64,000 nucleotides of DNA, taken from NCBI GenBank assembly GCA_963727775.1, contig CAVSHB010000001.1, forward strand, positions 96,001-160,000. Reading direction: 5' to 3'. Origin of the DNA: an uncultured Nitrospiraceae bacterium (GTDB taxonomy: Bacteria; Nitrospirota; Thermodesulfovibrionia; Thermodesulfovibrionales; SM23-35). Made by a program: the position numbers and the translations under genes. The notes below the pieces were generated by a model. It did no database searches. It saw only the letters and a list, made by a program, of their open reading frames with translations, and had not been told where the DNA came from. This document shows positions 1-64,000 of the stretch, piece by piece (position 1 is the first letter of the stretch; each line of letters opens with the position of its first letter).

Positions 1-1
1 G

Positions 2-898
2 AAATCCCAAAGTAATATTGTAAGTGAAGTACATGTCCAGAGGGCCGTTGACGATAAGGTGTTCAGGACAAACAGGATTGAAGAGCGTCTTAGGGAAATG
101 ATATTGGAAGGGACCCTCATTGTAGATACGGCCGGAGAGAAAGCAGGACAGATAAACGGCCTCGCTGTCCTCGATCTGGGTGATTACAGTTTTGGAAAAC
201 CGTCGAGGATAACCGCGAGGGCATACGCCGGGAGGGCCGGTGTCGTGAATATAGAGAGGGAGACGAAGATGAGCGGCAAGATACACGAAAAGGCGATCCT
301 CATAATCTCGCATTTCCTCGGAAGCAGATATGCTGTAAAAAAACCGATTAGTCTGTCCGCGTCGATCACGTTCGAGCAGCTTTACGATATGGTTGAAGGT
401 GACAGCGCGACCTGCGCCGAGCTTTATGCATTGCTGAGCAGTATCGCAAACGTACCGCTGAAACAAAGTATTGCCATCACAGGCTCCATGGACCAAAACG
501 GAGAAGTCCAGCCTATAGGCGGGGTCAACGAAAAGATAGAGGGCTTTTTTGACCTTTGCAGGATTGTAGGCCTTAACGGAAGTCACGGAGTGATAATCCC
601 CGCAAGGAATATTAAACACTTAATGCTGAAAAAAGATGTTGTTGAAGCAGTAAAACAGGGCAAGTTCTCCATCTATCCGATCAGCAAAGTTGATGAAGGA
701 CTGGAGATCCTTACCGGCATGCAGGTGGGCGAACTTGGAGAGGACGGAACATATCCTGAAGGGACTATTAATTATCTTGTAGCAAAGCGGCTGACCGAGA
801 TATCCGAGTCCTTGGAAAAGAAAAAAGAAAAAGAAAAGGAAGAGGAAAAAGAGGAAGAAAAACAGGTCAAAGAACAGGATAAAGAAAAAAGTAAATGA
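2..898 (+). CDS. Lon-like (LonB/LonC-type) protease, C-terminal part, 5'-truncated by the window edge
   Basis: Frame open from base 2; GQINGLAV, EGDSAT (catalytic Ser region), TGSMDQNGEVQPIGGVNEKIEGF motifs of the Lon proteolytic domain; KE-rich tail. Confidence 0.9.
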   Translation, partial: KSQSNIVSEVHVQRAVDDKVFRTNRIEERLREMILEGTLIVDTAGEKAGQINGLAVLDLGDYSFGKPSRITARAYAGRAGVVNIERETKMSGKIHEKAILIISHFLGSRYAVKKPISLSASITFEQLYDMVEGDSATCAELYALLSSIANVPLKQSIAITGSMDQNGEVQPIGGVNEKIEGFFDLCRIVGLNGSHGVIIPARNIKHLMLKKDVVEAVKQGKFSIYPISKVDEGLEILTGMQVGELGEDGTYPEGTINYLVAKRLTEISESLEKKKEKEKEEEKEEEKQVKEQDKEKSK

Positions 899-1797
899 AA
901 AAAGCGGCATGGCTGCTTGAGTCCCTGTTATGTATTGTTCTCTCCATACCGTTGGCGATCCTGCCGCTGCAATGGTCGATGAAGGCCGGCGAAATACTCG
1001 GCCTCCTGCTTTTCTATCTATGGGGGGGCAGGAGAATGATTGCGATTGAGAACCTGTCAAAATCCGTTTCAGTTAATGCCATAGCTACCACAGAGCATGC
1101 CGAAGAAATAATCAGAAACAATTTTAAAAATCTCGGAAGGTCTTTTGTCGAAGTAATTAAAATATTTTTCGGCTTCGGCAAAGGGATAATAGATTCCGTA
1201 GATATTGAAGGCATCGAAAACTTTCAGAAGGCCGAGTCAAAAGGAAAAGGAATTATCTACATAACAGGCCACTGCGGCAACTGGGAGTTGCTGGCAACCG
1301 CCTTGTCTGTGAAGGTTTCAGAGATTTCAGTTGTGGCAAGACCCATCGATAACCCATATATAAACAACTTCGTCGAACGAGTAAGAAGAAAATTCGGCAA
1401 CAGCGTCATCTATAAAAAAGGAGCGCTGAAACCTATAATGCAAACGCTCAAGAATAACAGGTGTGTGGGCATATTGATGGACCAGGCCGTCTTGCGCGAT
1501 GAAGGCGTTATTATCGATTTCCTCGGCAGGGGCGCATGGACAACAAAGATGCCTGCACTTATAGCAAGAAAGACCGCTGCTGCGGTACTGCCCGTTTTCA
1601 TACACAGGACACGGGAAGGCCATAGGATAAAGATATACCCGGAGGCGGAACTCTCACAAAGCAATGACAGGGACACAGCTATACAAGAAGACACAAAATG
1701 TTTCTCGGCCTTTATTGAAACCTACATTAAAGAACATCCCACGGAATGGCTCTGGATACATAAGAGGTGGAAAAGGGTGCAGGAGAGTGATAAGTAA
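895..1797 (+). CDS. Lipid A lauroyl/myristoyl acyltransferase (LpxL/HtrB family)
   Basis: HCGNWE acyltransferase motif, ILMDQ, PTEWLWIHKRWK C-terminus. Confidence 0.9.
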   Translation: MKKAAWLLESLLCIVLSIPLAILPLQWSMKAGEILGLLLFYLWGGRRMIAIENLSKSVSVNAIATTEHAEEIIRNNFKNLGRSFVEVIKIFFGFGKGIIDSVDIEGIENFQKAESKGKGIIYITGHCGNWELLATALSVKVSEISVVARPIDNPYINNFVERVRRKFGNSVIYKKGALKPIMQTLKNNRCVGILMDQAVLRDEGVIIDFLGRGAWTTKMPALIARKTAAAVLPVFIHRTREGHRIKIYPEAELSQSNDRDTAIQEDTKCFSAFIETYIKEHPTEWLWIHKRWKRVQESDK

Positions 1798-1874
1798 TAT
1801 AACGTTGATTTCCACAAGTTCCTATCAATTGTGTTAAACCCGAAAAATGCAGATATTGTTTCCGCTCACGGAGG

Positions 1875-1974
1875 CGGGTTCAATTTTGTAAATTGAACCC
1901 GATGTTTTGATCACCGCCGGAACCTCGCTCTTATCGCATTGAAATATTTGGGTTCAGGTTTTAAACCTGAACCC
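1875..1974. repeat. Pair of related REP-like palindromes
   Basis: CGGGTTCAATTT-TGT-AAATTGAACCCG (1875-1901) and GGGTTCAGGTTT-T-AAACCTGAACCC (1950-1974). Confidence 0.7.
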
Positions 1975-2130
1975 GCAGAGGAAAGCAGGAGGATATTTCA
2001 GCTGGGAATCTGCAAAAACTTCCCGCAAGAATATTGGATTCTGTAATTATTTATATTCTATATATTATTTAAAATAACAATATTATATAGAATTATCAGG
2101 CACCTATCAGCGGTTTCTCGACAAAATTCA

Positions 2131-2159
2131 TTGACAATAAGCCTGAGAAATTATAACCT
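2131..2159 (+). promoter_or_regulatory. Putative sigma70 promoter upstream of the cassette-like genes
   Basis: TTGACA-17 bp-TAACCT. Confidence 0.45.
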
Positions 2160-2215
2160 TTTAAGCAAATATATAATATGTATAAAAATAAATGTTGGGC
2201 CGATAAAATGGAAAC

Positions 2216-3076
2216 ATGATTAAACATTCACCAGACAAGAACGAAATAATATCTGCAATTCGACAAACTGCAAATGAGTTGGGTAGGTCACCTTCTCGCT
2301 CTGCGTTTATCGGTCATACTGGCATTAGCGAATATCAGGTTCTTAAATATTTCCCGAGTTGGAATAGTGCTGTGTTAGAGGCCGGATTGGAGCCAGATAC
2401 TTCAAATGTGCAGATTGATGATGATACCTTAATTGTAGATTGGAGCAATGTTGTACGGCTCTTGCGCCAAATTCCCACCCGTATTCAATATAGGAATCAA
2501 GGCAAGTTCAGCGCTTCATCATTTGAGCATCGTTTCGGACCATGGTCACGCATTCCAGATAGATTCAGAGTATTCGCCACGAATAAACCTGAATGGAATG
2601 ATATTATAGCACTCTTACCTGTTCAAGCATCTAATACGACAGTAAAAAATCAACCAGTGGCTGATGCAACTACAAATTTAGGAACACGTCATTGCGCTAA
2701 AAAGCACTCAAAATTGAGCGATCGTCCAATCTACGGCAATCACTTGGACTTTCGTGGTCTACGGCATGAGCCAGTAAATGAAAATGGTGTTATTTTCCTT
2801 TTTGGCATTGTTGCACGTGAACTTGGCTATTCAGTAGAAGCTGTACAGGCGGGGTTTCCGGACTGCGAAGCTAAAAGACAAATAGATCCAGGCAAGTGGC
2901 AGCGTGTTCGAATTGAGTTTGAATATGAAAGCAGAAACTTTCGCGATCATGGGCACCCTTCAGATCTTTGTGATGTCATCGTCTGTTGGCGTCACAATTG
3001 GCAAGGATGTCCCGATCACATTGAGGTCATAGAACTCTCTAAGGTTATAAAACAACTTGCTAAATCTGATGAATGA
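2216..3076 (+). CDS. Putative endonuclease: N-terminal homing-endonuclease-associated-like repeats plus C-terminal PD-(D/E)XK-like domain
   Basis: Two helical repeats (LGRSPS...YFPSWNSA; LRQIPT...RFGPWS), then FPDC...RIEFEYES...CDVIVCW. Confidence 0.65.
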   Translation: MIKHSPDKNEIISAIRQTANELGRSPSRSAFIGHTGISEYQVLKYFPSWNSAVLEAGLEPDTSNVQIDDDTLIVDWSNVVRLLRQIPTRIQYRNQGKFSASSFEHRFGPWSRIPDRFRVFATNKPEWNDIIALLPVQASNTTVKNQPVADATTNLGTRHCAKKHSKLSDRPIYGNHLDFRGLRHEPVNENGVIFLFGIVARELGYSVEAVQAGFPDCEAKRQIDPGKWQRVRIEFEYESRNFRDHGHPSDLCDVIVCWRHNWQGCPDHIEVIELSKVIKQLAKSDE

Positions 3077-3247
3077 TTAACAGCTAAGGCTTGCGAATAT
3101 GCAAATAGAATGATATGAGATTATAAGCGTGGCACGGAAGCCGCGCATACAATTTGAGGAGCTTTTTACCACATAATCATCCGAGGTAATCAGAGACAGG
3201 ATATCTTTCTTGACATACCCGACCAGCGTTATGTATATCCATAAAAG

Positions 3248-3296
3248 TTGATGGGGTAAGTCCATAATGTGTATAATTAAGCTTAAGGATACACAT
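3248..3296 (+). promoter_or_regulatory. vapBC promoter with operator palindrome
   Basis: TTGATG...TGTG-TATAAT overlapped by inverted repeat ATGTGTAT (3267-3274) / ATACACAT (3289-3296). Confidence 0.6.
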
Positions 3297-3307
3297 AGGA
3301 GGCTGCA

Positions 3308-3502
3308 ATGAGAACGAATGTTGTTATTGATGATGACCTGATGATATCCGCTGTTAAGGTATCCGGTCTTAAGACAAAAAAGGCTGCCATAGAAGAAGGA
3401 TTAAAATTACTGGTGCGACGCAGTCGGCAAGTAAAAACCAGAGAGTTTCGGGGTAAACTCAAGTGGTCCGGCAACCTTGATGAGATGCGAACAGACAAAT
3501 GA
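3308..3502 (+). CDS. vapB: VapB-family antitoxin
   Basis: MRTNVVIDDDL...TKKAAIEEGL...W.GNLDEMR; ATGA overlap with the PIN gene. Confidence 0.9.
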   Translation: MRTNVVIDDDLMISAVKVSGLKTKKAAIEEGLKLLVRRSRQVKTREFRGKLKWSGNLDEMRTDK

Positions 3503-3894
3503 TATTAGTAGATTCATCTGTCTGGATCGATTATTTCAACGGCAGAAAAACAACTAAAACCGATTGGCTTGATTCAGCTCTCGGGGATGAACAGATTATT
3601 GTCGGTGACCTCATTCTGACTGAAGTTCTGCAGGGATTTCAAAGCGATCATGACTTCAAGACAGCCAGAAAATTACTTTTGGATTTTCCTTTTATGGAAA
3701 TGGTGGGACAGGAATTGGCAATAAAGAGCGCACTCAATTATCGGTTTCTCAGAAAGAAGGGTGTCACGGTAAGGAAGACCATAGACGTGATAATTGGAAC
3801 ATTCTGTCTCAATTATCAACTGGCGCTGCTACATGATGACAGAGATTTCGATCCGATGGAAAAATATCTTAATCTTAAAATAGTTGTCACATAA
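3499..3894 (+). CDS. vapC: VapC PIN-domain toxin
   Basis: MILVDSSVWIDYF, EVLQG, KTIDVIIG, LLHDDRDF. Confidence 0.93.
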   Translation: MILVDSSVWIDYFNGRKTTKTDWLDSALGDEQIIVGDLILTEVLQGFQSDHDFKTARKLLLDFPFMEMVGQELAIKSALNYRFLRKKGVTVRKTIDVIIGTFCLNYQLALLHDDRDFDPMEKYLNLKIVVT

Positions 3895-3948
3895 CGAATT
3901 ACTCCACTGTACTCCGCTTCTCTTCACCGGTACGTTACGTCGTTAGTC
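3889..3948 (+). other. Degenerate integron attC site (60 bp)
   Basis: ACATAAC-5 bp-ACTCCACT...GGTACGT-6 bp-GTTAGTC; vapC stop lies in R''; complementary GTTATGT at 3228 upstream of vapB. Confidence 0.7.
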
Positions 3949-3962
3949 CATATGGAGGGATT

Positions 3963-4157
3963 ATGGAAATAACCGAAGCTACCAGAGACGATATTCAAGG
4001 ATTGTGCGATCTCTCGGGTCTGTTGTTTGTACAGGAAGCCGAGTTCCGGCCAGACCGAACTCTGCAATCAGCTGGTTTGCAGCAAATCATCGATTTCCCG
4101 GAACGCGGTCGGATTCTGGTCCTTTGCGAAGGGGCTTCTTTGTTTCTTGAGAGATGA
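3963..4157 (+). pseudogene. Truncated GNAT acetyltransferase (N-terminal part only)
   Basis: MEITEATRDDIQGLCDLSGLLFVQEAEF..GRILV is a GNAT N-terminus; strong RBS; only 64 aa. Confidence 0.6.
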
Positions 4158-4200
4158 TCCGACGCAGTCGTTAGAAAACAAAGATGCCGCAATTCGCGTG

Positions 4201-4229
4201 TTGACATAAACTAAAGCAGTTGATAAGAT
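4201..4229 (+). promoter_or_regulatory. sigma70 promoter, near-leaderless transcript
   Basis: TTGACA-17 bp-TAAGAT ending 10 bp before ATG 4240; no SD. Confidence 0.55.
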
Positions 4230-4239
4230 TCTGCGTATA

Positions 4240-4830
4240 ATGGTGGAAGATACTAAATATTGCCTGTGCTGCGACGAACAGGTGCCGTTCAGCGTTATTG
4301 AAAGGTACGAAAAGAGAGAAGTAAGATGTATCTTTTGCGGCTTTACCCTTGATGTCCAGAAGCTGTCGGAACTCAGGAAAAGCAATGAAAAGGGCTATGC
4401 CTTAGTGGCCGATGATTCAAAATACACCAGAAGGATCATTATAGATATCCTGAAAGAGAAAAATCATTGGGCTTCTGTAGAGTCTTTTGGAAACGGGGCG
4501 GAGCTGATATCGGCATATTCACATTTGCGGTCCAAGGACAAAACTGTAGACGTAGTAATCGTAGACCTGAACATGCCGGTAATGGACGGGATTACTGCTG
4601 CAAGAACGATAAGGGCCTTTGAGGGCCGGCAAGATATCGATAAAGTTCCGATCATTTTTTTCTCATCGGAGAAGGCGGATGAACATCTGAGAAGGCAGAT
4701 GGAAAATCTTGCCCCTGCCCATTATATGAACAAGGCCACCGATCCCGATCCTGATAAACTTGCAATGCGCGTTGAACAGCTTGTGAAATATATTTTGGAA
4801 GAAAAGATTTCAGAAAAAACAGAAATCTGA
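4240..4830 (+). CDS. Response regulator receiver protein with N-terminal zinc ribbon
   Basis: CxxC...CxxC N-terminus; LVADDS, IVDLNMPVMDG, conserved Lys. Confidence 0.85.
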   Translation: MVEDTKYCLCCDEQVPFSVIERYEKREVRCIFCGFTLDVQKLSELRKSNEKGYALVADDSKYTRRIIIDILKEKNHWASVESFGNGAELISAYSHLRSKDKTVDVVIVDLNMPVMDGITAARTIRAFEGRQDIDKVPIIFFSSEKADEHLRRQMENLAPAHYMNKATDPDPDKLAMRVEQLVKYILEEKISEKTEI

Positions 4831-4868
4831 GCTGGATTATTTACCCCGAATAAAGCAGCCTTGGTTGC

Positions 4869-4996
4869 ACCGGGGATAGAGCGTTCTCGCTCATTCTCGG
4901 TCGTTCCGACCTCCGAGGCCTTTGCCTCTCTATTTTTTAGAATGTCTTTAATTCGACTATCGGCAAAGGAACCCGCGAGAATACTCTATCCCCGGT
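4869..4996 (+). repeat. Structured three-way-junction element, copy 1
   Basis: Outer stem ACCGGGGATAGAG..TTCTCGC/GCGAGAA..CTCTATCCCCGGT; core CGCTCATTCTCGGTC...GACCTCCGAGG...AACCCGC. Confidence 0.8.
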
Positions 4997-5012
4997 TCCC
5001 AGTAAGCGTGCT

Positions 5013-5585
5013 TTATACTTTTACCAATTCCTTCCCTGCCTCATAAGCATCTTTTAAAGCCGAAGGATTTTTTAAAATCGCGCCCTTTGCATCGACGCCC
5101 AAATAGCTTAATGTCTTATGTCCGGGGACGCTGACTGTCCTGAAAAATGCTTTTGCTGAGACCTCTGCGCATTGGACCCCTATTTCTTTTTTCATGCCGC
5201 CTACCAGCAGTAAAAGGCCCTTTCTACCGTAAGGTCCTTCAGGTATCGGTGTTTTCAGCAGATATTTTTCGCACCAAAAGCACTGGCATCTGTCTATCAT
5301 TATCTTAGTCTGAGCACTGAGGGCGAAGAAAAATATGGGCGACGCAAGTATGATCCGGTCGGCAGTCCGTATTGCATCATAGATTTGGGCCATTTCGTCT
5401 TCAAATATACAAATCCCTGTGTCGTCGCACCCGCCGCAGTTCTGGCATGGAGCGATGTTCATAAGGTTCAGATTGAAGACACGGACATTCTGCCCGGACT
5501 CCTCAATGCCCTGGACCGCCTTCATGAGCAATAGTTCCGTATTGCCTTCTTTTCTCGGGCTGCCCAAAAACGCGACTATGTTCAT
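5013..5585 (-). CDS. Flavodoxin-like / iron-sulfur flavoprotein (NADPH-dependent FMN reductase family)
   Basis: GSPRKEGNT, CxxCxxCxxxxxC, ASPIFF, KIMIDR. Confidence 0.9.
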   Translation of the reverse strand: MNIVAFLGSPRKEGNTELLLMKAVQGIEESGQNVRVFNLNLMNIAPCQNCGGCDDTGICIFEDEMAQIYDAIRTADRIILASPIFFFALSAQTKIMIDRCQCFWCEKYLLKTPIPEGPYGRKGLLLLVGGMKKEIGVQCAEVSAKAFFRTVSVPGHKTLSYLGVDAKGAILKNPSALKDAYEAGKELVKV

Positions 5586-5599
5586 TCGCGCTTCTCCAT

Positions 5600-7102
5600 T
5601 TATTTCTTCTTCCCTTTTTTGAATTCCGCCCAGTCTTTCATATGCTGCAGGTTTTCATTGAGATACCACCATCCGTATTTAAAAGCCGTGTAATCCGGCG
5701 CGCCGGTCATGGCTGAGGCGTATCGGATGGAATTTGAATAGAAAAGCCATTGCCGTATCCACATCTGTTCTATGGACTCATCGAAGGGGTTTGTTTTGTC
5801 TGCAGTCCCATCCTCCCATGCTTCAGTAATGAGTTTTGTTGCAGCGAGGACCATCTCGTCGGTTTCCCTGGTGGTACTTTCGAGTTTCGCAAAATGTCCT
5901 CTGACCCAGTCTGTGCTGTGACAAGTGTAGCAAATCTTTTTTATAATATTACGCCTTTGTTCCTGTTCCGGTTTATCGATGAGATATTCTGATGCAGCCT
6001 CCCCGCTGAATGTAACCGGCATGGGCAGGCCGTCTTTGTTCCTGATAATTGTGGTGTCTCCTGACTTCGGTTGTGGGTGGCTGTAAATAAGGCCGAAAAG
6101 CCTGACCCACAATCTGGACCCGAAATCATGGGTCCTGTCGACAATCACGTTGTTGTCAGGCGACACGATAAGGCTGTTATGGCAGACCGAACATGTCGGG
6201 GCCTTAAAGTCTTTCCCTAACCTCCACGGCACGTTTGTAAAGTCCCAGGCGCTGCCTTTTGATGAATAGATATTGCCGTGTTTGCTCTCTTCGTACACGT
6301 CCCACGCGGGGACGTCAGGTTCATGGTGGCACTGGCTGCAGGTATAAGGCTTCCTTGCGACTTCTATTAAAAATCCGTGGCGAGGATGACAAGCTGAACA
6401 GGCGCCTGAACTACCGTCGGGATTCACCCTCCCAACCCCCTGGTTCGGCCAGTTGGTCAGCGCGGGTACCACAATATCCCCGATTTTTACGGAGATGGTT
6501 TTTGTGCCCTTTGCCTCAACCTTTGTGCCGTGGCAACCGAGGCATGTTTCACGCAAGGTATCTTCCGAGGGCTTGGTCGCAAAAAAGCTTTTATTGCCGA
6601 CCTTCCTCACCCCGGTCACTGTATCTACCAATGTATGATAGACCGGATTATCCATGAGATCTTTATAGGCCATGGACTTCTTGCTACCAAGAAATTGTTT
6701 TGCCTCTGTCGGATGACAGATTTTGCAATCATTTGGTGTTACAACCACATTTATCCTCTGTCCCATGTGTTCGAAATTGTCCTTGTGGACCTCCGGATTC
6801 CGGCTATGACATTCGAAGCAACCTACTGCATATGTCCTCAATTCCCCGGGAAGAACTTCAGCAGAAATCCTTTTCTCTAAAGCGGCTTTACCCATAGCCT
6901 CAGCAGGGATTGTCTTTGAGTGCCTGCTTGTTAACCAGTCTTTTACGATCCCCGGCGTATAAATCTTATGACATCCGATGCAGGTCTTTGTTTGAGGACT
7001 CAATGGGACACCGGACAGCAGGTCTTCGTCCTCTGCGAATACCATATTCAAGGAAAACAATAAAAGGACTGAAGCCAGCGTTATGTATGCTATTGATTTC
7101 AT
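5600..7102 (-). CDS. Octaheme cytochrome c, hydroxylamine oxidoreductase family
   Basis: Signal peptide; eight CxxCH motifs; YEESKHG and APTCSVCH HAO-family motifs. Confidence 0.88.
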   Translation of the reverse strand: MKSIAYITLASVLLLFSLNMVFAEDEDLLSGVPLSPQTKTCIGCHKIYTPGIVKDWLTSRHSKTIPAEAMGKAALEKRISAEVLPGELRTYAVGCFECHSRNPEVHKDNFEHMGQRINVVVTPNDCKICHPTEAKQFLGSKKSMAYKDLMDNPVYHTLVDTVTGVRKVGNKSFFATKPSEDTLRETCLGCHGTKVEAKGTKTISVKIGDIVVPALTNWPNQGVGRVNPDGSSGACSACHPRHGFLIEVARKPYTCSQCHHEPDVPAWDVYEESKHGNIYSSKGSAWDFTNVPWRLGKDFKAPTCSVCHNSLIVSPDNNVIVDRTHDFGSRLWVRLFGLIYSHPQPKSGDTTIIRNKDGLPMPVTFSGEAASEYLIDKPEQEQRRNIIKKICYTCHSTDWVRGHFAKLESTTRETDEMVLAATKLITEAWEDGTADKTNPFDESIEQMWIRQWLFYSNSIRYASAMTGAPDYTAFKYGWWYLNENLQHMKDWAEFKKGKKK

Positions 7103-7129
7103 GGCCGCTCTTTTCAGGAAGGCTGTCGC

Positions 7130-7624
7130 CTACTCAACCTTCTTGAACCTCTTTTTTACGGCGCAGCAAATAGGACATTTATCGGGCGGCTCCCCTTCGA
7201 CTGTATGACCGCATACCTGGCAGACATAATAATCAACCTCGGGGTTGTTACCGAGCTTTTCGAGCGCTTTTTTGTAAAGGCCAGCGTGGATTTTCTCGAC
7301 CGCGTTTGCAAGACTGAATGATGTCTCTGCCCGCTTATTGCCCTCTGCCTGTGCATCTTCAATCATATGCGGATACATATCCTGGAACTCAAATGTCTCA
7401 CCTGCGACAGCGGCTTCAATATTCTCTTTTGTGCCCTTGATGTCTCCGAGTTCCCTCAGGTGGTTTAGAGCATGCACTGTTTCCGACTCGGCAGCGGCCC
7501 TGAAGAGTTTTGCGACCTGTTTGTACCCTTCTGCCTCGGCCTTTACCGCAAAAGCGAGATATTTTCTGTTTGCCTGGGATTCACCTGCGAATGCTTCCTT
7601 AAGATTTTTTTCGGTTTTAGTCAT
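7130..7624 (-). CDS. rbr: Rubrerythrin
   Basis: AFAGESQANRKY, ExxH pairs, C-terminal CQVC...CPIC rubredoxin domain. Confidence 0.93.
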   Translation of the reverse strand: MTKTEKNLKEAFAGESQANRKYLAFAVKAEAEGYKQVAKLFRAAAESETVHALNHLRELGDIKGTKENIEAAVAGETFEFQDMYPHMIEDAQAEGNKRAETSFSLANAVEKIHAGLYKKALEKLGNNPEVDYYVCQVCGHTVEGEPPDKCPICCAVKKRFKKVE

Positions 7625-7678
7625 ATCGACCTCCTCATTTTTAGATTGCTGATATAATATTTTAATACAATAAAAATC

Positions 7679-7999
7679 CTATCCCCGGTTAGTTCTTATT
7701 ACATCGTCAACCCAACTCAGCGCAGCTGATACCGCGGGAAATCCGATGGTGCTTGTGAGCAGGATTATCGTATGGTATATATCCTCATCCTTCGCGCCTG
7801 CCTTTAATGCCCGTCTCGTATGAGAATGGACCGCACCCTCGGATTTCATGGCGGCAGCAGCGGCAAGCTGTATGAGTTGAGACGTTTTTTCATCAAGCGG
7901 ACCTGAAGCGCTCGCGGCCTTGCCGAGATTATCAACTGCCTTCATGAACCCCTTAAACCTTTTTCTCAGTTCAACATAATGATCCGGCAGTTTCTGCAT
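7679..7999 (-). CDS. Carboxymuconolactone decarboxylase (CMD/AhpD-like) family protein
   Basis: GPLDEKTSQLI...EGAVHSH...TIGFP; SD AGGAGG before ATG 7999. Confidence 0.85.
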   Translation of the reverse strand: MQKLPDHYVELRKRFKGFMKAVDNLGKAASASGPLDEKTSQLIQLAAAAAMKSEGAVHSHTRRALKAGAKDEDIYHTIILLTSTIGFPAVSAALSWVDDVIRTNRG

Positions 8000-8047
8000 G
8001 CCCACCTCCTTGGATTTATACATATAAAAATATCACCTATTGGTCCT

Positions 8048-9265
8048 TTATTCAAATTTCTTGTGATATGCTTTTACATTGTTTGCAAATTCTTTGCCGA
8101 ATTTGTAGCAGAGTTCGTGATCTTCAGGGGAAGGTTTGTAATGCACCTGAATTCCCGGTTCCACTGCTTCGATCCCCATCCGTTTAAATTCTTCGTAGAT
8201 GTCTCTGACCGCTCCGCCGCCCCAGCCGTAGCTGCCGAAGGCCCCGACAATGCGGTTTTTCGGTTTAAGCCCTCTCAAATATGTCAAAAATTCTGCGATG
8301 GTCGGAAACATGGAATTGTTCAGAGTCGGTGAACCGATGAGACATCCTCTTGCCTTCCAGAATTCTTTTACCGCAAAGCTTACAGGATCCGCTCTGAGTT
8401 TTATAATTTTTACATCGACCCCCTCGTCTTTAATCCCCTGCATGATAGGGACAGTCATCTCTTCGGTGCTATGCCACATTGTATCGTATATTATTACAAC
8501 CCTCAAGTCTGCTTTCCCGTCAGCCATATCGAGATACATGTTAACGATCTTCGACGGATCTTCCCTCCATATTATCCCGTGGTCAGGGGCAATCATGTCT
8601 ATTTCAAGACCCAACTTACTGACTTCAGCGATTTTGTTTTTTATTAAAGCGCCGAAAGGCATAAGGATATTCGCATAGTAATCTTTTACAGCGTCTTCCA
8701 ATTCAGTTACAGAAAAACAGGTAATGAATTCATCGTCGAATCTCACAGCGGATGCGTAATGCTGTCCGAAAGCATCCTGACTTATAAGGAGCCTGTCCTC
8801 TTTTATATATGTCATCATAGAGTCGGGCCAATGGAGCATAGGCGTTTCCAGAAAAAGCAATGTCCTTTTTCCGATACTTAAAGTATCACCTGTTTTTACG
8901 ATTCGGATGTCCCATTTTGATGTGTCGAAAAACCTGTCGAGGCCTTTCCTGCCTTTGGCGGTCATATAGAGAGCAGCCTTCGGCGTGAGACGCATGATAT
9001 CCCCGATACTTGAGACATGATCATTTTCGATATGGTTTATTACGATATTCTTTATTTTAGAGGGGTCTACAAGACTTTTTATATTATCGATGGTCATCCC
9101 GGAGAACTCATGCCTGACGGTATCAAACAGCGTTATCTGCTCATCTATAATCAGGTAATTATTATATGTTGTTCCGTTTGGGGTAACATAACCATGGAAA
9201 TCCCTGACCGCCCAGTCAATCACTCCTACCCAATAAATATCAGGTTTTATTTCTAAAGCCTTCAT
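8048..9265 (-). CDS. fprA: Flavodiiron protein (O2/NO reductase, FprA type)
   Basis: GTTYNNYLI, HIENDH, HWPDSM, DAFGQH, APDHG, flavodoxin domain FGSYGWGG. Confidence 0.93.
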   Translation of the reverse strand: MKALEIKPDIYWVGVIDWAVRDFHGYVTPNGTTYNNYLIIDEQITLFDTVRHEFSGMTIDNIKSLVDPSKIKNIVINHIENDHVSSIGDIMRLTPKAALYMTAKGRKGLDRFFDTSKWDIRIVKTGDTLSIGKRTLLFLETPMLHWPDSMMTYIKEDRLLISQDAFGQHYASAVRFDDEFITCFSVTELEDAVKDYYANILMPFGALIKNKIAEVSKLGLEIDMIAPDHGIIWREDPSKIVNMYLDMADGKADLRVVIIYDTMWHSTEEMTVPIMQGIKDEGVDVKIIKLRADPVSFAVKEFWKARGCLIGSPTLNNSMFPTIAEFLTYLRGLKPKNRIVGAFGSYGWGGGAVRDIYEEFKRMGIEAVEPGIQVHYKPSPEDHELCYKFGKEFANNVKAYHKKFE

Positions 9266-9319
9266 AAAATACCTCCTTTTTAAATTTTATTCTTACAATC
9301 AAGACATGTCCCGTAAGAT

Positions 9320-10321
9320 TCAAAGTGGTTGCCCATAATTTCGGACCCCTGAACAACGGGGGTCCGCTGCATCAAATGACCGGTAAAAATAGTAGCTATG
9401 GGCGGGACACCCACCCATACAGGAAGAATAATGTTTACAGGTCTCGATCAGACATATATTTTTACCGTATTTTTTGAAATCGGCTAATATGGGATTTCTC
9501 AATAGCTTATCTATTCCTTCTTCCAGTAAATTCCCAAGGCAAAATTCTTTAAAGCCAAAAAACAGGTTGCACGGGAAAGCGGAGCCGTCAGGCATTACCG
9601 CTATCTTTGATATGCCGGCGTCGCATCTGCTATGGGCTTGCACGCCATACTTATAGAACCCTGAAGCCGCTACAAAACCTGTATCCAACGTTCCCTTCAG
9701 GTCTGTTTTTATTTCTGAATATATTTCCATGAATTCAGGGAATGAAAAAGAGGAATGTTTATTGCCTATAATATCCTCATGCAGTAGATAATATCGTTTA
9801 ACCCCAAGGTTTGCAAGATAAGAAGCAAGGTCGCGGATTTCATCCTTATTTTTCTGTAGCAAAGTGCTTTTCACGACCGGACTTTTCCCTGATGCAAGCA
9901 TCTGTTTAATCCCGGTGACGGCTTTGTCGAAATTGTACGACATGGTCAACGAGTTGTGTGTTTTTGAAAACCCATGTACGGAAAATCCGACATTCATCCT
10001 CTCAGTCCGGATTTCTGAAAACCGGTCCACAACCTCGGGGAGGCTGCCGTTTGTGCTGATATTGACCGTTATATTAAAGCCGGTAACATCTTTCACGAAA
10101 TCCCTCATCCATGGAACGAGCATGGGCTCGCCGCCGAGTATATCTATCTCGGAGAGGCCGGTTTTTATAAGCATATCGACAAGGGAATATGCATCTCCGG
10201 CGTTCATGTCCTTTTGCGGAACCGGTCCTGATATGTTATGGTTAAAGCAAAAACAGCAGGTTTGATTGCATCTCAATGTCGGATAAAGCTGTATAAATGA
10301 AGGATGGTCCACTTTTCTCAA
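9320..10321 (-). CDS. Radical SAM/SPASM domain protein
   Basis: CNQTCCFC, GGEP, C-terminal CDAG...PDG..FPC...CxxxxxCMGGC. Confidence 0.88.
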   Translation of the reverse strand: MRKVDHPSFIQLYPTLRCNQTCCFCFNHNISGPVPQKDMNAGDAYSLVDMLIKTGLSEIDILGGEPMLVPWMRDFVKDVTGFNITVNISTNGSLPEVVDRFSEIRTERMNVGFSVHGFSKTHNSLTMSYNFDKAVTGIKQMLASGKSPVVKSTLLQKNKDEIRDLASYLANLGVKRYYLLHEDIIGNKHSSFSFPEFMEIYSEIKTDLKGTLDTGFVAASGFYKYGVQAHSRCDAGISKIAVMPDGSAFPCNLFFGFKEFCLGNLLEEGIDKLLRNPILADFKKYGKNICLIETCKHYSSCMGGCPAHSYYFYRSFDAADPRCSGVRNYGQPL

Positions 10322-10422
10322 GTATAATCAATCTTGACATTATTTTCTAACATGGTAGTATTGTCTAATAAAAACACGGCAAGAATTCTTATTATACAAA
10401 TCTGACTATATTTGGAGGAGTT

Positions 10423-10923
10423 ATGAATGCAATCGAGCTGTCAATAAAAATGGAAAAGGATGCAATAGATTTTTATACTGAAGCCGCCGGCAAGACAAAA
10501 CACCCGGTCGCGAAAAAGATGTTCCTGTCTATAACGGAAGACGAAAAAAGACATCTGCATATGCTTTCTCAAATATTCAAGGAAGTTGACATAAAGATTG
10601 ACGAAGTCAGTCCGATGAAGAATATGCAGACGATCTTTAAGGCCTTGAAGGACGCTATGATGCAAAGAGTTGAAGCAACTTCGGATGAACTTGAGGGGTT
10701 TAAGATTGCCTCGCAGATGGAAAAAGAGGGAATTGAATTCTATAAAAAAGCAGGGGCCGAGGCTAAGAAAGAAAAAGAGAAGGCCCTTTTTGAGAGGCTT
10801 GTCAAAGAAGAGCAGCAACACTATGATATTTTTGCAAATACATATTTTTTCCTTAAAGACACCGGAAACTGGTTTATGTGGGAGGAGCACAGTATTGTCG
10901 ATGGAGGCACGCCCTGGGCTTAA
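10423..10923 (+). CDS. Ferritin-like / rubrerythrin-family protein
   Basis: Duplicated E...FY...EExxH diiron motifs. Confidence 0.85.
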   Translation: MNAIELSIKMEKDAIDFYTEAAGKTKHPVAKKMFLSITEDEKRHLHMLSQIFKEVDIKIDEVSPMKNMQTIFKALKDAMMQRVEATSDELEGFKIASQMEKEGIEFYKKAGAEAKKEKEKALFERLVKEEQQHYDIFANTYFFLKDTGNWFMWEEHSIVDGGTPWA

Positions 10924-10983
10924 TGTTCCGGCGGGATTTGCCGGCGGAATTTGAATAATCAAACTTTTATAGGAGGATTGTTT

Positions 10984-11238
10984 ATGGGGTACACTAAAGT
11001 TGCATTAGAAGATAAAATCCTTGAGATGTATCCCGAGATTTCAAAAAATGGGATCTCGGTCAGCCTTGATTTTGATGAATCTAAAAACGCCTATATTGTA
11101 AAATTCAAAAAAGACGCAAAAGAACTTACTACGCATATTGAAAAAAAGGATGCCGACGATTGTATGAATAATATTAAATGTGTTTATCTCGGCGTCCAGA
11201 TCGGGCAGTTCATAAAAAATTTTGAGATAAGAAGGTAA
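10984..11238 (+). CDS. Hypothetical protein
   Basis: SD AGGAGG before ATG 10984; co-oriented with flanking redox genes. Confidence 0.7.
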   Translation: MGYTKVALEDKILEMYPEISKNGISVSLDFDESKNAYIVKFKKDAKELTTHIEKKDADDCMNNIKCVYLGVQIGQFIKNFEIRR

Positions 11239-11441
11239 GTTTTTTTGACGGGATTTCCGGGTACCTTTTATTTCTTCAAGATAATAAAAGAGCGCCCCAT
11301 GACTTCAGAAAGAATCCGGGTTGCTTGAAACAGAATGTGCTCTCATGTAAAAATAGAGATTATGTCCTCTCTGTTGCTTTTTGGATTGAAGGGCAAATAG
11401 AGAGGACCTGTCACTAAAATTTAACTTTAAGGAGGTAAGGT

Positions 11442-11627
11442 ATGCCGAAGCCGGTTGTAAATGAAGATGCATGTGAAGGGTGTGCTTCATGCGAGGAGTT
11501 ATGCCCTGAAGTGTTCAAAGTAGGAGATGATGGTAAAGCACATGTTGTAGGGCCGGACAAATGCAGCACTTGCGACTGCCAGGAAGCAGCAGATATATGT
11601 CCTGTCCAGGCCATAACAATAGAATAA
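11442..11627 (+). CDS. Ferredoxin (single 4Fe-4S/3Fe-4S type)
   Basis: CEGCASCEELCP...ADICPVQAI; strong SD AAGGAGGT. Confidence 0.92.
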   Translation: MPKPVVNEDACEGCASCEELCPEVFKVGDDGKAHVVGPDKCSTCDCQEAADICPVQAITIE

Positions 11628-11634
11628 TATTTTT

Positions 11635-11676
11635 AAAAAATAAAGGCCGGTAATAAAAACGGCCTTTATTTTTTTT
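11635..11676. terminator. Bidirectional intrinsic terminator
   Basis: AAAAAATAAAGGCCG...CGGCCTTTATTTTTT between convergent genes. Confidence 0.8.
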
Positions 11677-11706
11677 AAAATCTATTTTTAAATTACCGTA
11701 CTGTTA

Positions 11707-11769
11707 TCAGCAAGAGCTTTTGCACTTGCATGTCGTTGAAATCCCCTTCGATACCTTTTTAATTTTCAT
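11707..11769 (-). CDS. 20-aa Cys-rich peptide MKIKKVSKGISTTCKCKSSC, candidate RiPP precursor
   Basis: Not in the ORF track; SD AAGGGGGTG just upstream of the ATG; 42 bp after the rSAM stop; ends TGA TAA; followed by the terminator. Confidence 0.7.
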   Translation of the reverse strand: MKIKKVSKGISTTCKCKSSC

Positions 11770-11811
11770 AATTCACACCCCCTTTCATGGAACAATCTGA
11801 GGACACACCGC

Positions 11812-12948
11812 TTATTTTTTGATTATATCATATAAATTGCATTTATAAAGGTCTTTCCCTGACGGGCCGCTGAGGAGCGACGCTCTGAACCTGCATCCCC
11901 CCCTGCACAACTCGGTATAATTACAATCACAATCCAACTCATTAAGTCTGACAGGCCTGATCCTTTGCCAGCATTTTCCGAGACCGTCCTTAATTTTGCC
12001 GATCGGACTGTCGGAATAAAATGTGCATTTTGCGACCCTGCCGTCAGCCATTACCGCCATGAGATGCAAGCCGCAGGCAAAACCTGAAGCGCCTGAATGA
12101 GGACCTCCTCCGCGTCCGTACCCGAGATACTTCCCTCCTGTTTCCGGGCTGACCTGAAATCCGGCGTTTTCTTTTAACCGGCCGGTTGCGCATGGAACAT
12201 CAACATTCCAGTCTTTTATCCCCATGCCGTAAAACAATTTTTCCATTCCGTCAAAATCTCCAAGATTTCCGTGGTGGACCATTGTTGAGACTGATACTTC
12301 AAATCCGCAGCCGACGGCAAGTTCGGCAGCTTCGATCGCCGACCTGAACGAACCTTTTCCCCTTAACGCATCATGCGCCTCTTCAAGACCGTCTATACTG
12401 AGTTGGATCTCATCCACATTCAGGTGAATAAGTATTTTTTTATTCAACAATAATCCGTTTGTAAACAGGACCTTTCGCAAAAGAAAATCAGGGAGCATAT
12501 CATTGATTTCCCGAAATCTGCCATGGATGAGCGGTTCTCCGCCTGTAATGAGGACCCTCAAGCCCTGCATATTCTCAAATTCTCTCAGGATATCTCTAAT
12601 CTGAGTAACTGAAAGCTCTGAAAATGTTGTATCGCCAATATAACAATGCCTGCACCTAAGATTACACTTGTTCGTTATCTGTAATTCGAGATACCGCAGG
12701 GAGGGCCGGGGAGATTCAATCACTGCAGGACGTTTCAATAAGACTTTGTCCCTGGTCAGTATTCTTTCTTCGAGGCAATAATCTATAAAATTGCTGTCTT
12801 CGCTATCGCATCCGGTCACGGATGCGCATCTCTGAAGAAACTCAAATGAACTGTCATCAAGCTCATAGAGGTCGTCCTTTTTAATATGGTAAACAGACGG
12901 CGTTTCAAGCCATTTAAGGACCGATTCCCGTGAAAGAAAATACTTCAT
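11812..12948 (-). CDS. Radical SAM/SPASM protein with N-terminal RRE-like extension, candidate peptide maturase
   Basis: About 80-aa N-terminal domain (PSVYHIKKDDLYELD...), CNLRCRHC, TGGEP, C-terminal CxCxxxxxCRGGC. Confidence 0.85.
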   Translation of the reverse strand: MKYFLSRESVLKWLETPSVYHIKKDDLYELDDSSFEFLQRCASVTGCDSEDSNFIDYCLEERILTRDKVLLKRPAVIESPRPSLRYLELQITNKCNLRCRHCYIGDTTFSELSVTQIRDILREFENMQGLRVLITGGEPLIHGRFREINDMLPDFLLRKVLFTNGLLLNKKILIHLNVDEIQLSIDGLEEAHDALRGKGSFRSAIEAAELAVGCGFEVSVSTMVHHGNLGDFDGMEKLFYGMGIKDWNVDVPCATGRLKENAGFQVSPETGGKYLGYGRGGGPHSGASGFACGLHLMAVMADGRVAKCTFYSDSPIGKIKDGLGKCWQRIRPVRLNELDCDCNYTELCRGGCRFRASLLSGPSGKDLYKCNLYDIIKK

Positions 12949-13062
12949 CGTCTTATTTTACAAGAACACGGACTACTCTGCTATCCGTGCCGCATATTTA
13001 AATTTTATGATATACTAAAAAAGTCTTTTACCTCGCACCAAGCTATAAGGAAGCAGAGTTTT

Positions 13063-14493
13063 ATGACGACTTCAAAAGCAATAATCCTTTGTGTTGATGA
13101 TGATCCTGATCTTCTGGACATCAATTCAAATATATTGCAACAGGCAGGGTATGAAGTACTGAAGGCCTCTACAGGCAATAAATGCCTTCGCATGACTAGG
13201 GAAAAGCGGCCTGATCTGGTTTTACTTGATGTTATCCTCCCTGATATCGACGGGTACGATGTTTGCCGCCAAATCAAGGATACTCCTGAATTAGCGGGGA
13301 CTTATGTGGTCATGATATCGGGGATGGAGACTTCCTCCGAAAAGCAGATAAAGGGGCTTGAAGCGGGGGCGGACGGATATGTCGCGCGTCCGATTTCAGC
13401 ACAGGAGCTCCTGGCCCGTGTTCAGGCGATGATCAGGATCAAACAGACGGAAACAGCCCTCCGTAAAAGTATGGAAAGATACCAGACGCTGGTCGAAACG
13501 ATGAATGAAGGCGTGGGGATAGTAGACAAAAACGCATTGGTTACCTTTGTTAATGAAAAAACCTGTGAAATAATCGGATACCCGCGTGATGAGATTATCG
13601 GGCGTCCTGTGACTGATTTTCTTGACGTTATCAGCCGTAAGGTATTCATAGAGCGTATGGCAGAGGAAAAGAGGGGAATATCCGTCCCTTTTGAATTAAC
13701 ATGTATTAACAAAGACGGGCATAAAATTTATGTGAATATATCATCCAGGCCGATTATTGAGGAGGGGGGCAACTACAGGGGCGGCTTTGCCGTTATAACC
13801 GATATAACGGCGCGTAAACAGGCTGAGGCGAGGATTAAGAAACTGAATGAGGAACTTGAAAAACGCGTTGTCGGGCGCACGAAACAACTTCAGGCGGTCA
13901 TTGAAGAGCTGGAGAACGAAATCATTGACCGCAAGAGGGCTGAAGGAGCTCTTAAAAAAAGCGAAGAGCAGTTCCGTGCAATTTTTAATGCAGCTCATGA
14001 TTCTATCTTTATCAAAGATTACTCACGCAGATACCTGCGGATCAATCCCTCAATGGAGCAACTTTTTAATATGCCCGCATCGGAATTAATCGGAAAGACA
14101 GACGAAGAGTTATTCGGAGAGCAGGTGGGAAAACATACAAGGGAAGTTGACAAACGTGTCCTGAAGGGAGAGATTATTGAAGAAGAGCATACCAGGCCTG
14201 TTAAGGATGATTTCAGGACGTTCCATGTCGTAAAAGCTCCGATGCGGGACGATGCCGGAAAAATCGTTGGGATTTGCGGTATTGCCCGCGATATCACGGA
14301 GCGCAAGCTTGACGAGGTAACCTTAATGAGATATGCCGAAAGGCTTCGCTCTCTTTTTAACCGTTTGTTTGAAATACAGAAAGCCGAAGGACGGGACATT
14401 GCACAGGAACTGCATGACGAAATCGGGCAGGCTTTGACCGGGATTAAGCTTGCTGTCGACATGATGAAAAAGTCCCGATCAAATGATATCTGA
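13063..14493 (+). CDS. REC-PAS-PAS signalling protein ending in a truncated HisKA_3 domain
   Basis: Receiver (VDDD, LLDVILPD), two PAS/PAC (DITARK, DITERK), IAQELHDEIGQ H-box, stop soon after with no ATPase domain. Confidence 0.8.
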   Translation: MTTSKAIILCVDDDPDLLDINSNILQQAGYEVLKASTGNKCLRMTREKRPDLVLLDVILPDIDGYDVCRQIKDTPELAGTYVVMISGMETSSEKQIKGLEAGADGYVARPISAQELLARVQAMIRIKQTETALRKSMERYQTLVETMNEGVGIVDKNALVTFVNEKTCEIIGYPRDEIIGRPVTDFLDVISRKVFIERMAEEKRGISVPFELTCINKDGHKIYVNISSRPIIEEGGNYRGGFAVITDITARKQAEARIKKLNEELEKRVVGRTKQLQAVIEELENEIIDRKRAEGALKKSEEQFRAIFNAAHDSIFIKDYSRRYLRINPSMEQLFNMPASELIGKTDEELFGEQVGKHTREVDKRVLKGEIIEEEHTRPVKDDFRTFHVVKAPMRDDAGKIVGICGIARDITERKLDEVTLMRYAERLRSLFNRLFEIQKAEGRDIAQELHDEIGQALTGIKLAVDMMKKSRSNDI

Positions 14494-14827
14494 GCCGGCA
14501 TTAATAAAAGTATTAATTAAAAAACTCTGTAAGAAGTTCTGCCCTTATTACAAGCCTTCAAAAAATAATGAACTTGCCTGTATGGGGTCCATTGTAGTAG
14601 AAAGATTGCTGAACAAAAACGGAAATATCCCTTTTGATAAGCCGGAGAAACTCGATGATGTTACCGGAAAAAAACTTGCGCAGACAATGTGCCCCGCCTG
14701 TCCTTTTTATGAAAGCGATTGCGATTTTGTCCAGTCGGGTCTTGCACCTTGCGGCGGGTTTATTTTATTGGGAAATCTGCTTGAAAAGAATACTATTAGT
14801 ATTGACGATATCAGGAATATCATCTAA
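14483..14827 (+). CDS. Cys-rich hypothetical protein
   Basis: CxxxC, CPAC, CDF, PCGG; overlaps the upstream stop. Confidence 0.65.
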   Translation: MISEPALIKVLIKKLCKKFCPYYKPSKNNELACMGSIVVERLLNKNGNIPFDKPEKLDDVTGKKLAQTMCPACPFYESDCDFVQSGLAPCGGFILLGNLLEKNTISIDDIRNII

Positions 14828-14873
14828 ACTTTAGATAAAAGTAAATATGATTTTGTGCTTATAGGGAGGATTT

Positions 14874-15341
14874 ATGGTAAATTTTTCAATCAGAGAGATC
14901 GTCGAGCAGGCAATTCAGACCGAAAAACTCGGTAACGAATTTTATGCCAAGATGGCGGTGAAATTTAAGGAACATGATGAACTGAAAAAGCTTTTCGATC
15001 TCCTTGCAGCGCATGAATTAAAGCACGGGAAAAGCTTCTCAGAACTCGTGAATAAGATAAGGGATGAAATGCCTGAAGGCTGGGACGAGGTATCCTTGTA
15101 TTTAAAAGCGATTGTTGATTCGGAATTTTTTCTCGGTAAAGACAAATGCCTGCCGTCACTTGAGCATGTTAAGACAGCAGCTGAGGCTATCGATTTTTCG
15201 CTTTGTTTTGAGAGGGAAACCCTGCTTTATTACCACACGCTGAGAGAAACATTAACGGAAAAAGACGTTATCGATGCGATTATAAGGGAAGAGAGAAGCC
15301 ATATCATATGGCTGAATAATTTAAGGAAGAGTTTTATATAG
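14874..15341 (+). CDS. Ferritin-like / rubrerythrin-family protein
   Basis: AIQTEKLGNEFY, HELKH, FERETLLYY, EERSH. Confidence 0.85.
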   Translation: MVNFSIREIVEQAIQTEKLGNEFYAKMAVKFKEHDELKKLFDLLAAHELKHGKSFSELVNKIRDEMPEGWDEVSLYLKAIVDSEFFLGKDKCLPSLEHVKTAAEAIDFSLCFERETLLYYHTLRETLTEKDVIDAIIREERSHIIWLNNLRKSFI

Positions 15342-15393
15342 AATACCCTTCTCAGACCCCCTTCCAAAGCAGGAGATCAAAGGGCGAGTTCAC

Positions 15394-17118
15394 TTGGACT
15401 ATTCGATTAAGATAGGCGGCGAGGCCGGCCAGGGTATTCAGACAATCGGCGATACCCTTGCGAGGGTTTTTTCGAGGGCGGGATACCATGTCTTTACCCA
15501 TCAGGATTACGAGTCCCGAATAAGGGGCGGCCACAATTTCTTCCAGGTAAGATTATCGGACAGCCCTGTCACGGCATCGAGAGAAAAAATTGACATTATC
15601 GTTGCCCTGGACAAAGAAAGCATATCGCTCCATGAAAAAGAACTTTCGGAGAAAGGTCTTATAATCTACGACTCGTCTGCCTTAAAAGAGAATCACGTCA
15701 AGTCTTATTTCTTTGATGTCCCTTTCACAAATTTAGCCATTGAGTATGGCGGGAACAAGATCATGGCGAACACCGTTGCTACCGGGGCTGTATTGGGGAT
15801 GCTGAGGCTTACCCCGGATATCCTCACAGGTATTATTGAATCTGCATTTCAAAAGAAGGGCGAAGATATTATAAAATCCAACATTCAGGCTGCAAAGGCA
15901 GGATATGATTTTGCTGTAAGCCACTGCGCGCAATGTCCCTTTTCTTCTGCGCCCTTCTCAGGACCAAAGATGCTGATTGCCGGAAGTGAGGCCATCGCAC
16001 TCGGGGCCATTGCCTCCGGCTGTAAATTTTATTCGGCCTACCCGATGACTCCTTCTACCGGGATTATGAATTATCTCGCGGACAAAGAAAAGGAATACGG
16101 GATCGTTGTTGAGCAGGCGGAGGATGAGATTGCGGCGATAAATATGGCCTTAGGCGCGTCCTTCGCAGGAGTAAGGGCAATGACAGGGACCGCCGGAGGA
16201 GGGTTTGCATTAATGGTTGAAGGGCTGTCGCTGGCAGGGATGACGGAGACCCCCATAGTTATCGCACTCGGACAAAGGCCTGCGCCGGCAACAGGTCTGC
16301 CGACAAGGACGGAACAGGCTGACCTGCTATTTGCCGTACATGCGGCACATGGAGAATTCCCGAGGGCCATATTTGCGCCGGCCACTCCTGAACAGGCATT
16401 TTATCTTACGAATAAGGCATTTGATATTGCAGAGAAATATCAGATCCCTGCCTTTGTGATTTTCGACCAGTACCTTGCCGATTCAGGGTGGACGTTTGAA
16501 GGGTTTGATTTAAGCAGGACCATATTTAAGGATTACAGAATAAGGACCGGTGAACTGGAGAAACTCGAAGATTATAAAAGACATGCCCTAACAGACACCG
16601 GGGTTTCCCCTTTGGGCATCCCCGGCGATTCAAGGCACCTGATTGTAACAGACAGCGACGAGCATGATGAAGCAGGGCATATCACAGAAGATGCTGAAAC
16701 AAGAATAAAAATGGTCCGGAAAAGACTGTTCAAAAAGCTGCCGCTGATCAGAGAGGAAATAGGACAGCCTTTTTTTTATGGGAACAGTCATCCGGAAATT
16801 GTAATCGTCGGCTGGGGCTCTACCTTCGGAGTAATGAAAGAGATTGTAGATATCCTTTCAAGCGGCAAGAACATTGCCCTGTTGCATTTTACAGAGGTTT
16901 ATCCGTTCCCTTTGCCTGAGAAATTTGATTACCTCAAAATTCTGAATGGCTCAAAGCTCAGTGTCTGTATCGAAAACAACGCCACAGGACAGTTTGCGCG
17001 CCTTATCCGTGCGGAGGCCGGATACGAATTCAAGACAAGGATCAATAAATATGACGGGAGACCTTTTACTGTAGAAGGTCTTTTAGGTGAACTGGATGCC
17101 CACATCGGAAGATTATAA
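15394..17118 (+). CDS. 2-oxoacid:ferredoxin oxidoreductase, fused gamma-alpha subunit
   Basis: GGEAGQG, ESRIRGGH, YPMTP, EDEIAA, TGLPTRTEQ. Confidence 0.93.
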   Translation: MDYSIKIGGEAGQGIQTIGDTLARVFSRAGYHVFTHQDYESRIRGGHNFFQVRLSDSPVTASREKIDIIVALDKESISLHEKELSEKGLIIYDSSALKENHVKSYFFDVPFTNLAIEYGGNKIMANTVATGAVLGMLRLTPDILTGIIESAFQKKGEDIIKSNIQAAKAGYDFAVSHCAQCPFSSAPFSGPKMLIAGSEAIALGAIASGCKFYSAYPMTPSTGIMNYLADKEKEYGIVVEQAEDEIAAINMALGASFAGVRAMTGTAGGGFALMVEGLSLAGMTETPIVIALGQRPAPATGLPTRTEQADLLFAVHAAHGEFPRAIFAPATPEQAFYLTNKAFDIAEKYQIPAFVIFDQYLADSGWTFEGFDLSRTIFKDYRIRTGELEKLEDYKRHALTDTGVSPLGIPGDSRHLIVTDSDEHDEAGHITEDAETRIKMVRKRLFKKLPLIREEIGQPFFYGNSHPEIVIVGWGSTFGVMKEIVDILSSGKNIALLHFTEVYPFPLPEKFDYLKILNGSKLSVCIENNATGQFARLIRAEAGYEFKTRINKYDGRPFTVEGLLGELDAHIGRL

Positions 17119-17947
17119 AGGACAGACCCCTGCGTGGTGTCCCGGATGCGGAAACTTCGGCATCCTTAAAGCATTTAAAGACGCGGTGGTTGAACTCGGC
17201 TTAGAGCCGCATCAGTTTACGATTGTCTCCGGTATAGGCCAGGCGGGGAAATTCCCTCACTATTTGAGATGCAATATGTTCAACGGCCTTCACGGGAGAC
17301 CTTTGCCTGTCGCAACGGGAATTAAACTTGCCGATCATGAAATGCTTGTAATCGCTGTCGCAGGGGATGGAGACTCTTACGGGGAAGGCGGCAACCACCT
17401 TCTGCATGCAATGAGAAGGAACATCAATGTGAAGCTCTTTGTGCACGACAACCAGATATACGGCCTTACAAAGGGGCAGGCGTCTCCTACGAGCATGGAA
17501 GGTATGATCACGAAGAATCAGCCCTTCGGTGTTTTCTCTGAACAACTGAACCCGATGGCGTTGGCAGTGGCCAATGACTGCAGTTTTGCGGCGAGAGGAT
17601 TTGCAGGTGATGTTGAACACCTGAAAGGTTTGATTACGGAGGCGATAAACCATAAAGGATTCTCATTGGTTGACATACTCCAGCCATGCGTGACATTTAA
17701 TAAAATAAATACCTACGACTGGTACAGGCAGAGAGTCTATTATATCGAGTCTGAACACAGGCCTGAAGACAGGATGGAAGCTTTCAAAAAAGCACTCGAA
17801 TGGGGGGACCGTATTCCTATCGGTATAATCTACAAAAACCGCCGCCCTGTTTTGGAAGAGAGAATACCGGTGATTAAGGACAAGCCCCTGGTAAAGCAAG
17901 CTTTTGATTCATCAAAAATAGAGACAACGCTGAAAGAATTCTATTAA
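17096..17947 (+). CDS. 2-oxoacid:ferredoxin oxidoreductase, beta subunit
   Basis: WCPGCGN, GDGD TPP motif, YGLTKGQASPT. Confidence 0.93.
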   Translation: MPTSEDYKGQTPAWCPGCGNFGILKAFKDAVVELGLEPHQFTIVSGIGQAGKFPHYLRCNMFNGLHGRPLPVATGIKLADHEMLVIAVAGDGDSYGEGGNHLLHAMRRNINVKLFVHDNQIYGLTKGQASPTSMEGMITKNQPFGVFSEQLNPMALAVANDCSFAARGFAGDVEHLKGLITEAINHKGFSLVDILQPCVTFNKINTYDWYRQRVYYIESEHRPEDRMEAFKKALEWGDRIPIGIIYKNRRPVLEERIPVIKDKPLVKQAFDSSKIETTLKEFY

Positions 17948-19496
17948 CCCGAATAAGGCAGACATTGTTCAAAATTTTATTTAACTCGATGAATTTATTG
18001 AAAATATCTTTATTGGTAGCATTAATAAAAATGGCGCATCTGGGTTCTTCATGGGTCTATGCAATATATAGTGGTTTGAGTATCCTATGTTCATGGATGA
18101 AAAAGTGTTTTATACAAAGATATTGGGAATCAAGCTGCCTTGGTTTGTAAAACAGGTTATTATGGACGAAGCAACTCAGCGAATCGACATTTATATGGAG
18201 CATGAGAAAGATATACGCGTCAGGTGTCCGGAATGTGGTGCGTTTTACGGCATGTACGATCACGCACCTGAGCGCGTTTATCGTCATTTGAACACCTGCC
18301 AAATGGAAACCTACATTCATGTTCGGCCACCGCGAGTAAACTGCCCTACGCATGGAGTTAAGCAGATAGAATCGGCGGTTGGTGAGAACGGCTCGGATAT
18401 GAGTCATGCCTTTGAGAGTCTGGTCATTCGTGTTGCTCAAGAGTGCAGCATCGAGGGTACGGCCCGGCTTTGTGGATTGAGTTGGGATAAAGGATGGAAT
18501 GCTCTGGAGCGAGCGGTTAATCGTGGTCGCGGACGCAAGGTGCATCGCATCCCAAGCCGTATCGGAGTGGATGAGAAGTCCATTGCGAAGGGACACAAAT
18601 ACGAGTCTCTGGTTTACGATCTTGATGCAGGGACTGTTGAGTTTGTATGGGATGATCGTGGCCAGGAAAGTCTTGAAAGCTATTACCGGCAGTTTAGCAA
18701 GGAAGAACTGTCTGACGTTAAAGCTGTGGCAATGGACATGTGGGACCCGTATATTGCGGCTACAAAAGCTTATGTACCTGGTGCGGAAAGGAAGATCGTC
18801 TTTGATCGTTTTCATGTGATGAAGCATGTTCTGGCTGCGGTGGATGAGGTCAGAAAGAGAGAACATCGTGAACTTTCGGAGTGCGGAGAGCAAACTTTGA
18901 AGGGAACCAGATATCTGTGGTTGTGGAGCGAGGAGAATATTCCATCGTGGCGACGTGGAGAGTTTGAGGCATTGCGAGCCAAAGACTTGCAGATATGCCG
19001 GGCGTGGGCTATAAAAGAGAACCTTCGGCATCTGTGGGAGTATCGGTATGAGGCCCATATGAGAAACTATTTCAAGCGCTGGTATTTTTGGGCAACTCAT
19101 TCTCGACTTGAGCCTATTAAGAAAGCGGCTAAGACGGTTAAGTCCCATATAGACAATATCGTTACTTACGCACGGCATCGCATTACCAACGCCTTGGGCA
19201 AGGCAATCAACGGCAAGATTGAGAAAGTTAAACGAATGGCTTGTGGTTTTCGCAATCGCTCCCATTATAGAACCGCCATTTATTTTCATTGCGGCGGACT
19301 GGACTTGTTTCCCAAACCGCCTGCTCAACCAACACTATGCTTTCGAGCAACTTAAACACTATCTGTTGGGGGTATCCATTAAAATGTCTGTTCCGGCATA
19401 AAAATATTCCTCAAACCATTAGTTCAAGGTACACTAAGGTATCGAAAAATAAAATATTTCACAACATCTGCCTTATTCCAATTGCATTTTTCGGGT
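17947..19496. mobile_element. Small inverted-repeat-bounded (MITE-like) element hosting the ISL3 copy
   Basis: Left ACCCGAATAAGGCAGACATTGTTCAAAATTTTATTT; right end reverse-complemented ACCCGAAAAATGCA..GAATAAGGCAGATGTTGTGAAATATTTTATTT; TTAA at both junctions. Confidence 0.55.
18087..19355 (+). mobile_element. ISL3-family transposase, probably inactive; element about 18043-19390
   Basis: Zinc finger CPEC...CPTHG, IGVDEKS, AMDMW, FDRFHV, GFRN; third catalytic Glu position reads K (TNALGKAIN). Confidence 0.9.
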
Positions 19497-19659
19497 TAAC
19501 CAAAAGCATGGTTATTTTCGATTGAGTGTTTTTACGTTGAACTGTTTATGAAATTTACTTATCACTCTCTCCAAATTATTTGGTGTTTACATGGGTATCT
19601 ATTCACTTAAGAAAAAATCATATATAATTGATCTAAATTCAAAGAATTAAGGAGGAATC

Positions 19660-19896
19660 ATGACAGCAAGGATAGTTACCTATGAGTGCGAACAGTGTGG
19701 TTCTGAGATCGTTGTTACAGAGACCGGAGAAACCCAATTAAGTCCTATTTACTGTTGTAGTGTGGCGGTAACAGAGGTGGGTTCTATTGAGAAGAAACCG
19801 GCAAAACCTAAAAAGAAAGTAGCGAAGAAAGTAACGAAGAAAATAGTTAAAAAGAAAGTAGCGAAGAAAACACCTGCTTCAAAAAAGAAGTCGTAA
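19660..19896 (+). CDS. Small zinc-ribbon protein with Lys-rich histone-H1-like tail
   Basis: YECEQCG...YCC, then KKVAKK repeats; SD AAGGAGG. Confidence 0.75.
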   Translation: MTARIVTYECEQCGSEIVVTETGETQLSPIYCCSVAVTEVGSIEKKPAKPKKKVAKKVTKKIVKKKVAKKTPASKKKS

Positions 19897-19935
19897 TAGA
19901 CGGAATTAGATTGACGTATTCTCTCCGGAGCGGCG

Positions 19936-20003
19936 GGGAAACGAATAGGCTAACCGGCGCGTGGTTTTTTGCGCGTCCGGGTTGAGCGCCCTATGCGTTT
20001 TCC
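19936..20003 (-). other. Degenerate attC-like site downstream of the PIN toxin
   Basis: Minus strand GGAAAAC...GCTCAACC...GGTTAGC-6 bp-GTTTCCC with an extrahelical C in L''. Confidence 0.55.
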
Positions 20004-20417
20004 CGCCTTTTTTTGTTTCTTATAGAAAGTCAAAAACTCTCTCGGAGAATAAATTACGGTTGCGTGACATAGTTCGGCAGGGAAATGACTCTGATTCCCT
20101 GTGATAAGACATGCCGCCTGACTCGCGATGGCAGTTGCAAGGAATGTCTCATCGTCAGGATCGGGGAGTGAATTGACTAAAGGAGAAGATGCTACCGTCT
20201 GTCCCCTGTGTACGATATAGTCTAAAAGTACTTTTACCTTTTCATTTTCAAAGTTAAACTTTGGACGGCGCAGGACCTCGTCATATTCTGCAAGAATACG
20301 TGCATTAAGCGAAAGCGTAAGCTCGCCGGACGAAACCATGAGGACAATTTCACCGCAAGCTCCGAAGGGAGATAAAAGACCCGCAACAAGAACATTGGTA
20401 TCGAGCACGATATTCAT
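19950..20417 (-). CDS. PIN-family toxin of a type II TA pair
   Basis: IVLDTNVLVAG, EYDEVLRRPKF, DPDDETFL, LITGN. Confidence 0.9.
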   Translation of the reverse strand: MNIVLDTNVLVAGLLSPFGACGEIVLMVSSGELTLSLNARILAEYDEVLRRPKFNFENEKVKVLLDYIVHRGQTVASSPLVNSLPDPDDETFLATAIASQAACLITGNQSHFPAELCHATVIYSPREFLTFYKKQKKAGKRIGRSTRTRKKPRAG

Positions 20418-20701
20418 CGTGGACGTTTTTTACGAACGGCTTTTATCTCGGCGTTGATTTCCTCCATTGAAATCTTATCAGTTCCTTGACGTGCAGATTT
20501 ACGCTGCAGAGAGACAACCGCCTCAACAGCACGTGCCTGACGGAATGCCGATAATGCTTCCTCAAGAGTTGATTCGGTTATTGCGGCAAGAATAGCTACA
20601 GGTCGACCATTGCTGGTAACAACCATTTCCCTTTCCTCTGGAAGATCCTTCCAGACTTGTGCTGATTTGCCTCTTAAATCTCGGACACTTAAAAATTTCA
20701 T
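20414..20701 (-). CDS. Phd/YefM-family antitoxin
   Basis: MKFLSVRDLR...VVTSNGRPVA; ATGA overlap with the toxin; upstream operator palindrome TTGTGTA...TACACAA. Confidence 0.88.
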   Translation of the reverse strand: MKFLSVRDLRGKSAQVWKDLPEEREMVVTSNGRPVAILAAITESTLEEALSAFRQARAVEAVVSLQRKSARQGTDKISMEEINAEIKAVRKKRPR

Positions 20702-20768
20702 TGGGTTATCCTCCAATTGTGTATTATATTATGTACACAAATGTCACCCATTGTCAATTTGCAGTTTA

Positions 20769-20841
20769 GGATTACGACCTGCATAAGCGCTTGCAATGGA
20801 GCATTGCGGAATTGCAAGCCGACTTGATGTAATTGTTTTTT
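20769..20841 (-). other. Degenerate attC site (73 bp)
   Basis: Minus strand AAAAAAC-5 bp-CATCAAGT...GCTTGCAAT/ATTGCAAGC...GCTTATG-6 bp-GTAATCC. Confidence 0.65.
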
Positions 20842-21881
20842 TTAAATCTCATCTTTTAAAATGTTATTTTTGACATCGTATTGTTGATAAAATATTGGTA
20901 AACTGAACTCTCCTCTGAGTCTTTTGATATAAGTCTTTGCATCAAAGGTCGGGGACGGTGGAGCAATTATTACAAGCTTTTTAGCTCTTTTTCGTTTGGC
21001 CAAAATGCATATTCAAGTATTTGACCGATAGCTTCTCTAATTGCTGCTTTGGCTGTTTGAGATGTTTTGATCTCGTAAAAAATAAAATTCCCTTTTTCTT
21101 TAACTACTATGTCAACCTTCGTTTGATAGCCCATACCATTTTCTGTGCCTACGTTCCCTTTTTTATGACTTGCATCTAAAATAGAAAAAATTTTTGTCTG
21201 CATCTCATTATGGAAAAGTGATTTATCTTTCTTCCCACCTTTTGATTTCGTTACTGTTTCATTTTTCCCAGGATTATGCCCAGGCTTAAAGATGAATTTA
21301 TTGGAAATGGCTTTAGAAAGGTTAGGGTCTTGAGTCTTGTTAAGCAAGTTGTAATGAAACGCGGGGATTGCTGGGTCTGATTTTTCGATTTCCAATGGTT
21401 CATCTAATAGGTGCATATCGAATATTTTGAACCTAATGTTGAAAAATGTATTCTTACTGGTTTCCCAAAAGGCTTTTAAATCGAGATTCAATTTTCTTAG
21501 GTCGGCTTCCATTTCTGATAGCCAACCATTCTTTTTATAAATGTTGTATATCCCTTTAGATTCTTCACCTGAAATAACTTTAACTGAATCGATTTTTCCA
21601 AGCCACCATTTCTTGTTTTTGTTAGAATTGATTTTTTCTAGTGAATAAAAGCTTATATTGTAAATCGCATCTTTATGAATATCTGTTTTATTATTGAACT
21701 GTTGCAAAAAACCATAGACATATTCATCAACAACTTTGTCTGTGTCAAAGTTCCATTCTTCGTGCCCAAACCCTGTAATAGACTCATACGATCCTTCATC
21801 TCTACTTTTTCCTATCCTTCCTGAAGGGGAAATCCAATAATTATTGTTCCAGCATATACGTGCTATTTTCTCATCAGGCAT
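20842..21881 (-). pseudogene. PD-(D/E)XK-type nuclease, frameshifted near the C-terminus
   Basis: VDIVV...FYEIKT...IREAIGQILEY motif; adding one A in the A-run near 20990 extends the frame (RAKKLVIIAPP...DEI) to a stop at 20842. Confidence 0.7.
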
Positions 21882-22033
21882 TTTATTCTCCTTTCAAATA
21901 TAACAATGATTTTACGAAATTCCTGTTTGAGCCCCCTATTCACAGAATATAACAAAAACGGCCAAACAAGAGACGGTAAAAATGCATATACATCAAGAGG
22001 AGCACTATTAGCCATATTCGCTGATCGGAACAG

Positions 22034-22142
22034 TTCAGGCAATTTGCCTTAATAGAGGGGTAAATTGCCTGAAAGAAGTGACCTCCCTATACACGCAAAT
22101 TGTAATAAATTCAATCTCTTATCCACTGGCATCCATTTTGCT
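22034..22142 (+). promoter_or_regulatory. sigma54 promoter with upstream palindrome (candidate enhancer)
   Basis: TGGCATCCATTTTGCT at 22127-22142 fits -24/-12; inverted repeat TTCAGGCAATTT...AAATTGCCTGAA from 22034. Confidence 0.6.
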
Positions 22143-22190
22143 TTTATCTATACAAAAATCTTTTGTCTATTCAAAAATTAGGAGGTAAAA

Positions 22191-22457
22191 ATGGCTAAGA
22201 GTGTTTATAGGGAAGATATAATGAAAGATAGGGCTGTGAATGAAGAGATTGCAAAAACGGCATATGAACTCTATCAAAAAAGAGGGATGGGCGATGGATA
22301 TGATATTGACGATTGGCTGAAGGCGGAAAGGATTGTCCGTGAAAGACCTGAAAAAATCAAAAAACATGAAATTAATGTAATGGCTGATATGGCGAAGAAG
22401 ATTGCTACCCGAAGGAGAACAAACAGACAGGCTGCGCGTGAGACATCCGGGAAATAA
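22191..22457 (+). CDS. DUF2934-like small protein
   Basis: IAKTAYELYQKRG...DWLKAER motif; SD AGGAGGT. Confidence 0.75.
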   Translation: MAKSVYREDIMKDRAVNEEIAKTAYELYQKRGMGDGYDIDDWLKAERIVRERPEKIKKHEINVMADMAKKIATRRRTNRQAARETSGK

Positions 22458-22538
22458 CGTCTTCACGATAAACCTATTATCTTTTAAAAAGCTGATTGTT
22501 ATTCTATTGTAAAATTTAGCCCAGGACAGGAGAGATTT

Positions 22539-23063
22539 ATGGAGAGAAAAGGGATTGTTACGATGAAAGGGAACCCGCTTACCCTAATTGGCCCGGAGAT
22601 TAAGGTGGGCAATAAAGCGCCGGATTTTGCTGTTCTCGACGCCGGCCTGAAGGAATACAATCTTAAAGACTTCGCCGGAAAAATAAAGATCATAAGTGTA
22701 ACACCATCCCTTGATACGCCCGTGTGCGATATGCAGGCGAGAAGGTTCAACCAGGAAGCTTCTCAGTTGGGGAATGATATCGTCATACTTAATATAAGCA
22801 TGGACCTGCCTTTTGCAATTTCACGTTTTTGCACAATTGCAGGGATAGATAAAGTAACGGCACTTTCAGACCACAGAGAAGCTTCTTTCGGAGCTTCATA
22901 CGGTGTTTTAATCAAAGAACTGAGGCTCCTGGCGCGTTCGATATTCGTTGTCGAGAAAAATGATATTGTCGTCTATATGGCAATTGTTCCTGAACTGACA
23001 AATCCTCCTGATTTTACTTCTCCGCTGTCGATGGCTAAGAAACTTGGCCCACACTCTTCATAA
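22539..23063 (+). CDS. tpx: Thiol peroxidase
   Basis: VTMKGNP, PSLDTPVC, SMDLPFA..RFC. Confidence 0.93.
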   Translation: MERKGIVTMKGNPLTLIGPEIKVGNKAPDFAVLDAGLKEYNLKDFAGKIKIISVTPSLDTPVCDMQARRFNQEASQLGNDIVILNISMDLPFAISRFCTIAGIDKVTALSDHREASFGASYGVLIKELRLLARSIFVVEKNDIVVYMAIVPELTNPPDFTSPLSMAKKLGPHSS

Positions 23064-23066
23064 GAT

Positions 23067-23179
23067 TGCCGACAGATACAGTATTTGCGCTCATTCTTGG
23101 CCCGGTAAGAATCGGGCCTTCGAGGTAAATTCTTTCTTCGAAAGAATTTAAAACCGCTTAAATACTGCATTTGTCGGCA
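23067..23179 (+). repeat. Structured three-way-junction element, copy 2
   Basis: Outer stem TGCCGACAGATACAGTATTT/AAATACTGCATTTGTCGGCA; core CGCTCATTCTTGGCC...GGCCTTCGAGGTA...AAAACCGC. Confidence 0.8.
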
Positions 23180-23287
23180 CCCGCAAATTTTATGAATTAA
23201 AGGGGTCAGCGGTTAATCAGTGTAAGAAAGTATGTTATGCCGACTCTTTACCCACTTAACCATATTTTTTTGTTATAATAGTCACGT

Positions 23288-23851
23288 ATGCTTGCAACTA
23301 TGGGACATGGCTTGGGCGGGACCTTTAATAGTCTGAAAAAAATCGTTTTAATATTTTGTATAGCCATACCGGCATTTGTATTCAGTTACTCCTCCTTCGG
23401 ACCTTTGACTGCATCGGCTGCGTTGGCTAAGGCCGATAAGGTAATCGTCTTCAAAAACAAGCATCTTCTGATGTTAATGAGAGAAGATGAAATCATTAGG
23501 GTTTATAAGGTTGCTTTAGGTAAACAGCCTGTAGGGCGAAAAATAAAGGCCGGTGACAAAAGAACGCCGGAAGGAAAGTATGTTTTGGATGCGAGGAATC
23601 AGGACAGCAAGTTCCACCTGGCTTTACATATCTCTTACCCGAATGAATCGGATATCGTGAATGCCCAGAGGAACGGCGTTTCGCCCGGAGGCGACATCAT
23701 GATCCACGGACTGCCCGACAAGCTAAAGGATGTCGGTAAATTGCACAGAATATCCGACTGGACAAATGGATGTATTGCGGTCACAAATTCTGAAATTGAA
23801 GAAATATGGCGGCTTGTCCCTGATGGCACAGGAATAGAAATTGTGCCGTAA
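23288..23851 (+). CDS. L,D-transpeptidase (YkuD family)
   Basis: GDKRTPEG.Y, IMIHG, WTNGCIA. Confidence 0.9.
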   Translation: MLATMGHGLGGTFNSLKKIVLIFCIAIPAFVFSYSSFGPLTASAALAKADKVIVFKNKHLLMLMREDEIIRVYKVALGKQPVGRKIKAGDKRTPEGKYVLDARNQDSKFHLALHISYPNESDIVNAQRNGVSPGGDIMIHGLPDKLKDVGKLHRISDWTNGCIAVTNSEIEEIWRLVPDGTGIEIVP

Positions 23852-23859
23852 GCCCTCCT

Positions 23860-25035
23860 TCAGTTAATGATATCTCTCAGACGGTCCGCGCGTTCTTTAT
23901 CAATATCTTTAAGGGTCAAATATTCTCCAAAAGCTTCCGTCTTATTCCCTGCAAGAAAATAAGCGACCCCGAGATTGAAATGCGCGGTGGCATCGTAAGG
24001 GTCGATCTCTATTGCTTTCTTGAACGTCTCAACGGCCATGGAATATGCGCGACGAAGTATGTACGTGGTACCGAGTTTGTTGTAAACAGATAAGGAAAAC
24101 GGCGCTATCTTGGCAGCCTGCTTGAATGTCTCTGTCGCTTCGGTGTATTGCCCGAGTTTGTAATATACTACGCCCAGGTTTAAGTATGCTTCTACATAGT
24201 CCGGTTTTACTCGTAGCGACTGGTTATAAGCATCGATGGCCTCTTTATACTTATTCGACTTTTCGTATTGGGTCGCCAACAAAAAATATTCATCCGGGTC
24301 GCACGCCTTTTTTTCAGGTTCTCTCACAGCCCGGTTAGGGAAGGGGAGTTTTTTATCCGAGGCTTTCAGCTTTCTGTATCTTTCAAGCTGTTTTAATACT
24401 TTTAAGGGGACGGCGTAGTTAATGTTTTTGCCCTTCTTCGGCAAATAGACGGCAGCGCCTATTGCTTTTCCTTCCAGGTCGAAGATCGGGCTCCCGCTTT
24501 TGTCCGGCGTAACCGGGATGGAAATTTCAAAGAGCTTGTCTTTTTTAGGAATATCTTTAATAATACCTTCCGCAACAGCAGAGTCGGGCTCCGAAGGGTT
24601 TCCTATTGCAACGATATGTGTTCCACGCCTTGGCTTGAAGTCCGCGGCGATCTTCACTGCGGTAAGTCCTTGTGCTTCTATTTTGAATAAAGCAAGATTG
24701 TTTTCACATCTCGATGAGATCAAGTCCCCGATAGGATAAATGACGCCTTCCCGGGTTTCGACGACGAGCATGTTTTCGGTTTTTTCAAACCATTTTGCGA
24801 TAATCCGGCAATTCGTTGCGATGACGCCGGATTGATCGACAACAAACCCGGCCCCGGATGCTATGTGTCTCTCATTTCGGTCGTTGATATAAACAGCGAC
24901 AACAGTGTCTTTCTGTTTCAACACATTTTCAGGGACCTTAGCGCCGACACGGGGGGCTGCTAAAATCAAAAGCCATAATACGGCAATGTAAACCGTTTTT
25001 GTAGAAATCCTTATCATTCGCAGTTCCAAATCCAA
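23860..25035 (-). CDS. Trypsin-like domain plus TPR protein, probably catalytically inactive
   Basis: GAGFVV..IATNCR, AIGNP, KSGSPIF; C-terminal TPR repeats. Confidence 0.8.
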   Translation of the reverse strand: MDLELRMIRISTKTVYIAVLWLLILAAPRVGAKVPENVLKQKDTVVAVYINDRNERHIASGAGFVVDQSGVIATNCRIIAKWFEKTENMLVVETREGVIYPIGDLISSRCENNLALFKIEAQGLTAVKIAADFKPRRGTHIVAIGNPSEPDSAVAEGIIKDIPKKDKLFEISIPVTPDKSGSPIFDLEGKAIGAAVYLPKKGKNINYAVPLKVLKQLERYRKLKASDKKLPFPNRAVREPEKKACDPDEYFLLATQYEKSNKYKEAIDAYNQSLRVKPDYVEAYLNLGVVYYKLGQYTEATETFKQAAKIAPFSLSVYNKLGTTYILRRAYSMAVETFKKAIEIDPYDATAHFNLGVAYFLAGNKTEAFGEYLTLKDIDKERADRLRDIIN

Positions 25036-25145
25036 ACAAATCCGAAGGCAATAAAGTATTATAATATCAAATATGATTTTGAATAAACGACTTTTCTTCC
25101 TTAGTTTAAATAAAACAAATTCGCGAGCACAAGGAGTGATATTTC

Positions 25146-26363
25146 ATGGCAAATGATGACCTCTCGAAATTGAAGATAGACAAATCTCAGGGGGCCTTCC
25201 AGCCTCGAAAACGCAGAAGAATCGTTTACCCGGCCGGTATAATATTGCTTGCCCTGGTGATTGCGGCCCTCATAATAACCGGGGTGTTTACGCCTGCTGT
25301 TCAGGTGGAAATAGCGAATGTTACAAAGATCTATCCATTTCAATCCTTTACTCTGTTAAACGCCAGCGGATATGTTGTGGCACAGCGTAAGGCTGCAGTC
25401 GCTTCGAAAATAACCAGCCGCCTTATATCACTCTCTGTAGAGGAAGGGACCAGGGTCAAGGCAGGACAGGTTATTGCCCATTTGGAAGGCGAAGACGCCG
25501 AAGCCGTGAGGGAGCAGGCGGCTGCAAATCTGAATGTCTCCGGCCATAACCTGGAACAGGCGCAGGCCGAATTGAGGGACGCGACCCTTTCTTTCCAGAG
25601 AAATAAAGACCTCGTGGCAAAGGGGTTTATAGCCCAATCCGATTACGATTCAGCGGAGGCGCGTTACAAGAAGGCTGCCGCAGCAGTGGAAGCAGCCGGA
25701 GCAGCGGTTAAGGCGGCTAAAGCAACGCTGAAAGGCGCCGACGTTGCCCTTGAATATACCTTAATCCGCTCCCCATTCGATGCTGTAGTGTTGACAAAGG
25801 ATGCGGACGTCGGAGACATTATTACTCCCTTGGGGGCCGCGGCAAATGCAAAGGCCTCTGTTGTTACACTCGCGGACATGGGCTCTCTGCAGGTCGAAGC
25901 TGATGTCTCCGAATCCAATATCCGGCAGGTCAGGATAGGGCAACCTTGCGAGATCCAGCTCGATGCCCTGCCCGATCTGCGTTTCCATGGAGTCGTGCAT
26001 ATGATTGTGCCGACCGCGGACCGGAGTAAAGCCACGATTATGGTGAAGGTACGGTTTATTGATAAGGACGATAGAATCCTACCTGAGATGAGCGCAAAGG
26101 TCGCTTTTCTGTCTCATGAAATAAAAAAGGATGAAGAGGAACCGAGGACAGCGCTTAATTCGTCCGCTCTGATTACCAGGAACGGCAAGAAACTTGTATT
26201 TCTCATTCAGGGGAACCGGGTCGTGGAAACTGAGGTCACAACAGGCCGGATACTCGGCGACATGACCGAGGTTTTGAGCGGTGTAAAGGCAGGGGACAGA
26301 GTTGCGATCAAGCCGTTGAATGAATTGCGGAACGGTAAAAGGATAAAGGTCCTCGAAAAATAA
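25146..26363 (+). CDS. Efflux periplasmic adaptor (MacA-like)
   Basis: N-terminal TM, VEEG.RVKAGQVIA lipoyl-like half, coiled coil, IRSPFD. Confidence 0.9.
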   Translation: MANDDLSKLKIDKSQGAFQPRKRRRIVYPAGIILLALVIAALIITGVFTPAVQVEIANVTKIYPFQSFTLLNASGYVVAQRKAAVASKITSRLISLSVEEGTRVKAGQVIAHLEGEDAEAVREQAAANLNVSGHNLEQAQAELRDATLSFQRNKDLVAKGFIAQSDYDSAEARYKKAAAAVEAAGAAVKAAKATLKGADVALEYTLIRSPFDAVVLTKDADVGDIITPLGAAANAKASVVTLADMGSLQVEADVSESNIRQVRIGQPCEIQLDALPDLRFHGVVHMIVPTADRSKATIMVKVRFIDKDDRILPEMSAKVAFLSHEIKKDEEEPRTALNSSALITRNGKKLVFLIQGNRVVETEVTTGRILGDMTEVLSGVKAGDRVAIKPLNELRNGKRIKVLEK

Positions 26364-27061
26364 TGGAGAGTAAGCCAATTGTCGAGATAAGGAACCTGGT
26401 GAAATCGTACAGGCGGGGCGGCCAGATTTTGCCTGTACTGACGGATATCTCACTGGATGTCGCAGAGGGTGAATTCCTTGCATTGATGGGGCCGTCGGGA
26501 TCAGGTAAGACCACGCTCTTAAACTTAATTGCTGGCATAGATAGGGCCGACAGCGGGCTTATTAATATAGGAGGCATTGATATTGCTTCTCTTTCAGAAA
26601 CCGAATTGGCCCGGTGGAGGGCTGCGAATGTGGGCTTTATCTTCCAGTTTTATAATCTTATTCCAGTCCTCACGGCGTTTGAAAACGTCGAACTGCCCTT
26701 GACCTTGACAGGACTTTCAAAAAAGGAGCGCCGGAACCATGCAGAGGCGGCTCTGAGTGTGGTAAACCTTTCCGACAGGATGGAGCATTATCCGGGTCAG
26801 CTCTCGGGTGGTCAGCAGCAGCGCGTGGCCATCGCCCGCGCGGTTGTGACCGATCCGACGATACTTGTGGCTGACGAGCCAACCGGTGATCTGGACAGGA
26901 CCTCGGCAGAAGAGATACTGGAACTTATGGAACGGCTTGTCCATGAACTGGGCAAAACAATCATCATGGTGACCCATGACCCGAGGGCCGCTAAGAAAGC
27001 ACATATAATCCGGCATCTCGACAAAGGCGTTTTGAGTGCAAATACTCAAGCTGATTTTTAA
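26363..27061 (+). CDS. ABC transporter ATP-binding protein (MacB/LolD-like)
   Basis: GPSGSGKT, LSGGQQQRVAIARA, ADEPTG. Confidence 0.95.
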   Translation: MESKPIVEIRNLVKSYRRGGQILPVLTDISLDVAEGEFLALMGPSGSGKTTLLNLIAGIDRADSGLINIGGIDIASLSETELARWRAANVGFIFQFYNLIPVLTAFENVELPLTLTGLSKKERRNHAEAALSVVNLSDRMEHYPGQLSGGQQQRVAIARAVVTDPTILVADEPTGDLDRTSAEEILELMERLVHELGKTIIMVTHDPRAAKKAHIIRHLDKGVLSANTQADF

Positions 27062-28193
27062 GAGCGCATTCCGTCACAAGCTGCGGACATTCCTCACAGT
27101 CTTGGGTGTTACCATCGCCATCCTCGCGTTCGGCCTCCTGAGGACAGTTATAAGCGCGTGGTATGCAGGTGTTGAAGCGTCTTCTGCCAGCCGTCTTGTT
27201 TCAAGAAACGCCGTATCTCTCGTCTTTCCGCTTCCATTGTCTTACAAAGAAAAGATAAGGCAGGTCGAAGGGGTGAAGCGAGTTTCCTATGGCACCTGGT
27301 TCGGAGGTATTTATATAGATGAAAAAAATTTCTTTGCGAACTACGCTGTTGAACCGAAAATATACCTCGAAATGTATCCGGAGCTTATCATCCCACGGGA
27401 CCAGTTGGCTGCATTTCTGCATGACCGCAAGGCAGCGGTTGCCGGCCGTAAACTGGCCGAAAGGTTCGGCTGGAGGATCGGCGACATTATCACATTGAAA
27501 GGGACGATCTTCCCGGGCAACTGGGATTTTGTGCTGACCGGTATATATAAGGGAAGGGACCAGACTGTTGACGAGACAGCTTTTTTCTTTCACTGGGATT
27601 ATCTGAATGAGGTTTTGAAAAAGGCCGGACGTTCCTGGGCCGGACAGGTCGGCTGGTATATGATCGAGATAAGCAACCCGAACATCGCCGCCGATGTCTC
27701 TCTCAGGATCGATAAGATGTTCAAGAACTCACTCGCCGAGACCCTAACGGAGTCTGAAAAGGCTTTCCAATTGGGCTTTATCTCGATGTCTGAAGCTATC
27801 GTGATCGCGATCCAACTCGTTTCGTTTGTGATTATTTTTATTATCATGGCGGTCGTTGCAAATACAATGGCTATGACCGCCCGCGAACGGATCGGCGAGT
27901 ATGCGATCTTGAAGACCCTCGGGTTTGGGGCCTTTCATATTTCCGGCCTGATATTCGGGGAATCACTGGTCATTACAATGACCGGCGCTTTTCTCGGTAT
28001 AGGGCTGACATTCCCGGCTGCGAAAATCTTCAGCAAAGGACTGACCCAGTTCTTCCCGATATTTAACGTTGAACATGAGACCATTGTTCTCGATGTTGTT
28101 GCCGCTCTCATCGTAGCGGTAGTCGCTGCGATATTTCCCGCCTGGAGGGCAATGAAGATTCGTATAGCCGACGGACTCAGGAGGATCGGATAG
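27036..28193 (+). CDS. ABC transporter permease (MacB/FtsX-like)
   Basis: RHKLRTFLT, RERIGEYAILKTLGF. Confidence 0.9.
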   Translation: MQILKLIFKSAFRHKLRTFLTVLGVTIAILAFGLLRTVISAWYAGVEASSASRLVSRNAVSLVFPLPLSYKEKIRQVEGVKRVSYGTWFGGIYIDEKNFFANYAVEPKIYLEMYPELIIPRDQLAAFLHDRKAAVAGRKLAERFGWRIGDIITLKGTIFPGNWDFVLTGIYKGRDQTVDETAFFFHWDYLNEVLKKAGRSWAGQVGWYMIEISNPNIAADVSLRIDKMFKNSLAETLTESEKAFQLGFISMSEAIVIAIQLVSFVIIFIIMAVVANTMAMTARERIGEYAILKTLGFGAFHISGLIFGESLVITMTGAFLGIGLTFPAAKIFSKGLTQFFPIFNVEHETIVLDVVAALIVAVVAAIFPAWRAMKIRIADGLRRIG

Positions 28194-29360
28194 ATGAAAA
28201 TCCCGTTTTCCTACAGCTTACGCAATCTCCTTACACGCAGGCTAACTACATTTCTTACCGCTGCAGGTATGGCGTTAGTAGTTTTTGTATTCGCTGCCGT
28301 TCTGATGCTTGCGGAAGGCCTTCAAAAGACACTGATCGAAACCGGTTTATATGAGAATGTTGTTGTCATACGCAAAGCGTCCGGCTCGGAAGTGCAAAGC
28401 GGCGTAGACAGGATGCAGGCTTCGACAGTCGAGACACAGCCCGGGATCGCTATAGGCGCTGACGGGCAACGACTGGTTGCAAAAGAATTGGTGGTGCTGA
28501 TCGCCCTTCCTAAACGCGGGACAGATAAACCTTCAAACGTTGTTATAAGGGGTATCGGCGTCCATTCGATGGACCTTCGTCCCCAGGTGAAACTTGTGCT
28601 GGGCAGAATGCCGAGGCCGGGTTCATCAGAGATCATTTCGGGGGCGAGCATAGCGAAGAGATTTCAGGGAGGAGGGTTGGGAGAGACCCTCAGGTTTGCC
28701 ATGAGGGACTGGACCGTTGTAGGTGTGTTTGATGCGGGGAATAGCAGCTTCGATTCGGAGATATGGGGAGACGTAGACCAGTTCATGCAGGCATTCAGGA
28801 GACCTGCATATTCGTCTGCGATCTTCCGGCTGCGTGAAGCATCTGGGTTCGAAGCAATCAGGTCGCGGATAGAGAATGATCCCCGCCTGACACTTGAAGC
28901 AATGCGTGAGCCCGAATATTACAGGAAACAGTCCGAGATGATGGCAAAGTTCCTCCGTATCCTTGGGTTGACACTCACGATAATATTCTCTTTGGGCGCC
29001 ATTATCGGGGCCATGATCACCATGTATTCCGCCGTGGCAACCCGGACCAATGAAATCGGGACTCTGCGGGCCCTCGGCTTTCAAAGGAGGAGTATCCTGG
29101 CAGCTTTTATAATGGAATCTTTGCTTCTCGGGTCCATCGGCGGATTTGTCGGGCTCTTCTTTGCGTCCTTCCTGCAATTATTTACCATCTCAACGATGAA
29201 CTTCCAGACCTTCTCTGAGCTCGCTTTCTCGTTTACGTTGACATTCGGCACCGTGTATAAAGCCATCCTGTTTTCGCTCACAATGGGCTTTGTGGGCGGT
29301 GTCCTCCCGGCGGTCAGGGCGGCGCGCATGAATATCGTCGAGTCATTATGGGCGAGTTAG
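28194..29360 (+). CDS. ABC transporter permease (MacB/FtsX-like)
   Basis: RNLLTRRLTT, RTNEIGTLRALGF. Confidence 0.9.
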   Translation: MKIPFSYSLRNLLTRRLTTFLTAAGMALVVFVFAAVLMLAEGLQKTLIETGLYENVVVIRKASGSEVQSGVDRMQASTVETQPGIAIGADGQRLVAKELVVLIALPKRGTDKPSNVVIRGIGVHSMDLRPQVKLVLGRMPRPGSSEIISGASIAKRFQGGGLGETLRFAMRDWTVVGVFDAGNSSFDSEIWGDVDQFMQAFRRPAYSSAIFRLREASGFEAIRSRIENDPRLTLEAMREPEYYRKQSEMMAKFLRILGLTLTIIFSLGAIIGAMITMYSAVATRTNEIGTLRALGFQRRSILAAFIMESLLLGSIGGFVGLFFASFLQLFTISTMNFQTFSELAFSFTLTFGTVYKAILFSLTMGFVGGVLPAVRAARMNIVESLWAS

Positions 29361-29406
29361 ATAAGTTTTTTGAACAATGTTCCCATTATTCGGTTAAAAT
29401 ATAAAA

Positions 29407-30141
29407 ATGGATATAAAACTTCTTAAAGGATTCGAACATTATCTGTCGATAGAACACGATAATTTATCAAAGACCATTTCTGTTTTAGATGAGGATTACC
29501 GGCTTGTCCTGGGGTTGGATGATCTCTACAATTCCTGTTTGAATATTACTCTGCCGAACGATCCAAATATTATGATACCGGCGTTTCTTTATCTGATTTC
29601 ACACCAGGAGTTTTATTGCGGTATGGCCTCCTTCCTGAGGCTGCATAAGACCCAGTCTTTTCGTTGTCTGAGGGCCGCGCTTGACAGTACTTTCACCGCT
29701 TATTACCTTTTGAAAAATCCGGACAAAACCGATATCTACGTGGACAAAAATCAAAATTCTTCGACATGGGAGAGCCTCTTTAGAAATATAAAAGCTACCG
29801 TAAAAAATAATCAAAAGGTCTTTCCGTTTGCCGTCGGCCTGCCGAAGGTACACGATCTATGCAGTAAATTTGCCCATGCGGACCCGGAAGGCATTTTTCA
29901 CAAATACCTCATGGACAAGCAAGGGATGAAACTGCACGCACAGTATTTTGATTTTGAAAGAAACCCCGAGGATTATAAAAAATGGTTTGCCTTCCTGTTG
30001 TTCTATTTCTTTAAAGTATTTTTGATTTACTGGAATGAAATGCTTAAGACCAATGCCGGTAAAAGGAAAAGAGAAATAGAATATTTGATAAAAGAGTATA
30101 AGATCAGGATAAATGAATTCAAGAAAATATATCCTTTATAG
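29407..30141 (+). CDS. Hypothetical helical protein
   Basis: 244-aa AT-rich ORF; LRAALD and HDLCSKFAH motifs. Confidence 0.7.
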   Translation: MDIKLLKGFEHYLSIEHDNLSKTISVLDEDYRLVLGLDDLYNSCLNITLPNDPNIMIPAFLYLISHQEFYCGMASFLRLHKTQSFRCLRAALDSTFTAYYLLKNPDKTDIYVDKNQNSSTWESLFRNIKATVKNNQKVFPFAVGLPKVHDLCSKFAHADPEGIFHKYLMDKQGMKLHAQYFDFERNPEDYKKWFAFLLFYFFKVFLIYWNEMLKTNAGKRKREIEYLIKEYKIRINEFKKIYPL

Positions 30142-30220
30142 CTGTCCGATGGCCCCTGCGACCGCATATATGAAGAAACATTCAGGATCATTAAAAGAGA
30201 ATCGAAAATATAAAATGGAA

Positions 30221-30853
30221 TTATATTTTGTTTGAAGGGCAGATATTGTAAAGGACGCATCCCTGGTGGTCGGGGTTTTTTGCCCGGCATATTTTTCTGC
30301 CTTGGAATATTAGGAGATGCGATATGTTCCCCCATTCAGCTTTCGGCGTGATCGCGATGAGGTCTTTTTCTATCTTGACCGGGTCTTCATTTTTTGTGAG
30401 CCCGAGCCTGTTTGCGAGTCTGCGGACATGAGTGTCCACGGCGATCCCCTCGTAAATACCAAAGGCACTGGAAAGAATTATATTCCCTGTTTTGCGGGCA
30501 ACACCGGGAAGGGTTGTGAGTTCAGCCATAGTTTTAGGGACTTTTGAATTGAATCTGTCTGTGATTATTTTTGCAGCTGCCTGGATATTTTTCGCTTTTG
30601 TCTTATAGAAATTGACGGAGCTTACGTCTTTCCGGAGAGTCTCAAGGGACGCATCTGCATAGTCTTTCACAGTCCTGTATTTCCTGAAAAGGTTTTCCGT
30701 AACCTTATTGACGAGTACATCGGTGGTCTGCGCCGAAAGGACTGTGGCAACAAGGAGTTGAAACGGGTCCCTGAAGTTTAAAGCTGTTTTCGCATCGGGA
30801 TACTCTTTTTTTAAACGCCTGATGATTTCTAAGGCCTTTTCACTGATGTTCAT
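30221..30853 (-). CDS. nth: Endonuclease III
   Basis: LSAQTTD, HhH LPGVARKTGN, AVDTHV. Confidence 0.93.
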   Translation of the reverse strand: MNISEKALEIIRRLKKEYPDAKTALNFRDPFQLLVATVLSAQTTDVLVNKVTENLFRKYRTVKDYADASLETLRKDVSSVNFYKTKAKNIQAAAKIITDRFNSKVPKTMAELTTLPGVARKTGNIILSSAFGIYEGIAVDTHVRRLANRLGLTKNEDPVKIEKDLIAITPKAEWGNISHLLIFQGRKICRAKNPDHQGCVLYNICPSNKI

Positions 30854-32061
30854 TTGCCTCTGATAAAATAATCCATTAATTTGTGTCCTTCTTCGAAAAA
30901 TACGGCCTCGCTTCTTTCCGTAAGGGACTCGTCAAAAGATACATCCCTGTTTTCCTTCTTCGCGCGGCTGTCGAACAGAATAAACGGTACAGGCTCTTCA
31001 GTGTGGGTTTTTACCGCAACGGGAGTAGCGTGGTCGGGCAGTATGAGTATCTTGTACTCGCCGAAGGCTTCCATACCTTTTAAAACAGTCCCGACAACGA
31101 GTGAGTCAATGTCTTCAATGGCCCTTATCTTGTCGGTATAATTCCCGGCATGTCCGGCCTCATCCGGCGCTTCAACATGTATATATACAATATCAACCCT
31201 ACCGAGCGCCTGTAAGGCTGCTTCTGCTTTCCCAACATAATTCGTATCAATATAGCCGGTCATCCCGGGGACTTCAAGTATCTCAAATCCCGCGTTGATC
31301 CCAAGCCCTTTCATAAGGTCAACAGCGGACACAAGCGCGCCGTCAAGCGCATATTTCTGCTTAAATGTAGGGACGCTCAATTTTTTGCCTTGTCCCCAGA
31401 GCCAGATACTGTTGGCCGGGTTATTACCTCTTCTCGACCGCTCCCTGTTAATAGGATGGTTTTCAAGAATTCCGCTTGATCTCAGCATAATATCTCTCAG
31501 CATATCTTCTCCGTCTCCGACAGGAAGGTAATCCGCTATATCTTTACCCGTTATATCATGGGGAGGGGTACATTCTATGTCCAATGAGCCGTCAGTCCAT
31601 ACCATTATATGCCTGTAGCTGACACCCGGATAGAAACTGATCTGTTCCGTCCCGACCTTCTCGCTGATTTCATTTATGAGTTCCCTTGCTTCTACGGTCG
31701 AAATATGGCTGCTGCTGTAATCCTCCATAACAGCTTTTGTCTTGTCTTTATTATATTTGAGGGTTACAAGGTTGCATCTGTATGCAACATCATTTTCTTT
31801 CAGAAAGATTCCTATACTGGCAGCTTCCAAAGGCGCCCTGCCGGAATAGAATTCTTGCGGGTCATATCCGAGTATATTGAGGTTGGCAATGTCCGATCCC
31901 GGATGAAACCCGGGCGGTACCGTCCTGATCTTCCCTATTGTTCCCTCCCGTGCAAGTCTGTCCAGATTCGGTTTGGATGCGACCTGCAATGGTGTCTTGC
32001 CGTTAAGCTCCTTTACCGGCCTGTCCGCCATGCCGTCGCCGATGATTACAACATATTTCAT
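30850..32061 (-). CDS. apgM: Cofactor-independent phosphoglycerate mutase (ApgM type)
   Basis: GDGMAD, PGSD, GRAPLEA, EAPDEAGH, PDHATP. Confidence 0.9.
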   Translation of the reverse strand: MKYVVIIGDGMADRPVKELNGKTPLQVASKPNLDRLAREGTIGKIRTVPPGFHPGSDIANLNILGYDPQEFYSGRAPLEAASIGIFLKENDVAYRCNLVTLKYNKDKTKAVMEDYSSSHISTVEARELINEISEKVGTEQISFYPGVSYRHIMVWTDGSLDIECTPPHDITGKDIADYLPVGDGEDMLRDIMLRSSGILENHPINRERSRRGNNPANSIWLWGQGKKLSVPTFKQKYALDGALVSAVDLMKGLGINAGFEILEVPGMTGYIDTNYVGKAEAALQALGRVDIVYIHVEAPDEAGHAGNYTDKIRAIEDIDSLVVGTVLKGMEAFGEYKILILPDHATPVAVKTHTEEPVPFILFDSRAKKENRDVSFDESLTERSEAVFFEEGHKLMDYFIRGK

Positions 32062-32113
32062 AAGTTGCCTTCCATTCTCTTTTTTATAATTTTATCACAC
32101 ATGAACAGCTGCT

Positions 32114-32350
32114 TTACTCTATGATGTCTTCTGCGGCAATATCTATTTTAATGCCCTGGTCCTTTAAGGATTGAATTCCTTTGCTGAGGTTTTCTTCAGT
32201 GCCTTCAAGCTCAAGAACCATCTCTCCCGAGGTATCCGTAACTTTTGCCATTCTTATGTTCGGCATAACATCATACTTCTTGGCCATAGTAAAGATAACC
32301 GGCTCGTTGATAAGCTGCCGGGGAAATGTCAGCTTAAACTTTTGCTTCAT
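32114..32350 (-). CDS. NIL-domain protein
   Basis: LTFP..LI.EPVI...NIR.AKV...GEMVLELEG; SD GGAGGAG. Confidence 0.8.
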   Translation of the reverse strand: MKQKFKLTFPRQLINEPVIFTMAKKYDVMPNIRMAKVTDTSGEMVLELEGTEENLSKGIQSLKDQGIKIDIAAEDIIE

Positions 32351-32440
32351 TATCTCCTCCTTTGCTTTTATCCCGCCTGCAATTCTTGATAACATTTTAC
32401 TGCAAAGGCAATTTAATTTCTATCTTTCTGTGAGTTTTAA

Positions 32441-32754
32441 CTGTATTTGTCGGTACCGCCGAAGCATTCTCCGTCGCACGTAATGAAAATACTCAAAGGG
32501 AAAAGCGCAGAGTATTTGGCGAGGGAATTTCCTGAACTGGCGAAGAGATATTGGGGGATGCATATCTGGGGCAGGGGATATTGTGTAAGTACAGTAGGAA
32601 TAAACGAAGAAACAATACGGGAATATATAAAAAAGCAGCAGGAAGAGGAAGAAAAAGAAGACCAAAGGCGATTATGGAAAGACAACAGCGAATGACATTG
32701 TCAGGAGTTGTTGTTTCCTAACAAAGCCACCGACAAGGTCGGTGGTAGTTTACT
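32441..32754 (+). mobile_element. tnpA: IS200/IS605 remnant: 3' half of tnpA and right end
   Basis: LSVPPK..LKGKS..WGRGYCVSTVG..IREYI; HUH motif deleted; hairpin GCCACCGAC-AAG-GTCGGTGGT followed by AGTTTACT. Confidence 0.85.
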
Positions 32755-33531
32755 GTAATCTATTAACTCGATTATCGTGGGATGGTCGCTGCAGACAGGA
32801 CATTCAGGGTTCCTTGGGATCTTTATCTTTCTGAAAGAAGGTTTCAGGGCATCGTATATGAGTAGCTCTCCTTTGAGTAAATCCCCCTTGCCGATGATCA
32901 ATTTCAAGACCTCGGCAGCCTGAAGCGTTCCGATTACACCCGGAACAACTCCGAGCAATCCGACACCCTGAGGGGAAGGAAGTATGCCCGGGGGAGGGGG
33001 CTCTTCGAACAGGCATCTGTAGCATGGTCCTTCGCCGGGCATTACCACTGTTAACTGGCCTTCAAATTTGAATATCGCGCCTGTTACCAACGGTTTCTTT
33101 GCCATTATACAGGCATCGTTTACCAGAAACCTCGTTGCGTAATTATCACTGCAATCAACGACAATGTCGTAATCTTTAATAAGATTAAGGATGTTGTATT
33201 TTGTCAACCTTTGCCTGATAGGAATAATATGAACATCCGGATTAAGGGACTCGAACGTTCTTTTTGCGGATTCAACTTTTGGGATGCCGAGTGTCCTGGT
33301 GCAATGAGCAATCTGACGTTGGAGATTGCTGAGGTCGACTTTGTCATCGTCGATTATGGCGATAACGCCGACTCCCGCCGCGGACAAGTAATATCCTACC
33401 GGCGAGCCGAGGCCTCCTGCGCCGACCATAAATACCTTTGCCTTTAAAAGCTTTCTCTGTCCCTTTGCTCCGACCTCGGGCAGTATGAAATGTCTGCTGT
33501 ACCGCTGGAGCTGTTCTTCCGTGAATTTCAA
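32701..33531 (-). CDS. MoeB/ThiF-family adenylyltransferase
   Basis: RYSRH, GAGGLG, SNLQRQ, CYRC and CPVC zinc motifs. Confidence 0.9.
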   Translation of the reverse strand: MKFTEEQLQRYSRHFILPEVGAKGQRKLLKAKVFMVGAGGLGSPVGYYLSAAGVGVIAIIDDDKVDLSNLQRQIAHCTRTLGIPKVESAKRTFESLNPDVHIIPIRQRLTKYNILNLIKDYDIVVDCSDNYATRFLVNDACIMAKKPLVTGAIFKFEGQLTVVMPGEGPCYRCLFEEPPPPGILPSPQGVGLLGVVPGVIGTLQAAEVLKLIIGKGDLLKGELLIYDALKPSFRKIKIPRNPECPVCSDHPTIIELIDYSKLPPTLSVALLGNNNS

Positions 33532-33535
33532 TAAG

Positions 33536-34834
33536 CTAATTTTCTTCTTTTCCTTCGACCCGGATGAGCACTGTTTTGTCCTTCACCACAGGCAGTTTGT
33601 CTATCTCTTCCAAAGCCTGACGGACATCTCTTTCTTTAGCGTCATGGGTCAGTACCACGAGGGGGACGGCTTCGCCTTCTCTTCTGCCTTTCTGTATGAC
33701 AGAAGTAATGCTGATATTGTAATTGCCGAGTATCCCCGAGATCTTTGAAAGGACGCCGGGTCTGTCAAGCGCTGAAAACCTGAAATAGTATCTGGATACT
33801 ATTTCATCGATCTTTTTTATCCTTGTATCCCTGAAAATTCTTGGTATTGTCGGCACTCTTCCTACGGCGTTCTTTTTGATGTTCCTTGCGATATCAGCGA
33901 TATCGCTTACAACGGCGCTGCCTGTGGGGACAGAACCCGCGCCCCTTCCGTAGTACATAGTTGACCCCGTTGCATCTCCGTCAACATAAATCGCATTGAA
34001 CGGGCCGTCGACCTTTGCTATCAGATAATCTTTAGGCAGCATGGTCGGATGGACCCTGAGTTCCACTTCGCCGTCGGATTCCTTAGTGATGGCAAGCAGT
34101 TTTACCTTATATCCGAGTTCCGATGCAAAGCCGATATCCTGAGTGGAGATTTTGGAAATGCCTTCGATATATACGGACTTGTATGAGAGCGGAATTCCGT
34201 AAGAGAGGGTGGCGAGGATCGTAAGTTTGTGCGCGGTATCGATCCCTTCGATATCAAAAGTCGGGTCTGCTTCGGCATACCCGAGGGCCTGCGCCTCTTT
34301 TAACGCCTGCGAAAACTCGACGTTCTCATCGGTCATTTTTGTCAGGATGTAATTTGAAGTCCCGTTGATGATCCCATAAATGGCTTTTATCCTGTTTGCG
34401 ATGAGACTTTCTTTCATTACTTTAATAATGGGGATAGCTCCCGCAACAGACGCTTCATATCCAACCTCGACCCCTGCCTGCTGCGCGGCATCGAATATGT
34501 CGGTCCCTTCAGTGGCGAGCAACGCCTTATTGGCGGTCACAACATGTTTGCCTTTCTGGATAGCTTTGATGATAAAATCCTTTGCGGGTCTGATGCCGCC
34601 TATGAGCTCCACGACGATCTGGATATCCGAGTCATTGAAGATATCATTTACATCTGTGGTAAGAACTCCTTCAGGGACTTTTATGCCTCTGTCCCGTTTT
34701 ATATCGAGGTCGGAAATCCTTTTAAGGTTTAACTCAAAACCGAGCCTTTCTACAAGGACATCCTTATTCTCAAGGAGGACCTTTGCGGTGCCGCTGCCTA
34801 CAATCCCAAAGCCTATAATCCCGACGTTTATCAT
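33536..34834 (-). CDS. hom: Homoserine dehydrogenase with ACT domain
   Basis: GFGIVGSG, VVTANK, GIINGTSNYIL, GYAEADP, DRPGVL. Confidence 0.96.
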   Translation of the reverse strand: MINVGIIGFGIVGSGTAKVLLENKDVLVERLGFELNLKRISDLDIKRDRGIKVPEGVLTTDVNDIFNDSDIQIVVELIGGIRPAKDFIIKAIQKGKHVVTANKALLATEGTDIFDAAQQAGVEVGYEASVAGAIPIIKVMKESLIANRIKAIYGIINGTSNYILTKMTDENVEFSQALKEAQALGYAEADPTFDIEGIDTAHKLTILATLSYGIPLSYKSVYIEGISKISTQDIGFASELGYKVKLLAITKESDGEVELRVHPTMLPKDYLIAKVDGPFNAIYVDGDATGSTMYYGRGAGSVPTGSAVVSDIADIARNIKKNAVGRVPTIPRIFRDTRIKKIDEIVSRYYFRFSALDRPGVLSKISGILGNYNISITSVIQKGRREGEAVPLVVLTHDAKERDVRQALEEIDKLPVVKDKTVLIRVEGKEEN

Positions 34835-34902
34835 TTTTTCATCACCTTTCTTAAGTCTTTTAGAGCCTGTCTGCTGAACTCAAACATAGTCGCTGTACTC
34901 CA

Positions 34903-35745
34903 TCAGTTAGTATTATACATCTCCTCTGCGTTCATTGAACTTCTTACGAGAGGGCCGGATGCAACATGCTTGAAACCCATCGAGAGGGCCCTTAGCCGGA
35001 GCGCTTCGAATACCTCCGGGTTTATGTACTCGACAACCGGCAGATTGGATTTCGAAGGTCTCAAATATTGGCCTATCGTAATAAGGTCGCATCCCGCATT
35101 CCTCAGGTCTTTCAGAACATCGATGACTTCTTCGGACCTCTCTCCGAGTCCGAGCATCAGCCCTGATTTTGTATATATTTGCGGGGCCCACTTTGTGGCA
35201 TATCCCAATAGAGAAAGGGACCTTTTATAATGCGCCAAAGGTCTCACTGTAGGGTAAAGCCTCGGAACAGTTTCGACATTGTGGTTGAAGACATCGGGCT
35301 TTGCACTCAAGACGGTCCTCAGGTCATTCAACCTGCCCTGAAAGTCGGGGGTCAGTACCTCTATTTTTGCTCCAGGTAGACGGCTTCTGACGGAGTTGAT
35401 AGTCCTGGCAAAATGTTCTGCACCGCCGTCCTGAAGATCATCCCTCGTGACGGATGTTATCACAACATACCTCAAATTCATCTCTCCGGCCACTTCCGCC
35501 ACATTTTCGGGTTCTTCAAAACAAGGAGATTCAGGGGGCGAGGATTCGACGGAGCAGAACCCGCAATGCCGTGTGCATTTAGATCCGAGTATCATGAAGG
35601 CGGCAGTAGGTTTTGAGAAGCATTCCCCTATATTAGGGCATCTGGCTTCCTCGCAGACAGTAATGAGCCCATGGCTTCTCAATATCTGTTTGGCAGTGTG
35701 CAATCCCGCAGGCGCCTTTATCTTTACCCAATCCGGCAGTCTCAA
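34903..35745 (-). CDS. lipA: Lipoyl synthase
   Basis: CEEARCPNIGEC, CTRHCGFC, HNVETV, VRSS. Confidence 0.95.
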   Translation of the reverse strand: MRLPDWVKIKAPAGLHTAKQILRSHGLITVCEEARCPNIGECFSKPTAAFMILGSKCTRHCGFCSVESSPPESPCFEEPENVAEVAGEMNLRYVVITSVTRDDLQDGGAEHFARTINSVRSRLPGAKIEVLTPDFQGRLNDLRTVLSAKPDVFNHNVETVPRLYPTVRPLAHYKRSLSLLGYATKWAPQIYTKSGLMLGLGERSEEVIDVLKDLRNAGCDLITIGQYLRPSKSNLPVVEYINPEVFEALRLRALSMGFKHVASGPLVRSSMNAEEMYNTN

Positions 35746-35994
35746 AGCAAACTCCTTTATCCGAAAAAATGCAGTTAGAGGGTGGCAGCTTTAAGTATTA
35801 AACATAAAAGAAATGCCGAATTTTGTCAAATAAAGAAATGGTTTTTAAAATGCTTGTTGTCCTCTTTTCATCTTGTTAATTTTCCCTTTCAAGTGTTATT
35901 CTTTTTTATTAATGATACGGAATTCCTAATCAATTCCGTTGCCTGTCACGCCACGGCTGCAGGCAAGAAAATATTAAGATCAAGGGAAAATAAA

Positions 35995-37170
35995 ATGACA
36001 CACCTGAAACGTCAGCTGCCTTACAGGCCTTCGGAAAGGATGAACGTCGTAAGCTATCCCATAAGGGACATAGTTATGGAGGCGAAGCTCGAAGAGGCCA
36101 AGGGCAAGAAGATGATTTACCTCAACATCGGGGACCCTCCCCAGTACGGGTTTAAACCGTTTAGGGTGATATCCGAGCGGGTCAAGAGTGCACTCGACGA
36201 AAATTGCAAGGGTTATGCGCCTTCCGAAGGCGATGAACAGCTCAGAGAGACCGTGGCCAAGATCGAAAAGTGCAGGCCGGAGGACGTCTTTATCGTTGCC
36301 GGTCTTACCGAGGGCATAGATTTCTTTTTCCATTCGTTCATAGGGTTCGGCGAGAAAGTCCTCCTTCCCAATCCTGTCTATCCGCTTTATCTCAGTAAAG
36401 CAAAGCAGTTTGAGGGTGACAGCGTTTTCTACAGGCACGATGCCGACGGCCAGATTGATATAGGAAACCTGTCGAAGAAGATCGAAGGCGCAAAGGCGAT
36501 GGTGATAATCAATCCCAATAACCCGTTGGGCTCGGTCTATTCCGAAAGGAACCTGTCGGAGGTTGTCCAACTCTGCGCTGAGTATGATGTCCCTATATTC
36601 TATGACGGTTCCTATGACCAGATTATATTTGAAGGCAAAAATGTCGACTTCAGAAAGATAGCAAGGGATAAGGTGCCTTTTATATATGGAAGCTCGATGT
36701 CCAAGAACTTTAGTTATCCCGGCGCGAGGATAGGATGGGTGACGTTCCATGGAGATAAGTGGGAAGAGGTAAAGAATGCCTTCTTTCTATTGTGCAACCA
36801 GCGTCTTTCCGTGAATTGGGAGTATCAGAAAGCAGCGGCAGCAGCCATAGAGGACCCGTCATATCAGGCTTACATAGCGGACATAAGGAAAAAACTTATG
36901 GAAAGACGGGACTCTTTCATGAAGATCGCTAAAGACCTGCCGCTTGCGTTTCCTGTCCCGAAAGGCGCGTTCTATGCCTTCATTAAGCTTAGGACGCCGA
37001 AGTGGAAAAAGGACGTCGAATTCGTACGCGCTGCGCTTAAGGAGGGAGTTGTCTTCGTCCCCGGCTCGGGGTTCGGAAGACAGGAGGATGGAGTTTATTT
37101 CAGGACTACATTCCTGCCCAAGCCCCACATAATAGAAGAGGCCTTCGAAAAAATCAAACGGATATTGTGA
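35995..37170 (+). CDS. Class I/II PLP aminotransferase (AlaA-like)
   Basis: LNIGDP, INPNNPLG, SMSKNF..PGARIGW, PGSGFG; likely start ATG 35995. Confidence 0.9.
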   Translation: MTHLKRQLPYRPSERMNVVSYPIRDIVMEAKLEEAKGKKMIYLNIGDPPQYGFKPFRVISERVKSALDENCKGYAPSEGDEQLRETVAKIEKCRPEDVFIVAGLTEGIDFFFHSFIGFGEKVLLPNPVYPLYLSKAKQFEGDSVFYRHDADGQIDIGNLSKKIEGAKAMVIINPNNPLGSVYSERNLSEVVQLCAEYDVPIFYDGSYDQIIFEGKNVDFRKIARDKVPFIYGSSMSKNFSYPGARIGWVTFHGDKWEEVKNAFFLLCNQRLSVNWEYQKAAAAAIEDPSYQAYIADIRKKLMERRDSFMKIAKDLPLAFPVPKGAFYAFIKLRTPKWKKDVEFVRAALKEGVVFVPGSGFGRQEDGVYFRTTFLPKPHIIEEAFEKIKRIL

Positions 37171-39152
37171 GGGTTTAATCCCTTCACCTTCTTCTCGCGA
37201 TTAAAAGTGATCGCCCTGCGCGCACTCCACCTACGACTATTGATTGTCAGGATGCAAGAACTTCTGAGAATTCACAGAAGTAGAAATGCGCACGCACCTT
37301 GCAGAGCATGCAGGCTCCCGATTCTGGCCTTATTTTCTAAAGGAATATATACCCGGGCGTGCATTAACAGCGGATATCAGGTTCTGTGCTTCCTCATTTT
37401 TATCCTTGTCAGAAGAAATAGCTCGTGTATATTTTTTAACCGCTTGCCAAACATTTAGGCACTTCACCTGAAGGGCTGAGTCATATTCCAATATAGAAAA
37501 ATAATCCTTGGTTGCATTTTGAACAATTGCAAATAGTTCAAAATCATTAACATATGTAAATATATGATTATTGATATTCTTGGCATGGGAAGGGATATTC
37601 TTGTCATCTACATAAAACCGAAAATGAATAACATAATCAACATCATTGGCCGTTGTAGTCATAGCCTTAGGAGAAAAGTGGTGAGTAACTGCATTCCTTA
37701 TTCCATCCCAAAAAAGCAGGGGATATTTTTTATAGTCATCTGGGAATAATTTTTCAATAAATAACTTAACATTTTCTTGTGCGTTGTAACCGCTTTTGTC
37801 GTATTTAGTCTTTCCGCAATACAATGCCGATATAAATTCAAGATGAGCGTAAATCAAAATTGGGACAGAAACATTTCCTCCGCCTGGGAATGGTTTTGCT
37901 AACCTAAAATTGACCAGCAAAAGGGGTTAATGATAACCGAAAATTGACCACCCCGGGCACATCTCCTCATGATAAGGTGGGGCGAAATTTAAAGTCGCCC
38001 CATTTTTATGTCGAGGAGGAAAGGAGTGCTCAATATGGATCAGTATGAATTGGTTAGGACGGGTTATCGGGTGTACGGACAAAATATCAGCGAACTGGCA
38101 AGATTGACGGGCCATTCACGAAACACGATCAAAAAAGCCATACGCGGTGAGCCCTGGGGGTACAAGGAACGGAAGCATCAGCCGTTTCCTGCTCTTGGCA
38201 ATTACATGGCTACTATTGATAGCTGGCTTAAGAATGACAAGGACAAGCCGAAGAAGCAGCGGCATACGGCACGCCGGATATACAGTCGTTTGGTGGATGA
38301 GCATGGCTATAAAGGGTGTGAATCCACTCTACGGCGCTATGTAAAACTTGCGAAGATAACTTTCGGCATCGAAAGCCCTCAAGCCTTTATCCCATGCAAC
38401 CCGGAGTCTGGCAATGAAGCGGAAGTTGACTGGGGAATAGCGACGGCAATCATAGCAGGGGAAGAACACCGGCTGAAGTTTTTCTGCATGCGGAGCAAAT
38501 ATTCCGGCAAGCACTTTGTACGTTTCTATCGTTGTGAACGGCAACAGGCATTTCTGGATGCTCACATCCATGCGTTTGCCTTTTATGGCGGCATATTTCC
38601 GGTACTCATCTATGACAATTTAACGACGGCGGTGCAGAAGGTGCTGCGCGTGAGGGGCCGCATTGAGCAAGAAGGCTTCAGCAAGTTCAGGGCCTACTAC
38701 AGCTTTGAAGCCCGGTTTTGCAATCCCGACAGCGGGCATGAGAAAGGGGGCGTTGAAGGGCTGGTGGGTTATGCACGGCGCAATTACATGGTACCCATCC
38801 CAGAAGCCGACAGCCTGGAAGAGCTGAACGATAGAGTCCTTGGGCAGTGCTTTGATTATGGGGAGCACAGGATGGCGGGTCGTGACCGGACAGTTAACGA
38901 ATTATACGAAGGGGAGAAAGAGCGTCTTCTTACCCTTCCCGAAGCTGTGTTCAGCAATATACAGACATCAGGCAGCCGGGCCGACAAATATGCCACGGTC
39001 ATTGTGGACAAGAACCGATATTCCGTCCCAAGCGGGTATGCTGGGTTCAGAGTGAAGGTACTGCTCCATGCTGACAGGGTGGAGATATTTACAGGTACAA
39101 AGAAGTTGACTTCGCATGAGCGGTTGTACGGTAACAACAAATGGAGTCTCAA

Positions 39153-40998
39153 CGTATTTTCTTTTATGAAAACACCCATAAATGCTTATATTACAATAGA
39201 TTACCGTGTATTTGGCTTTCAAATGTAGCCATATAATATAGCATTTTATAGTTGACATAGTGGTAATCATATCCTATAATAGTAGCCATGCCATTTAAAA
39301 AGAAGCCACGCCCCCATCTCGAAATACAGACTTCCGGCAATAAGCACTACGGCGTTATTCGCACTACCTTCCGTGAGAAGGGCGAAATCAGGCACACGAC
39401 ACATGGGACCATTAAGGATATGAGTCTTGAACAACTAAAGCTCATACAGGCCGCCTTCAGGGGCGATGTGCTGGTAAAGGGTTCAGCCGACGCTCACAAA
39501 ATCGCGGAATCGAAAGAGTACGGCGCTTCCTATGCGGTATTGCAGTTGGCGAAGGAATTAGAGTTGGACAAGATGATTTATTCGAGATATTCCGAGCAGT
39601 GGGTTAAAGACTGTCTTGCCATGATAATCGGCCGTTTAGTATATAGCGGCAGCAAGCTGGCTTTATCGCACAGATGGGAGGACACGGCATTATGGGAACT
39701 CTGCGGGATAGAAGGGCCGGTTGACGTAGATAAGCATTGTTATGAGCCTATGGATCGTCTTTTACAGAGGCAGGATGCCATCCAAAGTACATTGGCGAAA
39801 AAGCATCTCCGAAACGGCGCGCTTGTGCTTTACGATATAACCAGCAGTTATTTTGAGGGCGAGTATGAAGACAGTGAGATCGTTAAATTCGGATATAACC
39901 GGGACGGCAAGCGGGGGCATGAACAGATGGTGATAGGGCTGCTTTGCAGTCCCGAGGGGTGCCCTGTGGGTGTGGAAGTTTTCCCTGGGAATACTCAGGA
40001 TGCTCAAACGGTACCCGATAAAATAGCTGAGGTGCAGAAAAAATATGGGATCCAGGAGATAATCTTTGTAGGTGATCGTGGAATGGTTACTCATGCCAAT
40101 TACGAAAAGGTTAAGGATGTAAAAGGGCTCAATATAATATCGGCATTAACACACCACCAGATAAAAGAGCTACTGGAACGCAAGGTGATTCAGATCGATA
40201 TGTTTGATGAAAAGGAGATTATTGAAGTAGTGGATCCTGAGGCGATAGGACGGCGATACTGCTTATGCCGCAATCCAAAGACCGCTACAAGGGAAGCTGT
40301 GACACGCAAAGGCTTGATTGAGGTCACCAGAAAGGCATTGGATAGCATAGCCCAATCAAAACGGAAGTCGTCAAACGAGAAGATAGCGGCAAGGGTGGGG
40401 AAGGTTCTGGGAAAGTGGAAGACAGGTAAATTTGTAGAGTGGTCAGTACAGGATGGACGTCTCACATGGAAATTAAAAACAGAGAAGATCGAGACTGAGG
40501 AATTGATTGACGGCTGTTACATCATTGCCTCCGATGTTCCTGCCGGGCTGATGGCAAAGCAGGCAATAGTGGCATCATATAAAAAGCTTGCTCTTGTAGA
40601 ACAGGCGTTTCGGAACTTAAAGAGCGTACAGCTTGAGGTGCGGCCCGTTTATCACAAGACCGACGACCGAATCCGCTGTCATGTGTTTCTTTGCATGCTT
40701 GCCTACTACTTGCAGTGGCATATGAATCAGAGACTAAAGCCTCTGTTTCAGTCTGACGGAAAAAATAAACACCGCAGATGGACATTTGAGTATGTGATTG
40801 AGAGATTAAAGAGCCTGAGAAGGCAGAGACTTCAAGTGCAGGGCTCTTCGTGCCGAATTGTTTGCACCCCGGATAACAGTCAGCAAAAGATTCTTGATCT
40901 GCTCAAGGTAAAATTGTAGCCATTTTCTTGAAATTAGAAATCGCCTTCAAATCATTGCAGCATATGGAGTTCCTCGTAGTTTTTAAAAAGAAAATACG
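39153..40998 (+). mobile_element. IS1634-family element, 1846 bp
   Basis: 13-bp perfect IR CGTATTTTCTTTT; TSD TCTCAA at 39147-39152 and 40999-41004. Confidence 0.92.
39288..40919 (+). CDS. IS1634-family transposase, intact
   Basis: LYDITSSYFEG, GYNRDGK, VGDRGM, VEQAFRNLK, RPVYH. Confidence 0.92.
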   Translation: MPFKKKPRPHLEIQTSGNKHYGVIRTTFREKGEIRHTTHGTIKDMSLEQLKLIQAAFRGDVLVKGSADAHKIAESKEYGASYAVLQLAKELELDKMIYSRYSEQWVKDCLAMIIGRLVYSGSKLALSHRWEDTALWELCGIEGPVDVDKHCYEPMDRLLQRQDAIQSTLAKKHLRNGALVLYDITSSYFEGEYEDSEIVKFGYNRDGKRGHEQMVIGLLCSPEGCPVGVEVFPGNTQDAQTVPDKIAEVQKKYGIQEIIFVGDRGMVTHANYEKVKDVKGLNIISALTHHQIKELLERKVIQIDMFDEKEIIEVVDPEAIGRRYCLCRNPKTATREAVTRKGLIEVTRKALDSIAQSKRKSSNEKIAARVGKVLGKWKTGKFVEWSVQDGRLTWKLKTEKIETEELIDGCYIIASDVPAGLMAKQAIVASYKKLALVEQAFRNLKSVQLEVRPVYHKTDDRIRCHVFLCMLAYYLQWHMNQRLKPLFQSDGKNKHRRWTFEYVIERLKSLRRQRLQVQGSSCRIVCTPDNSQQKILDLLKVKL

Positions 40999-41373
40999 TC
41001 TCAAGCCGGACCATTATCTTGACCTAATTCAGCAACGGCCACTGGCTTTCAATAGTGCCCGGCCTATCCAGCAATGGCGGAAAAGCTGGCCGCAGTCCCT
41101 GCACCTTCTTTTAGAGCGGTTTTGCAGGGCACAGGGCGAAACAAACGGGATCAAGGACTTTATAACCGTTCTCATGTTTTATCGGGACTATAAGGCCGGC
41201 GAGATTGAAGCGGCAGTCGAGTTGGCCATAGAGAACAGCCTCAGCACCAGTGATGGGGTAAACCACATTCTCACCTACACCGGCAGCACCGACACGCCTA
41301 TCGCACCTTTACCGTCATGGCCCACGCTGCCACCTCCGGACTTAGCGGTTTATGCCCAGTTGGGAGGTGTCCA

Positions 41374-42147
41374 ATGAAAACCGGTGCATTAATAGAGTTA
41401 CAGGAGAATCTCAAAACACTGAATCTATCTGCCATGGCTCGCAACATGGAGGGGTTCGTGCGACAGGCCCGGGAAACCGGAATCGGCTATGACGAGTTTA
41501 TATTGAACCTGACCATTGCCGAATTGCAAGCCAGATCAGAAAGCAGGTTGAACCGTCGTATCAGGGAGGCAAAGTTCCCACTTATCAAGCCTCTGGAGAC
41601 CTTTGATCTTGCAGCGGTTCCTGAACTGGATCTTCGGCTCTTTCGGGAGCTTACAGGAGAAAGTTATATCAAAGAACATCGCAACGTCATTTTCCTTGGA
41701 AAAAGCGGTGTTGGGAAGACTCATATGGCCACAGCCCTGGGGATCGAAGCCTGTAAGAACAACTTCAGGACACGGTTTGTAACCTGTTACGGCCTGGTCA
41801 ATGAACTTATCGAAGCAAGACAGGAGAGGACATTGCAGCGTCTTATCCAAAGGTATGTCCGCTATGATCTGCTTATCCTTGACGAACTCGGATATGTCCC
41901 TTTTTCCAAGGAAGGATCGGAACTGCTTTTTCAGGTCCTGGCGGAAAGACACGAGAAAGGATCCGTGATGATCACAACCAACCTGGGGTTTGCTGACTGG
42001 ACCCAGATATTTGGCGATCAGGTAATGACTGCGGCGCTGCTGGACCGGCTGACCCATAGAGCCCATATCATCAACTGTACTTGGGATAGCTATCGGCTGA
42101 AGCAGAGTCTTAAAGAAAAAAGAAAACATGCAGGGAAGGAGAAATAA
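41374..42147 (+). CDS. istB: IS21 helper ATPase IstB
   Basis: GKSGVGKTH, LILDELGY, ALLDRLTH; ATGA overlap with the istA stop. Confidence 0.95.
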   Translation: MKTGALIELQENLKTLNLSAMARNMEGFVRQARETGIGYDEFILNLTIAELQARSESRLNRRIREAKFPLIKPLETFDLAAVPELDLRLFRELTGESYIKEHRNVIFLGKSGVGKTHMATALGIEACKNNFRTRFVTCYGLVNELIEARQERTLQRLIQRYVRYDLLILDELGYVPFSKEGSELLFQVLAERHEKGSVMITTNLGFADWTQIFGDQVMTAALLDRLTHRAHIINCTWDSYRLKQSLKEKRKHAGKEK

Positions 42148-42148
42148 C

Positions 42149-42400
42149 ATGGAAACCACAGTGTATAATCCCCAAAAAGGCAGACTGGAAACAATTGAAG
42201 TAGAGTTTACGAGTAACAATACGACCTGGTTCAGCAATTGCAAGAGTCCCAGAGATATCTCGATGATAACAGATTTTGCCGGTGATATTCTGATCAGTGA
42301 ATTCGACTATAGCCATCCAATAAGGATCTACGATATATCGAGGACTGACATTGGCTATAACCAGAAAAAAGCGAGGCAATTGAGGCGCCAGTACGAATAA
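42149..42400 (+). CDS. Hypothetical passenger gene inside IS21
   Basis: 83 aa; SD AAGGAG; starts 1 bp after the istB stop; lies inside the right IR. Confidence 0.7.
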   Translation: METTVYNPQKGRLETIEVEFTSNNTTWFSNCKSPRDISMITDFAGDILISEFDYSHPIRIYDISRTDIGYNQKKARQLRRQYE

Positions 42401-42897
42401 CGGAAAATTCGGGCTTCACCAGAAGCTCTACAATCGCTCATTTCAGGGTAAGCCATATCTTGGCATCCCCTGAAATGAGCTCCTTCAGACGAATTTGAAG
42501 TTGGGAATCGTTGAAATAGGCAGGATGATCACCCCTCATTATCCGGAATTATGAATCGCTCAGGGGTGGTCAAAATTCGGTTATCACAGGTGGTCAATTT
42601 TCGGTTGCTTTTTCGATGGGAATTTAGTTTTATCATCGGATATGTGTTTTTCTATTCCTTCTAAGAAAGTTTTGATATCTCCTATCTGACATTCAAGCCA
42701 ATCACAACATTCTTTAATCTCTTGCTCCATACACTCTCACCCTCCAAGAAAATTTATCCGATATCTTTATGAAATTATGTAGATTATCGCCTGTACTGAA
42801 CACAATTATATCAAACCGTTCGGATGTTTGTTCCAGGAAGTTATGTGCCTGTCGGAGCTCTCTGGAATTCTGCATTTCTTTCGTGCCAACAATACCG

Positions 42898-43829
42898 GGG
42901 TCAGGTCTATATTGTTTACCTTTGCTTTTTCCCGCGCAATATTCTGCTCACGTATGTGAAGTGCATACCAAGGTGATTGGCGACCGAACGTTGAGTGTAT
43001 CCGTGCTTCTCAATGGCCTCGGCTATCTTCCTATCCCGCTTGCGTTTGTCTCTGAGTATACTCTCAGTGAATATTTTGTCAAGCTCAGGACGGTTGGCAA
43101 ACCGCTGGCTCTTGGGTATCGCAGGAACATCCCTGTGTCTTTTAAGATGATCGCTCAGACTGGCGACAAAATCGTCTTCACCGAGAATCGATTGGCACTT
43201 AACTTCATTCCAGATTGTCTCTTTACCGATCCCACATTTGACAAACTGGCGGTATTCTTTCTCTGCTTCGGCTCTTGTTCGGCTGAATTGGCCGAGCACC
43301 CAGTCTATAGTAAGACAAGGCTGGAGCTGTTCCTTACCCGCTGTTGTCCGATAGCTGGACCATTTCCAATCGTCAAGTCTTTCGACCGTTCTTGCGCGGA
43401 TGGGATTCAGCACCACATAACGGCATACTTCAAGGAGATGGCTGTCTTTTTGAATAAGAATGGCCTTATACCTGCCTTGGAAGAGATGTCCGGTTTTTTG
43501 GTAGCGTTTGTTCCGCGCCTGAGTAAAAACGCCGTTTAATTGCCTCATGCCTATGGAGAGATTGCCATCGGGGTTTCGACGAGTAGGTGATAGTGGTTGT
43601 CCATGAGGCAGTAAGCGTGGCAAAGCCAGTAGTAGCGTTTATTGACATGGGCGAGGGTACTGAGAAATGTTTCCCGGTCTGTATCGTCTTTGAACACGGT
43701 CTTTTTATCATTTCCTCTGCTGGTAATGTGATACACAGCGCCAGGGTATTCAATGCGGAGCGGGCGGGCGGGCCATGAAGAGAGCTTAGCAGATGTTTAG
43801 ATAAAAGTCAAACAATATAGACCTGACCC
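42898..43829 (-). mobile_element. IR-bounded element carrying a RAYT-like HUH (Y1) transposase pseudogene (42916-43776)
   Basis: MARP-LRIEYPGAVYHITSRGN, CLMDNHYHLL, GHLFQGRY, YVVLNP, WKWSSY, C-terminal HTH; two frameshifts; perfect 20-bp IR GGGTCAGGTCTATATTGTTT. Confidence 0.85.
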
Positions 43830-43915
43830 TACTAAAATGGTCCTAATTATATCAGAGTTAACGGGTGCGTGTTCCAAGGAAGGATCTCATTCCGAAATTT
43901 GTATTTGAATGAAAT

Positions 43916-44065
43916 TTACTTCGACTTTTTCTTTTTGAGCCCGAGAAAGAGAAGCGCCGCAGCGCCCACTCCGATGAGAGTGCGAGCAACCACGCCGGAT
44001 ATTACAACCCCCTTCTTAAGAACGGTTGTCAGTTTATTTCCGGTCTTCTTCGTTTCTTCGTTCAT
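43916..44065 (-). CDS. Possible small membrane protein (49 aa)
   Basis: One hydrophobic segment and a basic tail; weak start signals. Confidence 0.4.
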   Translation of the reverse strand: MNEETKKTGNKLTTVLKKGVVISGVVARTLIGVGAAALLFLGLKKKKSK

Positions 44066-44369
44066 ATTGGCCAGGTGATTATTCCACAATTTCACTCTGA
44101 TGCGGACAGGCTGAGATAGCAAATATCATTTGTAATCCTCACTTCTTGAGAGTATACCACGTGTGAGTAGAAGAGGAAGTAAGCTTGTCCTGTCCCATCT
44201 GACAGCTGGTTTACGTATTTCAATATGGGAATATACCGATTTAATTAAACCTTAAGACAAATGGGAAGCAATGTGAGGCAGTTTGCCTTTAATTATTGAT
44301 ATGATAAACTCGATTACAATAAGAGATCGAAATCTTATAAATCTGTTGGGGTGTAAAGGAGGAAGTAAA

Positions 44370-44906
44370 ATGAAGAAATTTATGTCACTTATCTTCGTGG
44401 TTCTTTTAGGGCTGGCAATAGGTCCTTTAGCCGCCAGTTCCGGAGAGCAGCAGATGGGCTCTGTCACCCACTCCAAGGACTTTGAAAAAATGAAGGAACT
44501 GGTGGGTGTTTGGGAAGGCACAACGGATATGGGAAAGGGGATGGTGTCAATCAAAGCCACCTATGAACTCACCTCAGCGGGGAATGCTATCGTTGAGAGG
44601 CTCTTTGTCGGACTTCCTCATGAGATGGTTACGGTCTATTATGATTACAATGGGAAGTTAGCTATGACCCACTACTGCTCGTTGGGAAACCAGCCGCATA
44701 TGGAACTCATGAACCCTGGTAAAACCAATATGCTGTTTGTCCTATCCAAAAAGAATCCCAACCTTTCCTCAGTGAAGGAAACCCATATGCACTCACTCAA
44801 CATTTCTTTCGATACCAAGGACACTATCACTCACACCTGGTCTCTTTATGAAAAGGGGAAGAAAAAATCAGATTCTGTGATCAAATTAACGCGCACCAAA
44901 ACCTAA
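44370..44906 (+). CDS. Exported hypothetical protein
   Basis: Signal peptide MKKFMSLIF..., THYCSLGNQP, HMH motifs; SD AAGGAGG. Confidence 0.8.
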   Translation: MKKFMSLIFVVLLGLAIGPLAASSGEQQMGSVTHSKDFEKMKELVGVWEGTTDMGKGMVSIKATYELTSAGNAIVERLFVGLPHEMVTVYYDYNGKLAMTHYCSLGNQPHMELMNPGKTNMLFVLSKKNPNLSSVKETHMHSLNISFDTKDTITHTWSLYEKGKKKSDSVIKLTRTKT

Positions 44907-44987
44907 CAAAGTTTTACTGAACAAGCGTAAGGCTGGATGAATTTTGAATTACTAGATTAGAGATAGGCTTGTCGTTTATTTCAATCT

Positions 44988-45764
44988 TTAATGGGGCTTA
45001 CTCTCCTTCTTTTTTGCCTCGTCCCATAGTTTGTCCATTTCAGCCAATGTCATCTCGGACAAGGTCTTCCCTTGTTCCGCGGCGTTCATCTCGATGTAAC
45101 GGAAGCGGTGGATAAACTTGCTTATTGTCCTTCTCAGGGCGTCTTCAGGATTGACGCTGATGAACCGTGAGAGGTTGACGAGCATGAACAATATGTCACC
45201 CAGTTCTTCTTCCATGTCAATCCGGTCTTTTGTTTTAAGCGCTTCTTTTAGTTCGTCCATTTCTTCATCAATCTTGAGTAAGACATCGTCGATCTTTTCC
45301 CAGTCGAAACCGACCTGCGCGGCCCTCTTTTGGAGCCTGTGCGCGCGGAGGAGGGAGGACATGGCTTTCGGTACACCCTCAAGGATGGACTCCCGCAGCT
45401 TCCCCTCTTTCTTCTTCAGAACTTCCCACTGCTTAAGAACCTCTTCAGGGGTCCTGCACTCCGCCTCTCCGAATACATGGGGATGACGGTCTATCATCTT
45501 CTTGCCGATCCCATCGATTACGTCGGACATTTCGAATTCGCCGTTTTCCTTTGCAAGCTGACACTGGAATACAATCTGGAAAAGAAGATCTCCGAGTTCT
45601 TCTTTTATCTTGCCGGCGTCATTCTCTTCAATCGCTTCATAGAGTTCATATGCCTCTTCGATGATGTACGGTTTGACAGAATCTCTTGATTGCTTCTTGT
45701 CCCAGGGGCATCCCTTTTCACCCCTGAGCGCTTCCATTATTTTGATCAGTTCCTGAAGTTCCAT
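44988..45764 (-). CDS. mazG: Nucleoside triphosphate pyrophosphohydrolase MazG
   Basis: GCPWD, EEAYE, EELGDLL, RHPHVF, second EELGD. Confidence 0.96.
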   Translation of the reverse strand: MELQELIKIMEALRGEKGCPWDKKQSRDSVKPYIIEEAYELYEAIEENDAGKIKEELGDLLFQIVFQCQLAKENGEFEMSDVIDGIGKKMIDRHPHVFGEAECRTPEEVLKQWEVLKKKEGKLRESILEGVPKAMSSLLRAHRLQKRAAQVGFDWEKIDDVLLKIDEEMDELKEALKTKDRIDMEEELGDILFMLVNLSRFISVNPEDALRRTISKFIHRFRYIEMNAAEQGKTLSEMTLAEMDKLWDEAKKKESKPH

Positions 45765-45800
45765 TTTAGCCTATATCATTTATAAATATTTTACTCTATA

Positions 45801-45905
45801 CGGAGCAGATGCAGTACCAGAGCGGCTTTATCCCGATTTGGTCGGGATACCTCGGAGGTCCGCAAAAGCGGACCGAGAATGAGCGATGGTACTGCATCTG
45901 CTCCG
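45801..45905 (-). repeat. Structured three-way-junction element, copy 3
   Basis: Perfect 19-bp outer stem CGGAGCAGATGCAGTACCA; minus-strand core CGCTCATTCTCGGTCC...GGACCTCCGAGGTA...AAAGCCGC. Confidence 0.85.
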
Positions 45906-45945
45906 ATTGTCCATGCTTTATGAATATCCGGGTTAGAAATAACCG

Positions 45946-48081
45946 CTATTTGCCCCGCCTTTTTTTTGCAGTCTTTTGATCACAGATGGTCAGAATTATC
46001 TCCCGTTCTTCCATATCGACCCTGTCTACCCTCACCCTTAGCTCTTGCCCTATCGAGAAGGAGCGCTTTGAGTTTCTTCCGAGGAGTTTCATTTGACGTT
46101 CGTCAAGCTGATAGAAATCGTCCGTCATGTAAGACACATGCATAAACCCATCGACAAAGAAGTCCTTAAGCCTGACCCTTAGTCCGTAAGGGGTAACGCT
46201 TACAACTTTGGCGTCAAATTCCTCACCGACCTTGTTTTTCATAAACCATACCCTCATTGCGTCAATGACTTCTCTCTCGGCCTTTTCGGCGACGCGCTCG
46301 GTGCGTGAAGATTGAAACGCAATATCGGAAAGCGTCTTGTTGAGTTCCTGTATTCGTTTGTCCGGCAGAGACTTCTTTTTTAATACCTCTCTTAATATCC
46401 GGTGAACAACGAGGTCGGGATAACGCCTTATGGGGGAAGTGAAGTGGGCGTAGGATTTCGATGCAAGACCGAAATGGCCGACGTTTATCGGCGAATAACG
46501 CGCCTGTTTAAGGCTTCGCAAGATCATATAACTGACAATTTCTTCTTCGGGTTTTCCCCTTACAGCTTTGAGGATTTCCGGAAAATCTTTTGGTCTTAAT
46601 TTTTGTTTCCCCTTCATAGAAGTTCTTGCCATCCGCGCGATATCCTCGATCTTCATGGGGTCAGGCTCTTCATGTACTCTGTATAAAATAGGTACGCCAA
46701 GGCCCTCGATATGTTCGGCCACAGTCTCGTTCGCGGCGATCATGAACTCTTCGATGATCATATGGGCATAATTTCTATTCGCCTTTATGATCGCCTCCGG
46801 AACTCCCTGCATATCGAGCAGGACTTCCGGTTCAGGGAGATCAAAATCCAGGCTCCCCCGTTCAAGTCTCCTTTTCCTAAGGATGCCGCATAATTCGCCC
46901 ATCAACTCAAAATCCTGAATCAGATGATCATATTTCGCGCGTTCGCGGACGTCATTATCAATCAGTATTTTACTCACTGAAGTATATGTCATCCTTTCAT
47001 CGCTGACAATGACACTGGGATAGAATTTCGAGTCGAGCTTGACGCCGTTTCTGTCGAAATTCATTTCAACCGTGAAAGAAAGCCGTTCGACTTTTGGCTT
47101 TAAGCTGCACAGGTCCTCAGAGAGTTCTTTCGGAAGCATCGGGATTACCCTGTCGGGGAAATAAACACTTGTGCCTCTTTTTCGCGCCTCGACGTCGATT
47201 GTCGAATCCCAGCCGACATAGAAACCGACATCCGCGATATGGACATATAAGGTATAACCATGCTCTGATAATTTTATGGATACGGCGTCGTCAAAATCTT
47301 TTGCCCGCTCGCCATCGATAGTGACTGTCGGTAATGATCTTAAATCCTTCCTCCGCTGGACGCCGGTACCTCTGCCTTCCTGCTCCTGTGCCGACAGCAT
47401 TACGGCTTCCTCATGAACATTTCGCGGGAACCTTCCCGGGAGATCGAACTCATCAATAATCGCCTCGATCTCGGACTTAGGGTCCTCAGGCCTGTCCAAT
47501 ATCTTTACTACCCTTCCGGCAGGCGGCTTCCTGTCAGTCGGAAAGCTGACAATTTCAGCTATGACCATATCTCCATTTTTCGCTTCCCCGGTCTCTTTTA
47601 AGGGAATAAAGAGATCAAAACTGATAGACTTGTCTTTAGGTTTTACATAGCTTCCCGCCTTTGTTACTTCAAATTTCCCGGCTATTCTTGCATGCGCTCT
47701 TTCGAGGACCCGTATTATGGTCCCCTCACGCCTGTGCCTGTTTTCGACGCGCACAAGAACCCTGTCATTGTTCATGGCGCCCAAGGCCGATCTGGAGGGG
47801 ATAAACAAGTCCCTCTCTCCGGGTTTTTCCGTTATCACGAAACCATAGCCGTCCTTATGGGCTTCAAAATAGCCGTTCACCAGGTTCATGTCTCCGGAAG
47901 GTCCGTAAAGCCCTTTTCTTGTCAGCACGAGTTCGCCGGACCTGACCATCACCCTTAGCATTCTCTTTAATGCCTTTGCTTCTTTATGGTTCAGGCCCAT
48001 TAGGGAGACTATGTCCCTGAAGCCGAGAGGCCTCCGTGTCTTTTCTATGAAAAATGAATTTATTGTCTCTTTGCTTACCAT
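45946..48081 (-). CDS. rnr: Ribonuclease R
   Basis: TIDGERAKDFDDA, HFTSPIRRYPDL, cold-shock and S1 domains. Confidence 0.96.
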   Translation of the reverse strand: MVSKETINSFFIEKTRRPLGFRDIVSLMGLNHKEAKALKRMLRVMVRSGELVLTRKGLYGPSGDMNLVNGYFEAHKDGYGFVITEKPGERDLFIPSRSALGAMNNDRVLVRVENRHRREGTIIRVLERAHARIAGKFEVTKAGSYVKPKDKSISFDLFIPLKETGEAKNGDMVIAEIVSFPTDRKPPAGRVVKILDRPEDPKSEIEAIIDEFDLPGRFPRNVHEEAVMLSAQEQEGRGTGVQRRKDLRSLPTVTIDGERAKDFDDAVSIKLSEHGYTLYVHIADVGFYVGWDSTIDVEARKRGTSVYFPDRVIPMLPKELSEDLCSLKPKVERLSFTVEMNFDRNGVKLDSKFYPSVIVSDERMTYTSVSKILIDNDVRERAKYDHLIQDFELMGELCGILRKRRLERGSLDFDLPEPEVLLDMQGVPEAIIKANRNYAHMIIEEFMIAANETVAEHIEGLGVPILYRVHEEPDPMKIEDIARMARTSMKGKQKLRPKDFPEILKAVRGKPEEEIVSYMILRSLKQARYSPINVGHFGLASKSYAHFTSPIRRYPDLVVHRILREVLKKKSLPDKRIQELNKTLSDIAFQSSRTERVAEKAEREVIDAMRVWFMKNKVGEEFDAKVVSVTPYGLRVRLKDFFVDGFMHVSYMTDDFYQLDERQMKLLGRNSKRSFSIGQELRVRVDRVDMEEREIILTICDQKTAKKRRGK

Positions 48082-48245
48082 GGGTTTATCTTTTGGGCCA
48101 TTTTTGAAATGCCTTCATCTTAAAGCAACAATTACTGTTATTATATTATAAACAGGACGATATCGGAACTGCCCCCGATTGTTATCGCCGACTGCCTTTA
48201 ATTGACAGTTTTAGCCGATTGTGATACGTTTGAATATTACACATT

Positions 48246-50519
48246 ATGTCAGATAAAGCGACCATTATAAAAGACGCTCAGAAGTATCTTGCCCGCGGTC
48301 AGGTTGATAGAGCTATTTCCGAATGGGAGAAATTGGCAAAAGAATATCCTGACGGAAATACTTATAACACTGTCGGCGACCTGTATCTCAAGAAGGGCGA
48401 CAAGCCAAATGCAATCGATTCGTTTCATAAAGCGGCTCAATTTTTTAGGCAGGAAGGGTTTGCGCTCAAATCATTAGCACTATATAAAAAGATACTGAAT
48501 TTAACTCCGACCGACGCAAATGCCCTTCTTGCTCTCGCGGAGCTGAATGAAGGGAAGGGTCTTACCACAGACGCCATAAAATTTTATCTCGCGGCTGCCG
48601 ATACCCTATCAAAGGAAGGGAAAAAAGAAAAGCTCCTGGAGGTATATGAAAAAATTCTCGCCCTGTCTCCGTCCAATGTGCCTCTCAGGAACAAGATCGC
48701 GGAAATATATACGAAAGAAGGCCTCGTGCTGGAGGCCGCAAACCAGTACATTACTGTTGCAAGGCTCTATGCCGAAAAACAAGACACAGAAAAGGCCATA
48801 GCATTTTATCTGAAAGTGCTTGACGCCCAACCTCTCAACAGGGAGGCGATTATCGAGTTAAACAGCCTGTACGAACAGGTAGGCAATATTGAGCAGGCAC
48901 TGGGGCAGATAGAGGAAGCCGCAATCCTCTTCCCGCAGGATACGGATATCCTTCTCAGGTGCGCTGAGATGCAGACAAGCATCGGCAGGTTTGCTGAAGC
49001 CAGGGAGTATCTCGGGAGGATCACTGAAATTGAACCGGCCAACATTAAGGCAAGACGTCTGCTCGGTGATGTCTATCTGAAAGAGGGCGACAAGGGAAAA
49101 GCCTGGGAAGAGTATCTGTCTGTCCTTGATGATATATTGCTTGAGGAAAACTATGATGAAGCTATAAAACTCCTTGCGTCTTTCAAGGATATCGATCCGG
49201 TGGAGACCGGCAAGAGACTTGTTTCACTCTACATTCAGCTCGGGGATTATATCCAGGTAGTGCGCGAGCTTACTTCTCTCGCGGATGTGTTTATTGAAGG
49301 AGGCAAACAAAAAGAGGCCCTCAATTGCTACAAAGAAGCTTTTAAGATGTCGCCTGACGATGAATTACTCAAGACAAAGGTTGTTGAGCTTGAGAAGGAG
49401 ATCGGCAGAGAACACATTTCGACAGGAGCTGAAAAGACCCTTGAAGAAGTGCTTATAGACTCTGACATATACCTCAGATACGGTCTTTATGAAAATGCAA
49501 GGAATCTCCTTGAGTCTTTCAGGGAGGAAGGGACCGAGAACATCGACCTTCATTTGAGACTCAAGACTTTATATGCTGATACAGGAGATAAAGAACAGGC
49601 GATTACAGAGTGCCTGCTCCTGAGCGAACTCTACTTGCGATCCGGCGATACTGTGGGTAGCGAGCAGGTGATTAGGGAAGCGCATGAGATAAATCCCGAA
49701 GACCCCCGGCTTATCAAAATACCAGCCCCCCTTGAGCATGCAGAGGAAGCTGCTGTTACACCGCCGTCTGAAGGACTTTTAATAGAGGATTACGGGGAGG
49801 AGATCGCAGAAGCCGATTTTTATGCGAGGCAGGGGTTATTCGATGAAGCCCGCGAGATACTGGAAAGACTCCAGAGCCTCTTCCCCGAAAACCGGGAGAT
49901 AAACCGAAAGTTGTCATCCCTCGGCCAGGTAACAGAAGGTGAAGGGGAAATGGAATCTATCGAACAACGTGAACCTTTGATGCCGGAAGGCGAGGTGCTT
50001 GACGTAGAGGAAATAGCGGAACCGGCCCTTGAGGGCAACGTCATTGATATTTTTAACGAATTCAAAAAAGGTCTTGAAAAAGAACTTGAAGAAGAGGATT
50101 TTGAAACTCATTACAATCTCGGTATAGCATACAAGGAGATGGGGCTGATAGATGACGCGATAAGAGAATTCCAGACATCGCGCAAGGACCCCAGGAGATT
50201 TATCCATTCTTCAAACATGCTCGGCATATGTTATATTGAAAAAGGCCTTTCCCCATTGGCTATAGAAGTCTTGAAGAATGCTATTGAAAAGATGGAAGAC
50301 AGGGGAGAATCATACTGGGCAATGAACTATGATCTCGCCGAGGCCTATGAGAAAAACGACAATTTCAAAGAGGCGCTTGATTGCTATACACAGGTATATG
50401 GATGGAATTCTAAATTCCGTGCGGTTTCTGATAAGATAGATCAACTGAAAACGGTAATGGCAAAAGGCGCCGAACAAAAGAAGCCCAAAGAAAGAAAGGA
50501 CAGAGTCTCTTATTTATAA
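48246..50519 (+). CDS. Large TPR-repeat protein
   Basis: Many TPR units, acidic linker, ETHYNLGIAYKEMGL C-terminal block. Confidence 0.85.
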   Translation: MSDKATIIKDAQKYLARGQVDRAISEWEKLAKEYPDGNTYNTVGDLYLKKGDKPNAIDSFHKAAQFFRQEGFALKSLALYKKILNLTPTDANALLALAELNEGKGLTTDAIKFYLAAADTLSKEGKKEKLLEVYEKILALSPSNVPLRNKIAEIYTKEGLVLEAANQYITVARLYAEKQDTEKAIAFYLKVLDAQPLNREAIIELNSLYEQVGNIEQALGQIEEAAILFPQDTDILLRCAEMQTSIGRFAEAREYLGRITEIEPANIKARRLLGDVYLKEGDKGKAWEEYLSVLDDILLEENYDEAIKLLASFKDIDPVETGKRLVSLYIQLGDYIQVVRELTSLADVFIEGGKQKEALNCYKEAFKMSPDDELLKTKVVELEKEIGREHISTGAEKTLEEVLIDSDIYLRYGLYENARNLLESFREEGTENIDLHLRLKTLYADTGDKEQAITECLLLSELYLRSGDTVGSEQVIREAHEINPEDPRLIKIPAPLEHAEEAAVTPPSEGLLIEDYGEEIAEADFYARQGLFDEAREILERLQSLFPENREINRKLSSLGQVTEGEGEMESIEQREPLMPEGEVLDVEEIAEPALEGNVIDIFNEFKKGLEKELEEEDFETHYNLGIAYKEMGLIDDAIREFQTSRKDPRRFIHSSNMLGICYIEKGLSPLAIEVLKNAIEKMEDRGESYWAMNYDLAEAYEKNDNFKEALDCYTQVYGWNSKFRAVSDKIDQLKTVMAKGAEQKKPKERKDRVSYL

Positions 50520-50522
50520 TAC

Positions 50523-51341
50523 ATGGATTACCTGGAATATTACGGACTGAAAGAGCATCCATTCTCAAACGTAGTTGACAGCAGATTTTATTACAACGGG
50601 TTATTACACTCCGACGCACTCATTAAGCTAAAGTATGCGGTTGACACAAATAAAGGCCTTGCTGTTGTCATCGGGGGGATAGGAACAGGGAAGACGACCC
50701 TTGCAAGAAGGTTCCTTGAGGAACTGGATGAAGATGCCTATGAGGCCGCCCTTCTTGTGGTTGTCCATTCCAGCGTCAGCTCAGAGTGGCTCTTTAAGAA
50801 ATTTGCTATGCAACTCGGGGTGAAGGACGTAAAGGATGATAAGGTGGAGCTTCTTACACAAATATATAGGAGGCTAAATGAGATCATCGAAGGAGATAAA
50901 AAGGCCGTAGTAATGGTCGATGAAGTTCAGATGTTGAATTCAAAGGAGATCATGGAAGAATTCAGAGGGTTGCTGAACATGGAGTCATCATTCGGGAAAA
51001 TGCTTAATATCGTTTTCTTCGGATTGCCGGACCTTGAAGATGTTCTCTCCCTGGATGAACCGCTCAAGCAGAGGGTGGCGGTTAAGATCAGGCTAAAGGA
51101 ATTCTCGGAAAATGACACACATGATTATATAGGGCACAGGCTCAGGGTCGCGAGATGCAGCAAGAATATTTTTTCAGAGGAAGCCATAAGGTTGATCTAC
51201 CAGTTTACCAACGGGACCCCCAGGCTTATCAATACTGTATGCGATAACGCCCTTCTCGAAGGTTATCTGGCCAGGATAAATACGGTAGAAGGGGCGATTA
51301 TAGAAACCGTTGCGGTTGATCTCGGCCTGAGCATTAAGTAG
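50523..51341 (+). CDS. ExeA/GspA-like AAA ATPase
   Basis: YGLKEHPF, GGIGTGKTT, VDEVQ, GTPRLINTVCDNALL. Confidence 0.9.
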   Translation: MDYLEYYGLKEHPFSNVVDSRFYYNGLLHSDALIKLKYAVDTNKGLAVVIGGIGTGKTTLARRFLEELDEDAYEAALLVVVHSSVSSEWLFKKFAMQLGVKDVKDDKVELLTQIYRRLNEIIEGDKKAVVMVDEVQMLNSKEIMEEFRGLLNMESSFGKMLNIVFFGLPDLEDVLSLDEPLKQRVAVKIRLKEFSENDTHDYIGHRLRVARCSKNIFSEEAIRLIYQFTNGTPRLINTVCDNALLEGYLARINTVEGAIIETVAVDLGLSIK

Positions 51342-51966
51342 CATTAAGGGCGAATGATATATCTCTGATCTTTAATGTTACCACGTATTTGGAGAGTTCT
51401 ATCCTGATCTTGGACGGGTACCACATATCACCTGTTTTTTCCGGATTTTCATAGGAAACATTGAGTTCCCTGCCTTCTTCAATAGAAATGGCCATCTTCC
51501 TGGGCAGCATTGTTTTCTTGTCCAGCCATAATGTTTTATTGAGGTCTCTGAGAATATAGACGTCTTCTTTTTCTTCTGTCTCGAAGTTATCCAAATCCCA
51601 CCAGAAAAGACAGTCCCTCAGCCCGTATGTAAGAATCGTCCCTTTGTTTCTGTCGACTGCGGGCCTGCTTTTTATTACGCCGTTTTCCGAAGTTATCTCA
51701 AACGCGAGAAACCCGAATGAATAGATGCGCATACTCAGGTCACCGTTCTTCGCTATATTCAGCACGCCGTCCCCCCTGATCTCAGTATCGTCTTTTTCAA
51801 AAGAGATCGAGAATGTGGTTTCTATTGTCGATATATTGTTCTTTGCAGTGAGAACGTCTTTGACATCAACGCCTTCGTATGAGGGCATTTCGACCCGCGG
51901 CCTTGCGCAGGAGAATAAAAGAAAGACGATGCTAAGTAAAAACAGCTTTGAGACAATCTTCGACAT
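51334..51966 (-). CDS. Lipoprotein, possibly LolB-like fold
   Basis: Lipobox LFSC; beta-rich; overlaps the radA stop. Confidence 0.7.
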   Translation of the reverse strand: MSKIVSKLFLLSIVFLLFSCARPRVEMPSYEGVDVKDVLTAKNNISTIETTFSISFEKDDTEIRGDGVLNIAKNGDLSMRIYSFGFLAFEITSENGVIKSRPAVDRNKGTILTYGLRDCLFWWDLDNFETEEKEDVYILRDLNKTLWLDKKTMLPRKMAISIEEGRELNVSYENPEKTGDMWYPSKIRIELSKYVVTLKIRDISFALNAT

Positions 51967-53296
51967 TTTTCACTCCTGTTAACTCCAGCCCAAAATTATC
52001 ATTTATCTTTTCGGCATTTCCGATAGGGATGAGGGCATGCCTGAATCCGATTTTTGCCGCTTCTTTTATCCTGGTCTCCGCTTGCGCGACAGCCCTTATC
52101 TCGCCGGAAAGTCCGACCTCTCCGAAAACAAAGATCTTCGGATCAACGGGTACATCTTTTAGCGAAGACGCAATTGTCGTAATGACGCCGAGATCAACGG
52201 CAGGCTCGATTAATCTGAGTCCGCCGACTACATTTACAAAAATATCCATTCCACCGAGATTGAGTCCCACCTTTTTTTCCAGCACTGCCACAAGGAGATT
52301 CACCCTGTTGAAATCCACTCCGATCGCTGTCCTCCTGGGCATCCCGAAGTTGGACTGGGAGACCAGAGACTGTATCTCGACCATCAAAGGTCTTGTCCCC
52401 TCAATGCTTGCAACAACTGTTGAACCGGAAACGTTCAGAGGGCGTTCAATGAGAAAAAGTTCAGACGGGTTTTCGACCTCAAGCAGTCCGGAATCCGACA
52501 TCTCGAATATCCCGATCTCGTTCGTTGAGCCGAAGCGGTTTTTTACAGTCCTTAATATCCGGTATGAATGCCCCCTGTCTCCCTCAAAATAGAGCACGGT
52601 ATCTACGATATGCTCAAGCACGCGCGGGCCGGCAATCGCACCTTCCTTGGTCACGTGTCCCACGATGAATACCGGGATATCGGACCTTTTTGCAAAGAGC
52701 ATCAGCTTCGACGCGCACTCCCTGACCTGGCTTACGGACCCCGGCGCAGAGACAAGCTCCTCCGTGTAAACAGTCTGAATGGAATCAATGACTACGGCAT
52801 CAGGGGCGATCTTTGATATCGAAGTGACGACGGCTTCCAATGAGGTCTCCGCGAGCAGGATGATATTGTCGGAATTTATCGACAGCCTTTCAGATCTGAT
52901 CTTAATCTGTTCAGGCGATTCTTCTCCTGAGACATAAAGCACTTTCCCGTATTGTTTTGAGAGGCCGTACACAGCCTGCAAGAGTAAGGTTGATTTTCCG
53001 ATGCCCGGGTCCCCGCCAATGAGTATTACCGAACCGGCAACAACACCCCCGCCCAGGACCCTGTCGAGTTCCTTAATGCCTGTCGATGTCCTCTGTTGAA
53101 ATCCTGTTGCGATGGAACTGAGGGGTTGCGGCTCTGATTTTCCGAGGTGGGTCACCAACGACGACTGGCGTGCAACCATATCCTTCTTTTCTTCTGCAAA
53201 ACTGTTCCACGCCGCGCAATCCGGGCATTTGCCGAGCCACTTCGGACTTGTGTATCCACACGCCTGACACTGGAAAAGAGTCTTAATTTTCGACAT
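51932..53296 (-). CDS. radA: DNA repair protein RadA/Sms
   Basis: C4 zinc finger, GDPGIGKST, KNRFG. Confidence 0.97.
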   Translation of the reverse strand: MSKIKTLFQCQACGYTSPKWLGKCPDCAAWNSFAEEKKDMVARQSSLVTHLGKSEPQPLSSIATGFQQRTSTGIKELDRVLGGGVVAGSVILIGGDPGIGKSTLLLQAVYGLSKQYGKVLYVSGEESPEQIKIRSERLSINSDNIILLAETSLEAVVTSISKIAPDAVVIDSIQTVYTEELVSAPGSVSQVRECASKLMLFAKRSDIPVFIVGHVTKEGAIAGPRVLEHIVDTVLYFEGDRGHSYRILRTVKNRFGSTNEIGIFEMSDSGLLEVENPSELFLIERPLNVSGSTVVASIEGTRPLMVEIQSLVSQSNFGMPRRTAIGVDFNRVNLLVAVLEKKVGLNLGGMDIFVNVVGGLRLIEPAVDLGVITTIASSLKDVPVDPKIFVFGEVGLSGEIRAVAQAETRIKEAAKIGFRHALIPIGNAEKINDNFGLELTGVKNVEDCLKAVFT

Positions 53297-53358
53297 ACGT
53301 CATTATAACAGAAGTAGCATGACCAAGTTAAAGTCGAAAAAAGGCAAGGCTCTTACCC

Positions 53359-55788
53359 TCAAAGTCTTGCTTTTCTCAACCGCAAAGCGTTGGTTATTAC
53401 CGATACCGAACTGAAACTCATGGCAGCCGCGGCAATTATCGGACTTAGAAGAACGCCGAAAAAGGGGTAGAGTATTCCTGCTGCGATCGGTACCCCTACA
53501 GAGTTGTAAACGAACGCAAAAAACAAATTCTGCTTTATATTGCCCATGGTCAACCTGCTCAGCGCCCTTGCCCTCACAATGCCCCTCAGGTCTCCCCTGA
53601 CCAGTGTTACCCCTGCGCTTTCCATCGCTACATCCGTGCCGGTTCCCATGGCAATCCCGACATGGGCTTGCGCAAGAGCGGGAGCATCGTTAATGCCGTC
53701 TCCTGCCATAGCCACGACATGCCCCAACTGCTGGAGGCGCTTAATCTCTTCGACTTTCCGGTCCGGCAGGACCTCGGCGATGACGTCATCAATCCCTAAC
53801 TTTTTTGCCACAGCGTTTGCTGTTGTATAACTGTCACCCGTCAACATTACAATCTTGATGCCTTCCTCATGGAGCTGTCTAATGGCTTCAGGTGTTGTCT
53901 CTTTGATAGGGTCCGCCACACCTATCACTCCCGCAATCTTTCCGTCTACCGATAGGAACATAGCTGTCTGACCCTCAGCGCGCATTTGCTCGGCCTGCGT
54001 AAAAAGTTCTCCTGGGTCTGCGCCGATATCTTCGATGAGGTTCCGGTTGCCGAGGGCGATTTCATGCCCATCCACACGTCCGACAACACCCTTTCCTGTC
54101 TTTGATTCAAAAGATTCCACCTTTGTTGGTTCTACCCCTTTCCCTTCAGCTCCTGAACCTATTGCATTCGCAAAAGGGTGTTCGCTACCCCTTTCCAGGC
54201 TTGCTGCATAAAAGAGGATATCTTTTTCCTCCCATCCGGTAACGGCATATGTCTCAATAAGCTCCGGCTTGCCCAAGGTAAGAGTCCCTGTCTTGTCCAC
54301 TACAAGGACATCAACCTTTTTCATGATCTCGATGGCTTCTGCGTTCTTAAAAAGCACACCCAGGGTCGCTCCCTTCCCCATAGCGACCATTATTGATACC
54401 GGGGTTGCGAGGCCAAGGGCACATGGACATGCTATGATGAGTACGGCGACGGCACTAATCACGGCGTGAGCTAATCGCGGTTCAGGCCCGAACCACGCCC
54501 AGACAAAAAAGGTTATAACTGCAACAAGGACAACTATCTGCACAAAGTAGCCGGCAACGATATCTGCCAGTTTTTGGATAGGAGCACGGCTCCGCTGGGC
54601 CTCAGCGACCATCTGCACGATCCGCGACAGGAGAGTATCAGCTCCAACTTTGTCAGCCTTCATCACAAAGGTACCCGTGCCGTTAACTGTGGCGCCTATG
54701 ACCCGGGCACCGGGTTGCTTTTGCACAGGTATCGGCTCGCCGGTGATCATCGACTCATCGACCGAACTCATACCCTCAGTAACGGTACCGTCGACGGGTA
54801 CCTTCTCGCCCGGACGCACCCGCACCAAATCACCCGGCTGTAAGAGATCGAGGGGGACATCTTCCTCTTTCCCTGCCTGGCTTATGCGACGCGCAGTCTT
54901 TGGGGCCAAACCGAGCAAAGCTCTAATGGCTGCACCGGTCTTGCCCCTTGCTCTGAGTTCCAGCACCTGCCCGAGCAAAACCAGTGCGACAATTACAGCC
55001 GCAGCCTCAAAATAAACGCCTACATCCCCATTTTTCATCCTGAACGATGACGGGAAAATCCCGGGGAACAAAGAAGCAATCATGCTATAGACGTATGCGA
55101 CGCTGACGCCGAGGCCGATGAGAGTAAACATGTTCGGACTGCGGTTTATGACCGATTGCCAACCCCGGACAAAAAAGGGCCATCCTCCCCAAAGGATAAC
55201 AGGCGTTGCGAGAATGAGTTCCGCCCACTTAAGCGTTTCGGCAGAGATCAGTCGGTCCAAAGATATCCCCGGAATCATGTCGCGCATAGCGATCAGAACT
55301 ACAGGGACCGATAAAACCGCGCTGATCCGGAATCTTCGCAGCATAGCGACAAGCTCGGGGTTCTCCTCTTCCTCAAGCTGGACAGTCTTGGGTTCCAGTG
55401 CCATGCCGCAGACAGGACAACTTCCCGGCGTATCCCTTACAACCTCGGGGTGCATGGGGCATGTCCATTCTGTCTTTGTCAGCGCTGCAGGAGGACCCGT
55501 AGACTCAAGCGCCATGCCGCATTTTGGACATGGGACCGGCTTTATCTCCCTGATTTCGGGATGCATAGGACACGTATATGTAACGCCGGGAACTACCTGT
55601 TTAATGTGGAGGGGTTCTGATACAGTTGCTCCTGCAAACTTTTTCGATATGAATATCTCCGGGTCCTTTTTGAACTTTTCAAGGCAGTGTCCGCAGCAAA
55701 AATAATAGGGTACCCCTTTGTACTCATAATGGAACTTAGCGCTCTCGAGATTGACTATCATCCCGCACACAGGATCAATGACTTTCAT
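53359..55788 (-). CDS. copA: Cu(I)/Ag(I) P1B-type ATPase with YHS and heavy-metal-binding domains
   Basis: DPVCGM YHS, two TCPMHPE...[21 protein letters not shown] and MxxSS motifs. Confidence 0.93.
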
Positions 55789-55930
55789 CTTTGCCTCCGG
55801 ATGTATTTGAGCAACAATATCAATAATTATTTAAAGCATACTATAGATTTAGAATCATTGGAAATCATGTCTTCATCAGGTCATCCCTGATCTTCTCAAT
55901 TTCTTCTCTGCCTAATGACGGTGTGTTCTG

Positions 55931-56605
55931 CTAATGGTTATGCTCTTCAGTCTCTTCAGTCTCCTCGCCCTCAGATTCTTTTGAAGGAGCAGGCATCTTG
56001 TGTTCCATCTTACCGGACATCATGCCGCCCATCATACCGCCCATCATGCAATTACTCATGGACATTTTATCCTGTACTCTTGCTTTCATGTCTTTGATAG
56101 TATCCAGCATATGTTTTTTGTCGGCCGGTTTGACGCCGTTGATAATTTTTTCCTGCATATTCATTATATCGATCATCATCTGCATCATATCATGCATCAT
56201 CATCCCATGCCCCATCATCTGCTGCATCATCGGCATCTGATGTCCGCCGCCCATCATGCCCTTTCCCTTCATCTGTTGCATTTTAGGGCACATCATCATG
56301 GGTTGTTTTCCCTCCTCCATTTGCATCGCGGGCTGTTTCATCTCTTCTTTCCCTTTACCCATCATGCCGCTATCCGACTGCGCAAACACAGAACCGCAAA
56401 AAATAAATAAAATCCCAAGGCAAATCAGTAATCTTTTCATTCTTCCTTCCTCCTTACTTTTGTTTTTTACGATGAATTTATCGGGGTGTTGATCAAACTT
56501 CTCCTTGCAAATCCTTGCACAAAAGTAATATCTTGTACCCTTGTATACGAATAATGGCCGCAGTTCTATTTTATCCACGCCCATAGTGCATAAGGGGTCT
56601 TTCAC
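55931..56605 (-). CDS. YHS domain in frame with a secreted Met-rich protein (likely second start at 56440)
   Basis: DPLC...YYFC...C...F...P YHS; internal AAGGAGG plus MKRLLICLG signal peptide; very Met-rich body. Confidence 0.7.
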   Translation of the reverse strand: MKDPLCTMGVDKIELRPLFVYKGTRYYFCARICKEKFDQHPDKFIVKNKSKEEGRMKRLLICLGILFIFCGSVFAQSDSGMMGKGKEEMKQPAMQMEEGKQPMMMCPKMQQMKGKGMMGGGHQMPMMQQMMGHGMMMHDMMQMMIDIMNMQEKIINGVKPADKKHMLDTIKDMKARVQDKMSMSNCMMGGMMGGMMSGKMEHKMPAPSKESEGEETEETEEHNH

Positions 56606-56739
56606 CCTAATGACTCACCTCCTCATATTTCTTGGTATTTAATCTGCAAGTCTAATAACAAGGCTATCAAAAACTTAAGTGGTCGTCAAATTTTTGTAAA
56701 CTCCGGTGGGAACTAACAAAATGGAATATAAAGCACTGA

Positions 56740-56976
56740 GCCCGCGACGCTTTTATCGCCTTATTTATTGTTGCAAGCGACGTACCTTTTGATTTTAATT
56801 TCTTTCCGGTTCTATTCCACAAATCATCTATAGTATGCGCCGATATTACGCTCTTTAATATACTCTTCTATAAGTCCCTTTACCATTTCACTCGTAGTCT
56901 TGCCTTCAATTCTTGCAAGTTTATTCAGTCTGTTTTTAACGTCATTATCTATCCTTATAATCATCTGAGTTGACAT
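56740..56976 (-). pseudogene. CopG/ribbon-helix-helix antitoxin-like gene, frameshifted
   Basis: MSTQMIIRID...LARIEGKTTSE; removing one base gives AYIDDLWNRTGKKLKSKG; upstream palindrome TTGTATAT...ATATACAA. Confidence 0.6.
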
Positions 56977-57251
56977 ATCTTGCCTCCAAATATAATTGTA
57001 TATCACGTATATACAAGCGTCAACCCCTCACACTACTTTTAAACACTGGAAGGCCGTCTCCCAATGATTTTTCTAAGCCTCTCCTTGTCATCATCAATCG
57101 ATCTTCTGTAGTATAAGATGTCGAAAGTGAGCTACTTTCAAACAAAAACACTCAGAGAGCAGTACTTCATCAAAAGACGCAGCATGAAGAATTTACAACT
57201 GAGAACGAGTACAAATAATATTCAGCAATCATAATCAATTGAAGTCATGTT

Positions 57252-57560
57252 GAATGCGGCTTCGAGCACGACTTCTCGCTGCGCGACGGGGCGGGCAACT
57301 ACTGGGACATGGCGAATTTCACAGCCGCGTCGCCGAAGTCAGTCTTCAACGAGGACGGGCGCTATCTGACGCAGATCCCCGAGGACTACTAAGCAACGAA
57401 GACCTATACCGACAAGCTGATCGGATTTATCGACGCTAACCGCGGCGATTACAAGCCCTTCTTCGCCTACTTCACCCCCCCAGGCGCCATATGATGATCC
57501 GTAACACTGCCACGGGAATGGCACTCTCGCCACATCGCTGAGGACGACAAGACATTACGA
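57252..57560 (+). pseudogene. Internal arylsulfatase fragment
   Basis: GFEHDFSLRDGAGNYW...EDY*ATKTYTDKLIGFID...KPFFAYF..QAP; in-frame stops at 57390 and 57502; GC-rich relative to flanks. Confidence 0.65.
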
Positions 57561-57583
57561 CAAACAGTACTTCAAAAACTATC

Positions 57584-57979
57584 TTAGTGATGCTCTGCTG
57601 TCTCTGCAGCCTCGGCCTCGGCTTCGGCTTTTGTCTTGTGTACCGTTCCGTCAGGATGATTCGGAGGAGTGTAAATCGTGTATAGTTTAAGCAGGTTATC
57701 TTGAGATGCATTGATTACATTATGGTATGTGCCAGCAGGCACCACCACGGCATTACCGTCACCGACAACGTGTTCCTCCTTACCGTCAAAGACAAACTTA
57801 GCCTTACCTTCTTCTATCCGAAAGAACTGATCAACATTCTGGTGTCCTTCGTTTCCGATTTCCTCTTCGGGTTGCAGACACATTACTACAAGCTGACTAT
57901 GCTTGCCTGTAAATAACACCTGCCGAAAATAGCCGTTCTTTAACGTTGCTTGCTCAATGTTACCAACATAGGGTTTCAT
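57584..57979 (-). CDS. Cupin-domain protein
   Basis: FRQVLFTG..SQLVVM, DQFFRIEEG, VPAGTYHNV, KLYTIY.PP.H. Confidence 0.88.
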   Translation of the reverse strand: MKPYVGNIEQATLKNGYFRQVLFTGKHSQLVVMCLQPEEEIGNEGHQNVDQFFRIEEGKAKFVFDGKEEHVVGDGNAVVVPAGTYHNVINASQDNLLKLYTIYTPPNHPDGTVHKTKAEAEAEAAETAEHH

Positions 57980-58098
57980 TATCCATACCTCCGTCATATT
58001 TATGCATTTGTGAAAATTGCGACACTACATTATTATTGTTTATATATTAAAATTTATTGCAATTCAACGAGCAATTCAATAGGAAGTTCCCCAAAAAG

Positions 58099-58500
58099 CT
58101 ACGTTATTTTTATCTCAGCCTGTTCACTTCCTATCAATTGCAGGATTTTTTCTATCTTGAAGTGAACCAGATGCTTTGGACCTTTTGCTTTGTCTTCTTG
58201 AGGCGATAACCAGCTTCTAGTCATCCTGGCAATCAGGTCAGGTTCATTATCCTCTTTGATCATCTTGAGATAGAGCCTAATACCAGAATATCCTGTCCCG
58301 CCTTCCACAAAAAGATATGTGGCATATGGATTTGCCTGAACATTATGATAAGTAAGTCTCTCTCGCAGGAGAAAGGCAACCGTACCATCTTCAAATACAT
58401 GGGGTCTTGAATAAATGGCGGCATCCACCATACCATCTTTGTCTGCCGTAGCCAAGACCCCTGTTCCGTGATTTGTGTCAAAGTATTTTTTTAGATTCAT
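58099..58500 (-). CDS. Pyridoxamine 5'-phosphate oxidase-like protein
   Basis: GVLATAD..G.VDAAIYSRPH, NVQANP. Confidence 0.8.
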   Translation of the reverse strand: MNLKKYFDTNHGTGVLATADKDGMVDAAIYSRPHVFEDGTVAFLLRERLTYHNVQANPYATYLFVEGGTGYSGIRLYLKMIKEDNEPDLIARMTRSWLSPQEDKAKGPKHLVHFKIEKILQLIGSEQAEIKIT

Positions 58501-58508
58501 TTATTCTC

Positions 58509-59063
58509 CTATTGCTGTACTGTTTTGATAAGTTTTGAGGTATCGTATTTTTTCTCACGCAAGAGGGATAGAATTCCTTCATATACTGTGTTATCCATTT
58601 CTTTCGTGCGGCTAAGAATCCAGAGATATTTTCTATTTGGATGTCCAATAACTGCATATTCGTAATCCCTACCCAGATCAATAATCCAGTAGTCTCCTGC
58701 AAAGAACCAAAAAAAAGACACCTTTAGTTTGGCATTTGTTTCTTTATCAACAACCCATGCTTTCCCTTTTGCAGACCTTAGATTCCCGCTAAATGAGCCG
58801 TCATAACACTCATTCAGGACAGAAACCTTCCCGTCATCCATAAGTGTATAGGTTGCCTTACTCCCCACACAGCCCTTCTGAAAGCTGTTCGGGTATCGGG
58901 CGATCTCATACCACCGTCCCATATATCGGGTGAGATCAACATGTGTAACTGTTGCTAATGGTTCCGATGGTTCTTTTTCCATATATTTGCATCCTAACAC
59001 AACAAGCAAAGCTGAAGCGATAACTCCAAGAAAAAGAGGGCTTGATATGTATTTGTGCCTCAT
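58509..59063 (-). CDS. blc: Outer-membrane lipocalin (Blc-like)
   Basis: Lipobox VLGC, RYMGRWYEIAR, KLKVSFF, YLWILSR. Confidence 0.9.
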   Translation of the reverse strand: MRHKYISSPLFLGVIASALLVVLGCKYMEKEPSEPLATVTHVDLTRYMGRWYEIARYPNSFQKGCVGSKATYTLMDDGKVSVLNECYDGSFSGNLRSAKGKAWVVDKETNAKLKVSFFWFFAGDYWIIDLGRDYEYAVIGHPNRKYLWILSRTKEMDNTVYEGILSLLREKKYDTSKLIKTVQQ

Positions 59064-59410
59064 TTGGATTCTTTGTACTGGATGAGATTGCAATCACAAC
59101 CTTTTTGCCGTAAGATTTTGACCTGTTTTATTATAGGGTGTACAAAAATGGTTTGAATCATACTCCCTGTTGCAAGTGTCTCATCCAATGGACTATTGTG
59201 ATTATAGCCCCTTGCAAGCATCTCCTGAACAATCTCCTCATGAACTGTGAATAATGCCTTCAGCTTCCCTTTCCATCTCTTTGTCTCAGGATGATTGGCA
59301 TACCCTGCCTTTCCCTGTGTCAGAATATTCCACATGGCATGAAGTTCATTATGTTCCCCAATAAGGTGTTTACTGCATAGACAATTTGGAGGGATGTCCC
59401 ATATTCTCAT
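59060..59410 (-). CDS. Pyrimidine dimer DNA glycosylase (T4 endonuclease V-like) family protein
   Basis: MRIW....L..KHLIGEH.ELH, HPET.RW, EMLARGYNH. Confidence 0.75.
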   Translation of the reverse strand: MRIWDIPPNCLCSKHLIGEHNELHAMWNILTQGKAGYANHPETKRWKGKLKALFTVHEEIVQEMLARGYNHNSPLDETLATGSMIQTIFVHPIIKQVKILRQKGCDCNLIQYKESK

Positions 59411-59605
59411 TTTTTATTATATCCAATGGAAGTCACTGTTAAATGTCCTGCAACACCTTCTTCAACGCCTCTATAGGATGCAGGTATTTTCTCCCTTTCA
59501 TGATGGTTCGGATAATTCTTTAACTTTCAGAATTTTCATATTCTTTCCAATTCTTAATATGGGTTAATAGAGAACTCTCCAGTTTGATCTATGAGATTTA
59601 TCAAA

Positions 59606-60094
59606 TTATCTTGAAATCCATTCTGAAACAGTCTGAAATCTATTGACATGGATACACCGGGTGATTTTTACGAATATCAATTTCGTTTCAGTAGAACGAA
59701 TGATCTCATTAAGATTAGGATGCTTCCGCATAAGTACCCGGGCTAATGCTGACCACTTGCCACCTTTTCTCACAGGCATGGCATTCCCTAAAATAGTCAA
59801 AGATTCAGCACTCATATAATCTTCTTCTGTATTAGATCGTGTATCAATGAGAAGGGAGACGCGATTGTCTTTGAGGATATTTTTATATTTCTGTGTCTTT
59901 CGGGGTGTAGCAAATACAATCCCTTTCTTGTCGGGAGTAAGTGCGTAAGCGATCATAGATGTATAAGGTTGTCCATCTAATGCGGTTGCGAGTACAGCAT
60001 GAAGCTGGCCTTTATCTAAGGCGTTTAACCTTTCGAGTATGGGTGCGCTGCCTTTTTTTACTCTGTCAGGTATTGATTCCTTTGATCTTTTCAC
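59606..60094 (-). CDS. Pyridoxamine 5'-phosphate oxidase-like protein
   Basis: AVLAT..GQPYTSMIAY, FATPRKTQKYKNI..VSLLID. Confidence 0.82.
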   Translation of the reverse strand: MKRSKESIPDRVKKGSAPILERLNALDKGQLHAVLATALDGQPYTSMIAYALTPDKKGIVFATPRKTQKYKNILKDNRVSLLIDTRSNTEEDYMSAESLTILGNAMPVRKGGKWSALARVLMRKHPNLNEIIRSTETKLIFVKITRCIHVNRFQTVSEWISR

Positions 60095-60139
60095 ATTCCA
60101 CCTTATAGAGATTGAACATTTTCAATGTTTTTTCTAATA

Positions 60140-60637
60140 TCAGCGCAACACAACAATATACCAAACGAGTAAGAACAGGCTACTCCACCAGCCGGTAACT
60201 GATATAATAAAACTCATAGCGATCTTCATCTGAAAATCAGCAGGTAGAATTTCGCTTGCTTTTCCCTCTTTCTCTCTCTTTAAAAGATGTGGACTTACCC
60301 AGAAAGACAGGAAGGAACCGTTTAATATCAACACAACTGCAAGGACTGCATGGATAAATGAAATGCCCGAAAATCCAATATTCCTGTAAGTAATTAGACC
60401 ACCAAGAATCGCTAAAAAGATACCTATCCAAATGAGGGGTTTTGTAATTTTGTGTGTTCGTATTGTTGCCTCTGTCCAATAGGAAGATTTTCTACCTAAA
60501 AATCCATGAAGGTCAATAACAGTTACTGCTCCTAACCCAATAATAAATCCGGCAATGAAAAGAAAAAGTCCAAGAATATCTGTCCAGGAATAAACTTTAT
60601 TGCTCGAGATACCTAAATAAGCAAATAATTGTTCCAT
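60140..60637 (-). CDS. Four-TM membrane protein
   Basis: Four hydrophobic segments. Confidence 0.75.
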   Translation of the reverse strand: MEQLFAYLGISSNKVYSWTDILGLFLFIAGFIIGLGAVTVIDLHGFLGRKSSYWTEATIRTHKITKPLIWIGIFLAILGGLITYRNIGFSGISFIHAVLAVVLILNGSFLSFWVSPHLLKREKEGKASEILPADFQMKIAMSFIISVTGWWSSLFLLVWYIVVLR

Positions 60638-60796
60638 ATTTTATGGTGAAATTATATCACGTAATAACCAAATGAGCCAGCTATGTAGACAACAGGCTGT
60701 GAGTAGAAACTTAGTTTGTCTTTTGATATTGTATTGTATAATTTCAATTAGGATAGATGATGGTGTGCCTCTAAAAATGAAAATTAACAAAAGTTT

Positions 60797-61705
60797 ATGA
60801 ATATTGCAATCTTAGGTGCTCCCGGTTGTGTCGGTCGGACCATAATTAAGAAATTTCTTGATTCTTCGCAACATACGATCATAGCTTCGTATCGCATAGA
60901 AGAGGAGATTCCAAAAGATATTCAGAATGACCGTCTTGTTTGGAAACAGGTCGATCTTCTTAATCAATCAAGTGCAGAGAACTTTTTACAAGGTGCTGAA
61001 ATATTGATTTATCTTATACATTCTTTAGGAGCAAAAAATTTTGAACAGCTCGATATACAACTTGCAAATTCTGCAGGCAATGCAGCCAAGCACGTCGGTA
61101 TTAAAAAGATCATTTACCTCGGCGGCATTATTCCTGACAGCCGGAATGTGTCTCCTCATCTTATCAGCAGGATGAAGACAGGACAGGCCCTTGCTTCTTA
61201 CGGAATACCAGTCGGCGAAGTTCGTGCAAGCATACTGCTGGCAACCTGCAGCATGTCTTATCTCATTGTATATTTTCTCGCAAAACGACTTCCTGTCATG
61301 ATAACACCCCGTTGGCTGAATTCTCTCTGTGCACCCATTGCCCTTGAGGATGCAGCAAGTTTCCTCGCTGCTCTGCTCCCCCAGGATATCAAAGATCATG
61401 AAATTTTTGAAATAGGCTCTGATATTGTTCGATATCGGGAACTCCTGTCACTGTGTGGCAAAGCAATCCGGGGAGTTAGTAATATCATAATCCCTGTCCC
61501 TCTTTTTGCGGTACATCTGTCTTCTCTTTGGATCCAGTTGATAACCGGTGTCCCCAATGGCGTCGGAGTGGCGCTTGCTGAAGGGCTAAAAAGCGATACA
61601 ATACCTTCAAAAAACCGTTTCCGTGAGGTTACTGGAAGGGATCCGATTCCTCTCCAATCCATACTTAAACAGCTCTCAGAAGAAATGCGAAAGAAATCGG
61701 AATGA
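60797..61705 (+). CDS. Atypical SDR / NAD(P)-binding protein (YbjT-like)
   Basis: ILGAPGCVG, IYLIHSL, IIYLGG, SPHLISR. Confidence 0.85.
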   Translation: MNIAILGAPGCVGRTIIKKFLDSSQHTIIASYRIEEEIPKDIQNDRLVWKQVDLLNQSSAENFLQGAEILIYLIHSLGAKNFEQLDIQLANSAGNAAKHVGIKKIIYLGGIIPDSRNVSPHLISRMKTGQALASYGIPVGEVRASILLATCSMSYLIVYFLAKRLPVMITPRWLNSLCAPIALEDAASFLAALLPQDIKDHEIFEIGSDIVRYRELLSLCGKAIRGVSNIIIPVPLFAVHLSSLWIQLITGVPNGVGVALAEGLKSDTIPSKNRFREVTGRDPIPLQSILKQLSEEMRKKSE

Positions 61706-62022
61706 CAAAAAGAGGCTTTACTAATGCTCTAATTATCAGGAATGAAAAAGTTCCCGTCTTATTAATTTACGTTTATAATATTGCATTTAAGGCAATCTAA
61801 AAAATCAGTTTCAGGCAGCACTTCAAGCCGATCATTAGAGTATTGGGTTGAGAGTTATTTCCCGTAATCAGCAGAGGTCAGAAATTTTCGATGTATAGAC
61901 TTCTATGTGTTATCGAGGATCAGCGGATGTTCAGTACGCGGAATAATCCTTTTGATACAGATGCTACGTGGTTTGCAGTCTATGCCAAGCTCGATGCAAC
62001 TTTCAACAGGGTTAACTCTGGT

Positions 62023-62718
62023 TTATTTTCCGAATCTGCTTAACGCTTCTTTGGCTGCGAGGGTTTCTGCTTCTTTCTTGCTCTTGCCTTTTCCTGTGCC
62101 GAATTTCTCGCCGGATATGTGCACTTCGACAGTAAAAATCTTTCTGTGCTCCGCGCCCTCCTGCTTCACCATTTTGTATTCAGGGATAGTGCCGAACAAA
62201 AGCTGGGTATTTTCCTGAAGCTCTGTCTTAAAATCGTGGAACTCGCCGGACCCTATGACAATATCTATTTTTTCTATGAATAATTTTAATATGAGTGTCC
62301 TGGACGTTTCAAACCCGCCATCCAAATAAACCGCGCCAAGGACAGCCTCGGTCGCGTCTGCAAGCAGAGATTTTTTAGCCCTGCCGCCGGTGGACTCTTC
62401 TCCTTTGCCGAGCCTGAGATATTTCCCGAGTTCAAGGGAAACGGCGATCTCGGAAAGCACGGATTCTTTAACAAGATAGGACTTCGTCTTTGCCATGACG
62501 GATTCGGTCAACCGGCTGTTATACAAGAACAGATATTCAACTATCACAAATCCGAGAACTGAATCTCCCAGGAATTCGAGCCTTTCATTATATGCAGCGG
62601 CCGTGCCGGGATTTTCATGAAAAAAAGACCTGTGGGTGAGGGCTTCAATAAGTAAATTTTTGTTTTCGAAACGGTACCCGAGGCTGTTTTCTAATGTAGA
62701 GATATCATTTTCGAACAT
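62023..62718 (-). CDS. rnc: Ribonuclease III
   Basis: NERLEFLGDSVL, dsRBD DFKTELQE. Confidence 0.97.
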   Translation of the reverse strand: MFENDISTLENSLGYRFENKNLLIEALTHRSFFHENPGTAAAYNERLEFLGDSVLGFVIVEYLFLYNSRLTESVMAKTKSYLVKESVLSEIAVSLELGKYLRLGKGEESTGGRAKKSLLADATEAVLGAVYLDGGFETSRTLILKLFIEKIDIVIGSGEFHDFKTELQENTQLLFGTIPEYKMVKQEGAEHRKIFTVEVHISGEKFGTGKGKSKKEAETLAAKEALSRFGK

Positions 62719-62730
62719 CGATAGGTGGTC

Positions 62731-63975
62731 TTAATTTTGGAATTTCCTGAACAACAGACAGGCATTGGTCCCCCCGAATCCGAATGAATTCGATAAGGCA
62801 TAATTGACTGTCATCTTCCTCGCGTGGTTCGGCACATAATCGAGATCGCAATCCGGGTCGGGATTATCAAGGTTTATCGTAGGGGGGACAATATCGTTAA
62901 AAATACTGAGAGTGCTGATGACCGCCTCGACACCCCCGGCAGCTCCGAGCAAATGGCCCATCATGGATTTCGTCGAACTGACCGCGATCTTATATGCATT
63001 TTCCGCAAACACGGTTTTAATCGCGCTTGTCTCGATTTCGTCCCCGTATTTTGTTGAAGTCCCGTGGGCATTGATGTAATCTACTTCTGCAGGATGGACT
63101 TCTGCGTCTCTCAATGCCATATTCATGCACCTTGCAGCGCCTTCACCGTTTGGCGAAGGAGAGGTGATATGGTATGCGTCCGCACTCATACCATAACCGA
63201 CAATTTCCGCATATATTCTTGCGCCTCTCTGCACGGCGGTTTCAAAGCTTTCCAGTATTAAAATCCCGGCGCCTTCGCCCATGACAAACCCGTCTCTGTT
63301 AATATCAAACGGCCTGCTTGCCTTTCCCGGTTCATCGTTTCTTACAGACAACGCCTTCATCGCATTGAATCCGCCTATCCCCAGAGAAGTGATTACCGCC
63401 TCTGTACCGCCGGCGATCATGGCATCCGCATCACCCCTCTGGATAAGCTTATATGCGTCGCCGATTGAATGACTGCCTGTAGCGCAAGCAGTCGCCACCG
63501 CGGAGTTAGGGCCTTTTGCTCCGAACTTAATCGATATCTGCCCGGCGGCAAGATTTACAATAAGCATGGGAATAAAAAAAGGGGAAATCTTTCTCGGTCC
63601 CTTCTCAAGCAAGACATTATGATAATGCTCTATGGCATGCAGTCCTCCAATGCCGGACCCGACAGCGACACCGATTCTCTCCGCATTTTTGTCCGTAATC
63701 TTCAACCCGGAATCTTTAATCGCCATTGATGCTGCGGCGATTCCGAAATGGATAAACCGGTCCATCTTCTTTATCTCTTTGGGCTCAATGTAATCTTCAG
63801 GATTAAAGCCTTCTACCTCTCCCGCTATCTGAGTTGCAAAAGCAGACGCCTCAAACTGGGTGATCTTCCTGATGGCCGGCCTGCCGGCTATAATGCCTTC
63901 CCAGCTTTTTTCAACGCCGATGCCGAGGGGGGTTATCATACCTACCCCCGTAATTACAACTCTCTGTTTATCCAT
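62731..63975 (-). CDS. fabF: 3-oxoacyl-ACP synthase II
   Basis: TACATG, NAHGTST, GHLLGAAG, NSFGFGG. Confidence 0.97.
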   Translation of the reverse strand: MDKQRVVITGVGMITPLGIGVEKSWEGIIAGRPAIRKITQFEASAFATQIAGEVEGFNPEDYIEPKEIKKMDRFIHFGIAAASMAIKDSGLKITDKNAERIGVAVGSGIGGLHAIEHYHNVLLEKGPRKISPFFIPMLIVNLAAGQISIKFGAKGPNSAVATACATGSHSIGDAYKLIQRGDADAMIAGGTEAVITSLGIGGFNAMKALSVRNDEPGKASRPFDINRDGFVMGEGAGILILESFETAVQRGARIYAEIVGYGMSADAYHITSPSPNGEGAARCMNMALRDAEVHPAEVDYINAHGTSTKYGDEIETSAIKTVFAENAYKIAVSSTKSMMGHLLGAAGGVEAVISTLSIFNDIVPPTINLDNPDPDCDLDYVPNHARKMTVNYALSNSFGFGGTNACLLFRKFQN

Positions 63976-64000
63976 GTGCTTCTCAACCCGTCTTACGCCG

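Follow-up and report, generated by a model that had tools for sequence, protein, structure and literature searches.

A 20-residue cysteine-rich peptide, a radical SAM/SPASM enzyme and a cysteine-rich partner protein form a candidate new RaS-RiPP family in Nitrospirota, other bacteria and archaea

In the 64,000-nucleotide stretch of DNA analysed here (the window) we identified a three-gene system comprising a 20-codon gene for a cysteine-rich peptide, the gene of a radical SAM (rSAM)/SPASM enzyme and the gene of a cysteine-rich accessory protein termed X (Table 1). It is a real system, apparently of the RaS-RiPP kind and undescribed in the literature that we searched. Several anaerobic Nitrospirota lineages carry it as a single copy in nearly all of their members, and it extends to archaea and to no fewer than three further groups of bacteria. 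Judging from sequence conservation and gene linkage, the peptide is very probably the substrate of the enzyme. In our preferred reading, to which we assign a probability of about 0.45, the system is an RaS-RiPP in which the leader would be bound by an RRE, the CKCxxSC core would be oxidised by the enzyme with the assistance of X, and the product would be an intracellular peptide for a soft metal, probably Cu(I). This candidate new RaS-RiPP family likely installs Cys thioethers on an intracellular metal-binding peptide, with thiooxazoles as the rival product. To our knowledge, the biological role of most radical-SAM peptide systems is not known, and the present one offers a minimal three-part test system made up of a synthetic 20-mer, an enzyme of 378 aa and a partner of 110 aa that has no known family or fold.

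Table 1. Coordinates of the features of the three-gene system in the window
Feature	Position	Strand	Description
20-aa precursor peptide	11707..11769	-	MKIKKVSKGISTTCKCKSSC; basic leader M-x-I-K/R-K, C-terminal core C-K-C-x-x-S-C
Shine-Dalgarno (SD) of peptide gene	11776..11786	-	GAAAGGGGGTG
Predicted extended -10 box	11822..11830	-	TGATATAAT; within last codons of rSAM gene
Bidirectional terminator hairpin	11635..11674	.	between peptide gene and convergent ferredoxin gene
Radical SAM/SPASM maturase, 378 aa	11812..12948	-	CxxxCxxC at C95/C99/C102; seven-Cys SPASM; conserved H295
RRE-like domain, ~residues 1-75	12724..12948	-	sheet residues 9-29 (three strands), helices 32-41, 52-60
Accessory protein X, 114 aa	14483..14827	+	two repeats of Cx2-3C...C-helix module

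The initial annotation had proposed that the 20-codon ORF, which starts 42 nt past the stop of the rSAM gene, is a hidden peptide gene, and this is borne out by the recurrence of the same ORF beside homologues of the enzyme, by conserved residues and by synonymous codon variation. The scan for a short Cys-rich ORF downstream of rSAM homologues which it had recommended recovered the same 20-codon ORF, 34-260 nt downstream, in 28 of 30 loci, the present one among them, that harbour the closest homologues of the enzyme. Under a loose filter, 80 of the 97 loci anchored on the enzyme contain the ORF; a few of the 97 represent the same genome twice, and the flanks mostly span 1.5-6 kb. Among 75 distinct 20-codon copies from enzyme-anchored loci (one of them misframed by one residue), four positions that the filter did not impose are near-invariant, namely I3 (73 copies), K5 (72), K15 (73) and S19 (72). 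Codons vary synonymously across these copies, and the entropies at the three codon positions of the core are 0.31, 0.25 and 1.16 bits, as against 1.94 bits in the downstream flank (176 copies, partly selected by pattern). A chance ORF is ruled out by the linkage in the closest loci, the conservation of the unfiltered residues and these codon-position entropies. Likewise, selenocysteine read-through of a TGA after the last Cys is ruled out by the use of all three stop codons at this point (TAA in 38, TGA in 21 and TAG in 16 of the 75 copies), and the peptide thus has no selenocysteine signature. Across copies the precursor measures 19-21 aa and contains three Cys. The strong SD reported earlier was found before the ORF, and an SD-like sequence precedes 118 of the 121 metagenomic copies listed, the remaining three being cut by contig ends. 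The precursor, whose family the initial annotation did not recognise, also matches no curated family, as seven copies tested against NCBIfam hit none; in addition, none of 10 tested peptides was present in a collection of 15 billion proteins, which suggests that the precursor has been overlooked by gene calling.

The terminator claimed to follow the micro-ORF was recovered as a 15-bp hairpin with a 10-nt loop (-18.2 kcal/mol, z -3.5, 0 of 200 shuffles as good), which the peptide gene shares with the ferredoxin gene convergent to it; a simple scanner with a loop limit of 8 nt did not list it. With a predicted promoter of its own, the peptide gene would be more than a downstream cistron. A -10 box at the rSAM stop is present in 32 of the 57 loci where the peptide gene directly follows and in 0 of the 36 where it does not (raw script counts were 30/54 and 2/39, the misbinned loci L001, L029 and L128 having been moved by hand). 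This distribution suggests that the box in the last rSAM codons is likely a dedicated promoter for the peptide gene.

The enzyme gene is found as a single copy in 130 of 301 Nitrospirota genomes, in 31 of 251 genomes from the phylum to which a Syntrophaceae record (L037) belongs and in 5 of 151 from the archaeal class that includes locus L047. Among the matches listed there are further enzyme records from Thermoleophilia, other Actinomycetota, Rokubacteria, Geobacteraceae and Desulfarculaceae; the scan of genome contigs used the narrower alignment A2, the broader A1 being too divergent, and about 19 of the 80 loci listed are members of the family. The peptide lies beside the enzyme across Nitrospirota, deltaproteobacterial lineages, Actinomycetota, Rokubacteria and archaea, in positions that vary from downstream to upstream, convergent or overlapping the enzyme stop. 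A strict peptide pattern matched 87 of the 301 Nitrospirota genomes, all of them enzyme-positive (0 of 171 enzyme-negative genomes), and a relaxed pattern matched 39 of the 43 remaining enzyme-positive genomes as against 1 of 29 enzyme-negative ones. A peptide match is present in 126 of the 130 enzyme-positive genomes, two of these by the His type described below only, and is missing from 4, whereas X, found in 122 of the 301 genomes, is present in 119 of the 130 enzyme-positive and 3 of the 171 enzyme-negative genomes, with no X match in 11 of the former. All three genes co-occur in 117 of the 301 genomes, including unlinked cases, though these genomes are related, so that the co-occurrence counts are non-independent and we attach no p-value to them. 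Family f6 retains the full set in 11 of 11 genomes, with the genes unlinked where checked. A metagenome search that started from the peptide and did not require the enzyme recovered at least 121 loci; 80 of the 121 listed contain the enzyme within the DNA available, and many of the enzyme-less ones are fragments of 0.3-1.5 kb. Carriage by phages was considered and rejected, with 0 matches in viral contigs.

The three cysteines of the CxxxCxxC motif of the enzyme are invariant in 46 family sequences, and PF04055 matches with 70.5 bits (cutoff 29.5). The family is represented by a single copy in the source genome, and the closest named homologues come from Nitrospirota, including Thermodesulfovibrionales. 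The enzyme passes no curated NCBIfam cutoff (best score 94 bits against a cutoff of 650); its best structural and sequence matches are the RiPP maturases SkfB, SuiB and CteB, SkfB being both the top Foldseek match (E 1.9e-17) and the top PDB sequence match (E 2.5e-29). In an AF2 model of the enzyme (pLDDT 94, pTM 0.92) the N-terminus forms a sheet of three strands followed by two helices. The model can be aligned over its full length, N-terminal domain included, with SuiB (Z 26.9, rmsd 4.1, 357 residues aligned, model residues 2-375) and SkfB (Z 26.2, rmsd 5.2, 324 residues aligned, model residues 7-364), both of which carry an RRE according to PMC6231123. The N-terminal domain, modelled here within the full-length protein, is accordingly predicted to be RRE-like, a call which depends on structure prediction because Pfam PqqD matched 0 of the 46 family members. 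Hence the earlier identification of the N-terminal extension as an RRE is upheld by predicted structure but not by a PqqD sequence match. An Atlas PqqD row for the enzyme scored 0.89, which we treat as a lead only, and in the model two long helices follow the sheet, not three. Conserved acidic residues in this domain include E15, D25, D/E26, E29 and E61, and those of its sheet may complement the basic leader of the peptide.

The seven-Cys SPASM motif is given as CX9-15GX4C-gap-CX2CX5CX3C-gap-C in PMC6231123. Its counterparts in the enzyme are C292, C308, C340, C342, C348, C352 and C370, with the CX2C shortened to CXC; C292-x10-G303-x4-C308, C340, C342, C348 and C352 occur in 46 of 46 family members and C370 in 45 of 46, while PF13186 matches 10 of 46. 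There is no eighth invariant Cys (C253 is present in 24 of 46 members), and H295 is retained in 42 of 46. The enzyme is predicted to bind two auxiliary Fe-S clusters through seven Cys, and with no eighth ligand of this kind the Aux I site would therefore be open or His-ligated, in a CteB-like manner; the Aux I of CteB itself has an open site, as stated in PMC6231123. On the six-position active-site profile taken from section 7 of PMC10288494, the family reads Y-S/T-T-S-G-F (Y-T-T-S at positions 1-4 of the present enzyme), SkfB reads Y-T-S-S-Q-L from a sequence alignment, and CteB is given in the same source as F-F-T-S-H-Q. The enzyme thus resembles SkfB at positions 1-4 but differs at positions 5-6, and departs from CteB at four of the six. 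This profile leans towards sactisynthase-like chemistry, while fully matching neither SkfB nor CteB, and since the G-F at positions 5-6 corresponds neither to the Q-L of SkfB nor to the H-Q of CteB, the chemistry of the enzyme may be new. A second rSAM gene of the window (9320-10321) was considered as a required partner, a role that the data do not support: its product shows 18% identity to the main enzyme and it lies near the latter in only 4 of 49 loci; a search with this query did not find it in the enzyme-positive genome G013.

The rSAM gene and the micro-ORF had been described as a self-contained two-gene unit, which does not hold: the third gene, X, lies 1.5 kb away on the opposite strand. 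In most close relatives X is placed head-to-head with the enzyme, and in the source genome a gene encoding a receiver-PAS-PAS-HisKA_3 protein separates the two. X is homologous to the product of the gene immediately upstream of the enzyme in other phyla and, as seen in neighbour clustering, to the N-terminal part of fused enzymes of 500 aa. It contains 7 invariant Cys (C16, C20, C33, C70, C73, C80 and C90), and its two modules are homologous to each other (hhalign probability 96.7); versions with a single module are found at archaeal and actinobacterial loci and at some of the deltaproteobacterial ones. X matches no family of Pfam or NCBIfam, and its Atlas matches are unnamed clusters. A helical model of X (pLDDT 78) gave a best Z of 4.1, with none above background, against 48,161 chains, a result that does not imply a new fold. 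The Cys pattern of X suggests that it may bind a metal or an Fe-S cluster, and with such a site it might assist the enzyme as an electron donor, metal sensor or chaperone.

As the initial annotation had remarked for the adjacent genes, no protease or exporter is conserved among the neighbours shared across loci, nor are a receptor, a regulator or immunity genes. The peptide lies near genes for rubrerythrin-like proteins, SOD, nitroreductase, ferredoxin or NifU in the window and in some relatives; however, this redox context, which had been offered as a functional hint, is lineage-specific, and the copper export genes around sister copies of the peptide are more telling. Unlinked peptide genes often adjoin housekeeping genes (TPR-ispE-prs). 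The relaxed pattern detected copies whose position 17 is His or Tyr in 10 of 43 enzyme-positive genomes (11 loci, 6 families) and in 0 of 29 enzyme-negative control genomes. Of these 11 loci, 9 include a gene for a P-type ATPase, in most cases bearing HMA, YHS or HMBD metal-binding domains; the other two end at contig edges. Genes for CsoR-like, CusB-like, outer-membrane efflux and Met-rich proteins surround several of the copies. Metagenomic fragments adjoining His-type copies score best against CopA models. Among loci that span 2.5 kb or more and lie away from the enzyme, a CopA-like gene is present beside 7 of 10 His/Tyr copies versus 1 of 23 others, a count that leaves out L121, whose match lacks the CPC motif, and corrects for L271 and L277, which the script missed. 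His-type copies of the peptide are thus placed in copper operons.

In archaeal loci L047, L290 and L294 the His-type peptides adjoin the enzyme, and in L310 they stand in tandem, which suggests that they are probably substrates too, although such copies could also bind copper unmodified. The Lys-type main copy shows no copper or consistent metal context, so that a metal role for it is extrapolated from the paralogues in the above 10 of 43 genomes; the source genome has the Lys-type peptide only, and its CopA operon (53359-56605) contains no sister copy. Hairpins with z < -2 follow 153 of 193 non-His copies as against 3 of 15 His copies. From the distribution of the promoter box and of these hairpins we predict that the main copy is a separately transcribed and abundant product, and that the His copies are operon-internal. 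Three RNA runs from the same study gave no read coverage of the genes, which speaks neither for nor against their expression.

By membership tests the system falls outside the SCIFF, SkfB, StsB, SbtM and MNIO families, and it appears to work like an RRE-dependent RaS-RiPP. It shares with SkfB/SkfA (PDB 6EFN) the combination of an RRE, a radical SAM domain and a C-terminal Fe-S domain with a Cys-containing precursor. However, SkfB has a Twitch domain where the present enzyme has a seven-Cys SPASM, the identity between the two is 18-19%, and the present system is further set apart by its 20-aa precursor with a terminal Cys, by protein X and by the lack of conserved protease, exporter or immunity genes. 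The sactisynthase models TIGR04403 (SkfB; 52.6 against 300) and NF045574 (StsB; 56 against 625) were not passed, which lowers membership of those two families only, because known sactisynthases are divergent. CteB-CteA (PDB 5WGG/5WHY) is comparable in its RRE-SPASM maturase with seven auxiliary Cys. SCIFF maturase systems are single-copy and lineage-wide, a distribution which that of the present system resembles, but CteA, in line with SCIFF/ranthipeptide precursors, has six Cys in about 45 aa as against three Cys in 20 aa here, and X is an extra component. The SCIFF model TIGR03974 (cutoff 425) was not among the best 25 NCBIfam matches of the enzyme, all at or below 94 bits.

The SbtM system of selenobiotic peptides (TIGR04082) likewise has an rSAM/SPASM enzyme acting on peptide Cys and occurs in overlapping anaerobic lineages, with genome G309 containing both systems. 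The present enzyme scores 53.4 bits against this model (46.4 bits in the genome search; cutoff 350) and differs from SbtM in N-terminus, precursor and the lack of a selenocysteine signature. Bufferins and methanobactins (MNIO/DUF692) are similar in their Cys-centred cores and link to copper, and MbnA has a K/R-rich leader as described in passages of PMC3621798; in contrast to these MNIO-made, exported products, the present peptide lacks a signal peptide and is accompanied by no conserved transporter, and MNIO (PF05114) was not found in the 96.8% complete source genome, while a control genome scored. CrpC/CrpA of Methanococcus voltae (TIGR04463) also combines an RRE-SPASM enzyme with thioethers on a Cys-rich substrate, as reported in part of PMC13692751, but CrpA is a large repeat protein rather than a 20-mer, and TIGR04463 was not among the best 25 NCBIfam matches of the enzyme. 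Our literature search returned no published description of the system, no match to the core string CKCKSSC and nothing for Thermodesulfovibrio with copper and a radical SAM small protein; subscription papers and bioRxiv supplements were beyond its reach and could contain the family. One supplement of the compendium of RRE-associated rSAM enzymes (PMC10288494) contains neither CKCKSSC nor CKCKGSC.

Under our preferred reading the basic leader would be bound through the RRE of the enzyme as a beta-strand alongside its acidic strand 3, and a core Cys would bind the Aux I cluster. A 5'-deoxyadenosyl radical would then abstract H from the invariant neighbour K15 or S19, and one or more Cys-to-C-alpha thioethers would form (-2 Da each) with X assisting, after which the peptide would stay in the cytoplasm and bind a soft metal, probably Cu(I). 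As regards the chemistry, we put about half of the weight on thioethers, about a fifth on thiooxazoles and the remaining three-tenths or so on other modifications. Thiooxazole formation has the signature of -4 Da and 304 nm. An SbtM-like conversion of Cys to 5-thiooxazoles via the carbonyl of the preceding residue, yielding an oxygen-independent counterpart of the MNIO copper metallophores (bufferins), strikes us as rather unlikely. It would account for K15 and S19, the invariant non-Cys core residues, each directly preceding a Cys, and is in keeping with the copies in copper operons, the result of the MNIO search in the source genome and the likeness of a K/R-rich leader with a Cys-rich tail to MbnA as outlined in PMC3621798. 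According to PMC9204691 and PMC11626156 respectively, SbtM makes a thio(seleno)oxazole at Gly-Cys with a loss of 4 Da, and bufferin copper binding requires thiooxazoles. Yet the enzyme reaches only 53 bits against the TIGR04082 cutoff of 350, the true SbtM homologue of L320 differs from it by a far longer N-terminus, by GGNP instead of GGEP and by its precursor, and the peptide has neither a conserved Gly-Cys in its core nor a signal peptide.

The system is also unlikely to be a SCIFF-like housekeeping RiPP, in which a peptide crosslinked by thioethers would act as a signal or regulator without any part in metal handling, the copper-operon copies being a side branch. Its single-copy, near-universal presence within lineages, strongly conserved core and lack of immunity or export genes, the frequent placement of the unlinked peptide by TPR-ispE-prs and the source-genome CopA operon free of a peptide copy are all compatible with such a peptide, but there is no receptor, regulator, protease or exporter conserved among shared neighbours, TIGR03974 is absent from the best 25 matches, the peptide belongs to no NCBIfam family, and His-type copies recur in CopA operons of 6 families. 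We regard as quite improbable a peptide-derived redox cofactor or Fe-S/sulfur carrier, with a logic like that of PQQ or mycofactocin, serving the nearby oxidative-stress and ferredoxin genes: the invariant short C-terminal core and the redox neighbours would suit it, but those neighbours are confined to certain lineages, and across phyla neither a protease nor a family of client oxidoreductases accompanies the system. Very improbable, finally, is a peptide that is not a substrate at all, being a regulator or an unmodified metallothionein-like micro-protein, with the enzyme acting on X or on a small molecule. In its favour, the peptide gene has its own predicted promoter and is kept even where it is unlinked, X is itself rich in Cys, and rSAM thioethers on Cys-rich proteins are known from CrpC/CrpA (part of PMC13692751). 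Against it, the RRE-like domain has an acidic surface that is conserved, as is the basic leader of the peptide, and in several lineages X is fused to the N-terminus of the enzyme, an arrangement more in keeping with a partner domain than with a substrate.

Our preferred reading of an intracellular soft-metal RaS-RiPP would, if true, add a RiPP class, possibly with new Cys chemistry. A more elaborate proposal, which we advance tentatively and consider doubtful in its entirety, is that of an oxygen-independent copper-buffering RiPP of anaerobic bacteria and archaea: a cytoplasmic thiooxazole or thioether metallophore whose enzyme would be activated or gated by X, with a constitutive Lys copy expressed from its own promoter in the last codons of the enzyme gene and a His copy recruited to CopA operons. 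If this were so, the system would be to radical SAM enzymes what bufferins and methanobactins are to MNIO enzymes, and would show how anaerobes, which are unable to run oxygen-dependent MNIO chemistry, might buffer copper. The copper-operon paralogues of the peptide point in this regard to a concrete and testable function.

Both smaller members of the system are also found apart from the radical SAM/SPASM enzyme in other loci. X, the 114-aa protein with seven invariant cysteines, is encoded directly after a gene for the CutA1 divalent-ion tolerance protein in two loci where it is unlinked from the enzyme (L283, 3743-4356; L284, 3682-4301); a third unlinked X gene lies near a CutA1 gene (L286) and a fourth in a different context (L285). 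The enzyme-separated peptide gene is often still located before TPR-ispE genes (L111-L115, L118 and L121), a position matching that in L033 and L041, in which the enzyme is additionally present. In the Nitrospirota family f6 the peptide copies are 19 aa in length.

Genes surrounding the system in the window, several of them with redox or oxidative-stress functions, are collected in the table below.

Features of the window surrounding the enzyme, peptide and X genes
Feature	Position	Strand	Remark
HNH-repeat protein	2216-3076	+	
Redox/oxidative-stress cluster	5013-11627		flavodoxin-like reductase, multiheme cytochrome c, rubrerythrin, CMD protein, flavodiiron-like protein, ferritin-like protein, ferredoxin
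Second radical SAM/SPASM protein, 333 aa	9320-10321	-	no N-terminal extension
95-aa protein	10951-11238	+	
Receiver-PAS-PAS-HisKA_3 gene	13063-14493	+	between main enzyme and X
2-oxoacid oxidoreductase	15394-17947		
ISL3 transposase	18087-19355	+	
303-aa protein	20970-21881	-	no Pfam family
CopA-type ATPase and preceding YHS-like domain, in frame with Met-rich protein	53359-56605	-	

The 95-aa protein, which has no match in Pfam or NCBIfam, is conserved downstream of a rubrerythrin-like gene in 13 of 49 loci. In L185 its gene and, immediately 3' of it, the peptide gene close a nitroreductase-SOD-rubrerythrin operon. The second radical SAM/SPASM protein fits no curated family and is present in three of the five genomes tested, with homologues immediately 3' of the main-enzyme gene in L046 and close to it in L003 and L035. 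Domain searches detected no ATPase domain in the receiver-PAS-PAS-HisKA_3 gene, which is possibly truncated; L006 and L007 have a similar gene upstream of the main enzyme.

The CopA neighborhood, whose Met-rich protein is probably exported, is of the same kind as those that elsewhere hold the His-type second copies of the peptide, and a search of this region of the window recovered no peptide gene. Lys-type and His-type peptide genes occur in tandem upstream of X and the enzyme in L310 (G681:C80). Finally, a true member of the SbtM family of thio(seleno)oxazole-forming maturases (479 bits), accompanied by a short upstream ORF, was found in L320 (G309:C1:2233688-2237812), and the same genome also encodes the system described here, with two copies of the peptide.
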